A DNA stretch of 64,000 nt. Origin: Klebsormidium nitens. Taxonomy: Eukaryota > Plantae > Klebsormidiophyceae. Position 1 is the stretch's first letter; each line of letters starts with the position of its first letter. Where the stretch lies: assembly GCA_000708835.1 (NCBI GenBank), contig DF236953.1, positions 420,990 to 484,989 on the forward strand. Reading direction: 5' to 3'. The position numbers were made by a program, and so were the translations under genes. The notes beneath the pieces were generated by a model. That model had not been told where the DNA came from. It saw only the letters and a list, made by a program, of their open reading frames with translations, and ran no database searches. Positions 1 to 64,000 of this stretch are shown piece after piece.

Positions 1-142
1 ATCGGCCGCCCTTTGAGCTCTTCACGAATGTGCAAGACATTCTCGACTCTTAAAACACGACCGGGGGCGTACTTTGAAGACGAAAGGCGGCGGCGCTTTG
101 GGAAAGTGTAAAGGTAAAAGAGCTTTGTTTCTGGTTTTGCAG

Positions 143-220
143 GTCATGGTGAGCTCCCAAACCGGCGCTGGCGTTTTGAAGCTCCGTGCGGCGCTCTCTG
201 GTCTCGCCGTGAGGCTCTGA
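143..220 (+). CDS. Terminal exon of a probable EngB/YihA-family GTP-binding protein (rest of gene is left of the window)
   Basis: Acceptor ttttgcag at 135-142, then VMVSSQTGAGVLKLRAALSGLAVRL-stop. By recollection this resembles the C-terminal xxVSSKSGAGIxxLR segment of plant EngB-like GTPases. Only 25 aa are visible and the phase is assumed. Confidence 0.45.
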   Translation, partial: VMVSSQTGAGVLKLRAALSGLAVRL

Positions 221-1124
221 TAAACGATTGAGATACATTACTAGTGGTGATCTCACAGGTTAGTCATGGCAGAGCTGGACTATGTTGCACGCAATTACGC
301 TTCCGCTTTTCTGCAGCCGGTAATTACGTCGTCAATCGCAGCACCCTCACCGCGGTCATCGTTTGATTGACATGCGGGATCCACATCTCGGAGCTAGTTC
401 ATCCATCATTGCGCTTATGTCGAAAGCATGCCATGATAATGCCGGGCTGTAGAATGCGATTATTGCATGCCGCAGTGTGGCCTTTTGAAATTTTGGCTTG
501 AGCTTGCTTTTTAGCAATCTGAGCAGCTGTTTAGGCGTTCTATGACTGCGCGTTCACCGACATCCATTCACGTCGGTGCCTATGTGAAAGTGTGCCACCA
601 CACCATGATAGCCATTATAACTTCAGAGTACTTGCAATAGGGTGTTCCGATCATGGATGAGTTATCGTAAGCTATAGTGTAAGCACAGCTAGGAAATTCA
701 TACACGCACATGGCTCCTAGGTTAACCCAGGACTAATTATAATGCATGTGACGCAATGATGTGGTTGTTACCGCCGCACACCATGCATGCATGACCAAAT
801 AATCAACCATGTGCGCTAGACATCGCATAGCAACAATCTCATTTTGGATCACCATCATCCCAGACAAAATTGAACAATTGCAAGCTAGCCGTTACAATGA
901 CCATGCGTTGCCACCCTGCGCGCGCTGAGCAGTGCACAAGGCCGCGCTCATTTTGCGACCTCATAATTCAAGCGACGTTAGCCTGCTGCAGTAACACGGA
1001 AGAGCTGGACCCTTCTTCTGCACGGGCTGCGGGCAGCAAAACATCTTTGCAACTTTTGAGTCCTCTGAGATGCTTGTGAGTGTCAAGGTGGCGATACCAT
1101 CGACTGGAAACGACCCTAGCTTGT

Positions 1125-4100
1125 TTATCTCATTGTGCTCCTTGCGTGTATCAACCTCTTCAGAACGGGCATCCACTGGCTGCCCTCGTCCCAGTGCGTG
1201 GTCGTCATCTCAACCTGCACATGCTTCGCTGTCGGGATATCCCCTGCCGCAATCGCCTGCGCGACCCTCTGCAGTTTTTCCGTGAGGGCCGCCGACACGT
1301 CCCCGGTATTCAGCTTCACGAACAGCAGCCCCAACTTTTTGGAGCTGTCCTCCGTCTCTTTCTTCCTGCTGGGGGGCATCGCCCCCGCCACCTCGTCAAA
1401 CAGCTTGGTGATCACAGCAACCACCGGCTTCAGCTCAGCCTTCACTTTCGACACGTCAGCAGTGTGCACCGTGGGGGGAGGGCCGGCAGGCGACCGGGGG
1501 GGGCGCCGTGGGGGGCCGGTTGAGGGGCCACCACGGGAGACACGGGCTGTGTAAATGGAGCGGGGGGTTGGGCCGGGTTTGAAGGGATAAACCGGGGGGG
1601 CGGCGTACTCTGGGTNNNNNNNNNNNNNNNNNNNNGGGGGTTGGGGTCCGGGGTTTGGAAACGGGGAGGTAAACCCGGGGGGGCGGCGGTACGTCGTGGG
1701 TAGTTGAGTACGGCGGCGAGGGGGGGTGGCCGGAGCAACCGCCGGCGGGGGGGCAAAATTGCTAGCGCCACCGGGCGTCCATACCGGGGCCGGGGGCGGG
1801 CCGACGACCGACGGGGTCGGCTGCATGAACTGCTGAGGCGGCCTGAATGACTGGGCCGGCTGCTGCACCCCCGGTTGCATGAAAGGCTGGGGGGGTTGGT
1901 GTCCGTATGCTGGCTGGGCCCCCTGTGCTGCTGCAGGGTTTGGGAGGTTCGGGGCCTCGAACGATTTCGGTTGGAAGCTCGGGGGCGGGCGCTGTGGGGG
2001 GGCTGCCAAGGGGGCCTCGGGCTGTTGGGGAACGAAGGGGGGGGGCATGTTCGTCGGAGGGGGGGTGTACTTAGGCACGAAGGGGGCGGGTTGCTGCACT
2101 GGTTGGAACCCGGGCTGAGTCCGCTGCTCCACATGACCTGCCGGGTTGAAAGGTGGCACGCTTGGCGGAGGCGCAGGTGGAGCACTCTGAACGTTGTACT
2201 GCTGCCAACTTTGTTGCGTTGGGGCTACTGGGACCGGAGCATATGGGTTTGCCGTTGGTGCGTACGGGTTCAGGGGGGCTGTCTGCTGCTGATACTGAGC
2301 CCCCTGGTACGCTTGACTCTGCTGCGGCTGCGTGGGCTGGGGTGCATAGTACGCCTGGGTGCCAGCTGTCGCTTGTGGATTGGCCGGAGCTGCGACACCG
2401 GGGGCCGAGACGCTCTCCCCCTCGAAGGGAAACTCGGGCGCCTCGACGGACTCGGGCGCGATCTGGCCGCTGCGGTAGATGCGGTCCCGCAGGACTTTGA
2501 GCCGGACGTCCGACTCGTCCGGAGGAATCAGCGCGAGGTACTCCATGGCCGTGGCCAACCGGCCCTGGTTTACGAGGAGCTCCGCATAGGTGCCAACTAG
2601 AGGGGCGAGTGAGGCCGACACCTTCTTGCGCCCAGTGGCGAGGCCGAGAACGACCACCTTCTCCATCACGTCCTGAAAAGCGGGGAGACTTGCTCAGTTC
2701 GACTAAGGTGGATGGCTGGTTGATACAGAAGCGGAGCACGGCACTCTTGCTTTTTACCAGCCAAGCGTTGTCAACAGGAGTTGGGGTCAATAAGGTTTAG
2801 ATATGATGTGGAAGCTCTTACCTCGCAGAAAGACCTGTGGAATTGACACAAAGCAGCCCTGCCGAAAAGAACCAATTCGTTGAACAATGGCACGAAAACC
2901 GGATGGTGGAAGTGTGATGTATTCTGGCCCGATCGAGGAACTAAAGTTGTTCAGTGCTGAGGAGAGCAGCATCGAGATACACAATCCAAACCCACACGAT
3001 CCAAAAATTTCCAGCTTCAACCTTCAGAGCATCTCTCTCTTCAACCTTCGGTGCGCCCACTCTCATGAAAGCCTCAACTTTGTCTTAAAACAAAGGTCGC
3101 AGCACACAGCCAAAGCCAAGTTGGGGTCGTCGTAAGCAACGATCGAGTAACTCTCAAACCCATGATACGCACCTGAATAGCGTCCACTGGGGGCCCCGCC
3201 TCGGTGCTCCCGGCCACCTTCTTCAGGTCCTTGGACCACTGCGCCGCCGCCTTCTCGATGTCGCCAGCGATCATGTAGCACAGCGTTGCAGCCTGCTGGA
3301 ACTCCTGGTCCCGCCGGGCGGCCAGTTTGGCGGCCAGTTGCCCGCAGAGCGCGGTGCACTCGTCGCCCTGGGCCGAGTAGGTGCAGATGAGGGCCAGGGT
3401 CTCCTTCCAAAGGCTCAGGGGCCGCTCGGCAACCAGGGACCGCCAGTCACTGCTGACAACGGCCGCGATGATCTTGGTGTACGGGCGCTTGACCCTGCGG
3501 AAGTGAAAAGGACCCCGGAATGTGTCTGGAGAAATGGACAGTGCAGAGGCGGTATCAGGCGGAGATCAGGAGAAACGAGACAGTGAGGAAGCTCTGACAG
3601 AACGTCGCAAGAGAGACAGACGACGGCATTATTCTTGGCCACTTGGGATACTTTCAAACGTTCTCTTGTATGATAAGACGTGCTACCTTCTTTCGGCCCA
3701 CGACAAGTCAAGACGCTGTCTCCGAGAGAAAGAGCAGGAAACACACGAAGCACGAGAGGCTCTCAAATTAGAAAGTGGCAGAAAAAGGGCAATCAGCCCT
3801 CAACAGAACGAGAGCCAAACGGTGGAAAGTCATGGACCGACGGACAATCAAGAACGGATGGAGTTTAGGTGACACAAAAGGAAGGTCAATAGGCCCCAAC
3901 TCATTTGTAACTCGCAAAATTAAGCTGACGTCAGCTACGTACATCGTACGTACATCGAACCTAGCCAAATTGCACACCAAACCAGAATAAACAAGCCTCC
4001 CGCTGACAAGCCTCCAACACAGATGGTGGCCGTCCTTCTAAAATTGCTCAATGGCCACAAGGAGCGAGCTTACGAGGATCAATTTCCGCCTGTTGTGCAG

Positions 4101-7100
4101 CAACTTGAGCTAACCCACCTCTTCAGGTACTCGGTCTGGGTCGACTGCCACAGGTCGCTTCCCGCCACCGACGCAAGCAGCAGTGCGTCTGCCAGCCTTC
4201 CCGCCTTCAGGCACACGTCCACCGCAGCCTGGTAGTTGCCCACCACCAGCGCGCGCTGCACTGCGTTTTCCGACGGGTCGTCCTCGGCCACGTGCTTGTC
4301 CTCCACGTGGTGCTCCGCTACCTCCGGAGCCCGAACCTGCCACAACGAACAATACCACATGACGCTGATTGAGGAACTCTCAAGAGAATCTCGAAAAAGG
4401 TGAGAATAGCCGAGATGGACAGTCTATGTTCAGCCCCAGCCGTTCAGCACAAATGGCAAAGGGCTCCGTCGGTTCCGTCGGCTCTGTTGGCCAACTTTAC
4501 TTTTCCGATTCAGAACCGTCAAGCGGACAATGGACACACGGCTCCTCAACTTCAGGAATTGACGATGTAGCTGCCTTGAGCGAACCAATTTGCTCTTCAA
4601 CGCTTTGGATAACATTCTCTGGGTCTTGTCCAAACGTCTCAAGCAGCGAACGAATGCACGCAGCCGGCAACCCTCCTACGCTTCTGTGCCAGCTTCTTTA
4701 ACTTGTCGCTCAGACTTGCGTTAAACGACCGATACAAGGGCCCCTCACATCAAGGCAGCATCAAATTTGCGCGAGCTTCTATGAGATATTCTCACCGTCT
4801 CCACCACTTTCGTGTCAGCAGGCGGGGTCGACGGCAGCTTCTCGAAGAAGTCCTCCTCCTCGGGCTCCTTCAACCCGTCCGCGTTCTCCCCGTTTTCTTC
4901 AACCGCCATAGCAGCCAAAGTGTCGGTCTGCGCTTTTGCAGCGTCCAAGCTCAAGTCCTGAACGCCGTTGGTGGCAGCAGCTGCAGCTGTGCTGGGGTCT
5001 TCAGCGGTGGGGGCGGCTGCGCTTGCAGGGGGCGCGGGCTCGAAGTTGAGGTGCTTGAGAAGCTGGCGGCGGGGGTCGTCTCCGAAGAGGACGCTCAGGA
5101 AGCTCCAGGTCTCCTTCTCGTCCTCGCTCCTGCACAAGGAAAGCGGATGCATCAAAGGCTGGATGGCAGGTATATGTACAGCAAAACATTGAGACTCTCC
5201 TCAATTTCGGGGCAAGCTACAGCAAAAGTTGGGAAGAAAAGTTGCGACCAAGCGGGAGACAGACTTACTTCCTTTGAGTAGGGCAATCCACAGTGGGACT
5301 ACTCGAAGAAACGAAAGAAGTGCTATTCGGCAGAGGTGACGAATCGGAACAAGAGGGAAGTTCGTCAAAACAGCGGGCGCCACAACTTCTTGCGGGTCGT
5401 TCAAAGTCACTCAATACTGGAGAATAGCCGGACTTGGAAGGTACGTTGCACAACTCAAAGACTCACGTGGCTGATGCCGCCTTGCCCTCGCAGTACTGTT
5501 TCATGCCCTCTTTCTCAGCCCCCTTGACTGAGGTCTCGAACTCTTCGGACCGCTTTGCAAGGTCTCCATCCGTGTTGATGCTGCGGACAGTGATCTGCAA
5601 TGAAAAACAGGCATTGAGCGCGGTGCTGCATCATTTTCTCCCCCTGTGAAGAAGTACCCACAGAAATCTTTGGCCTACAAGTGCTGAATGCGTTGGTTCA
5701 CCAAGGGCGACCAGTTCTGCAGAGAAGGGTCAGGATGAGAATCTTGCCGAATGCCCCAAATCAGGGAGTAGACTAAAAGCGGAAGAAACTGATGCGAGGC
5801 AGACGCCAACAGACCAACGAAGAGAGCAATCCTTTGAAAGTACATGCTGCACCCAAAACATGCAGTCCGCAACCAAACCACCTACTCACCTCTGGGTCAT
5901 TAGTTGCTTTCTTAGGACCGAACGTCACCAGCTTTCCTCCAAATCCAAAGCTGACGCCTGCAGGCCGCCTCAACCACTTTGGCGCTCTCTTGAACGCTGC
6001 ATCGGAAAAGGACGGCGCATTCAGGCCAGGGAGCCATGTCTTTAGAGGGCCACCAGGGAAAAGGACAGCAGGGTGACACGAGAAGATGCTCGGAAACGCA
6101 GGCACTTGCCGAACTAAACTCACGAAGCTGTCGAAGTCAGCTTGCATGGAGATGGATGCCACGCGTTGCCAAGTCAGGGAGCCTTGCTCTTACATGGCTG
6201 CGCTGTCCCGTCCTGTTGTCCAAATCCAGCTTCCTCCAGCGCCGATGTTGCCCCGCATGACTGCAACAACATTAAGATGTTTGTGGTCAGACTGCAGGGT
6301 TTTTGAAACGATGAACGCGGACGTCATATCCCCGGCACCAAAGTGAAGGAGGGCAGCACTGCAATTGACGTCATTCGGGGTATTCGTATACCAAGTATGT
6401 GAATGGCTGGCAGCAAACAAGATTCGAAAATTGCGCTCATTTTTTGAAACAGGACATTTGTGAACATAATAGATGATCACGTACCTCGATATTGTAGATC
6501 TGCACCTTCCCATCAAAAGAAGACGTTGAAAGAAGCCCTGGAATCCGTGCTGACCATTGTACGTCGAAGTTCCAGTTGGTGCTGGCTGGGAGCTCATAGA
6601 GCACCTGCAAAGGATAAAATGACAGCTTCTGCCGAGAGGTTTAGAAACGATCTTATGGCCTCCAACCTCCGTCAACGAAATCCGCACAGACACAAATCTG
6701 CACCTTGATTGACAGCTACATAAGCTCGTTAGCTTGTCCTGTTCGTCATCCTGCTTTAACTGCAACCCTCCGGTGGAACCCCCCACTTTCAAATCAAGTC
6801 TGATGCACCCCATGTAGACCCGTAGGACTGTGGCATCAGTCAACTTCCAAGGAACGCAACAGCAAACGGAAGCAACTCACCTCTCCTGTATTAATGTCCC
6901 AGCACAAGGTTCGATTGTCCTTTCCACACGTAAGGAGTAGTCCGCTGTCGCTGGGGCACCAAGCCATTGCCAAAACCCCTGGAAGCAGCGGAGAGGATGA
7001 ATCATCAACGGATACTTCATACACATTTCCGCCTATTTCGCAAAGTGCCCCCTTGTTGCATAATGACCAAAACTGCCCTTTATAGAGAGCTTGAGAGTGC

Positions 7101-9043
7101 AAGGCACTGCAATCATGCTAACTGTCATGTCTCTTGCTATCTCAAATGTATCCAGTCAGACGTAAAGCAGACCAAGCCTGGGGGAAGAAACACAACTCAC
7201 CCCTAGAATGCGCCTGCAGCTCCTTGAGGGGTGAAACTGAGTTGCGCAGATCCCAGACTTGCAACCCTGGGGACCGATCTTCATCAGAGGCGACGACCAA
7301 CTGCGTGGCCACTTCAGGATTCCATTGAAGAGCAGAGCAACGACGCCTGCTTGTGGGGTCTGCAAAGCTGATCACAGACTTCTGCTTCTTCAGATCCCAG
7401 ACCACTGCAAAAGGGAGAGAAAGCGGAGTGACGTCAGAAACCAGGGCTAAATCTGCATGTCTAAACACTTCCGATATGTAGAATGGCGACGGGATCTGAG
7501 CAGCAGTGAATGCCTGAGCAGTAACAACGACGTTGTTGATTTCTTCATCAAAGTTTTGCAAAAAACAAATCACATCAATTCAACAGCATGAGGCATCAAA
7601 AGAGTGAGTCCTGATTGCTGCATGCATCACATTGTTGAGCTTCATATGTTGCCGCACCTGAAGTCCCGTTGTAAGAGGTTGATGCAAGGATGTTTGGGAC
7701 CTTTCTGTTCCAGGCAAGGTATGAAATCTCTCCAAGAGGGCCAGATGCACTCTGCAAGAACAAGGAGATGCATTAGCAACTCCTTCCGAGGGAAACTCCA
7801 ACAGCTGACAAAGTCCGTTCCACCTTCATGTGATCTATATGACGTGGATTAGTACGATCCAACAATCGTCTGGCAACTTGCATCCTTCCATGCCACCGGA
7901 TAATTTCCAGACGAAGGAGTCAGCTGTACAGCCAAGGTTGATTTGTATAGGTGGACAATTCACAATACAACAAGGACCAGGTCCTCACAATGGAACAATC
8001 AACTATAGCAGCACGAACCTTTAAAGACGGGAAGAGCGTGGGCTGCGCAGGCTTGGCAAGATCCCAGATGTTCAACTCTCCGTCCTCACCGCCTGTGGCT
8101 AGCAAGTTGGGGTTGGATGTATTGAACTCCAACCCCTTCACCTGTAGGTTGCAGAGTTGAACAGTAGTTGGCAAGAACTTTAAGTCGCATTCTGCTGCGC
8201 CACTTAGGGTTTTGTAGGCTTCCACCGCTGATCAGGTTTGATCAGTCAAACACTTACAAGCACACATTAAGATCGTCGTCCCGAAACCACTATGCCACTG
8301 CAAGAGGCCATACTTCTGGCCAGAGGTGTCAACTACATTATTAAAAGTGCAGTCCTCTCACAAAGCCAGTGCCAGGTATGTGCAAGCTTTCTGCCAATTC
8401 TGTGCAAAGCGTGCAGTGGCCTGAGCAGCTTCACGATGCCTATTTTGCAAGCAACTTTAAACCCCTAAACTGCCTTTCCCTGACTATTCACCAGAATTCT
8501 AGCTTGCATGTGCAACTTACCGACCCTTTGTGCTTATCCAATTTTCCAATGAGAGCATCCCCAACCTCATCTCCAGCACCGTCCCTGCACACAAATCGAT
8601 TTGTCGAGTTACATTCGAGACAGTGCGAGTACAACCGATTGAAGCACAGTAGCTCAGGCTCTGCTGAGAGCTACAGCAGATTGTTTGAGCCAGCCAGAGT
8701 TAAGTGTTGAGGTGGGAACTCACCCTCCTTTGATGAGCTTAGCAGGGTTCCACAGGGCCACGGAACCATCGGACTGACCCCCCGCAATCATGCCGTAAGG
8801 CAGCGATTGACTATCAATCCCAGTGGTACCCCACGATAATCTGTGCAACCGCTCAGAAGCGGGAGCGGTCCCAATCAGAGGCAGATCAAAGTCCGGGGTT
8901 GAGAAGTCCAGCTTGAATATTTCCATGCACGCAGTAGTGCTAAAGGACATGTCGAAAGCCCCAGCCATCGTCCCCGCAGCAATGAAAGGTGCAGTGGGGC
9001 TGAAAGCCACTGTGGCGGACCGGGTTGCCTGCTTCAGCGCCAT
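1125..9043 (-). CDS. SEC31: COPII outer coat protein SEC31 (multi-exon)
   Basis: ATG at 9043 gives [16 protein letters not shown]...[26 protein letters not shown]. Later exons give WD40 repeats ([31 protein letters not shown]; [23 protein letters not shown]; [22 protein letters not shown]), [31 protein letters not shown], a Pro/Gln-rich region, and the C-terminal ...[11 protein letters not shown]...[16 protein letters not shown] domain. GT-AG introns. Confidence 0.95.
1616..1635. other. Assembly gap (20 N) inside the last SEC31 exon
   Basis: Run of N. The two flanks are degenerate copies of each other, suggesting unmerged low-quality contig ends. Confidence 0.9.
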
Positions 9044-9771
9044 GGCTGCTGCTGGCTCTACCAAAGCTTGAAGCAGATCCAATGAGCGCCTGATGGTAGA
9101 TTGGCCCGTCAAACCAGATCAAACTGGATTCCTAGGTATGTAGGTAAAAATGTACAATCCAATCTCGTCCTCCAATGCAAGCGGACAGGATTGGAAACCA
9201 GGCCGCCTGGCAGGCGCTCTCTTCTCTTGCTTTCTCCCAAATTCCACCATGAAAATGAGTTTGCTATTGCAGCTGAAATTGCGCCCTAGCCTAGGCTCGT
9301 CTGAGCTGACTTAGACTACTTACCTAGGACTAGTAGTAGTAGGAGTCAGGACCTAGGAGTCCGCAAAGCTCGAACTTCCAAGCTGTTCGCGTACGTTGAT
9401 TGGTGGACTGAGAAAACTTCCTTTTCAGTTGTAGAAACCTTGTTTATCAACCGCTTGAAAGGTGATTACTTTCCATCTACGGTCTGAAAGTACGAGCAGC
9501 TTCAAACATCGATGCTACTCGAGCTCAGCATGCAGTGCTCCGATTCGTTAGAATGTGCCTTATCTAGTTAGAGTGCTTCATGGCTGCCACGTTGATTGTC
9601 AATGTTGTCTTCTGAGACTGAATCAGTGAATGCTCTTCCGCTCCATCATCCATAAATGGTGGGACAGCGGCAGCTTGCTGCAATGGGCTGTTGATGCGGC
9701 AGATTGCCTTGTCTTTCTCGGTCGTCCAGTCGATTGCATCCTAAGACGGCGCCACCTCGTGTGCTGCATCT
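9044..9771. promoter_or_regulatory. Divergent (putative bidirectional) promoter region between SEC31 and RRP5
   Basis: Start codons at 9043 (-) and 9772 (+) are 728 bp apart, head to head. No specific cis-element is confidently assigned. Confidence 0.5.
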
Positions 9772-12700
9772 ATGTCGAAAAGGAAGGTGGTCGAAGGCGC
9801 CCGGCCAAACCTGGGCGTCGAGCAGGACTTTCCCCGGGGTGGTGCGGGGCCCCTTTCTTCGGTGGAGGTTCTACAGGCACGCCAGGAAGCAGAAGATGAG
9901 GTCAGGGGCGGCATCATTGTCCCAGCTGCTAAAAAGCAAAAGAAGGAGAAAGGGGCAGGCAAGAAGAAGGGATTGATTGGTGAAGAGGCGGACGGAGAAG
10001 CGGAGTTGCTTCAGGGAGGAGTCAAGGGGAAGCTGCCGAAGTTTGTGGAGCTGCTCAAGTTCAAAGTAAGTCGAGCTCCGTTTTTCAGAAAATTATTGAG
10101 GCTGTGGTGGTAATGGTGATTCTTCTCCAATCCGCTCGCAGACTTTCAATTTGCAGCTTTTGCAGCTGAAATCACTTCTTCGGTTCTTCCGATCTGCGAT
10201 GGACAAGGTGGTGGTGATGATGATGGGTTTAAGAGCTGTGCAATGCTGCCATGAGAGGTTTTTGTAGCCATAGGAAGGGCTGATCGCAGCCCACTCTGTA
10301 AAGGCATTTGTTGCTTCTTAGTATCCTGATGTGCGCTTCAGATTTTCTCTCCGTTTTGCAACTTTCAAAACTTTTTGAAGATCTCAAGTCCGTCATTCTC
10401 CTACCAAAATCTGGTGGTACAAGCTCACACTGGGACCAGAGTATCACCAAAGTTTCCAGGCAGTCAAACCAAGAGGTTTGACTGAAAAACGCCAGAAAAG
10501 GTGCCGAGAGAATGTCCCAGCAAGATGGAAACAATCTATGCTGCTGTTAGTTTTGCGCTATAGAAGTGCAAGTATCAAGATCAATTCTTGGAGACTGTTG
10601 TGTCCGCTTCTTATCAAACCCAAAGACTGGTGCAACAGGATGTGACTTTTTGCCCGACAATTCTCACTTGTTCAAACAACTTCCTTTGCAGACACTTAGT
10701 CCAGGGCTGCGCATCTGGGGCTCGGTCGCTGAGGTCAGCAACAAGGACCTCGTGATCAGCCTGCCCAATGGTCTGCGTGGTTTTGTGAACCCGACGGAGG
10801 CTTCAGATGTTCTGGCGGACATGCTCAAGTCGTCTGGAGACACCGGCGAGAAGAAGTCCAAGAAGAAGAAGAAGGGTGCTGTGCAGGACAAAGGGGAGGA
10901 GGAGGAACTAGACGAGGTACGCAATGGCCCGTTGAAGTCCAACCAGATCTTGGTCATTCTGATGAGCTAGTCTTCTCAGGGGGAACCGGTTCTTTTGTCC
11001 ACATAAGTACGAAAGTTTTGTCGTCTACTGAGAAAGATTTCTGTGGATTAGACGACTGAAACTCATCACACTTAGGAGAATCAAGGCCCATAGGTGGGTT
11101 CATCAGAGCCTGAAGGTAAACAGGAGGAGGCCCTCCCTTATGATCAAGAGGGAGAGTCGTGACCGTTCGCTCATGGACTCCTTGGACAGAAGGTAGAAAA
11201 AGGATTTTCCAGTCCCATGAAAAGGGGTTGATTAAGATTTACATAATCCACGCACTCGAAACGGCTGAATATTGAGGAGATACAACCGGAATTCGAGTCG
11301 TTTAGTCAAGCGTTCTTATCTGTAAAGCTGACTGGCTTTCTACGGGAGAAGGATGTGGATGCCCCTTATTATCTGGTGGGTTGCAAGCATTGAGTGCAAC
11401 ATATGCTAAGGCTTTAAACGGCTCAGCTTGCACCAACTTTTGGACCAACTGTTTGCAGGACAAAGACATTCCCCTGCTGACCGAGATCTTCACTGAGGGC
11501 CAGCTCGTCGGTTGCACCGTCAAAGGCCTTGGGTCTGGTTCTGGCAAGCATGGCGGAAAGGCGGACAGCAAACGAGTAGAACTTTCCCTGCGCACCTCTC
11601 TCCTCAATGAAGGCCTAACCATCGATTCGATCCATGAGGGGATGGCCCTAACCGCCTGTGTCAAGAGCGTGGAAGACCACGGGTTTGTGCTGACCTTCGG
11701 GGTTCCGGCGCTCTCGGGGTTTCTGCTGAAAAGGGACTTGAGCGAAGGGGCGGCGCTCAGGAAGGGGCAACTCATTCAGTGTGTAGCAGGTCAGTACTTT
11801 CTTAATTTTCGCCATGCAACAGCGTTCACCGAATCGTGTGAGTTGGTGGTCGATTGACCTTCTGTAGGGGCTCGTTTCTACTTCTGTCTTTGAGACATTC
11901 GCCGTACATTAAACGTTCTTTGCGTTTTGGCAGGGAAGACTGGTGATAGCAATAAGACGGGCAGAGCAAGTCGGAAGGACTGAACAAAGAGCTAGATCTC
12001 ACAACCCCGGAAGAATCTGGCCAAACACTGTGGGGATCGTGCTCATCAATCTCGCCATGAAGCCTTCACGGGCTCAGATTTTCGCATTTACACGCCTGCA
12101 TCTTCATGCTCCTACAAAACTTCGGTGGAAAAGTTCTCGGATGCACTCATTATTGACACCACCGTCTCGTGCAGGCTCTATCGACAAGCAGCGCAAGACA
12201 GTCGGCGTCAAGACGGACCCAAAACTCGTCACGGCCGCCACAGTCCAGGAGCACGACGGGCTAACCCTCGAGACCCTCCGGCCGGGCGCACTCGTGAGCG
12301 CCAAAGTGCGCGCGATCCTTCCCGACGGTCTGCTCCTCTCCTTTCTCACGTACTTCACGGGAACGGTAGACCGTTTCCACTTGGACGAAGACTTGCCGGC
12401 CGCGGACTGGGCTGGAAAGTACAGTGAGAACCAACGGCTGAAAGCGCGGGTGCTGTTTGTGGACCCGGGGACGAAGAGGGTTGGGCTGACGCTGAAGCAG
12501 GCGCTTGTGGCGGGGCGGACTCCCGAACAGGTAAATGACCTGCTGATGCAAATTCTCGTTCCGGTTGCATAACTTACGGCGCGGGCGGCTTGTGCTGGCT
12601 ACTTCTGCGCGAGATGATTCTAATCTGTGGGGTTCCGTTGCTCCTGGTTTCAACCGAAATTTTGTATCCTGAACGTCCGTTTGTGAGGAGAGAGGAAGGC

Positions 12701-15700
12701 CTAGGCACTTCAAGCTGAGTGGTCTGGATTTGAGAAAAACGTAGACAGTTCCGTTGAGGCCTTGGGGAAGCCGTGATTCTTTTCACTTTGGACAATGTAC
12801 TCCTGGCGTGCACAAGACGACCAAATCCCCTTGATTCGATTGCCATCCGCAGATTGTCTGTCCCTTTCTGCTGCAGACAACGGCCGTCGGCGACCTGTTC
12901 GACGCCGCCGTCATCCGCCGCGTCGACCCGTCCGTCGGCCTTCTCCTCGAGCTGCCGACAACACCCCGGCCCGCCGCGGGCTTCGCCCACATCAGCAACG
13001 TCTCGGACGACCATATCGAGAAGCTCGAGAAGAAGTTCCGCCCCGGTCAGAAAGCGCGCGCGCGCGTGGTGGGTCACTGGGGGCTCGAGGGCCTCTCGAC
13101 GGTCAGCCTGAAGCCGTCAGTGGTCGAGCAGAAGCTGCTGACGTACGCTGACGTCATCCCGGGGGCGGAGGTGCGCGGCACGGTTGTCGCGGTGGAGGAG
13201 TGGGGCGCGCGGCTCGCGCTGTCGGAGAGCATCCGGGCGATTTGCCCGCTCGCGCACATGTCGGAGGTGGCGCTCTCCAAGCCCAGCCCCAAGTTCCAGG
13301 TCAGACATCGCACAACTTTCTTCGAGTTTGGCTGCATCCTATGAGATGGGCTTTCCGTATCACGGTGGGAGAGCTTGTTGCTAATGTCGCCCTCTCCAAG
13401 CCCAGCCCCAAGTTTAAGGTCCGTCTGGCTTTGTCCCTGGGATGGGCCCTTCTTTTGTGGTTGAAGGATCAGGTCCTCATGTTGTGCTCTCAAGGACAGC
13501 CCAAAGTTCGAATCCTTTTTCACTATGAAACGGAAACTCGCTTGTTTGACGGAAGGGTGGTAAGCCGGAGTCTACTACGGTCCCGGTCTCAGGCTTTGTT
13601 GAAAGCGGGGGTGGGGGAGCACGAACGTTGGTATTGTGGCGGTCGCAGGTTCCCCCTTCAGAAAATGTTGGAAACAGGGTGGGGGATCAAGGACGTTATT
13701 ATTCTGGCGGTCGCTAAGGCTCCCATAGAAAGTCGGTTCGAAAATGTCATCCCCGTCATCATTGCCCCACGCCTAATACTTCTCCGCCGCAAAGTGAAAG
13801 CGCAATGTGGTCGCAAACAACGGAACGGTATCTAGAGAACGATGAGGACAAAGGTCCCAGCTCTTTCCAGGTGGGCGCTCGGCTCAAGTGCCGCGTCTTG
13901 AGCGTAGACGCCAAGGAGAAGAAGGTGGCGGTGACGTACAAGAAGGGCCTCGTAGCCTCCAAGCTGGTCCCGCTCACGAGCTACGCGCAGGCGGTGGAGG
14001 GCCTCGTCACGCACGGCGTCGTCACGGGCATCCAGGACTACGGCTGCTTCGTGCAGTTCTACAACGGCGTCAAGGGCCTCGCGCACAGGTAAGGAGCCTC
14101 TGGCTCAATGAGAATCAAGACGTATTTTGGGTGAGGGTTTGAGGGAAGTATCTGACTGTGCAGCGAAGCGGTCTTTGAAGGAAGCCCATGCTTTGTGCAC
14201 CCCCGTCGGTTCCGGTTTGCAGCTATTTCTGGGCTGTATGACATTGGAACAGTGGCTGAAAGTGAGCGCGCCTTCCTCTTGTCCTTGTCCGCCCGCATCT
14301 GGGGTCTGAGTTCTGCAATCATTCGCAAATTTCTGAGTGTACTTCACATCTAGGTGAAGAAAAGCAAAGTCAAAACGTTTCGACGTTGGAACATTCCGAA
14401 GAGACAAATGGGGCATGCTCTTGTTCATATTCAAGTTCTGTCGAGCTCACTCGCGCTTCTATTTCGTTCCAGATCTGAGCTCGGCATCCCACCTGGCTCT
14501 TCACCTGAAGAAGCGTTCCAACTTGGGCAAGTCATCAAGTGCCGTGTCCTCCGCTCGAGCAGCGCGGACCAACGCCTCGCCCTCAGTTTCATCACGAGCT
14601 CCGCCGCTATCGCCGCAGCACGGACTGCGAGTGCATTAGCGCCGGCGGTAGCCGTTACCGCTCCGGGGGCAGCCGTTACCGGCGAGGTCGAACTGGGCAG
14701 CTTGGTTTCGGGCGCGGTTCGGACTGTGGGGGAGAGTAGTGTGATTGTGGAGGTGGCGAGGGCGACAGGTGGGAGTGTGAATGGGGTCTTGGCGTTCCAG
14801 CATCTGTCGGACCATTTGAGCCAGACGGAGGCTTTGAAGGGGCTGTTGCAACCGGGGCAGGCAGTGGAGGGTTTGCTGGTGATTGGTGAGTTTTCAGGCA
14901 GTTCAATGATTCAAGTAGGCACAGTTGCGAAAGAACTCGTTTTCGTTTGGAGCAGCCCCGTTTGGAAGTTGAGCGAATTGGTGCATTTGACTTCCTTAGT
15001 AACTCAGTTGAAGGCATTTTGTAACAGCAATTGAAGCCATAAGGTGTGACTTTGCACAAAGCATTGAGAATGGCCAACTACACCGTTCTACGTTTCTAAT
15101 CTTTCGAAATCGACCGAGTTCACGAGCTGCCAAGCCCAGTCGAAGCTCCATCTTACAAATCTAGAGCTGCTCGTATTGAGTCTCACTTCGCTTTACTTTT
15201 GGACTACCGCAGACAAGGACGACGTCAAGGGGCTGCTCATCCTGAGCTGGAAGAAGTCACTCGTGGCCAGGATGGCGGCCGGGGAAGTTCCCCGGGTGCT
15301 CGGAGAGCTGCAGCCCCAGCAAGCGCTCCAGGTCAGACCCCTCCGCGGTGTGATCTGCTCCTGCAATTCGCAACGAACCTGAGACTTTGCATTCTGGCCC
15401 GTCTGCACGCAGACTGTCTGCTTCTTTGCATGCTATGCAGTTCCGACGGTGTTATCTCGGACTCCAACCAAGTTCCGAAGCAATCTTGTAGGAGATAGGA
15501 ACTCCAAGCTACGACGAGTCTGCTGAGCGCGATTCCATGGTTTAAGCCTTCGTCTTGGCGGTCTGACATACTCAACCCGGCTGTCATTCTTGACATTGGT
15601 CTCATTGCTCTGCCTGCGTTCCTACGAAGTCACCCTCGTGTTTGACGTCCCGTGCCAAGATGACTCTTACATTTATTCAAAACTCGCTTATTAGGCTCTT

Positions 15701-18700
15701 CGACGCTTCTGATCTTTGATATCCGCTCGCAACAGAAAAAGAGTTTTTGCTGCAGGGCTACGTCGCTAGCTCGACGCCACGTGGCGTCTTCGTCCGCTTC
15801 CTCGGACGCCTCACGGGCATGGCGCCCGTCTCGCAGCTGTCCGACTCGTTCGTCAGCGACCCGGCGGGCCTGTTCACACAGGGTCAGTCAGTGCGCGCGA
15901 GGGTGGTGGAAATGAACGAAAACGTGGGCCGGTTCACGCTAACCACAAAGCAGTCGCTGTGCTTTTCGCCGGACGCGACGTACTTGGAGAGCTACTTTGC
16001 ATCTGAGCAGAAGGTGCGGACGCACTTCTTCGATCACACGTTTAATTTTCGACTTGGGATTTGTGTACTATAACTCTTTCTTTTCTACTTCATTTTCGTG
16101 GACGTGGTGTGTCGACCGAGATTTCGTAGGGATTCTTTGGTAGGGAGTGGGTACTGCCGTGGGTTCTCGTGGAGATCAACCGTTAGTGAACATTTAGCGT
16201 GCCGAGAAGTCGTTACGGTTTAGAAAGCAAACGAGTTTGTTTTGGGAGATGCGAGGCTATCTGCCTCTCTGTATAGAGTCAATCTGAAAACCGCTTTTCA
16301 AGGTTCGAACTTTAGCTCATGTGGAGCGCATTTCCTTCCGGTCTCTCACGCACGTTGTGGATTCGTGGAATGGTTCTAAGGGTTTGAACCCTCACCTCTT
16401 TTCTTTGGTCTTGGCTGTCAGTTCAGCAGCACTGTTTTTGGATGTCACTAACAAGGTATCAACACTTTGCTTGATGGGAGGCGGTACAACAAACTCAAGA
16501 AGATCTTTTATAGTTTCGGGAAAAAAGGTCCTTCAATAAGTCGTATAAGGAACTTTGGCCCCGACCGCTCTTCCCCTCTTGCACGTTGGACGAACTGAAC
16601 CCCCTTTTGCTGCAGATTGCCAAGCTCCGGAGTGAGCAGGAGGGCACCTCGCTCGACTGGCTGTCGGCGTACCCGATCGGAGCGGTCGTAAGCGGATCGA
16701 TCCAGGAGAAGAAGGATTACGGCTACATCGTCAGCCTGCCGGAGCACGAGGACATTGTGGGCTTCATCACCTACCACCAAGGTGAGAACGGACTCTGAAA
16801 AGATTGCAAAGCTTTTTTCTTAAATCTTCAGATTTTATCTCTTTCCGCACTTCTTGTAGAATCTGCTACTGGGCCTCGTTGCGATTCATCCAGAGAGGTT
16901 TTGCGCTGGCGTTTCCGGATTGTTCCACAAAAAGTCGGTATGCGTTCTCGTAACCAGGACCCCTACGCATCCTGCGATTTGTCAAAAGGGTTCGCTGCGA
17001 GTTCACAAGATGATTGGTATTGCCAGTGGCAACGGCCAAAAGGCAGGACGTGCATTCCGTTGTCTGAAGTATGGTGCAGAACTGTTACCAATCTTTGGCT
17101 GCTCGGCGCCAAACGAGGTTTGGTCCAAATCTCATTCTTCGCACCTCAGCCGCTAATTCATACGATCTAACGAGCTTAGGTCTCCGACTCCGTCAACTGT
17201 TGGTTTGTAGGATCTTTCAGATGGCCTTGCAGATTGTTCCCCACGTACAAGGTCCGGGCTGTTCAAATTCAATGAGACTTCCAAGTTTGTCCTCCCGATC
17301 TCCTGATTCTTCCAGCGTTTTTGACCATGGCTTGTGTTCTATCTCTCCAGCGGGCGGCGAACTAGAGGTGGGCGCGGACGTCCACGCGCGCGTCTTGGAC
17401 GTGGGCGTCGCGGACGGCATCGTAGACCTATCGGTGCGGCAAGAGGTCTTGGGTGAGGAAGCCACGGGTAAAAAGAAGAAGAAGGCCAAGGTAAGGGGAG
17501 CACGAGACCTGGAAAGTTGTGTGTTTGGGACTTTGTTGAGCATTTGGGAGTGGGTTTGAGGACTTCTGCACTTTGATTAAGATCGACCCAATGCTTGGTA
17601 AAGGTTTGGGACCGTTGGAATGGCTTGCTGTCGATTTCTTCCAGCCATCCCAAGCAACTTGCCGAGGTTTTTTTTTATCCGCATCCTGCACGCCTGCAAA
17701 CCCTGCGAACATATTGGCCCCCAGGGATCACCGTACCCGGTGCTTTCAAAGAACCTTGACAAACCCCAAAACTTTGGCTGACTTGCAAACGGCTGCGAAC
17801 CCCGTGTAAACCTCCTGCGAACCGAACCCAAATCTCAAGCGCCGTGAGACACGGACGCCTAGAGTCTTGGCCGCCCAAGTCATGACCTTGAAGCCATCTG
17901 TCTGAAGCAACCCCGCACTTCTGTGAATAGCTTCAGAAGTCATTGAAGCCGCTACAGTTTCGTTGAGTGTATTTTGACCGGTAAACATGTGGCCCAGGGC
18001 CCTCATTTGCTAAGTCTTGAAAGTACAACCTGTATGGACCTCTGTGAATCTGCTAAGCCGATTGGAAAACCACGGGATTCTCGAAGTTTTTTAGAGCGGC
18101 CTTTGGTTCTCCTGCCGTTGGTCAGGTACGGTGTCAAGTTCTTTGAGCTTGAGGAGCTACTGAAATCTTGCAGCACCTTAACACGCTTTCCGTGTTGCTC
18201 CAGAAGCCCGCCGCCCCTCCGCTCCCCGACCTGAATCAGAAGGTCGAGGCGGTGGTGCAGCTCGTGAAGGACGACTACCTGGTGTTCACTCTGCCCCAGT
18301 CGGGCAACGCGGTCGCTTATGCAGCGACCAAGGACTACAACTGGCAAGCCGTGGACCCGCACAAGGCGTTCAAGCCCGGCCAAAAGTGAGCGCTTAGAGA
18401 CGTGCCTTTTGAGTCGAAGTTCGCTGTGATTCTTGGTGCCGCCTTCTTCTTGACTCCTTCTCCTTGAATGGAAGGCATTAGGCAGGGTTCGATGTAGGGC
18501 CATAAGACCCAAGTTGTCTAATTTATGTTGCCCCGTGCATTCGAATACTACGAGCTTCTGGAATAAGTGTCCTCATGGACGGAACACGTGCATCCTTGTG
18601 CAAGACCTTCCAAATGCTCGCTGACGTCACATAGCGCTTGGCCGACGTCATTCACGCTGCCACGGGCTGATGGGGTCCGTCCAGCGACTGCCGGGGACCC

Positions 18701-21700
18701 CTCACGACCGCCTCCAGTCGCTGGTACCCTTCTAATTTCTACCCGACTTTGCTGACGTCACATATACCCTCGACTGACGTCACTTACTCTGCCACAGGCT
18801 GCTGGGGTCCGTCCAACGGCTGCCAGAGACCCCCCACGACCGCCTCCTGTTGCTGCTGCCCTTCGGAACGGACTCTCTGTACGCGTCCAAGTCTGGGGAC
18901 GGTTCGGCGAAGAAGGGGACCAAGCCGCCGCGGATCGAGGTCGGGACTGTCGTGACGGGGAGGGTGACGTCAGTGAAGGCACTGCAGCTGAACGTGGAAC
19001 TAGACCGGGGGCTCATGGGCAGGGTGCACATTACGGAGGTAAGCCATCTGAATGTCAACTTTCCGGGTACTTGATCCATCCCAGTTTCGTCCTTCTCATT
19101 CTGCTTCTTCATGGAAGTGGGATGTTGTTCGAAGGACAGTGGGTCTGCATCCAAAAGCACGCAGTGTCAGAAATTGTTTCTGGGCGTCCAAACAAAGTAC
19201 GTTGCAGCCCAAGGAACTCCGATGATGGACGGGGAGCCTGCTCAGGGAGGCGGACACCTAGACCTTAAATGCGCGACACAGAAACTTCAATCATGACTAT
19301 CTACAAGCTTTGAAGAGATCGACCCTTGTCGAAACGTTTGTCGGACACGTCATTAAAACTCCTTGATTAGTACAACCCGTCGAAGCGTCTTAGACCACTG
19401 TTAGCGCGTGGCAACCTGACCACTTTTTTAGGGTCTTCGGGTTGTAGGAATCTAGGTTTCTTTTGAGACGTTGTGGTTAGATGCCCTTTGTCACGAGGAA
19501 TTGGCCTTGCAAATACTTGGGAGATGGGGCTAACGAGTAAGGGGCATGTTGCAGTTGTGAGCGGTGGAGGGTTCGAGCAACTTCTTAACAATGTCCTGAT
19601 TTACTGCCCGCTCATCAAGTGGACATTCTTGTCATAGCATTCGCACTCGTTTGTGGGGAGTACCGGAGACCAAGTTCTTCTTGTCGCAGCTTCATTCGAA
19701 TAGCCATCTGAAAGTTTCATTGATTCCGGATTTTCAAACCCCTTTGTTGATTATTGCGGACTCCTTCAGTAGCTTGTGTGTTCGACGACTACTTGACATC
19801 CAATCTGCGGTTCTGCAGGTAACTGACGACTACCCTGGCGACGGTGTCAACCCACTCATGGCCTTCAAGCCCAAGCAGGAGATCAGCGCCCGCGTCGTTG
19901 GTTACGGCCAGACCCCCGCCGCCGACGCTCGGCGCTCTTTCTTGGAGCTCTCCCTCCGACCTTCGGAGCTCCAAAACCCCAAATGGGATGAGATTCGGAC
20001 CGCGATTGCGGATGGTAGCACGCCGGACGCCCACGTCACGGACGCCCGTCTGGCGCCTTTGACCGTGGATTCGGTGGAAGTGGGGAAAGAGATCGTGGGT
20101 TATGTGGAGGAGATTGGCGCGCATACCGCGAGTCTCGGGCTCTCGACGCAGGTGCGCGGGCGCTTGCACGTAGTCGAGAGCGCGTCGGAGCCGTCCGAGA
20201 TGCGGAGATTCAAGCAGGGATTTAAGCTGGGCGACCCGGTACAGTGTCGGGTCGTTGCTGCGGACGCCAAAACGCACGCCGTGGAGCTTAGCTGCAAGAG
20301 CGGGAAGAAACTAGAGGTGGGAGATATTGTCGCCGGGCGGGTGAGCAAGGTACTGCCCGGTATAAAGGGCCTGCTCGTCCAGGTGGGCATTCACACCGTG
20401 GGACACGTGGCAGTCACGGAGCTGGGCGACCGGTGGCGGGAGCGGCCCCTAGAGGGCTTCGCGACGGGGCAGTTTGTGCGGTGCGCGGTGCTCGACGTGA
20501 CGGAGAACGCGAGCGGTAACGGTAATGGGGCCGGAAGCGGTCATGCGATCGAGCTTTCACTGAGGGAGAAGCTTGGAGGGTGCGGGGGAGAGGAGGCGAA
20601 GGCGGTTCGTGGAGAGAAAGCGGGAGAGGGCGTGGAAGTCCCGAGAGTCGCGGCTGTGGAGGACTTGTCTCCTGGTCAGGAAGTCTGGGTAAGGACGTGA
20701 ATCTTTCGGCAAGCCCATTTTTTCATCGAAAGCAACGGGCGTTTGCTTGCCTTGCTCTAGGCCGATGATTGGATAAACTAGTGGCGGATGAACTTTTCTT
20801 GGAGGATGTATGAATCTCGAAGACATGTAGAACCTTAGTACGGGGTCTGCTTTGCTACCAATGGTTTGCAGAATGCTGGGTCGCCGTGCCGACGAAGATA
20901 TCACTGCGCTCCCTTTCCCTCCTGCACTATCCCTTTCTTTCTCTTCCTACCCTTTCGTACGGCTTGTACAACCTGAGTTTACACATAGATATCGTTTGTA
21001 TGTAGGGAAGGAGATGTGTCCTTTATCAGTGCTGACGTCCACTTCTTTGCTCAACTCCTCACGCAGGGCTACGTCAAGAGCTGTTCCCCCAAGGGCTGCT
21101 TCGTTATGTTGGGCCCCAAAATCGACGCCCGCATCCTGATGGCCAACCTCTCGACCACCTTCATCGACGACCCCGCCAAGGAGTTTCCCCCGGGTACCCT
21201 GGTCCATGGCTGGTACGTACCTTGTTCTCTCATTACCGCTCTTACTTGGGTGTGGTTGCAGTGCTCCACCGAGCCTCTTCGCGTTTGCGTTACCCGCACA
21301 CTTCAATCACTGGAAGCACCGAGGTATCTGGACGTCGCGTCTTCATTCAAGGTTCTGGGGCATAAGTACCCCTCTCGGCTTCTTGAGCATGCTGGTAGTG
21401 TATCGTGGTCCTCCAACAAACAGACTAGAGTCGTATCTTACGATCTGAAACTGACTATAGCTCATTTTTTTTGGTCAACTTATAAAGGTTTTAGAGTCGC
21501 GTCGAGCTAAATAACGGGTTCCCGCTTTTGGAACGACCGGATGCCAACTATCTGCGTCCGCCTATTCCCTGGTCGTCGCAGCTGAATGCATCCGCAGAGT
21601 GAACGAGGTGTCTAAAAGCCCTTGGGTTGTTTCTCCACATCCAAGTGTTACGTACCATCACGACATCCCTAAGTCTGTCGAAAATCAGGCTTCTGTTGCA

Positions 21701-24700
21701 GAAGGTTCTTTTGCAAAGGTAGTGGAATGGCTTTTATGGAAGGGCTTTTGCAAATGGACACCCATTTTGCGAGAAGCTAGCCGCCGAAATCATACAACAA
21801 AACCCAGGCCGATTAGAGGTTCGCAGTGCGTATTGCTTTCAGTATATTCTCGATTTGCCGGAAAGGGAGTGTCTGGTCTTGGATACATTTGTGACCGTCT
21901 AAGGAACAAGGCGAACTGCGGTTTTCCAAATGATTGCGGGGTTTGGTTCCTTAACCCTGTCTTATTAGCAGAGCGGCAGCAAGAAGCACCGCTGGCATTG
22001 AAAAACCGGGCAACTTACTCACCAATATCGCTGCCCTCTTTCGACCATACTCGTTTACAATTCTTTCTACAGGGTAATCAGCGCCGAACCGCTCTCCGGT
22101 CGGGTTGAATTGACCTTGAAGCAAACCGGGGTGAAGGAGGCCCGCGGGGCGCAGTCCAAAGCGGACATAGCGGAGCTCAAGGAAGGGCAGATATTGACCG
22201 GGGCGGTTAAGAGCATAACCCAGTTCGGCCTCTTCGTGATCCTCGACGGGTCCAGATTGGTGAGGAGACGGGTTACTTTTCTCTTTGTTATCAGCTTTCT
22301 TTGGTTCGAGCGCTGAGACGGAGCATTGTCTGCGGTTACGAGGATGTTTCTGCAAGGCCCTTGACTAGTTGCACCTGAATCTGGCTTTTCCGGAGTCTCC
22401 CTATTGCCGGAGCCGAGTTTTCCCAAACACCGATCTCTCTGATCGTCTGATCACGATGGGGGCGATCGAACTTGTCAAAGCAGTCTCCCGTTCTTGAAAT
22501 CCTTTTACGAGGGTTCTGCTGTAGGTTTCGGAAAGAACCACGAACGCACATGCTGTGGATACATTTTGTGTGTAGTTTCTGATGATCCTCACTGATACCT
22601 TGCATGAGTTACCTAGTTCGAGGAAAGATTACTCTGTCCGCTCATTTTTTCTCAACCTTCCACACTGCCAAAGGAGACGGCTCTGCCGGATAGCGGGTAC
22701 TTTGAACGCCTCCATAAAACGCCTCTGAAAAGTGTGCGCAGCATCGGATCGCCTGTCCTTCTCTTGAAGTAATGTCTGCTCGTTGCAGACGGCAGTATGC
22801 TACGAGTCCGGGTCGAATGCATGAACGATCTTGGCGCAGATATCCATACTATCTCGTGTTGAATATGAGACAAAGCCCCAACACCCTGGATTCAAACCTG
22901 AGCACTAGCTGAGCCCAGCAACTCAATCCGTCACAACTCTGAACCTGCTCTGACTTCGTACTGAAGACGGCTTTATGCCACGTGTCCGAAGTTTCGGACA
23001 AGTTCCTCAAGGACCTGGGCCAGGAGTACGAGCAGGGCGACCGCGTCCGCGCCGTCGTCCGAAAAGTGGACCTGGAGAAACAGCGCATATCCATCAGCAT
23101 GAAGAAGTCGGCCCTAGCGGAGGCCGAAGCGAACGGGGGCGGTAATGGTGCGGATGAGGCCGGTAACGGCGTAGAGGGTGACGCATCTGAAGGGGAGGAC
23201 GAAGGAGCTGCGGATGAAGAAGAGGGGGAGGGGCTAGGGGAAGGCGAAGGAAATGGAGAGGAAGAGGAAAAAGCAGGGAGCGAGAGTGAGGATGCAGCAG
23301 CTGGCGGCGGGGAAGAAGACGAAGGGGAGGAAGAAGAGGTGCGAATCTTGTGACTCTAAAAGTGCACCAAGTGCACCATTGTAAATGCACTCTTGAAGTG
23401 TGGGGTTCAGAGCCTCGCTTTCGGCATTCATGAGTCCTCTTTGCGCACTCCTGCTAAAGTCGACTTGACTGCTGTTTGAACACATGCCTAGATTGGCTGT
23501 CTGATTAAGGCAGACTGATTCGCATCAAGTTCTGTCGTCGTCCGAGCTTCAAATGTTTGCCGTTATCCTGAGCTTCAAAGTTCTGAGAGGTGTTGTCGTT
23601 GATCTCGTCATGTCCGATATGCCGCTCCCTTCTCGGAGGACTCTGCGATCTAGTCTGAAAGATTGAGGCACCTTTCCTGACACGTGTTATGGCCCACAGG
23701 AGAGCGAGGATGCGGCGCCTGCGACCAGCTTGCCGCCCCCTCTCGAGGTGACGTTCGACGATGCGGAAGATGACGTCATGGATGGGGAGAGGGCTTCGAA
23801 GCGGCCACGTGACGAGGAGGACGAGGAGGAAGCCGGGCAGACTGCAGGTGCGGGTTTCAACTGTTTGCCTGTTTCAAGCGCTTGTGCTCGTCAAGCTTTG
23901 AGATTCTGCTTCGGTTTCGTAGGCTGAGGTCTTCTTTTGTTCCTCGGACATTGATGGATTACTTGGTCATGAGCATCCTCGAATCGCGATCGCTCAGAAA
24001 TGTAGGGTTCTGGGTATCTTTCCATGAAAGACGCCTGGTTGCGAAGGAGTCAAGTTTACCTATGCAACTCAGAGGCCAGCTTCCTTCCTTAAACTCGTCT
24101 ATCTTTTTTGGTTCGTCAGTACACCGAAGCTCGTGGTCGTTCGTGATCTTAGACTAAGCCAGTACGCTGCAGAAGCATGAAAGACTCGCTGGACACTCGA
24201 AATGTGAAACCGAGCGGGCATTCAACAGCCAAAATGTTTGCTATTGGACTCAGCGCAAAAGATGCGAAGAAGAAAAGCAGGCAAAAGAGCACGAAGACGC
24301 AAAGAAGAATGAGGTTTTAAATAACCGACTCATGCTTAGAGCCCCATGAGGAGGATGTCGCTGTCACCCGCTTCGTTCACCAAATAGCTCAGACGAAGTT
24401 GATCGAAGTTTCCCAATCATGTGCAGAAGACGCGCGAGAGAGCAAGCAGGCACGGAAGCGCCAGAAGCGCAAAGAGCGCGAGGAGAAGGAGGCCGCGATC
24501 GCGCGCGCCGAGGCTGCGCGGCTTCAGGGCGACGCGACGCCGGAGACGGTGGAAGACTTTGAGCGGCTGGTGCTGGCGAGCCCCAACAGCAGCTTCGTGT
24601 GGATCAAGTACATGGCCTTCATGCTGGGCCTGACGGAGGTGGACAAGGCGCGGGCGGTTGCAGAGAGGTAGGGGTGATTCTCTATCTGTACTCGTCCTTT

Positions 24701-27223
24701 ATACGTTCTTGTCGGACTTTGAGAGCTGACGTTGGGGGGCTAATGCTGTGGGACGGTAGTGACGAGGCGAGGGAGGCTGACGGGTGTGACGCGTATCCTT
24801 GACGAAGAGTCCTGCAGCTTTCGTGGGCGCATTTGGAAACGACATACCTGACAGGATGTGCCAGTAAGTATCTCACGCCCTAAAATCAACATCAATTAAG
24901 TTGGGTTCCTTCCTTTGAAACGCGCGTCCGTTCCCAGGCTGCTCCTGATTGTCAATATGGTTTCAGCTTATCAGCTCAGAAATAACCTTTCGTGCGCAGG
25001 GCGCTCCAAACCATAAGCTATCGCGAGGAGGGCGAGAAGCTGAACGTCTGGGTGGCGTATCTCAACCTGGAGAACATGCACGGCGCGCCGGACCCGAAGC
25101 AGGCCGTGCTCGCGCTCTTTCAGCGCGCGCTTGCGTACACGGATCAGAAAAAGCTACACGTGGCGCTGCTGGGCATCTACGAGCGGACGGGGCAGCACGA
25201 CATGGCGGACACGCTGTTCAAGAGCATGACCAAGAAGTTTAACACCAGCGCCAAGGTGAGGGGTGATCTGTGCACAGAGGGGGAGCATGGTGTCAAGGGC
25301 TTGTTGGATGTTCTGACAAAAGGGCGTTGAATTTGTCTGCACTGTGCGGCGATTGAGATAGAGCACGACTAAGACTCTCGATGACTTGCGCCAAGGTGGA
25401 CGAGGTGTATCGCCTCTTCCAAACGCGTCTTCAAGAAGTTTGTGCGCAAGATGCCCTGAATTCGAAAAGACAAACTCAAACGAGCGACGTGGCCGGTAAA
25501 GTGAACGGACTCTTTTGAGTCTCCTGTTGTTTTTTATCCTGCTAGGTTCACAGAGTGCGAGCCGGTTCAAGCCGCCCTTACCCCATGCTTTTCAACCCAG
25601 AAGGTGGATATGTGAAATAATAGAGGCTTTTGACACGACAGGAACCGGTCGTCGCCACCTCAATCCGATACCCTTCGCCCCACTTTCCGCACGCAATCTG
25701 GCGGCTGAAACCAGTGGCCACATTTTGGTGCGCGCCTCGCGAAACGAGCTCTTGATTTCAACCGAAGAAAGCCAATGAGGGTAGCAGTATCCAATGCATC
25801 GAGGCCCTTCTCGAGTCATTTGGTTCCGCTCTTGCCGCAGGTGTGGCTGCGCAACATCCAGAACCTGCTGTCACGGGGCCTCTCGGATGCGGCCAGCAAA
25901 GTACTGGAGCGGGCGCTCAAGAGCCTGCCGCAGCGAAAGCATATCAAGGTGAGGCGCGAACAGTTGACGTTTGCTGGTTGTCGAGTATTCTTGGAACTAA
26001 CATCGGGGTGATGACGATCTCTTTGGTTACTAAATAGGTCGATATTTGACTAAACGACTCAGTCTAAACAGTGGTAGCTGATTGAGTCCGTATCAAACAC
26101 CCACGCTTTCAACCGGGCAGAGGTTTGCATTTTTGTCAGATATTTGAACTATCCTAGGAATGCCTGCGAGCAATGGCACCCATGAAAACTAGTCGTGCTT
26201 GCGAGCTGCCGCTACTGAGAGCGACCATCTCCTCGTAAACTCAAATTCCAAATTCTCGCTGGAACCTTACAAATTTGTTATGCCTTGCTTTCTGATTTAT
26301 TGGCGCCATCAGAAAGGTATTGCTCTCCGCCCTCCAGCCGATGCTTTGAACCCACCTTGCACTCGGTTCCTCCGCTTCCGGTCTGCAGTTTCGCTTGACT
26401 CAAGATTCCGCTTGGCAGGTAATATCGCGCGCGGCTGTGCTGGAGTTCAAGCTGGGCACTGCGGAGCGGGCACGTGTCCTCATGGAGGGCGTCCTGCGTA
26501 ACTACCCGAAGCGGGTGGACCTCTGGAGCGTCTACCTCGACCAGGTGAGCGTTCCGACGTCGAAAAGTTTGACCCATTTTTGAGTTTGGGCCCGATAGTT
26601 CCACGAGCTTTAGGTTGAGTCCAATGCCTGGTCTCAAACATGCAAAGCTGCCAAAAATGGGACTACTCTGGTGCATTAGAATTGCGCTCTACCGCAGCAG
26701 CAAAGATTGTCACAGTCTACACTCTCTGAGCCTAGGAGTGTAGCAGCCACGGCATTGTTTACAGAAAGCTGCAAGACTCCTGAAATTCGAGACACCCACA
26801 AATCCTAGGAGGTAAAGGAACAACGATAAGGCATTTTCCTCGCCTATGATTGAGGTCCTCGATCCCTTCTTTCATTATTGCGTCCAGTAATTTGCTTCCG
26901 GCACCGTAAGGAATGACTCGACATGCTCATCTGAACGAGTCCCTGCTTTATGTCAACATTGGAAAAGCACTTGATTTTGTTGTTTCAACCGCTTTAAGCA
27001 TTTCTGACCGTTCTCTACCCACGTTTTGCAGGAGATCAAGCTCGGGGATGAGCCGATTATTCGCGGCCTTTTTGAGCGGGCCATCTGTTTGGAGCTCCCG
27101 GCTAAGAAGATGAAGTTCCTATTCAAGAAGTACCTGGAGTACGAGAAGGAGCACGGGGACGAGGCGTCGGTACAGAAAGTCAAGAAAGCGGCCATGGAGT
27201 ACGTTGAGAGCAGATTGACTTGA
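9772..27223 (+). CDS. RRP5: rRNA biogenesis protein RRP5 (S1 repeats plus C-terminal HAT repeats), about 23 exons
   Basis: Starts MSKRK...EQDFPRGG. Many S1 domains ([16 protein letters not shown]; [25 protein letters not shown]; [15 protein letters not shown]; [16 protein letters not shown]), then an acidic linker. HAT region: [29 protein letters not shown]...[27 protein letters not shown]...[14 protein letters not shown]...[19 protein letters not shown]. Ends YVESRLT-stop at 27223. Confidence 0.95.
13267..13421 (+). repeat. Intronic decayed duplicate of an RRP5 exon 3' end plus donor
   Basis: gtggcgctctccaagcccagccccaagttccag|gtc (13267-13302) versus gtcgccctctccaagcccagccccaagtttaag|gtc (13386-13421). 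Confidence 0.85.
18661..18850 (+). repeat. Intronic decayed duplicate of an RRP5 acceptor plus exon 5' start
   Basis: cacgggctgatggggtccgtccagcgactgccggggacccctcacgaccgcctcc (from 18661) versus cacag|gctgctggggtccgtccaacggctgccagagaccccccacgaccgcctcc (from about 18792). Both are preceded by gctgacgtcacata. Confidence 0.8.
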
Positions 27224-28287
27224 GCAAACGTGCAATTGAACGTACAGAAAAGGTCTCTGTTCTTGGAAGTAAGTCAAAGAGCCGCTGCCAGAAAATCTCG
27301 CGTGACAGAGACAGCGCAGTGCCATACAGTGCATACGTGTGTATGATTCAATGCGAATGCTACATGATTGCCGTTTCGAGGCATGCTCACTGATGTAGGC
27401 TTTGCGGGATGCAAACATTCCTTTGTAACGCGTCGTAGCTGTGGCAAACGATAGGTTTGTAGCCCGTAACAAGATTACCCAGTATACATTGTCAGAAAAG
27501 TACACCACATATATACACCCGGGGCAGTCGAAGGGGCATGCCAGTCAGGAGCTTGGCGCGGCATATGAGTGCATGGGCCGCCGCGGTGCAGCGGTCGTAC
27601 TTATCAAAGCGGCCATGCAAGCTTCCGACTCGCCATCATTTTCGGGCGCGCACGGCTATAAAGTTGGCAGCTCAGTGAATGGATGAATCTGGCTACAGAT
27701 CTTAACTTAAGCATGTCAATAACAACTGTTGCTGCCTCGATCAGCTCGTATCATTCATGCAGCAATTAGTGCGCGTGCACGGGCTGGCCGGCCATAAGTG
27801 GAGGTCCATGTCAGGCGATGTACGTGGCAGCTTTGATCTCTCTATAAACAATGATTACCAGGATCATGTGACGCAGTGTAGGACTGCCAGACTGATTGCC
27901 AGGGCAACTGAGACGATTGCCAAGAGCGCTTGATGTTGACCAAAGAGCAACTTGGCACATAATTCACTGTCTTTCAAACTTCCAATAACAGAGATAGCCC
28001 CCAGATGTTTTCACTTCGATCAATGCCCACGGCTTACTGGTTTGAACTTTCTGAACAGTACATCGGGCTGGGCGACACAGGAAAGGCCACCTGCACGTGA
28101 TATCTTTCTTGCCAAGATGGCAAGTATAACTTTCTCCAACCTAGACATCCCTGACTGTACGAGCGTGTACCAACGGCAGCCCTGGCATCTATTGAGCAAC
28201 TTCATAGGTGTACTCTTAGTCACTTCACATCAATCAATAAGCTGTCTTTGCTTCAAGCGGGGGCGCATGTTTATTATCAGCGAGATG

Positions 28288-31200
28288 CTAAGCACAACGC
28301 CTTATTTCATAGTAGGCTGCTAAGTAATCATCCGAGCTCTTTCCGTCCCAGGTGAAGTCTTGTCGCATTGCGGCCTTTACCCAGTCAGCCCACAGATCGG
28401 GATGCTCAACCTGCAAACGGAACCATTTTTGCGGTACAGTCAGTCGGAGGAGTGTGACTAATGTGACCAGTTCTGCAGACACTGCTGAGGTTGTGCACAC
28501 TGCTGAGTATGGCTACCAGGCACTTGAGCACCGACACTGGACGCGTACGACTTGGCCTCTGAGTCGCCACACTAACGACCTGACAGCACTCATCCTGAGT
28601 GTTGACTGAGTCTATCTTCAAGCAGTCATTCTCGAAGTAAGAGGAGGAGAACAGCGGACGTACACATGAGATATTTGAAAGGCCCAATCTCAGGTCCGGA
28701 CGGGACTCGGCATGTGTCAGGAATCTGCATGATGCATTGCCTGGATACTGCTTACCTTCTTCGCAAGCGCCCTCGACAGCTGGCTGGTCAGATCTGACGC
28801 CTCGTCCGAAGCGAAGGGGAAGCCAGGCGGGCCATCAGGACCTCGTCGAGCGCTGTCAACGTCGTACAACCTGCAACGGAGCAGAGTAAGTTTGCGCGTC
28901 GACCGAAAGTCTACCACCCCCCACTTTTTTTGTTGTCAGGCCACGTGGTTCAGGAAACCCTGGTTTCGGCAGTGGTTTGCAGCAAACCCTCCACATCTGT
29001 GTGCCCTATATCTTCCAATTCTGTACCAAAGCTCAGTCCAAAGCTAATGGGAAATGGCCATGAGTGGTGGCACTTGCCGACAAGGCTTTTTTGAGCAGAA
29101 AATATGCTAATTTGATTGATATAGGCGACACAATCACCTCAGTGTTGCAAACCTCTCACAAACCGAAACTTGTGCAAAGCAGGCCTCTAATTGGCTGAAA
29201 AACCTGGGATGGCCTCGGTCGACGCGCAACCTACTTCTCATTCTCAAAAGTGCGCTCAGGACTATCGACTTGCTTATTCACGCTTCGGAAGTGCAAAGAA
29301 AGAGGACTGATGGCCATGCCAAAAGGTAGCGCGTGCTACCTCAAAATACACAACAGACTCTTGGGGTGGAAGTCAACCGACAGAGCGCTCTCCTCATGAG
29401 ACGTTGGCAAAGCGGCAATTTCAATCTCTTGAAGAAGTTCGCAGGGAAATCAACGGCGTCACTCCCCGTCCAACTTGCTCACGACGTGCCACGTGTCCAC
29501 TTACACGTCGTTCTGACCGTACAGTTGCCGGGCCACGGGCAGCGCCCCGTATCGGAGGGCCACGATCTGCAGCTGGTTGGTGGGCTCGTACACTGCCGGA
29601 CACACCAGGATGTCCGAACCCGCAATGAGCCGATGCGCCAGACTGTCGTCCCACTTGATCTCAACGCGTGCGCTCCCAACCTGCGGAGTTTAGGCATTGC
29701 TTCTTTAGGTTTCGTTGACCGACAGTGCTTCGGTCTCCGACTTCGCCAAACCGCTTCACGTTCATGCAGACACATCTCTCTTTGCGCTCCAATTCTTCCG
29801 TGTCAATCGAACACGTCTTCGTAACCTTTGAGGACGACTGATGAATTTTTGTACTTTTCAAACGGTACGGACATTCAGGAGATAGGTTCTCTTGTCGGAA
29901 ATAAATGCCTAGGACGCATGCGTTCATTACGCATCCAGCAAATCCCGTGCTGCCAATGAGCAGAGGACCAAAAGACAATCAGATACGAGGTATTTCGAGA
30001 ACCACCTTTTCAATCTTGCTTTTGACTTTTTCTTCGCAAACCAGTTCAAGCCCAAGAAGTCCAAGAGACCAGCCAAACAAGACCTTGAGATGTCGAAGCA
30101 CGGCGTTCGAGTGCAAAGCAGCTTAGACGGCTGTTCAGAATGTTTTGAGAGCGTCTTTCGGACCACTGCAATATACTCAAGGAAAGAAACCCCAAAGCAT
30201 TTCCGCTAGCGAATCAGCCTCTGGTCTAACGCGCGTCCTCTCTCGACACGCGTTCAGCACGAAGAGCAAACCAACAAAATAGATAAATTAAATGCTTCGA
30301 ATCGACGGCGCAAGAGTTTCTGAGTAACGACAGAAGAAGCCTGACAGGATAACCCAGACAGCGTGTTAGAATATTCCTGTATGTACGGAAAAAATGGGGG
30401 AGAAAGCTCACCCCAAACTCGAGTGCTAGGTCTTCTAGCTGAACTTGCACCCGCGGTTCCCTGCTGGACCCCACGATAACGAACTGCGCACCGTAACGAA
30501 ACTTCAACTTGGGCAAAAATGAGATGTAATTTAGCCTGCCGCCTTGATGAGATGGTCTCAGAATGCAATGACCAACGTGTCAGGATGTGTTTGAGCAAGT
30601 AACGCATCTGTGAGATGCTGGCACATTTCATGATTGAGCAATGGGCATCGAAGATGACAATCCAAGCGCTAGGTACGTCAACAAACGTAACACCAGATGT
30701 CGCTGCGACAAGCTTTAGCGTTTGATTACGCGAGCAAACTGCGGACTACTCAAACCTGCGCATTCGGACGTCTGCTCGAAGCCGCTTTCTGACGCCACTA
30801 GAGGACAGAAAGTGACTCGTTGTCGCCGTGAATCCAACCCGGCTCTGGCAGGTTGAGCGAGCGTAAACAAGTTCCTAACTCTAACCCAGCTGGGTCAACA
30901 CGTACTACTCCGCCTTCGTTTGAAGAAGCACAGAGAGCAAAAGGGTTGCGACCAAAAGGCTTCGATGATTCTCAAAGATCCGATGAACTGGGCAGGTTTT
31001 CATGTGTAGCTTTTGGACCGTAAGCACTTTCTGAAAAGGCTCCAGTGGTTTTGGACTATTATACGTACTTGGCCCCCTTGTTGTAACGTTGTGTTGAGAG
31101 CGGCTCGAATCAGCTCCAGCTCCTTTTCCCTCACAGCTGGCGCGATGCATCCCACCTAAAACAAGACGTGCGACGTCAAGAAGTCTCCGAGACTGGCGGA

Positions 31201-34200
31201 GGTAGAAGTCTGTTAATTGATGTAACTTCCCGTTGAAGTCCTGGTCCAGACAGAGTCCCCATTTTACGTGACCAGGCAACCACGTTTACCGTTTCGCTGT
31301 CGAATAAAGAGCTGAAGGCCGGATGATTCAAGCAGCAAAACTTTCCAAAACATGCTTCTCCGGAGCATATTGCAAGGCGACCTGCTTCAAGGCTTCAGAA
31401 TTCCGGGATTCCAGGGTTCTAAACCTGGATGGGAGACAGAATCCGTTACCTCATAAGCGTGCAATTCGGCAAAAACTGGTGACTTTGTGTAAATGACAGG
31501 TCAAAAGGTGATCATTCGGAGATTGAAAGTTTGCTACGAGGAATCTACCAAGATACATCCAGAGCGAGGCACCAGCTTGAATAAAGCAACGGCCACAAAT
31601 GATGTCACGGTGCTGACATCACTGCTGGCCCTTTCCAGACCAGATACACGACCAACTGCCTCCGTTAAAGGGTATAGGCACTTTCGTAGCCGGTTGCGTC
31701 CCACGCTGCAAGTTTTGTTATACTTCCCTGCTCAAAAGCGGTGATGAAAAGCGAGACCTTTCCATCCATCTCACCAGCGGGACGTCTTCTTGAGGAAGGT
31801 TAAGCTCCTCCCGCAGGCTCGTCCGATTCGCGTCCTTTCCGGACGGGTCCTCTGCGGAGTACGACGTCGAGAGCGCAGGATCCCGTTCCGGGTTCCACAC
31901 CATGTCGTTCAGCCCGCTGAGGATGCCCACTATTTTGGCCCTGGGACAACGATTCGAAGGGTCTAAAAGAAGTCTGAAGTATAAGTCCTTACAGCAGTCG
32001 TGAACGAGCTCAGCGTACGTGTCGAGGCCGTGCCAGTCTATTTTCGAAGGCCTGCAGCTCAATGACGCATCTAGTAGACTTGGATATCAGAGACCAACTA
32101 GGCCAGTTTTCTGCGACAATCAGCCGCAACTGGAAAGGACACTTCGCACCGATTTGCTGTGTGCATTCAGCAGCTTGGCGCCCGGGCTGCTGGCAGATAA
32201 TCTTCCCGAAAGCAAGCCGCACAATCTACAACCTGAGTCACCAGCGCTCCGCTTCGCTTGACATTGCGGACTTTCAATACTCCTTCGCATGCTAGGGGAA
32301 ATGTTACCCCTGCAACAAATGCAGGGTTTCGACAACCAGCACTGATTTACGTGGGAAGAGCGGTCACTTACTCGTGTTGTTGCAAGGTCGGCTCCATCCC
32401 GTAGCCCAGGTTGGTCTTGACGTCGCTAGCATACGTTTGTGAAGCGGTTGTGACCTTGTTCGAGTACACGATGCCACCCTGCGCAAGAGACAAGACTGAC
32501 TCAGAGGGCCTCATGTTCGAGCTATCGCACCTTTCATGGTTGCGAGGTGCAGAGAGCAAACAGCGGACAGAGTGTTTGAATAGAGTAGTAAGCTTGACAA
32601 CAGCTTTGGCAAGCAACAAAGGGACAGCATTTTGATGCATACTGGCGTCTTCAACGGAAGAAAAAAATGCTCAAAATTTCCCAGAAAACTGCCAGCAGAT
32701 CTTCCTCTCGAACCCAAGGGTATCAGGAGAGACGCCCGAGATACACATCAGGAAACCGGGTAGAATGTGTCATCGGCACAGCCCCGGACCGACTGCTCTC
32801 GTAGAGATGTTCGATGCCATCTTAGCCCGGTCTGAACCGTTCTGACCCATACGAGACTCCAAGAGTAGCACAATGCTCCGAAGGCCACGGCCTGGCTGGC
32901 GTACAGAAGACTTACCTTCAGCAGATTTATCATGCTCGGGTCGAGGTTGTCTTGCAACCGATCTGGCCGGTTGAGCTGGGAGTGATCCAGCCCGCAGAGG
33001 GCCAACTTTTCTGGGGGTGCCGTGCACTGAGAACAGACACGAAAGTAACCCGATGTTAGAAGCAGCGGCGCTTCGGCCAGACAAAAGGGTAGCTCAAAGC
33101 TTGCGAAGGAGCAAGCGACTCATTGACAGCAGGACGCATTTGCATCTTTCTTTCGTGGGGATGTTCGGCGCACTTCAGGAAGCTGTGTGCAAAGGACTTT
33201 CTTTGCGGAACATTAATTTGCGGGGGTCTCAGAGGCGTGCTAAAGAGCATGCCTTCCCCTTTTCCGTGCAGACAGAACGGATGAAAGGAGAAAGCGGAAT
33301 CCCAGCGGGTCACTTTCGATGACACTCCTCAGTTACAACCTTTCAAATCAACGGTCCGAAAAGGTCTTTCCGGCGGAGTTGGCCGTCGATTTCCTGGGGG
33401 CTGGCGGAGGTTGCCCGGAAGTCCAATGTTCTCCCTCCATCCTTTCTGACACTCCTCCGAGGAATATATTAAAGTACTCATGAAGTCAGAAACAAGAGAA
33501 GTCAGCAATCAATCGGAACATGAACATCTCAGGAAGCGGGCGGTAGCGCAGACCTGGTACTTGAAGTCGTGGCAGGTGAACATGATGCGCGTGTCTTGCA
33601 AGCCCGCGTTGTAGAAGATGTCCCAAAAGAGCGGCGCGATGGCAGCCGTCTGCCAGTTGTGCAAATGCAGCACGTCCGGCTGCTTGCCCACCTTCTGCAC
33701 GTACTCCAACGCCGCGCGACTGAAGTAGGTGAACCTGCGGAGTGAAGACTTTCATTGATGAGTACTTTGGTTCATTGCGGAACAAGGGCTAGCTTGGTTG
33801 GTTGTTGGTTACTGATGGGTTCACCGTTATCTAGCGTTTTTCAGGCTGCTTGCCCACCTTCTGCACGCACTCCAGTGTAGCGCGACTGTAAGTAGGTGAA
33901 CCTGCGGAGTGAAGGCTTTCATTGATCAGCACTTTGACTCCTTGTGGAAGCAAGAAACTCCATTGGTTGATTGTTGGTTACTATTTGTTATCCACTAGTT
34001 AGCGTTTTTTAGGCTGCGTGCCCACCTTCTGCACGTATTCCAGCGCCGCGAGGCTGAAGTACGTGGATCTGCATAGTCCGGATAGTCCTTACTTGAGTAC
34101 TTGGTCAGTTCATTTCGTATCCTTAACGGTAAATGATCGAGCTATTACCAATTTTCTGCACATAGGTACACCAGGGCCGCGCGCTGAAGCACGGGAACCT

Positions 34201-37200
34201 ATGGAGCAAGGACAAACTTGCACTGCCAAGGTCTAAGACAAGATCACAAAGATGTCCAACGAACCTGGGCCGGCGGTAAGTTTCATCAATAGTCTGACGA
34301 AAAGTGAGTGGCAAGCACTGATTCAACGATGGTGTCCGATCGAAAGCCGCACCATTGTCATACAAGTATCAGTACTAGACACTCCCCGACCCCAGGACAC
34401 CCTATTCTAACAACTACAAGTTAGTCAGAGCGCGAACATTTTTCGTTGTACATGGTTTCAGCAGAGGGTGCCGATCCTTGCTTCCCCAAGGTCGAGACGA
34501 GCTCTCACCTCTCGAAATCGTCTTCGTAGTCGTAAAATGTCTCTCGAGCAAAGAACTGCTGCGGATGCTGGGGGTCGATCAGCGTGACTGGGATTCCAAA
34601 CACAACCCTGCGCTCAAGCAAACAGTTATAAGAAAAAGTGTCTTCAGGTCAAAGAGAACCTCCCGATAGCTGATTTTGATTGACGGCCTCGAGCAAAAGA
34701 AACTGGGCCACCACGAGAGCCATTCAGGAAGATGCTGACCGTCGTCAGTGGCCCGGCTATTCCTTCCAACCTGCTCGCTCATTCATCAGCAGCTGAGCGC
34801 CAGAACTGGGAAGCACCAATGGCCTCCGGTGTCGCCGCCCTCCAACCGCAAGAGTTATACGCGGACGCATGAGACTTCTGTCAGCCCTCTTTCCGCCTTG
34901 ACCGAACATCTTTTACAATACCAGATTGTACCAGGAGCCTATAAATCTGATCAACGAAGGGGCTGCGTAACACCTGTCCTCAATTCTCTGAAGCTCGGCA
35001 TCCACGATTAACAGCTTAATCCAAAAGGTGTCTCGTTCAATTGACGACTTATCGATGCCACAGCCCCGCTCGGAAACCTGAACAGAAGGAACGTATTTCA
35101 GGTTAGTCAGCAGTCCGCCCGGGTGCCTCACCCGGTCCAGATTTTGTTGCGGTGCCACTCGCCGTCGAAGTAGGAGTGGAGCTCCCGGGACGCCTCTTGC
35201 AGGTCATCCAGCACGCTCATGTCCAGCGACGCGTACTTCGGCAGAATCACCTCCACCAAGTTGCCTTTCCGCCGTAGCGCTCTGAAGAAGCGCGTCAAGA
35301 ATACAGTGAGGATTCTGTGAGCGTTGAACACTGTTGAAATCTCTCGTCGCCTTTGAGCAGTCCTTCCACCAAGTTGCACACCGCTCTGGGGACCTCAGAA
35401 AAAGGAGGACAGGGCTGATTGTTGCGAAAATAGGCAATTGACTTCCTCGGACCTCGAACTTCGTTTCATGCGGATAAGGAAGAACGCCAAGGGATCGGAG
35501 AGGCTCCGCTCGGTCAGTAACTAAACAAGCCGTCAGAAAAAGTATTCACTCTCTCGTCTTTCACTCGCAGGCCTTATCAGGCGTCAGAGCCCCTCCGTTT
35601 ACTTGTTCCCCTTTCACTTGCAGCCACTTGACCATCGCCATGGGACTCTATGCATTCGATGGGCTCTGGCCATAAGTCTTTCTTCGCAGCATCTGACCTG
35701 AAAACTGCGACGCAGGTTACAAGTTTTTTGTCCTCACCTGCACAGCCCCATCACCTTCGCTGCCAGCGTTCCCGTCTCCGCCACGGGTGCCAGCTCCGTG
35801 CACACGTGGATCACATGGATCCCCGCCTGAGCCTTCTGGTCTAGCAGGGGCAACAGCCCTTGAGCCACCGCTTCTGCAGACTGGCCTCTCAGATCCACAA
35901 ACGCTTCGGCGATGCGCATGTCCCGTTTTTGCACAAGTTCGCGGAGGCCGGCGGCCTGTGTGCGGGTGATTATCTCGCCAAGCAGGAGGTTGTCGATGGC
36001 TAGGATAAGGGAGCTCCATAGGGCTGGGGGGTCGGCCTTTGGGTCGCGCTTGTCCCCCACACGGAAGATGCCGCCACCTGTGGAATAGAAAGACTATGAG
36101 CACCCGGGAGTGCAGTTGAGAGCCCTGACCAGTATTATTCGCAAACAGGCACACCGAAGATTTCCTGTGTGCTCAAGTCATCCTGCCTAACACCCGACAA
36201 ATGGAGTCTTGATGCAACTTTACGCTGGAACCAGGTTCTTATCGTGAATCCGTCATTGGCTTCGCTTTTTATGCCGGCAGGTGTCACTTCTTTCAGCCAG
36301 CGTGATTCTGTGTTGGTACTTTCAAAACATAAGATGATGTTCTGCAGGTCTGATCCTCATGGATGGGAAAGTCAAGAACAGCAGCTAAAGGTCTCGCCTG
36401 CTCTGCTCTCTGCCAAGGCAATGCTCCCTTCTGCAGTCTTCAGCCTCTGCCCCAATACGTCCTTGTCGCCGGTGGCAGCCTGGACTTCCGCCTCTAGTTG
36501 CGATACTTTGGCCAGGAGCAGCTCCTTGTCTCTCTCTGCCTTTTGCAGCTCCTCTATTGCAATCAGGCGCTGCTTGTTCAAGTACAGCATGTCTGCAGCA
36601 ACCGCACGAATCAACATTACACTTCTGTCGTGGCCACTAATGGGAGCCTGAGGGCAATCCTGGGCCTTAAGAATGTTCAGAGGGATCTATCGGACTCCGA
36701 CGATGCGGAGGGGACCTGGTGGGTTGGACTAGTTCCCATCTAGCAAGATCCAACAAGCAGGGGTGCGACAACCTCATTGCGCAGCTCCCAAGTTCTGTCT
36801 TTGACCTCAAGAGACTGCATCTCTGTGTTTGTGTTGGGGAGATTGATGTAACAAGATCTGAGAGTAGGTTTCAAAGGGTCCATTCCAACTCCAGGAGGGA
36901 GGCTTGAAAAGAAAGGGTCGACTGACAGTCACATGGCGGGCTGCGTATGACGTATGCAATGCTGAGCGGGACAATCTATACATCTACTGATCAACCTTTT
37001 CTGCCGGACAATTTAGCAAGCAGAGTAAGTGGCTCTTCATGCGGGGCTGATGACGCTTCAACAGGCAGATTGCGAACTCACTCTGTTGAGCGTCGTTGAA
37101 GAGTTTCATCATGTCCATTGTGTTTGCAGGCGCCTTCTGATTCCAACCGGGAACCTAACGCAAGCCACAAAACCGGTGTTGATAAAGACGCAGTTTAAAG

Positions 37201-38197
37201 GCGTCTACTTATAGACTCGCCTTTAATCAGTCTTGACACACTTGCTAGGACGCCCCAAGAGAATGATTTGTTTCTGCAGCAGTTACGGCCGCTTCTTGCA
37301 CAGGGCAACAGGGGTGGTCTGTGGGCTGGCAATCAAGCAATCAATCAACCTTCACATTTTTTACCATCATCAAAACCAGAGTGCACAATGCTGGTTCTTA
37401 CCTGTATGCCCTCAGAGTCCGACGGATTGCTGCAAAGATCAGATTCTAGAGTTCAATAGGGATGATCAATACAGGGTGCTTTCAACAACTCCAGCCTTAC
37501 AGCAATTGAGCAGATCTGCAGGTCAACACAGCAGCCGGCAACGAATCGAGCATCCTACGACGGGCAAGGACAGACGAATGACAATGTCAAACCTCCCACA
37601 GGACCACGCATATGTTTCTATTGTGGAAGACAAACCTTGTCGTTTCAAGAGTTTGCTTGGCCAATGGTGTATCTCTGTAAGCAAGCAGGGGACATGAACA
37701 GTGTTAGGATCGGTCGGCTTCAAGGTAGTCAGGTCTGTGCAATTGAACCACCCAATCAAACCAGCTGGTCATCCATTGAGGCAGAAATATGTAATTGATG
37801 CACCGTCGGCATTACCCTGGTCAGCCACACCCCTTGCTTGCAGCAAAAGTAGGTGTAGCAGGTTTAGCTTTGAGTCATCTTGCGAACCAATGCATCACCA
37901 ACGCAGCCACACTTACCCGTTTTGGGAAGACACTTGGATCCTTCCAAGCCTGTGCCTCTTCGCCCCAAGATTGCTCAAGCCTGGTCTGTCAGTGACATTA
38001 CTCCTCCCAATCAAGCTGCTGATGGCAGTGGGCTTAGTAATGACATTGAGCCGCAATTGGTGAGCACTTTTGATCATCGCAATCTCGCCAGGCGAAGCAC
38101 CCACTACTTTAGCCATACCCATGTTGTGTTGGCCAGAAGAACTTTGAATGGCCTTATGGCCCATGGTTGTCTGTGACGCGCACATTCCACCTGCCAT
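28288..38197 (-). CDS. SS5: Non-canonical starch synthase, SS5-like (transit peptide, coiled coil, GT5 and GT1 domains), multi-exon
   Basis: Exons give a transit-peptide-like N-terminus (ATG 38197, less certain), KLFNDAQQNMLYLNKQRLIAIEEL, HVIHVCTELAPVAETGTL, VEVILPKYASLD...SYFDGEWHRNKIWTG, KQPDVLHLHNWQTAAIAPLFWDIF, CGLDHSQLNRPDRLQDN, GGIVYSNKV, VGCIAPAVREKEL, LIAGSDILVCPAVYEPTNQLQIVALRYGALPVAR and AMRQDFTWDGKSSDDYLAAY. LYLNKQRL and LHxHNWQTA match my recollection of plant SS5 rather than SS4. Confidence 0.85.
33678..34075 (-). repeat. Three degenerate tandem units (about 167 bp) spanning an SS5 acceptor and exon start
   Basis: ggctgc(t/g)tgcccaccttctgcacg starts at 33678, 33844 and 34012. 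Only the first copy is the functional exon. Confidence 0.9.
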
Positions 38198-38718
38198 CGA
38201 GCTTGGTGGTTTCTCGGAGGTCGCCGATCAAGTATCGACCAAAACGTTGGCAGGCACCCAGCAAGTTCACATTTTCCTTGCTACATTCGAGATCTCACAA
38301 GCCTGCTGCCACCGCGTGGTGCCTGTGAGGTGTGCAAATTCTTTTTGAAGGCGCCCCAAAGCGCCTGCAACAAAGCCCTGAGCCTGCCCTGAGCAGCTTC
38401 GATCTGGTCTGATTTGCACAGTGGTGGCGCCAAAAATGATGATGGCGGTGGGTTCCGCGGGAAGAACACCGGAACGGCGGAAGTATTCCGAAACCGGATC
38501 CCAAACCCCGGGCCCTCGCCCAGCGGCGGCCGCCAACCGCAGCCGCGACACTGTGCTGTACGCGTTAGTCCAGGCTTTGCCGGCCGCGGGGTGCGCTGAA
38601 GCTTGATGAAATTACATCCATCAAAAGTGTCCTAAAAGTTTTAGAAACGTACGAACAGCAGGAGAGCAGGTGCTCTTACAGACGCAAGGAGCACGAAGGA
38701 AGAGCGGAGAATAGAAGA

Positions 38719-40509
38719 ATGATGTTCAACGACCCTGCTTCGTCTGACGTAGTCGTCATCCTCGTTTCTGGAGATGTGCAAGGGAGTGAACAAACCCCAC
38801 CTGAAAGTGAGGTTCGCCTTCACTTGCACCAGAACGTTCTCAAAAGAGAGTCTCAATACTTCGAAGCACGTATCTCACGATGGCAGGCACCTCACGAGAT
38901 GAAGCAGGGACTGGAATCCACAAAACCGGAAATTGTTGTTAGTTGCACCTCTAGTGCTCAAGTAGAGAGCTATTCGTTTGTTCTGGAGCTTCTGTACAAG
39001 GAGAGCGAAGATCATAGTGAGGGAAAGGAAGCTAAGCTGCTCTTTGGCTGCGCAGCGCAAGCGCTTTCAGTGCTAGAAGCCAGCAGCTTTTTGGCCTGCG
39101 AGAGGATCATCAAGCTGTGCTGTGACTACCTGAATGCTGCATACTGGCCTTAAGAGGAGGTGGGGAGATACAGGGAATTCATTGAAGGACTTGGAGAAAC
39201 GGTTGCAAACAAGCTGAGGGACAAGCTTGACTCCAGAAGAGAGGCAGCCATGTCGGAGTCCCTCTTCAGTAGCCTTCTTCAGATGGCCGTCTCCAAGGCC
39301 AATTTCTCAATGAGAAATGGTGAAGTCCAGGTTGGATCCAGCTTCAAAAGGGCATGGGGGATCCTTGAGAGATACGCGGCTACCAACTGGAAGGGGCTGT
39401 CAAAGGACGCGCAAAAGAGGCTCTGGTTTGAAGACTTTCGCAGTCTTACAAGTCTTGTTCACGACAGGGTCCTCAAGCGTTCTGTGACTGGACTCGAGCA
39501 GGGGCTAAAATTCACTGAGTTCCTGCTGACTTACATCTTAAGGTATGATGTATGCAAGGAAAAATTTGTCAGGGCGTGGGCCGAGACGCCCCTGCCTCGG
39601 CTAATAGCAGGATGCATCTACGGCGGGGACCTTCAAAACGGTCACGACTGGGTCACAAGACCGGGTGATTGGCAAGTCCTCACAAACATAGTAAGCAGCC
39701 TGTGTAGAACTCTATCTTCGATACTCGAAAGCGTTGAAAATGGCTCATGCGCCATTGAGCAGACCACGCTGGCAGAGCTCCTGAAGGGCTGGGGGATGGT
39801 CTTCGTGGCCCTGGAAAGCCTTCACCAGTCCTTGCACAAACTTGGGGAGAACAAGGACGAGAGCCTGACAGCAGAAGCTGTTCAGAGGCTACTAGTCTCC
39901 ACCAAGACGCTATTCGCTTCCCTCGACAGCGCAGCCCGCGATCAGTGCCGCTTCTACTGGGCCGATGCATCGAGGGAGGTTGAAACCAAGATGCCCTGGA
40001 GCACCTTCGTTTACGAGACGATGATGGACTTCAGCACGACTCAAAATCCTGTTCGGCTCTTGGAATGTCACCTCTATCTCTGGAGGCCCACAGATCCTCT
40101 GCCTATCGACAGGTTCTTGAAGGTGGCTCCAAATCTCACGCTAGAGCTTTCCGGCATCTGGCTGAAGAAGTTCTCGCACCAATACGCGACCAAGAACGTT
40201 TTCTCCATGAGATGCGTCATCGAAGCAAACATACTCATTTTCGAGGCAGCCCTATACCCTCAGTCTCCAACTCCAGATGACGTCAGGTTCCAACTTTTAG
40301 AGGTCTGGTTCGCAGAGTACGTCTGCTTGGACAGGAAGAAAGCCGTGGATCCGCGTCTCTCTGAGGCGTTGAAGAAAATCTTCTTGTCTTTGCCGGTCTC
40401 TGCCCAGGCTGAACTGGTTGATGAGTATTGGGGGAAGCTGTACGCCTCAGGATCCCGTTCTAGCTCCTTTGATACATTCTTCGACGACTGGTATATCCGC
40501 ACGGCCTAG
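38719..40509 (+). pseudogene. Intronless BTB/POZ-domain gene (plant At3g05675/At1g63850-like) interrupted by one in-frame TAA
   Basis: FNDPASSDVVVIL...LHLHQNVLKRESQYFEARISRW...LELLY...CCDYLNAAYWP-TAA(39151-39153)-EEVGRY. The same frame then stays open for about 450 codons to 40509. Confidence 0.7.
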
Positions 40510-40862
40510 GAAACTGGTCCCGCCGTAGGCTAAGGTCGTTTTCTTCGTTGGGGGAGAGAAGCAAAAGCATAACATACCTCCGTATACAAGAACAGTGTCC
40601 TCTTGTTGCTTCTTGAAGATGAGCAAGGAACGTGTGAGTCTCACCGTGCGGTACTTAAGTCTTGAAGGAGGGGTTGGCAAGTATATAGGCTCGAAGCACC
40701 TTATGATGACACATGTGCATCGACCAACCTGATGTGCGCATATATGGCTGGCCGAGCTAGACGGTAGTTACCTGCAGGTCCTATATATACAACCAAACCG
40801 TACGCGTGAGCACTCGGTTGTTTGAACCTAAAATACAACTTCGTGCACGATGACCGTATATG

Positions 40863-40866
40863 CGCG
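40863..40866. repeat. Left target-site duplication CGCG (right copy 51326-51329)
   Basis: tatatg-CGCG-[TGTC...GACA]-CGCG-gccgca. Confidence 0.8.
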
Positions 40867-40958
40867 TGTCGCGATCCTACCTGAGGATCTCTCTCTAAAC
40901 CCAGCTGCGCCAGGCACCATGAAGCATGTCAACGCTATACACCTAACTCTCCTACTCT
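40867..40958 (-). repeat. Repeat A, outer copy (92 bp)
   Basis: Identical to 41317-41408. Confidence 0.95.
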
Positions 40959-41314
40959 GAATGATTGCATCAATCACAAATCACCTAAACCACATGCACC
41001 ATACACATAAGCGCAGTCTGCTTATGCGGAGACTCTCTGCTGGCCGTCATGCAGCATGACGAGGAGACAATGGTTGCTGATCAAAGTCGCCTTCAATATG
41101 CCTTAGACCGAACATAGAGAGAATGAGCTACAATCAGCTCATTCTCTTACCTAAATGTTCTGTCCGGCCATCAACCTTCTGCTTAAGTGCTTTGTACGGT
41201 AATCATCATGCTCATCAATGCATTACCGGACTCACTCTAGCTCTAGTTACGGCTGACCCTAACGTAATGACCGGGTTGCGAGATAACCCGGTCGCGACAC
41301 AATCTGGCGTGACA
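40958..41314 (-). repeat. Repeat B, 3' copy (357 bp, LTR-like, TG...CA)
   Basis: Matches 50969-51325 except for two adjacent substitutions (ca versus tt). Confidence 0.95.
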
Positions 41315-41320
41315 GCTGTC
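41311..41320. other. Perfect palindrome GACAGCTGTC joining the B end and A start (internal end-to-end junction)
   Basis: Right-terminus sequence (...GTGACA) + GC + left-terminus sequence (TGTCGCG...). Confidence 0.9.
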
Positions 41321-41408
41321 GCGATCCTACCTGAGGATCTCTCTCTAAACCCAGCTGCGCCAGGCACCATGAAGCATGTCAACGCTATACACCTAACTCT
41401 CCTACTCT
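41317..41408 (-). repeat. Repeat A, inner copy (92 bp)
   Basis: Identical to 40867-40958. Confidence 0.95.
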
Positions 41409-41416
41409 CCCCTCCT
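41409..41416 (-). other. Putative polypurine tract (sense AGGAGGGG, purine run continuing into A)
   Basis: Lies 32 nt after the pol stop and directly abuts the inner repeat A. Confidence 0.65.
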
Positions 41417-41448
41417 GAACCGTGCACCCCCATCTTTCTAAACACGGT

Positions 41449-44400
41449 TCACTCCGTCATTCCGACCGGACCCACTAACGCCTGCGCCGTTTGACACTTG
41501 GGGCAGAACCAGTCGCCCTCAGGAACCGCCGCCAGCGGAGGGACCAGGCACCTCGTGTGCCACCCGGCCCCACACCCATCACACAGCAACATGGAGGCTT
41601 CGTCATCAGCCCTGCGACAGCGCGTGCACGCAAAGTCGGCTGCGGGGCGCGCCAGGCGCGCATCCTGTCGATCGTCGATGTCGATCCGATGACACGGGGC
41701 ACATCTCTCCATGTGCACCCGCACCGTCCGCGCGTCCGCCCCCTCCAGTTCCAACACACCCCCCGTCCTCACGTGCTTGACCCGCAGGATCCGTGGTCCC
41801 GCCCGGCTGTCCAGGGTGTTGAGCATCTCTCTCTGCAAATACACGTAATCGCCCACCGCATACCTGATGATTTGCGGCTTCCAGGCACCACTGCGGGTCT
41901 TGGCGTACCGCAGCGTGTCCCGGTGTTGGGCAATTTGCAGGTTGCCCATGGCCATTGGGACCAACCGCCGGAACAGTGCAGCCCGTTCTGCCACCAACGC
42001 GCGCAGCCTGTCCGGACGGTCAATGTCCAGGGGTTCCTCCAGCGCCGCGCGCACCGTCCCTGGCAAAACCGGCTCCCGTCCGAAGAGCAGCACGTACGGG
42101 GAGAACCCACCCAGTGACGCCTGCGCGCTGAACCGGTATCCCATGGTGACCCAAGGCAGGTAGACGTCCCATTGCTCCGCGGCGTGCCCAAGGCACCACT
42201 TCCGCAGCGCACCTTTGACCACCCCGACTATCCGCTCGCTGAGGCCATTTGCCTGAGGGTGGTGGGACGAGGTCGACCGGTGGTCGATGTGAGACCGGTC
42301 GAGTAGCTCCTGGAAAGCGCCCCCAAACTCCCCTCCTCTGTCCGTCACTATCTCCGCACAAGCTCCGAACACCGTAAGGACTTCCCGGGTGAATGCCTCG
42401 GCCACCGTCTGCGCTTCTTTGTCAGCCGTGGGCACGAACACCACGTGCTTGCTGAAATGCTCAACCATGACGAGCACAAACTGGTTTCCCCGGCTTGACT
42501 TGGGCAGCGGCCCCGCAGAATCTAGCCCCCACCGGTAGAACAGTCCCTTAATCGGGAGGGGCTGCAACACAGGATGCACTGCGTTGAAGGCTGCCCTCAC
42601 CCGATCGCACGCCTCACACTGACGCACCACCCGCTGAACGTCCGCCGCCAGACCCACCCACCAGTAGTGAGGGCTTAGCAGGGACACCGTCTTCTTGACC
42701 CCGAAGTGTCCGCATTTCTCATGCACATCCCGAACTAGGGCCTCTCTCTCTGCCGGCCTTGGGACCACGCGCACCCCACCGGCTGCCTCACGGTGCACCA
42801 GGTGGTCCCGTTTCCACTCAAAGCTGCGCGCTCGGTGCTGTGCCCGATCTCGCTCCCCCGAGGAGCTCCTCTCTGGCGCGCGCCCCGTCTGCAACAGGGC
42901 CAGGACTGCGCCGTCCGCCCACACGTCCACCGCCGGCCGCACAACCACCCGTCCGGTTTTGCTTTCCCCAGGCGAGGCTGCCGGGGCCCAAGCTAGCGCT
43001 GCTGCAGCTGACCAGCAGGGCGCCAGTGTCTCCCCCAAGTCCCCCTCCTGCCGGACGCCCGCCGTGTCTTCGTCTGATTTCTGTGGGTACCGACTCAAGC
43101 AGTCCATTTCGTTCTCGTCCCCGGGGGTGTAATCGACCACCATGTCAAACTCGCTCAGCATCATCGCCCACCGCGCAAGCTTACCGGTCAGCTTGTTGTT
43201 GGTCAGGATCCACTTGAGCGGCCGGTGGTCACTCTCCAAAGTGAACCGCTCCCCGTACAAGTAGTTCCTCCACAGCCGCACGAAGTAGACCGCCGCGAGT
43301 AACTCCCCCTCGAAACTGCTGTACCGCGACTCCGCCGGGTTGCAGCTGCGGCTCCCGTAAGCAATCACCCGGTCCACCCCCTGCTCGTCGGCCTGCAACA
43401 GGACTCCGCCCACCCCCTTCTTGCTCCAGTCGCAGCGCACCTTGAAGCTCCGTCCTCTCACCGGCAGCGCCAACACAGGCTCGTTCTGCAGCGCCTTTTT
43501 GAGCGCCAGGAACGCCCCCTCCTGCTCTTCACCCCAGCGCCACTGCACTTCCTTCTTTGTCAACTCGTTGAGCGGCCCCTGCACCCGGCTGCACTCCGGA
43601 ATGAACCTCCGGTAGTAGTTGACCACCCCGTTGAACGCCTTGACCGACGTAACGTCTGTGGGCCGTGGCAGGGCCTCAATAGCCGCCACTTTGGCGACCA
43701 CTGGCGACACCTTGCCCGGGCGCAGCCACATGCCGAGGTACTCAACCGAGTCGGCCCCGAAACAGCACTTGTCGGGGTGGCACTTGAGCCCTGCCTCCTT
43801 CAGCCGGTCCAACACCCGCTGCACCAGCGCCATGTGCTCCTCCAGCGTCTCCCCTCCAGCCACCAAAACGTCGTCGATGAAGCTCCGCGCGAACCCCTCC
43901 AATCCCCTCAGCGTTCTGTCGATTGCCCGCTGAAACCACGCGCTGGCGTTGCGCGCCCCGAACGGACACCGCTTCCAGCAGTACAGCTTGGTGGACCCCC
44001 AGAACGCCAGCTTGCGCCTGTCCTCTTTTCTCACCACCAGCTGGTGAAACGCCCCCCTGATATCAATCGTGGAGTAGTACTTTGCGTGCCCCAGCGCCTC
44101 CAGGACCTCCTCCGGCAGTGGCATTGGGTAGCGATCCTGCGCTGTCTCCGCATTGACCCTGCGCAGGTCCGTGCAAAAGCGGTCTAGCTTCCAATTCCCC
44201 TCCGGGTCCTTCTTCGCCGCTAGCACTGAGTTTGCCGCGAAGTCACTGTCCGTTTCCTCAATGATCCCCGCCTCCTCCAACTCTCTGCAGCGCTCATCTA
44301 TCAACTCCCACTCCTTCACGCTGTGCTTTCTGCGCCGTTCGAAAATGGGCCGCTCCGTCTTTAACGTCAACTCCACCTCAAACAACTTAAACTCTCCGAT

Positions 44401-46179
44401 CTCCCCCAAGCTATTGGCAAACACATCACGATTTGCCTCCGCCACTGACGCCGCAAACCCCTGCTCCTCGGGCGTCAGCTGACTCCCGACCAACCACCGC
44501 CGGCACTTCCCGGCTACGGGCCCCCCCGGTTCTTCCACTTTTCCTGACCGGCCCTGCCCTGCCGGCTGTCCGACCCCATCCTGCCCCGGCCGGATCTGTC
44601 CTGCCGCACCGGCCGCCTTTGCGCCGTCTCCTGCCCTGGGCGCGCGCGCTGGCGCGCACCCCGGTGCCTCGGCTGCCCCCACACCGTCTCCTGCCCTGGG
44701 CACACCGTCTTCTGCCCTGGGCGCGCGCGCTGGCGCGCGCCCGACTGCTCCGGCTGCCCTGGGCGCGCGCGCTGGCGCGCACCCCGCTGCCCCGGCTGCC
44801 TTCTGCGCCTCCCCTCCCTGGCTGCCGTTGTCCGTAGGGCCATCCGACTTCCCTCCCAACGGCAAAGCTGCCGCCGCTGGTGACGCACCCGCCGCCGCTG
44901 CGCAGGCAGCCAGGAGCCACATGACCGTGTTAAGGTCCATGGCTTGGCCCAGCAGCTCGCGTCGGGTGGATTCGGACAGACCAGGCGCCGCCGAGAATCC
45001 GCGGGGAAACCCCATGGCTAGTTCGCGTTCGTCGGCTGTGGGCTCCCCGTAGGTTAGCTCGCTTCCTTGTGTGACCTGAATCACTCCGCCCCTTGTGTGC
45101 GAAAACGCATGTGAACCGTTGTAGCTCACGAAAGTGGGCAGCGCGCGCCTTGGCTCCCCCGGCACTTCCACTTTGGCCCACGGGGCTTGTCCGGAGCCCC
45201 TAGGAATCTGCGCGCGCCGCCCGGGCCCAAGGATGTGGTGCACGAACAGCCCAGGTGGGCGGACCTGAGCGGCGATCGCCGCACGCAGAAGAGCAGGTGC
45301 ACTGAGGTTGGTCCACCACGCCCGTAGGCGGTGCGCCCGCGATCCCAACTGGGCGGCGTCCAACACCACTTCGGGCCCCAACAGACTGCGTACCTCAGCA
45401 AAATGATCCCTCACCCGAGGACGTCGGTCGTGTCCAGCCGCCACGTGCTCGACGACGTAGGCCAACGGGTGCCCCCACTTTCGGTGTGACCTCTGCAGGT
45501 GATGCAGCACCCGTACCAGGTCTTCAACCAGCCCCGACCTCTCGTCTTCCAGACCCCGCCCGAGCCCCGCTGCGCTGTTTCCTTGACACGGCCACCCTGC
45601 CACGACCACGTCGAGCGGGCCGAGTGCCAGCAGGTGGTCCTCGCTGACCAGCTGTATGTCCTGGGGCAGGCGGTGATGCAGCTGCGAACACGCCCGCTCC
45701 TCCATCCTGCCCGGAAACTCCAGGCTGAGCTGCGCGCACGACCACCGGTGCAACTCTCGCGCCGCCCCCCGCTTCTCGCAGGCCATTACCTCACCAATGT
45801 TGTATCCGAGCCGCACCAACGCCTGGGTCGCTGTTCCCACGCCTGCAAACAGCTCCAGCACCCGCAAGGGCCGGTCTCGTGGCAACGGCTGGACAACCGA
45901 CCAGTCCAACGGCTGCAGCCCCTTGAGCCGGCTTAACTGGACCTTGCGTGGCGGCTCAACAGCTGGCCGGCCCGCCGCCAACGCGGCTCGAACCGCTCGC
46001 TCCGCCCCTGTCTTAACGTTTAGCGGGGGACCCCGCGGCCACCTACTCACTGTGCCCTGCCGCGCCCCTTGTCCACTTCCCCTTTGTTCCCTGTTACTCC
46101 CGCCAGACCGACCCTCCCAGCCGGCCTCTTGTTGCACCGGGCGTGGGCCAACCGCCGTCTCCCCGCCCGGCGCCTGGCG
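41449..46179 (-). CDS. Pol: DNMT3-like C5 methyltransferase, RT, RNase H, integrase, PHD finger
   Basis: DNMT motifs at about 44900-45870. RT: RFCTDLRRVN, STIDIRGAFHQ, CPFGARNASAWFQR, FIDD (43870-43881). RNase H: DWSKKGVGGVL, EGELLAA, SDHRPL. Integrase: HHCC, then D (WGLDS), D (TDRGGEF) and E (ANGLSER), with 34 residues between the second D and E. PHD at 41494-41628. The frame opens directly after the TGA at 46180-46182; first GTG at 46137. Confidence 0.95.
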   Translation of the reverse strand, partial: RQAPGGETAVGPRPVQQEAGWEGRSGGSNREQRGSGQGARQGTVSRWPRGPPLNVKTGAERAVRAALAAGRPAVEPPRKVQLSRLKGLQPLDWSVVQPLPRDRPLRVLELFAGVGTATQALVRLGYNIGEVMACEKRGAARELHRWSCAQLSLEFPGRMEERACSQLHHRLPQDIQLVSEDHLLALGPLDVVVAGWPCQGNSAAGLGRGLEDERSGLVEDLVRVLHHLQRSHRKWGHPLAYVVEHVAAGHDRRPRVRDHFAEVRSLLGPEVVLDAAQLGSRAHRLRAWWTNLSAPALLRAAIAAQVRPPGLFVHHILGPGRRAQIPRGSGQAPWAKVEVPGEPRRALPTFVSYNGSHAFSHTRGGVIQVTQGSELTYGEPTADERELAMGFPRGFSAAPGLSESTRRELLGQAMDLNTVMWLLAACAAAAGASPAAAALPLGGKSDGPTDNGSQGGEAQKAAGAAGCAPARAPRAAGAVGRAPARAPRAEDGVPRAGDGVGAAEAPGCAPARAPRAGDGAKAAGAAGQIRPGQDGVGQPAGQGRSGKVEEPGGPVAGKCRRWLVGSQLTPEEQGFAASVAEANRDVFANSLGEIGEFKLFEVELTLKTERPIFERRRKHSVKEWELIDERCRELEEAGIIEETDSDFAANSVLAAKKDPEGNWKLDRFCTDLRRVNAETAQDRYPMPLPEEVLEALGHAKYYSTIDIRGAFHQLVVRKEDRRKLAFWGSTKLYCWKRCPFGARNASAWFQRAIDRTLRGLEGFARSFIDDVLVAGGETLEEHMALVQRVLDRLKEAGLKCHPDKCCFGADSVEYLGMWLRPGKVSPVVAKVAAIEALPRPTDVTSVKAFNGVVNYYRRFIPECSRVQGPLNELTKKEVQWRWGEEQEGAFLALKKALQNEPVLALPVRGRSFKVRCDWSKKGVGGVLLQADEQGVDRVIAYGSRSCNPAESRYSSFEGELLAAVYFVRLWRNYLYGERFTLESDHRPLKWILTNNKLTGKLARWAMMLSEFDMVVDYTPGDENEMDCLSRYPQKSDEDTAGVRQEGDLGETLAPCWSAAAALAWAPAASPGESKTGRVVVRPAVDVWADGAVLALLQTGRAPERSSSGERDRAQHRARSFEWKRDHLVHREAAGGVRVVPRPAEREALVRDVHEKCGHFGVKKTVSLLSPHYWWVGLAADVQRVVRQCEACDRVRAAFNAVHPVLQPLPIKGLFYRWGLDSAGPLPKSSRGNQFVLVMVEHFSKHVVFVPTADKEAQTVAEAFTREVLTVFGACAEIVTDRGGEFGGAFQELLDRSHIDHRSTSSHHPQANGLSERIVGVVKGALRKWCLGHAAEQWDVYLPWVTMGYRFSAQASLGGFSPYVLLFGREPVLPGTVRAALEEPLDIDRPDRLRALVAERAALFRRLVPMAMGNLQIAQHRDTLRYAKTRSGAWKPQIIRYAVGDYVYLQREMLNTLDSRAGPRILRVKHVRTGGVLELEGADARTVRVHMERCAPCHRIDIDDRQDARLARPAADFACTRCRRADDEASMLLCDGCGAGWHTRCLVPPLAAVPEGDWFCPKCQTAQALVGPVGMTE
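41494..41628 (-). other. PHD finger at the integrase C-terminus
   Basis: CTRCRRADDEASMLLCDGCGAGWHTRCLVPPLAAVPEGDWFCPKC (C4HC3 with conserved W). Confidence 0.92.
44900..45870 (-). other. DNMT3-like cytosine-5 methyltransferase domain within Pol
   Basis: Motif I LELFAGVG, II ACEK, IV VAGWPCQGNS, VI VVEHV, VIII AHRLRAWWTNL, IX ERELAMGFPRGFS, X RRELLGQAM. Confidence 0.9.
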
Positions 46180-49100
46180 TCAATGTAAGCCACTACAGGC
46201 CAGCGCGACACCCGCGGTACTGACGGGTGAACGGCTGGCCGTCGCGCGCGCAGGACGCGTGCCTGCCGCCTGCCGCAGGCGCATGGGTATGCTCGCTACG
46301 TGCTCCCCTTGCGCCCGCCAGTCGACCCGGTACGTGCCCCGCTCGGCCCACCGGTCGATGCTGAGGCCTATCGGGTAAGCTGCCCGCGTACCAATGAGCA
46401 GATCGTAGCCGGTCGACTCGGTGACGGCCAAGCGCTCGTACAGCGTTAGCTCCGCGGGAGTGCCGGCGTTCAGGACGATGGGCACCGGGTCTCGGGTGAG
46501 CCCCTTCCCCAAGGGCTCGATCTGCCCGAGGGCCGTTTGCACCCGGCAAGATGCCGCGGTGCTGTCCAACGGCAGCCCGAGCTGGTCCGCCAAGCGCGCT
46601 CCTGCCATCGAATAGAAACTGCCCCCGTCGATCAACACACGCAGCGGCGCCTTCAGTCCGGCCACCGTCATTACTTTGACCGCCCCATCTCGGTTGTCTA
46701 CCCAGTCCGGGGTGCCGACCCATTGGTTGCGCTCAGCGGGGGGAACCTTTGGCAGCGCCTCAGCGAAGGCCGCCAGCGCGTGGGTCTCCTCCCAGGCCTT
46801 TTCCGTCCCCCCATGCCCCGCCGCGCTCGAAGTCGTCTCACCGTCCGTGTTCAACTTCCCCTTTCCCTTACGGGACACCGTCTCCCATCCGCGCTCCTTC
46901 CTCGTCTTCGGAGCCGGCCCGTTCTGCGCGCGCAGCGCTGCCGCTGAGTCAACGCCAGCCACCCGCGCCTCCTCGGCCAGCAATTCGAGCGCCACCTGCT
47001 CATCCGAATTTTCCGGTCCCGACGGGCTTTGCTGCCGGCGCGCGCGATCTGCTCTTGCCTGGGCCATCCACGAACTTTCAGGGTCTGTGCCCGAGTCGTC
47101 CGCCGAGCTTTGCCTTGCGTTGCCCTTCCCTGTTTTCACCACCTCAGCCGTTGGTGTCTGCTCGGTCGAGCTAACACCTTCCCCTGGGTTTGCACCCGTT
47201 TCGACTGTCCCTTCAACCACGACCGCCCCGCGCTGGGTCACTCGCCCTGCGCTTCCTACCCCAATCTGTCCGGCTTGGCTCAACTGTTCTGTTCCGGGCC
47301 GGTCCGTGCCGGCTGTGGCCACCGCCCTGCGCATCACCTCCCTCGGGTCGAGCTGCGGCCGCGGCGCGCTGGCGCCACCTCCCGTCATCTCCACAACCTG
47401 CTGCAACGTCATCCCTGCGCGCTCTGCCAACCCAAGAAACGCCGCCACGTCCATGGTGACCTGCCCCACCAGGACCGTCTCCCCGACAGCCCTCAGCTGT
47501 TCCCCCGGGGAATCCGTCATCTCGGCCGGGGCCACTTCATCGACTGGCCCGTTGAAGGACGTTGCTGCACCCCTGCGCGCTCCACCTGGTGACACCACCT
47601 CCTCCGCACTCTGACGCTTCCCCTCCGGTCTGACGCCAAACCCTTGTGGCAGGCGGTGCAAGCCTTGTGCAGCCACCTCTCGGCCTTGGTCCGGGAGCTT
47701 CGCCATCCGCTCTTTAAGCGCCGCTTTGTCCCTGCGGGCCCGCAACTGCCTCAGTGCTTCAGCCGGAGCCTTCCTCTCCAGCGCTGCGGTGCCCACGGGC
47801 TGCCCCGTGGCTGGCCCGACCACCTGTCTCGGGCGCGTGCCCGCGCGCGCCTGTTTTCTGGGCCTGGACTGTGGCCCGGACAGCCGGGTCACTTTCTCCA
47901 CAGCCCCCGCGCCTGCCGCCGCGCGCGTCGCCACTGCTCCGAGCTCCAGCGGAGTGGGACACCACGCCCCACCTCCCTCTACCACCAGGGCGGCAGCCCC
48001 CAACCCGTATTCCTCCTCGTCCCAACTGGCCGCGTCATCGTCCTCCAGACTCAGCGCCGCCGCCGCTTGAGCCGCCGCCTTCCACGCCCTGAACTCCTCC
48101 ACTTCCGCCACGCTGAGCCCAACCGCTGCCAACTCCGCCCCTCTGACGCTTCCTGCCGGAACCGCGACTGCCGCCGGCGCCACATGTCGCTTTGGACACT
48201 GAAACGAGAGATGCGCCGGGTCACCGCACACGAAGCAGATCCGTTGCCGCCCTACGCCCCGGCCCGGACCCGACCTCACGGCTCCCCCGGCCGAGGACCC
48301 CCGACCTGCACCCCCGCCTCCCCTCTGCGGGCACTGGTTCCTGTAGTGTCCGATCTCACCGCAAGTGTGGCACGCACCTGACCCGGCCGACCCAGCAGCC
48401 ACCGCTGTTGCCACCGCCGCGTGTGGCGCCTCAGGGACAGCTGCGTGCGCGGCCGGAGCGCGCCCGCCCCACCTCGGCCGGGCCGCCTCCACTGTCCTGG
48501 GCGTCATCTCCCTGGCGATCCTAAGCCTGGACGCCATCTCGTTCACTCGGACGGCCGCATCGTACGCGTTGTCCAGCGTGTAGCCACCGTCCCCGCTCGT
48601 GGCCGCCGCCAGCGCCTGCGTGTTGACCGCGTCCCCAAGCCTCTTGTCCAGGGCCGCCACGAACTTGGTGACGAGCTCAGGGTCGGTCAGTGGCTTCTTA
48701 AGGTCAGTCGCCAACCCCTGCAACCTGAACAGCAGCTCCGGCAACTCTTCCCCTGCCTCTCGCCGAAAGTTGACCCACTCCTGCGCCTTCCCTTCGTTTC
48801 TCTCACCAAAGTGGCGCTTGAGGCTCGTCAGCAGGTGCTTCACCGGCTCGTCCTTGGTGTTGCACTCCTTGTAGGTGCGCAAGTGCGCCTCTTTTGCCGG
48901 GTTGTCCATATGCTCCCCCAGGTGTATGCAGAACCGCTTTTTAAACTCAGCCCCCTCAACCGGCCTGCCCAAGTCCTTTTGCAGCTTCGTGAACCGGTCA
49001 AGGATGCTGCCCTCGACCTGGAGTTCGAACTGCTCTAGCGTGAGCCCCTCGTTCTTCCTCCCCGAGAAACGTTGCTTCCCCTCACCAACCGCCGCCATCT

Positions 49101-49296
49101 CTGCCCAATCTTCTTCCTCCCACCAGAACACTGCCTGACCCGCCGCCGCTGGCCTGTTCACAACAACCCCACTGCTCGCGCCTGACGCGGTGTCCTCGCT
49201 CCCCTCACCCGCCGCAACCCGGCTGTACTCAGTTGCAGCTGACACCTCAAAGATGGAGCCGTGGATTGTGTGCTGCGCACGCGTCCCCACTGGCAT
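46180..49296 (-). CDS. Gag-protease polyprotein
   Basis: Gag-like helical region, two CCHC knuckles (CHTCGEIGHYRNQC 48331-48372; CFVCGDPAHLSFQC 48196-48237), aspartic protease LRVLIDGGS (D at 46627-46629) and YDLLIGT. The true start could instead be MAAV at about 49098. Confidence 0.9.
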   Translation of the reverse strand: MPVGTRAQHTIHGSIFEVSAATEYSRVAAGEGSEDTASGASSGVVVNRPAAAGQAVFWWEEEDWAEMAAVGEGKQRFSGRKNEGLTLEQFELQVEGSILDRFTKLQKDLGRPVEGAEFKKRFCIHLGEHMDNPAKEAHLRTYKECNTKDEPVKHLLTSLKRHFGERNEGKAQEWVNFRREAGEELPELLFRLQGLATDLKKPLTDPELVTKFVAALDKRLGDAVNTQALAAATSGDGGYTLDNAYDAAVRVNEMASRLRIAREMTPRTVEAARPRWGGRAPAAHAAVPEAPHAAVATAVAAGSAGSGACHTCGEIGHYRNQCPQRGGGGAGRGSSAGGAVRSGPGRGVGRQRICFVCGDPAHLSFQCPKRHVAPAAVAVPAGSVRGAELAAVGLSVAEVEEFRAWKAAAQAAAALSLEDDDAASWDEEEYGLGAAALVVEGGGAWCPTPLELGAVATRAAAGAGAVEKVTRLSGPQSRPRKQARAGTRPRQVVGPATGQPVGTAALERKAPAEALRQLRARRDKAALKERMAKLPDQGREVAAQGLHRLPQGFGVRPEGKRQSAEEVVSPGGARRGAATSFNGPVDEVAPAEMTDSPGEQLRAVGETVLVGQVTMDVAAFLGLAERAGMTLQQVVEMTGGGASAPRPQLDPREVMRRAVATAGTDRPGTEQLSQAGQIGVGSAGRVTQRGAVVVEGTVETGANPGEGVSSTEQTPTAEVVKTGKGNARQSSADDSGTDPESSWMAQARADRARRQQSPSGPENSDEQVALELLAEEARVAGVDSAAALRAQNGPAPKTRKERGWETVSRKGKGKLNTDGETTSSAAGHGGTEKAWEETHALAAFAEALPKVPPAERNQWVGTPDWVDNRDGAVKVMTVAGLKAPLRVLIDGGSFYSMAGARLADQLGLPLDSTAASCRVQTALGQIEPLGKGLTRDPVPIVLNAGTPAELTLYERLAVTESTGYDLLIGTRAAYPIGLSIDRWAERGTYRVDWRAQGEHVASIPMRLRQAAGTRPARATASRSPVSTAGVALACSGLH

Positions 49297-49305
49297 TTGC
49301 AGCCT

Positions 49306-50391
49306 CTAATCCAGTTCACTCATGCCTCCTGCTGCCGGCTCTGCACCCACTCGCTCACCCGTCTGCTCCCCCGAGCGGGCCCGCCTCTCCTGCTTCTTGC
49401 GCCGGCGCTTCTCTCGCTTGGATGCTGCCCGCTGCTCCTCCGCTTCCCCTCTCACTGGCCCTGCTTCCTCCTGGCTGCCCCGCTCCGCACACCGCTGGGG
49501 CACTATCTCCACCTCCGCCACCCGCTTTGTCAGCTCCCGCCACCAAGCTGCCTTCGCCTCCTGCTCCTCCCTTTCCTTCTCTCGCCTCGCGTGCTCCACC
49601 CGCGCCGCCACCAGCGCCTCCGCCTCTCTCCAAACTGCCACCCTTGCCTGCAGCGGCTGGAAGCGCTCACAAATGGCGCAGCTAACAGGGCACCCCAACT
49701 TGACCGCGGGGAGATGTTGTGATGGGTCCGGAACCTGACCGATGCAGGCGGCTCCAGGCGCGTTACTCGCCACAAACGCCGCGTACACCTTCCCGCGCGG
49801 ATACTCCTTGTGCTGCTGCTCGAACGCGCGCCAATCCTGGATGAACTCCTGCGCCAAGCGAATTGACCTGGCTACCGCCGGATCAGCGTCCGCCTTGCGC
49901 TGCAACTCCCGCCTGAGCCGCTCCACCTCCTGCGCTTCACGCCTGCTGCCCTGCGGCGTGCTGGACTCTTGCGCAAACGCCGCGTCCTCCTGCCTGAGCT
50001 TGAGTCCCTCCCAGGCGGCTTTCCCGAGCTCCTCGGCCGCCTGCTGCTGGCGCGCCCACTCGGTGGTCCTGGTTACTTCTGCCCCCGCCGCCTCCGCCGC
50101 CTTCTTATCACAGATGACACAGCGCGTCCCACACGCACTGCGCTGCACCGGCCAGTGGTCTTCCTCCCTTGCCTCAATTCCCAGCAGAGCCGCCCCTGAC
50201 TGATTGTTAGCTACGTAGGCAGCCCAACCGCTACTTTCTTCTGAATGTACCCCCACGATCTGCTCTGTCACAAGCAGCTGCCACCCCTGGATGAACTCAT
50301 GCGCTTTCCAAAACTCACGCTCGCGCTCCTTTCCTCCTAACTCACACAGACGCCTCAAGAGCTCCTGGATGTCAGGCGCTCCTGGCGCCAT
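49306..50391 (-). CDS. Accessory ORF0 of the retrotransposon, 361 aa, unknown function, internally duplicated putative Zn-binding domain
   Basis: ATG start, two EFIQxW...AAxVAxNxxGAA...H-x7-C-x3-C-x2-C units, charged helical segments and a basic C-terminal patch. Confidence 0.7.
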   Translation of the reverse strand: MAPGAPDIQELLRRLCELGGKEREREFWKAHEFIQGWQLLVTEQIVGVHSEESSGWAAYVANNQSGAALLGIEAREEDHWPVQRSACGTRCVICDKKAAEAAGAEVTRTTEWARQQQAAEELGKAAWEGLKLRQEDAAFAQESSTPQGSRREAQEVERLRRELQRKADADPAVARSIRLAQEFIQDWRAFEQQHKEYPRGKVYAAFVASNAPGAACIGQVPDPSQHLPAVKLGCPVSCAICERFQPLQARVAVWREAEALVAARVEHARREKEREEQEAKAAWWRELTKRVAEVEIVPQRCAERGSQEEAGPVRGEAEEQRAASKREKRRRKKQERRARSGEQTGERVGAEPAAGGMSELD

Positions 50392-50956
50392 GCTCCATGC
50401 GCAACAGCTGGTGAACCGCTAAACTGATGGTGAACAGTCGCCTGCAGCGCATGGGAGACATGGCTCAGCCAACGCATTCCAGCACGCCTCCCACCCGAAA
50501 CCACGCCAGGACCTGGCCCGCTGCTTGGCACGCTACCCTTCGCCCCGCACACACACTCAACTCTACGCCCCCCACCGCCCGCAGCTGTGGGCAGACCCCT
50601 GCACCACTCACCTCAGCCCTGAACCTTTGACCACGAGCAGGCACTATGAGCGGATTCTCCTTCTACCAGGTCCACAAAACCCTGTCAATAACTACACCAG
50701 GTCTGCTCAGACCTCACCCTCGCTGACCCTAAGCAACTGAAGCTCTCAGTGCTTCGCAGCAGCCCTCAGTCAGGGCGTCAGACAATACAGTCAGCCCATG
50801 CCCCCAAGCAAGCACGCAGCCTTCACTCGGCTAACTCAGCCGCACATTCAACCCAACTCACCACTGCACATAGGCAGCCTCGCCAGCTGTCCACCGCGGT
50901 CCACTCTGGTGCGCCCCCGCCTAGATCACTGGCGGGTCCACTCTTAACACGTTGTG

Positions 50957-50968
50957 ATTCTCTCTATG
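50957..50968 (-). other. Putative self-priming primer-binding site (sense CATAGAGAGAAT)
   Basis: Directly abuts the 5' repeat B, has no tRNA-type TGG start, and is complementary to 51124-51135 inside B. Confidence 0.7.
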
Positions 50969-51325
50969 TGAATGATTGCATCAATCATTAATCACCTAAA
51001 CCACATGCACCATACACATAAGCGCAGTCTGCTTATGCGGAGACTCTCTGCTGGCCGTCATGCAGCATGACGAGGAGACAATGGTTGCTGATCAAAGTCG
51101 CCTTCAATATGCCTTAGACCGAACATAGAGAGAATGAGCTACAATCAGCTCATTCTCTTACCTAAATGTTCTGTCCGGCCATCAACCTTCTGCTTAAGTG
51201 CTTTGTACGGTAATCATCATGCTCATCAATGCATTACCGGACTCACTCTAGCTCTAGTTACGGCTGACCCTAACGTAATGACCGGGTTGCGAGATAACCC
51301 GGTCGCGACACAATCTGGCGTGACA
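50969..51325 (-). repeat. Repeat B, 5' copy (357 bp; functional 5' LTR-like segment)
   Basis: TG...CA; matches 40958-41314 at 355 of 357 positions. Confidence 0.95.
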
Positions 51326-51767
51326 CGCGGCCGCACTGGGATGTCGATCATGCGGCATGCATGTACATGAGCGGCTATTTGCACACGTGCATGTCGACAT
51401 GCATGTTAGTGTGCAACCTTCAGTGACGCTGGTTCACTACCATATACAGCAACTTTGCATCAAGCATTGAGTTCTTCGAATCGCACCAACTTTTGACAAT
51501 TATAAATATGTCCCAATTGGTGCCGATTCAGCTGAAGTGCATGCATCGTTCAAACATCTGAAGAGCCGGACTTGCATCCTTGGGCCGTGCCAGCTGCTCG
51601 TCACATTCTTGTTAGAAACTAGGTCAAGTACACTCCTAAAAGAATCAACGGGCAGGCCTCAGCATTAAGAGATCAACCCTGCGCAACGTCCCACTCTCGA
51701 ATTCCGGCGGGGGCTTGCGCTTTCCTGCAGGCCTCGACAAATGCTAGTCGTCTACATGCATTAGAGC

Positions 51768-63943
<12,176 letters not shown>

Positions 63944-64000
63944 CTATTGAAAAGGCGATTCTCGGTTAAGCAGGGGTTAGCGCTTGCCTCCGATTGCAAA

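Follow-up and report, generated by a model that had tools for sequence, protein, structure and literature searches.

The same LTR is normally built by reverse transcription at both ends of an LTR retrotransposon or retrovirus, and its integrase acts on the tips of linear DNA. The element considered here lies in a 64-kb stretch of Klebsormidium nitens DNA (the window) and raises the question of how a Ty3/gypsy retrotransposon with a DDE integrase can be inserted with split direct repeats and unequal ends. Probably the layout is to be explained by end-joined cDNA that is opened at a palindrome within the LTR, the integrase working on ends that are out of register with the repeat that reverse transcription generates.

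Structure and coding capacity of the window element

The 10,459-bp element occupies positions 40867-51325 of the window on the minus strand, where the features below also lie, the strandless palindrome apart, and is read in sense orientation as B–PBS–ORFs–PPT–A–GC–B–A. The equal LTRs typical of Ty3/gypsy are absent: the 5' end consists of B alone (B2, 50970..51325), which starts with TGTC and carries the candidate promoter, R and U5, while the 3' end is A-GC-B-A, composed of the internal copy A2 (41317..41408, ending in GACA), the dinucleotide GC (41315-41316), B1 (40959..41314), and the terminal copy A1 (40867..40958), whose GACA is the element end. The original prediction had described this order with identical A copies, nearly identical B copies, TG...CA ends, and a 4-bp target-site duplication (TSD), and repeat comparison confirmed it: A1 and A2 (92 nt each) are 100% identical, B1 and B2 differ solely in two adjacent substitutions (about 355/357 identical), the element starts with TGTC and finishes with GACA, and CGCG is present on either side (upstream copy 51326..51329, downstream copy 40863..40866). 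Further copies of A or B were sought across the 64-kb window and none was found, with 0 matches expected in shuffled sequence.

The GC dinucleotide between A2 and B1 creates the palindrome GACAGCTGTC (41311-41320), in which two integrase end sequences, GACA and TGTC, stand head to head. The B1/A1 joint at 40958/40959 is exact, and the polypurine tract adjoins A2, not the terminal repeat unit. The element combines the TG...CA termini and short (4-6 bp) TSD of Ty3/gypsy with the split direct repeats A1-int-B1-A2-B2 of the DIRS/PAT/Ngaro group. It is young and complete, a full-length KnitGypsy-Dnmt3-type Ty3/gypsy element inserted recently.

Three open reading frames were found between the repeats. 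ORF1 (49306..50391, 361 aa) has no Pfam domain and shares the frame of ORF2, with one stop codon between them; ORF2 (46180..49296, 1038 aa) contains a gag-like CCHC zinc knuckle (~48325-48375) and an aspartic protease (~46516-46668). The product of ORF3 (41449..46137, 1562 aa) includes a DNMT3-like domain (~45268-45888, PF00145 match), for which the nearest solved structures are DNMT3A/B, a reverse transcriptase (RT, ~43726-44208), RNase H (~43147-43536), an integrase with H2C2 motif and DD35E core (rve, ~42256-42756), and a C-terminal PHD finger (~41494-41628). The order PR-RT-RNase H-IN, the gypsy-type RT-RNase H, and the H2C2/DD35E integrase are those of Ty3/gypsy. The integrase is closest to the Ty3 and PFV integrases, and its DD35E and HHCC residues are invariant. 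The predicted presence of a DDE integrase without a tyrosine recombinase was borne out by a domain search of all sense and antisense ORFs, in which Phage_integrase (PF00589) gave no match even at E<=1. The best protein matches of ORF3 are annotated K. nitens proteins, at 73-83% identity, and its B repeat shares 90% identity with that of K. nitens locus L001.

Priming sites and the predicted cDNA

The polypurine tract AGGAGGGG (41409..41416) ends exactly at the start of A2, as expected from the standard priming that had been proposed originally. No tRNA-type (TGG-type) PBS was found at the site adjoining B2, and there are no tRNA genes in the 64-kb window. Instead, the sequence directly 3' of B2, ACATAGAGAGAAT (50957..50969), which is also present in L001, is a 13-nt perfect complement of the candidate self-primer and transcript start ATTCTCTCTATGT in B2 (51123..51135), of which B1 contains an identical copy. 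None of 500 control windows reached 13 nt (maximum 10 nt), and the predicted fold of the element pairs self-primer with PBS.

The same arrangement was observed among relatives. In six families A begins right at the 3' edge of a G or purine run, and in several families the site adjoining the end of B has its perfect complement within B, 128-196 nt upstream. The complementary stretches are 13, 18, 17, 24, 15-16, and 10 nt long by family, the sequences being unrelated between families, while random control windows gave at most 10 nt; minimum-energy folds close on the self-primer/PBS stem. In L008, L089, and L079 B contains a single TGTAA, a poly(A) signal, located past the self-primer and ahead of the end of B. 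Two observations count against the end-joined cDNA reading: the self-primer match in L003 is 8 nt only, and the PPT-to-GACA distance in L008 exceeds the length of the terminal A (about 26-30 nt). According to this covariation between families, minus-strand self-priming as in Tf1 is shown in silico and, as far as the searched literature goes, would be new for this clade. The predicted cDNA with an A-GC-B LTR is backed across families by the PPT at the A start, the self-primer site at the B end, and the TGTAA within B.

Recurrence of the layout and proposed origin of its joints

The original prediction would have been undermined if relatives had carried ordinary LTRs, leaving the window element as a one-off case. 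The survey indicated the opposite, since the B…A-GC-B-A layout recurs in 34 independent loci, including Klebsormidium-like contigs (L003), Chlamydomonas reinhardtii (L008), Pleodorina (L090), the prasinophyte Pseudoscourfieldia marina (L089), and numerous metagenome algae. A perfect 4-bp TSD flanks each of 10 elements (the window element, L003, L005, L008, L089, L072, L054, L035, L079, and L051), and in 2 more the TSD matches at 3/4 bases. GACA-NN-TGTC occupies every A2/B1 boundary, with 0 indels in 17 aligned loci, and A1/A2 identity follows B1/B2 identity in each copy. A canonical gypsy element recovered in the same search (L091) has symmetric LTRs, a PPT|LTR boundary, a TGG-type PBS, and a 5-bp TSD. 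The clade is an old green-lineage group with RT-RH-IN-PHD, in which DNMT is present or absent.

Several loci depart from the full layout. About 16 finish as int-A|flank, without B-A; they count against the end-joined cDNA reading and could be an alternative integration product or the result of later A x A recombination. Clean B-int-A insertions are L005 and L051 only, as L030 stops at A but lacks a TSD, and the L069 locus is truncated. The layout of L070 and of L007, with repeat doublets on both sides, is ambiguous. A generic scan for a palindrome with a repeated 14-mer yielded no additional families, and looser palindrome scans gave the further candidates L017, L038, L074, L075, and L082, among which a possible 8-nt A was seen only in L075, as a marginal match. 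For families with an 8-nt A (L075 and Gypsy-7a_cRei), simple subterminal 3' processing of the left end might be sufficient. Contigs of tandem or circular appearance (L006, period 8262 x 2.2; L031; L038; L074) were rejected as extrachromosomal circles because collapsed assembly repeats look alike.

The two internal boundaries of the 3' repeat block behave differently. The B1|A1 joint varies among close relatives, whereas B and A on either side of it are conserved: it may be exact (the window element, L072, L023, L089, L007), lack 1-3 nt, gain 1 nt, contain extra PPT-derived bases, or hold a filler of 18 nt, of about 23 nt, or of 317 nt, the last being internal sequence with microhomology at both joins. 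In one family 4 copies have 4 different joints, and in L079 A1 begins 137 nt upstream of the usual PPT. The filler of L003 is in direct orientation, with microhomologies CAG and GAGAG at its two joins; in L005 a copied internal fragment close to the 3' end was discarded as a systematic filler, since it sits upstream of A and not at the B|A joint. Because the joint is variable and the palindrome is free of indels, these alignments support B|A as a newly made join of cDNA ends and the palindrome as the inherited att site, whose breakage would supply the ends of the insertion.

In the proposed cycle transcription would start in B2 and stop in B1, as the self-primer position and the place of TGTAA in relatives suggest. 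The minus strand would be primed by the transcript's own 5' end, folded back on the site adjoining B2 in the Tf1-like manner to which the in silico covariation points, and the plus strand would begin at the G-rich PPT, whose boundary coincides with that of A2. Self-priming at the B end and a plus-strand start at PPT|A would together yield cDNA with A-GC-B at either end, and within each such LTR the integrase end sequences ...GACA and TGTC... would lie head to head around the GC spacer. The cDNA termini (B end and A start) would be joined by an error-prone process, consistent with the observed variability of the joint, and the DD35E integrase would act on the palindrome of the PBS-proximal LTR, nicking each strand after CA and producing two ends with canonical 2-nt 5' overhangs. 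Insertion with a 4-bp stagger, suggested by the observed TSDs and ends, would leave B-int-A-GC-B-A as the final product; the joining may occur either before cutting, in a 2-LTR circle, or after it.

The break would always fall in the PBS-proximal LTR, a bias that a symmetric 2-LTR circle leaves unexplained. If either of the two identical palindromes in such a circle could be chosen freely, mirror copies (B-A-GC-B-int-A) would be expected, and this expectation failed, as 0 were found among 18 loci with simple 5' ends, so an additional asymmetry would be needed. The predicted opening of a 2-LTR circle at the palindrome thus stands in part: end joining and palindrome breakage are supported by the sequence comparisons, and the covalent circle is hypothetical. 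The product would be the same by a linear route, which is unlikely but deserves attention. Here the integrase would nick or cut the left-LTR palindrome of linear cDNA with no closed circle involved, the left LTR being the first that turns double-stranded; either RT would switch from the B end to the A-GC piece and run off at the nick, the resulting ...B-A-GC being then 3' processed, or the host would join the old termini once both new ends had been inserted. It would account for the exclusive use of the PBS-proximal palindrome; the direct-orientation filler of L003 with its microhomologies is typical of template switching, and one-base additions and PPT-derived bases suit the behaviour of reverse transcriptase. 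However, small deletions and fillers are equally compatible with end joining of a circle, and run-off at an integrase nick is speculative.

The remaining explanations are improbable. It is quite improbable that RNA transmits A1 and the B1|A1 joint, with the transcript passing through A1 and the layout copied each cycle: the five exact joints would suit such inheritance, but the variation among close relatives next to conserved B and A, the divergence of all 4 copies of one family, the TGTAA signals within B, the alternative upstream start of A1 in L079, and PPT and PBS positions that predict A-GC-B cDNA all argue against it. Movement as a DIRS/PAT/Ngaro-type element by a tyrosine recombinase, acting in trans or undetected, is suggested by the split direct repeats, which are the layout of PAT, Ngaro, and TOC (PMC4157794), and is nevertheless very improbable, given that no such domain occurs in any frame, that an intact DD35E integrase is conserved clade-wide, that RT-RNase H and integrase belong to the Ty3/gypsy type, and that TG...CA ends with 4-bp TSDs, as found in 10 elements, are a hallmark of integration by a DDE enzyme. 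Only prior expectation favours a one-off rearrangement, nested insertion, or misassembly of an ordinary LTR element, whose probability is practically negligible: the survey, with the layout and TSDs in independent assemblies and taxa, refutes it, and the layout was already reported for K. nitens (PMC5890265). End-joined cDNA opened at the LTR palindrome is retained as the preferred reading. Its extension, according to which the entire ancient DDE-integrase clade, from green algae to charophytes, would integrate obligatorily through end-joined cDNA (a circle or its equivalent) opened at the LTR att palindrome, is put forward tentatively, as a possibility and not as the expected case.

Implications and comparison with known systems

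The clade appears to have kept its att sites as an internal palindrome for hundreds of millions of years in the green lineage, and its copies seem explicable only by a joining of the cDNA termini. Should this be true, end-joined or circular cDNA would be a productive integration substrate in nature and not a dead end, which bears on the long-running debate about retroviral 2-LTR circles, and split direct repeats would mark end-joined cDNA rather than tyrosine recombinases. Classifiers of transposable elements would miscall or truncate such elements. In the searched literature no published statement of the mechanism or of the clade-wide extent of the layout was found.

The original claim that no description was known needs amending: neither of two relevant papers gives a mechanism, but the layout itself had been noted. 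In de Mendoza et al. 2018 study (PMC5890265, Fig. 4c legend) KnitGypsy-Dnmt3 of K. nitens was presented with DIRS-like repeat structure and Gypsy domains and was regarded as K. nitens-specific, with no PBS/PPT analysis, TSDs, palindrome, or mechanism given. The window element shares both the DIRS-like repeats with Gypsy domains and the DNMT3-like domain inside the Gypsy pol ORF, and is best filed under KnitGypsy-Dnmt3, there being no essential difference. In Craig et al. 2022 study (PMC9940879, Fig. 6A legend) the left LTR of Gypsy-7a_cRei from Chlamydomonas reinhardtii, a 15.4-kb PHD-finger Gypsy without DNMT, was noted to be missing the 8 bp with which the right LTR ends, and this asymmetry was not interpreted. 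Compared by description, it resembles the window element in its PHD finger and would match an A of 8 bp, and differs in having no DNMT; L008 is another Chlamydomonas family. Since Gypsy-7a_cRei transposes in laboratory strains, with 86 new insertions (PMC9940879), the mechanism is testable.

Among more distant systems, PAT, Ngaro, and TOC have split direct repeats A1-int-B1-A2-B2 (PMC4157794). PAT, Ngaro, TOC1, and kangaroo share the repeat layout of the window element and are thought to use circular cDNA, but they encode a tyrosine recombinase without a DDE integrase, where the window element has DD35E and a 4-bp TSD. The clade could resemble the starting point of the DIRS/PAT/Ngaro group, with the integrase swapped for a recombinase, if the proposed cycle is true. 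PAT, Ngaro, TOC1, and kangaroo are not known to have TG...CA ends or target-site duplications. In Tf1/sushi elements and plant Tcn1 and TAR the RNA 5' end complements a site directly 3' of the 5' repeat and no tRNA-type PBS is present (PMC6317226); the window element is likewise of the self-primer type in silico, while Tf1/sushi elements differ by symmetric LTRs and a chromodomain in place of the permuted repeat and PHD finger.

Cleavage of the palindrome at 2-LTR junctions was reported for the PFV integrase (PMC1180852), and for HIV (PMC4372172) the integrase was likewise described as cutting the palindromic junction of 2-LTR circles. The likeness lies in an abutted att palindrome cut by a DDE integrase into integration-competent ends. 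In retroviruses, however, the palindrome is created by cDNA end joining, as a side route, whereas in the clade of the window element it lies inside each LTR with a 2-bp spacer, the cDNA end-join would be the non-palindromic B|A, and the route appears obligatory. Copy-out-paste-in bacterial IS elements (IS3, IS30, IS256) also use a DDE enzyme on abutted inverted ends with a short spacer; being DNA transposons, they involve no reverse transcription, and the transposase itself makes the circle on which their junction arises. The palindrome of the window element has the same abutted ends and short spacer, and, if the proposed cycle is true, the clade would resemble these elements.

Structure and coding region of the window element

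The element lies at window positions 40867-51325 on the minus strand, and its sense order is CGCG flank, B2, leader, three ORFs, AGGAGGGG, A2, GC, B1, A1 and CGCG flank. B2 is about 357 nt long and starts with TGTC, A2 has 92 nt and ends with GACA as A1 does, the A copies are 100% alike, and two neighbouring substitutions separate the B copies. The original prediction had read this as a B-ORFs-A-GC-B-A layout with identical A copies, TG...CA ends and a 4-bp target-site duplication (TSD), and every checkable detail of that repeat and junction reading was right. The split repeats are confirmed, and the element belongs to a family already in the literature. The statement that no description was known stands only in part: the layout had been published for the K. 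nitens family KnitGypsy-Dnmt3, to which the Fig. 4c legend of de Mendoza et al. 2018 (PMC5890265) assigns a DIRS-element repeat structure with Gypsy domains, while the literature searched describes neither the mechanism or palindrome nor the self-priming, and does not report how widely the layout is distributed across the clade.

Elsewhere in the 64-kb window no further copy of repeat A or B was found, none being expected by chance, and no tRNA genes were found in it. The GC content of the element (42001-50000) is 64-68% versus about 50-58% in the flanks (50-56% in the adjoining 2-kb windows), and the plus-strand GC skew over the same interval is strongly negative (-0.19 to -0.26), the sense strand being G-rich. 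The surroundings look like ordinary eukaryotic genes, with host-type ORFs at 1125-2669 (minus strand) and 19651-20700 (plus strand) that carry SRA1 and RRP5-type S1 domains.

The three ORFs form a single reading frame broken by two in-frame stops (46180-46182 and 49306-49308), which either have inactivated an otherwise young copy by mutation or serve programmed readthrough. Encoded are a zinc knuckle, aspartic protease, DNMT3-like domain, reverse transcriptase, RNase H, H2C2 and rve integrase, and a C-terminal PHD finger. A domain search of sense and antisense ORFs, extended as far as E<=1, detected no tyrosine recombinase, which bears out the earlier reading of a DDE integrase as the sole recombinase type. 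The nearest solved relatives of this integrase are those of PFV and Ty3, and its DD35E and HHCC residues are unchanged across an 18-sequence alignment. The PHD finger (41494-41628; ORF3 residues about 1504-1548) most closely resembles KDM5-type histone-reading PHD fingers and occupies the place of the chromodomain in chromoviruses; it may therefore steer insertion towards particular chromatin. The DNMT-RT linker of ORF3 contains imperfect, very GC-rich tandem repeats of 42 nt and 81 nt (44624-44801), and tandem repeats occur at the equivalent place in relatives L003 and L005.

Distribution of the split layout among green algae

Annotated Klebsormidium nitens proteins are the best matches to the element, at 83% and 73% identity, and are followed by a large set of green-algal RT-RH-IN-PHD polyproteins, part of them with DNMT. 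Loci fetched for these proteins and 80 metagenome loci retrieved with an integrase profile were read by self-comparison and junctions. The B-int-PPT-A-NN-B-A layout, where int is the internal region and PPT the polypurine tract, was present in 34 independent loci, including a Klebsormidium-like contig (L003), Chlamydomonas reinhardtii chromosome 9 (L008), Pleodorina starrii (L090, 3' end only), the prasinophyte Pseudoscourfieldia marina (L089) and two abundant metagenome families. The alternative weighed in the original prediction, a one-off rearrangement among relatives with ordinary LTRs, is therefore not what the survey found. In a canonical gypsy element from the same search (L091, Haematococcus) the LTRs are symmetric and 435 bp long, the PPT lies directly against the LTR, the PBS is of the TGG type and the TSD has 5 bp, so the split pattern is not manufactured by the pipeline.

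The length of repeat A varies between about 26 and 538 nt, with a possible 8-nt case in L075, and all clean full-length copies begin with TGTC and finish with GACA. Perfect 4-bp TSDs flank ten elements (CGCG, TTCA, CCAA, TCCG, CATG, ACAA, AAGG, ACCT, CCAT, TACA), and two old copies agree at 3/4 positions. GACA-GC-TGTC is found at the A|B boundary throughout, lengthened in some families to perfect palindromes of 16-20 nt. In L008 (19641-19760) three successive GTGACA-NN-TGTCAC-like palindromes lie upstream of B1, the last of which sits at the A|B boundary and is perfect over 18 nt.

About 16 loci finish as int-PPT-A|flank, exactly at GACA, without the following B-A (L002 at 5290-5400, L005, L051, L010, L012, L014, L029, L033, L034, L065, L084, L085 and L086 among them), and two of these are complete B-int-A insertions with TSDs (L005, CCAA; L051, TACA). 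Possible sources of such copies are 1-LTR circles, the use of both palindromes, and subsequent A2 x A1 recombination. The whole contig L006 is a head-to-tail repeat of int plus one A-GC-B unit (8262-nt period, 2.2 copies), and L031, L038 and L074 show similar repeats or identical contig ends; these could be 1-LTR circles or tandem arrays, but repeats collapsed during assembly look no different. Locus L007 carries repeat doublets on both sides (8590-9940 and 17146-18801; B'-A-B ... A-B-A-B'), the outer B' pair being 98% identical versus 91% for the inner pair; at one of its junctions GACAGCTGTC precedes a second TGTC, and five bases are missing from another.

Junctions and priming signals

In a 20-locus alignment of one family all length variation is confined to the point between B end and A start, and the A|GC|B boundary has zero indels in 17 loci, where the spacer varies only through C>T and G>A decay. 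In old copies (L009, L018, L020, L022, L045, L055, L063, L077, L079) the GC spacer and neighbouring C/G of CAGCTG have become AC, AT or GT, a pattern that deamination at methylated CHG sites would fit. The B|A joint is exact in the window element, L072, L023, L089 and L007; others are 1-3 nt shorter, overlap by 2 nt, have 1 base extra or extra bases derived from the PPT, or contain fillers of 18 nt or about 23 nt. In L003 an internal segment of 317 nt has been copied into the joint in direct orientation, and each of its two edges shows microhomology; in one family, each of four copies has a joint of its own. A1 of L079 starts 137 nt upstream of the usual PPT, which is what plus-strand synthesis from another start would give. 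Per copy, A1/A2 identity equals B1/B2 identity, thus both pairs date from insertion. The variable joint beside an indel-free palindrome marks B|A as the junction of two cDNA termini; these alignments argue that the B|A joint is re-made at each cycle, that the palindrome is inherited and that the insertion termini come from palindrome breakage.

In unrelated families, priming signals fall at three boundaries. The A start, fixed independently through the B1|A1 joint, is the 3' edge of a G-rich run in unrelated families, and the B end abuts a site perfectly complementary to sequence 128-196 nt upstream inside B (50957-50969 and 51123-51135 in the window element; also in L001, L007, L008, L045, L054, L079 and L089). 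The match is 13 nt in the window element and K. nitens L001, 18 nt in Chlamydomonas, 17 and 24 nt in two other families, 15-16 nt in the main metagenome family and 10 nt in the prasinophyte; random internal windows used as controls never exceed 10 nt. Since these sequences are unrelated between families yet complementary, the pairing covaries, and when the predicted leaders are folded, both the minimum-energy and the centroid structure close on the self-primer stem. The predicted arrangement is the same as the Tf1-type self-priming known from Tf1/sushi, Tcn1 and TAR (PMC6317226). In three chlorophyte elements the sole TGTAA of B sits between self-primer and B end, which would place the RNA 3' end inside B1. 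Taken together, the PPT, self-primer and TGTAA positions predict that the cDNA carries A-GC-B at its two ends and that A1 lies outside the RNA; this A-GC-B unit is the LTR that the original prediction had proposed, here obtained from boundaries in unrelated families.

Proposed routes of integration and comparison with known elements

If the palindrome were nicked twice after CA, at positions 2 bp apart, either end would have a canonical recessed CA-OH and a 2-nt 5' overhang, and the proposed breakage has a precedent in the cutting of a palindromic LTR-LTR junction by PFV integrase (PMC1180852). A 2-LTR circle has two identical palindromes, and opening the other one would yield the mirror form B-A-GC-B-int-A, which occurs in 0/18 loci with simple 5' ends (L007 is complex); the palindrome break is therefore directional. 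A linear route, equally unproven, would account for such direction: in it the left LTR, the first to be finished, would be cut, and the old termini would then be joined or bridged by template switching. The mechanism put forward in the original prediction is substantially strengthened by the joint, the palindrome and the priming signals, but a 2-LTR circle as such is unproven.

These results are best regarded as a novel variation on how LTR retrotransposons replicate and integrate, common to an old green-lineage clade and testable in Chlamydomonas. In that genus the active, PHD-bearing Gypsy-7a_cRei is described as having a left LTR without the last 8 bp of the right LTR (Craig et al. 2022, PMC9940879); strains CC-4532 and CC-125 are among those in which it is active, and 86 new insertions of it are documented. 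Outside this clade, split direct repeats are known from PAT, Ngaro and TOC elements, carriers of tyrosine recombinase (PMC4157794); the window element shares the split direct repeats with them, and no such recombinase was detected in its ORFs.

Follow-up and report, generated by a model that had tools for sequence, protein, structure and literature searches.

A gypsy-type element with split repeats

The window, meaning the whole stretch of 64,000 nt analyzed here, contains a retroelement of 10.46 kb at positions 40867–51325. The sense strand of this element is the minus strand, and both the G+C content and the GC skew suggest that its genes lie on that strand. Its internal region has a G+C content of 64–68%, compared with approximately 50–55% in the surroundings. 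Elsewhere in the window, an SRA1 domain and an RRP5-type S1 domain occur in host-type ORFs (1128–2669 on the minus strand and 19651–20697 on the plus strand). The stretch at 33678–34077, outside of the element, contains three direct repeats, each about 166–168 nt long, that have diverged from one another (68–85% identical).

The coding region of the element is a single reading frame on the minus strand (41449–50391, read from 50391 to 41449) with two in-frame stops, which may either be read through or reflect damage, and no frameshift. It encodes an unknown N-terminal part, a zinc-knuckle gag, a protease, and pol. Along this frame, the domains found (all on the minus strand) are a zf-CCHC zinc knuckle of the gag/nucleocapsid (48325–48375, E = 4e-07), an aspartyl protease with a weak match (46516–46668, E = 0.004, which misses the curated cut-off), a C5 cytosine DNA methyltransferase at the N-terminus of pol (45493–45864, E = 9e-08), a reverse transcriptase (RVT_1, 43726–44208, E = 2e-24), an RNase H-like domain (RT_RNaseH/RT_RNaseH_2, 43147–43536, E = 1e-31), an integrase with an H2C2 zinc domain and a DDE core (42256–42756, H2C2 E = 9e-16), and a C-terminal PHD finger (41494–41628, E = 3e-10), for which KDM5-type PHD fingers are among the matching solved structures. 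The position of the methyltransferase varies between lineages: it lies ahead of the reverse transcriptase in the window copy versus after RNase H in two related loci (L008 and L115, see below). A 47-nt direct repeat with 96% identity (44631–44677 and 44754–44800) is also found in pol upstream of the reverse transcriptase.

For the integrase core, the Pfam rve score of 30.3 bits is just under the cut-off of 32.6. Among solved structures, the integrase matches Ty3 Gag-Pol (7q5b, E = 5e-26) and the PFV integrase (E = 4.5e-24), and the catalytic residues D, D, and E are visible in the alignment with these solved relatives. A search of all ORFs on both strands of the window found no tyrosine recombinase.

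Repeat finding and BLAST revealed two pairs of direct repeats in the element. Block A is 92 nt long and 100% identical between 40867–40958 and 41317–41408, and block B is 356 nt long and 99.4% identical between 40959–41314 and 50970–51325. On the plus strand, these blocks are ordered as [A B] GC [A – 9.56 kb – B], with a 10-bp palindrome at the boundary of two repeat blocks. Read in the sense direction, with B referred to as X and A as Y, the layout is X(356)-internal-Y(92)-GC-X-Y, and all copies are on the minus strand. The upstream copy X1 (50970–51325) starts the element with TGTC. Downstream of the internal region are the internal copy Y2 (41317–41408), the GC dinucleotide, the downstream copy X2 (40959–41314), which also starts with TGTC, and the terminal copy Y3 (40867–40958), which ends with GACA. 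The whole unit is flanked by a 4-bp target duplication, CGCG, at 51326–51329 on the 5' side and at 40863–40866 on the 3' side in the sense orientation.

The element is a Ty3/gypsy retrotransposon of the KnitGypsy-Dnmt3 group of Klebsormidium. The protease, reverse transcriptase, RNase H, and integrase occur in the order expected for Ty3/gypsy elements together with a zinc-knuckle gag (the protease match being weak). The DDE integrase with its HHCC zinc domain likewise belongs to this type, as do the TG...CA termini with a short target-site duplication, which are found in the window and in three related loci (L004, L006, and L112). Two identical flanking LTRs are not present, as the upstream end consists of X only and the downstream end of Y-GC-X-Y. 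KnitGypsy-Dnmt3 was described as having Gypsy domains and a Dnmt3-type C5 methyltransferase within pol, and a figure legend in the same paper likens the order of its repeats, A-coding-B-A-B, to that of DIRS elements (de Mendoza et al., 2018; PMC5890265). The window element has both the methyltransferase in the pol ORF and the A-coding-B-A-B repeats. Its closest proteins are hypothetical proteins of Klebsormidium nitens, with 65–76% identity overall and up to 95% in the integrase region. The window copy represents a related KnitGypsy-Dnmt3 subfamily, the sequence of which is not identical to the published one, and the X of another locus (L002) is 90% identical to the window X. More broadly, the element is part of a green-algal clade of gypsy elements with a PHD-finger integrase.

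Neither the published family nor the split-repeat layout appeared in a first-pass annotation of the window, and both were identified here. The family is already in print, and the odd repeat layout is mentioned in passing remarks, to judge from the excerpts of the two papers concerned (PMC5890265; PMC9940879). In the excerpts of PMC5890265 used here, neither the palindrome nor its lost spacer is described, nor are the target duplication, the priming sites, or a mechanism. New in this work are the 4-bp duplication, the conserved palindrome as a putative att site, the placement of the priming sites, and the interpretation of the inserted copy as a cDNA permutation.

The internal palindrome and its conservation

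The palindrome GACAGCTGTC (GACA-GC-TGTC) occurs at 41311–41320 and has a single exact copy in the 64,000-nt window. It comprises the half-site at the end of Y, the GC spacer (41315–41316), and the half-site at the start of X, and is located exactly between the repeat blocks. The outer termini of the element match the two halves of this palindrome, with the spacer missing from both: the boundary is CG|TGTC on the left and GACA|CG on the right, and the flanking CG at both ends is part of the CGCG duplication. By itself, a 10-mer palindrome is unremarkable. Its exact position between the repeats and its recurrence in other loci raise it above chance.

Related loci were retrieved through their pol proteins. 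The arrangement X-internal-Y-GC-X-Y, with CA-GC-TG between Y and X, was found in eight of eight independent loci when the window is counted. The others are L003, L004/L005 (one insertion present in two samples and counted once), L008, L112 (Chlamydomonas reinhardtii chromosome 9), L114 (Pleodorina starrii), L115, and L116. The most distant of the relatives bearing this junction is L008, with 38% protein identity. In all eight loci, the spacer is GC, and the half-sites are TGTC/GACA or TGAC/GTCA. The inverted arms of the junction palindromes are 4 to 10 bp long across loci, and the junction of L112 reads GTGACA-GC-TGTCAC. A form without the extra GC-X-Y, namely X-internal-Y, was found in L006, which is complete and has its own target duplication, and in L001 (3' end only). 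For L002, the first five bases of X are mutated and the 3' end lies beyond the contig edge. Two other loci are uninformative: L007 is without repeats, and L113 comes from a Haematococcus region that is nested or duplicated. A metagenome scan with the conserved X start yielded 103 loci, none of which were related and which represent chance matches; the collection scanned did not include the samples of L003–L006.

The target duplications are 4 bp long and all different, namely CGCG in the window, TTCA in L004, CCAA in L006, and TCCG in L112. No locus has GC after an outer end. In L115, no matching duplication was found (3521–3528 versus 16465–16473), and the last base of the terminal Y is G rather than A. 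Recombination between copies or a nested context may explain this anomaly, and a weak reverse transcriptase gene is located just upstream. The metagenome contig of L008 ends at 14925, which is the last base of the terminal Y (...GTCA); such a stop is expected if the assembler met a branch between Y-GC-X and Y followed by flanking DNA. The internal palindrome is intact in every inserted copy, which indicates that not every copy of the putative att site is used.

These results agree with much of what the first-pass annotation had proposed for this junction. The perfect palindrome and the matching termini are present as it described, its assignment to an integrase-type element is borne out by the DDE integrase, and the target duplication with a lost spacer, noted there for one insertion, now extends to four insertions with different duplications. 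Variable spacers or ends in other copies had been named as evidence that would count against the proposal, and the GC spacer and the CA/TG bases are invariant in the eight loci. For the 8-mer TGTCGCGA, which had been suggested as an integrase-binding box at the terminus of A and again 15 nt inside that of B, the positions hold and the conservation of the full box does not. This 8-mer forms the tip of Y on the plus strand (40867–40874 and 41317–41324), and subterminal boxes are present on the minus strand in X2 (41292–41299) and X1 (51303–51310). The four occurrences in the window compare with 2.2 expected, which is not above chance by count alone. Only the core TGTCG(C) is kept, at X positions 16–21 in L003 and L004, and a variant is found in L006.

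Candidate priming sites and the predicted ends of the copy DNA

A polypurine tract (sense CAGGAGGGG; 41409–41417, minus strand) is located directly upstream of Y2. A purine run in this position, directly upstream of the internal Y, is present in nine of nine loci, and Y3 starts at the same base. At the opposite end of the internal region, the first 13 nt after X1 (50957–50969, minus strand) form a primer-binding-like site, which is the exact complement of 51123–51135 (minus strand). The latter is a candidate self-primer segment within X1, with a counterpart in X2 at 41112–41124. Among the related loci, the site after X1 is complementary to a segment about 150–375 nt upstream within X. This complement is exact over 13 nt in L002, as in the window, over 18 nt in L112, over 11 nt in L115, and over 10 nt in L006. 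From family to family, the primer site and the segment change in sequence but remain complementary, and this covariation of exact complements argues for pairing. In L004, the primer site is perfectly complementary over 14 nt to the L003 segment, and the segment is deleted from the X of L004 itself. The pairing performed no better than shuffles in a duplex-energy test, so the case for the primer rests on the exact complements and their covariation. Searches of the window and of seven loci found no tRNA genes.

Self-priming has a precedent in the Tf1/Sushi elements (PMC6317226). Like the window element, these chromoviruses have a complement within the repeat to the site after U5 and no tRNA-type primer site. 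In Tf1/Sushi elements the complement is the 5' end of the transcript, and its counterpart in the window is a candidate for such an end. X also contains a perfect hairpin (51127–51160 and 41116–41149), the stem of which is about 12 bp long. The 3' arm of this hairpin overlaps the candidate self-primer segment, so that this segment has two potential partners, one within the hairpin and the other in the site after X. L112 (X positions 338–372), L003, and L006 also have this three-way arrangement of hairpin, segment, and site.

Given these positions, reverse transcription should produce Y-GC-X, rather than X-Y, as the repeat (U3-R-U5). In such a scheme, U3 would consist of Y, GC, and the first part of X, with the start of Y2 (41317–41408) as the U3 start set by reverse transcription; R would start at the self-primer segment (51123–51135), and U5 would extend to the end of X. 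The placement of the polypurine tract and the primer site fits Ty3/gypsy elements only if the repeat is Y-GC-X, and the primer site appears to be of the self-priming rather than the tRNA type. In L112, a Chlamydomonas poly(A) signal is located between the self-primer segment and the end of X. As judged by the motif and its usual distance to the cleavage site in Chlamydomonas (PMC3439250), this placement is consistent with the repeat scheme but is not strong support, as the motif is common.

A polypurine tract before Y and a primer-like site after X predict that the copy DNA begins with Y and ends with X. The insertion ends, which are the start of X and the end of Y, therefore differ from the predicted copy-DNA ends. 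Under this scheme, the palindrome is best read as a fixed, RNA-inherited putative att site located 92 nt inside U3. The first-pass annotation had taken it for a junction of abutted ends. The positions of the priming sites reject the palindrome as a ligated end-to-end joint and place the true joint elsewhere, namely at the X2/Y3 junction (40958/40959, minus strand), where the U5 end appears to be joined to the U3 start and which would correspond to the circle joint of an ordinary element.

The X|Y joint is imprecise in two loci. In the window, it has no extra bases. In L004, a 322-nt fragment (15082–15403) lies between the downstream X and the terminal Y; it is a copy of part of the internal region of the same element, 10977–11298 (99.4% identical), and its borders have microhomologies of 3 and 5 nt. 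In L112, the terminal Y is 49 nt long and retains, of the 2150-nt Y, 14 nt from the beginning and about 27 nt from the end, and the two X copies are 100% identical despite the internally deleted Y3. Imprecise joints as in these two loci are expected if the joint is remade in each cycle and not copied into RNA. The microhomologies and the internal deletion lean toward polymerase switching or microhomology joining over clean ligation as the way in which the joint may be made.

A possible route of insertion

It appears rather probable that the inserted form of the window copy corresponds to its reverse-transcription product after circular permutation. Minus-strand synthesis would start at the self-primer site directly after X, as in Tf1, and plus-strand synthesis at the polypurine tract directly before Y. 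The half-sites (...CA and TG...) would then be located head to head, 2 bp apart, inside U3, with the ends of the copy DNA elsewhere. The U5 end would first be joined to the U3 start, which would place Y behind the downstream X. This joint may be formed in a two-repeat circle, by transfer of a cut-off Y fragment, or by an end-to-end template switch of the plus strand. Integrase would subsequently nick after each CA, which would give recessed CA-3'OH ends and 2-nt GC 5' overhangs, a cut geometry that had already been put forward correctly in the first-pass annotation. The CA-3'OH ends would be joined to a target staggered by 4 bp, and repair would remove GC and create the duplication. Strand transfer across 4 bp followed by repair would thus explain both the lost GC and the duplication. 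Copies without the X|Y joint would insert as X-internal-Y and, having no 3' R region, should be dead ends. The X-internal-Y copies observed in L006 and L001 could equally have come later from recombination between two Y copies.

Cleavage of the palindrome by integrase is an inference from the layout, and known systems offer parallels for it. Integrase is reported to cut palindromic LTR-LTR junctions of foamy virus and HIV-1 (PMC1905944; PMC1180852; PMC4372172). As in the window element, the two-LTR circle junction of these viruses is a palindrome with CA and TG half-sites, and nicks placed after CA in a staggered manner yield processed ends that are competent for strand transfer. The viral junction is made by ligation of the copy-DNA ends and belongs to a side route. 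In contrast, the window palindrome is predicted to be encoded in U3 and inherited through RNA, with the copy-DNA ends elsewhere, and internal cutting would consequently be obligatory. Minicircles of the IS3 family (IS911) provide another comparison, in which abutted terminal inverted repeats a few bp apart are the substrate of a DDE enzyme. IS911 is a bacterial DNA-only element that moves by copy-out/paste-in without reverse transcription, and its comparison with the window palindrome is one of layout.

The distribution of inserted forms is asymmetric. The mirror form, X-Y-GC-X-internal-Y, was found at none of six upstream ends, whereas the observed form is present at seven downstream ends. 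If a circle carries two palindromes, opening would be expected on either side, and the missing mirror form therefore counts against reading the inserted copy as a permutation. The single structure described for 86 new insertions of a Chlamydomonas relative (PMC9940879) shows a similar asymmetry. Other points that weigh against this reading are the uncut palindrome in all inserted copies, the deviating ends of L115, the segment deleted from the X of L004, the outcome of the duplex-energy test, and the rve score just under its cut-off. A simple two-repeat circle opened at random was rejected as the whole explanation on the same ground. A hypothetical rule, under which integrase would cut a strand at whichever half-site is closer to the 3' end of that strand, would lead to the observed form, and would also give X-internal-Y when the joint is absent.

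Alternatively, the internal junction may be a stored template of both ends, comparable to the internal complementary region or the B1-A2 joint of DIRS-type elements, that is never cut and serves to rebuild termini missing from the transcript. The copy DNA would then be a linear X-internal-Y-GC-X-Y molecule, which integrase would process near its ends in the classical manner. Such a template would account for the single permutation, and it is in line with the intact internal palindrome of all inserted copies and with a repeat layout that is the same as in the DIRS-order split-repeat elements. However, the polypurine tract and the primer-like site are located at the start of Y and the end of X rather than at the palindrome, no priming site is apparent beside the junction, and the start of Y3 coincides with the boundary of the polypurine tract. 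A stored template is thus considered an unlikely explanation.

The comparison with DIRS-order elements also bears on whether the element is itself DIRS-like and was inserted by site-specific recombination at the junction. PAT, kangaroo, Ngaro, VIPER, and SymbioDIRS-Dnmt3 share the split direct layout A1-internal-B1-A2-B2, with both termini side by side internally. Nevertheless, these elements have a tyrosine recombinase, no target duplication, and a junction trinucleotide kept at both flanks. Of these traits, only the split direct repeats are found in the window element, which has a DDE integrase and no tyrosine recombinase ORF on either strand, 4-bp duplications that differ between insertions, and a spacer that is lost from the flanks. 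The flanking trinucleotide is reported for recombinase elements (PMC7192593), which agrees with the expectation in the first-pass annotation that a recombinase would keep the spacer. Insertion by such recombination is very improbable. Even less credible is a one-off rearrangement, such as an assembly error, the capture of a two-LTR circle, or a tandem pair of ordinary X-Y repeats with an element inserted into one of them. The TG...CA ends of X-Y do resemble those of an ordinary LTR, but a single duplication flanks the whole unit, the same layout and junction recur in independent loci, families, assemblies, and host genera, and the layout is also in print (PMC5890265; PMC9940879).

In textbook LTR elements, the two priming sites determine the ends of the linear cDNA that is inserted, and circles count as dead ends. 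If the inserted copy is indeed a permutation, end-joined (circular or tandem) cDNA and an integrase cut at an att palindrome inside U3 would be obligatory for an LTR retrotransposon. In the window copy, 92 nt separate the priming sites from the insertion ends, and in the Chlamydomonas relative the distance is up to 2150 nt. This separation would need an internal cut by integrase and prior joining of the cDNA ends, and the end-joined intermediate would be part of the normal cycle. In addition, the DIRS-type split-repeat layout, so far tied to tyrosine-recombinase elements, would have arisen independently with a DDE integrase and could work with an integrase of the retroviral type. The brief remarks in the two earlier papers would thereby gain a mechanism.

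The scope of this route may extend beyond Klebsormidium. It is possible, at a little short of an even chance, that the whole green-algal clade of gypsy elements with a PHD-finger integrase, from Klebsormidium to Chlamydomonas and Pleodorina, inserts as circular permutations of the cDNA. The permuting clade probably includes a Chlamydomonas family that is spontaneously active in laboratory strains. The PHD-finger Gypsy elements of Chlamydomonas (Gypsy-7a_cRei and L112) likewise have an integrase with a PHD finger and, unlike the window element, are without a methyltransferase. For Gypsy-7a_cRei, 86 new insertions were reported with a single structure described, and the element was noted to have "LTR subparts", with a left LTR that is without the last 8 bp of the right LTR (Craig et al., 2022; PMC9940879). 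This published description, rather than the sequence, suggests that Gypsy-7a_cRei has the same layout with a Y of 8 bp. The length of Y in Chlamydomonas elements would then range from 8 bp to 2150 nt, compared with 92 nt in the window. Within L112 (17606–20334), two additional palindromes of this type are located in the 2150-nt Y, one at 19638 with a GC spacer and one at 19687 with a CC spacer.
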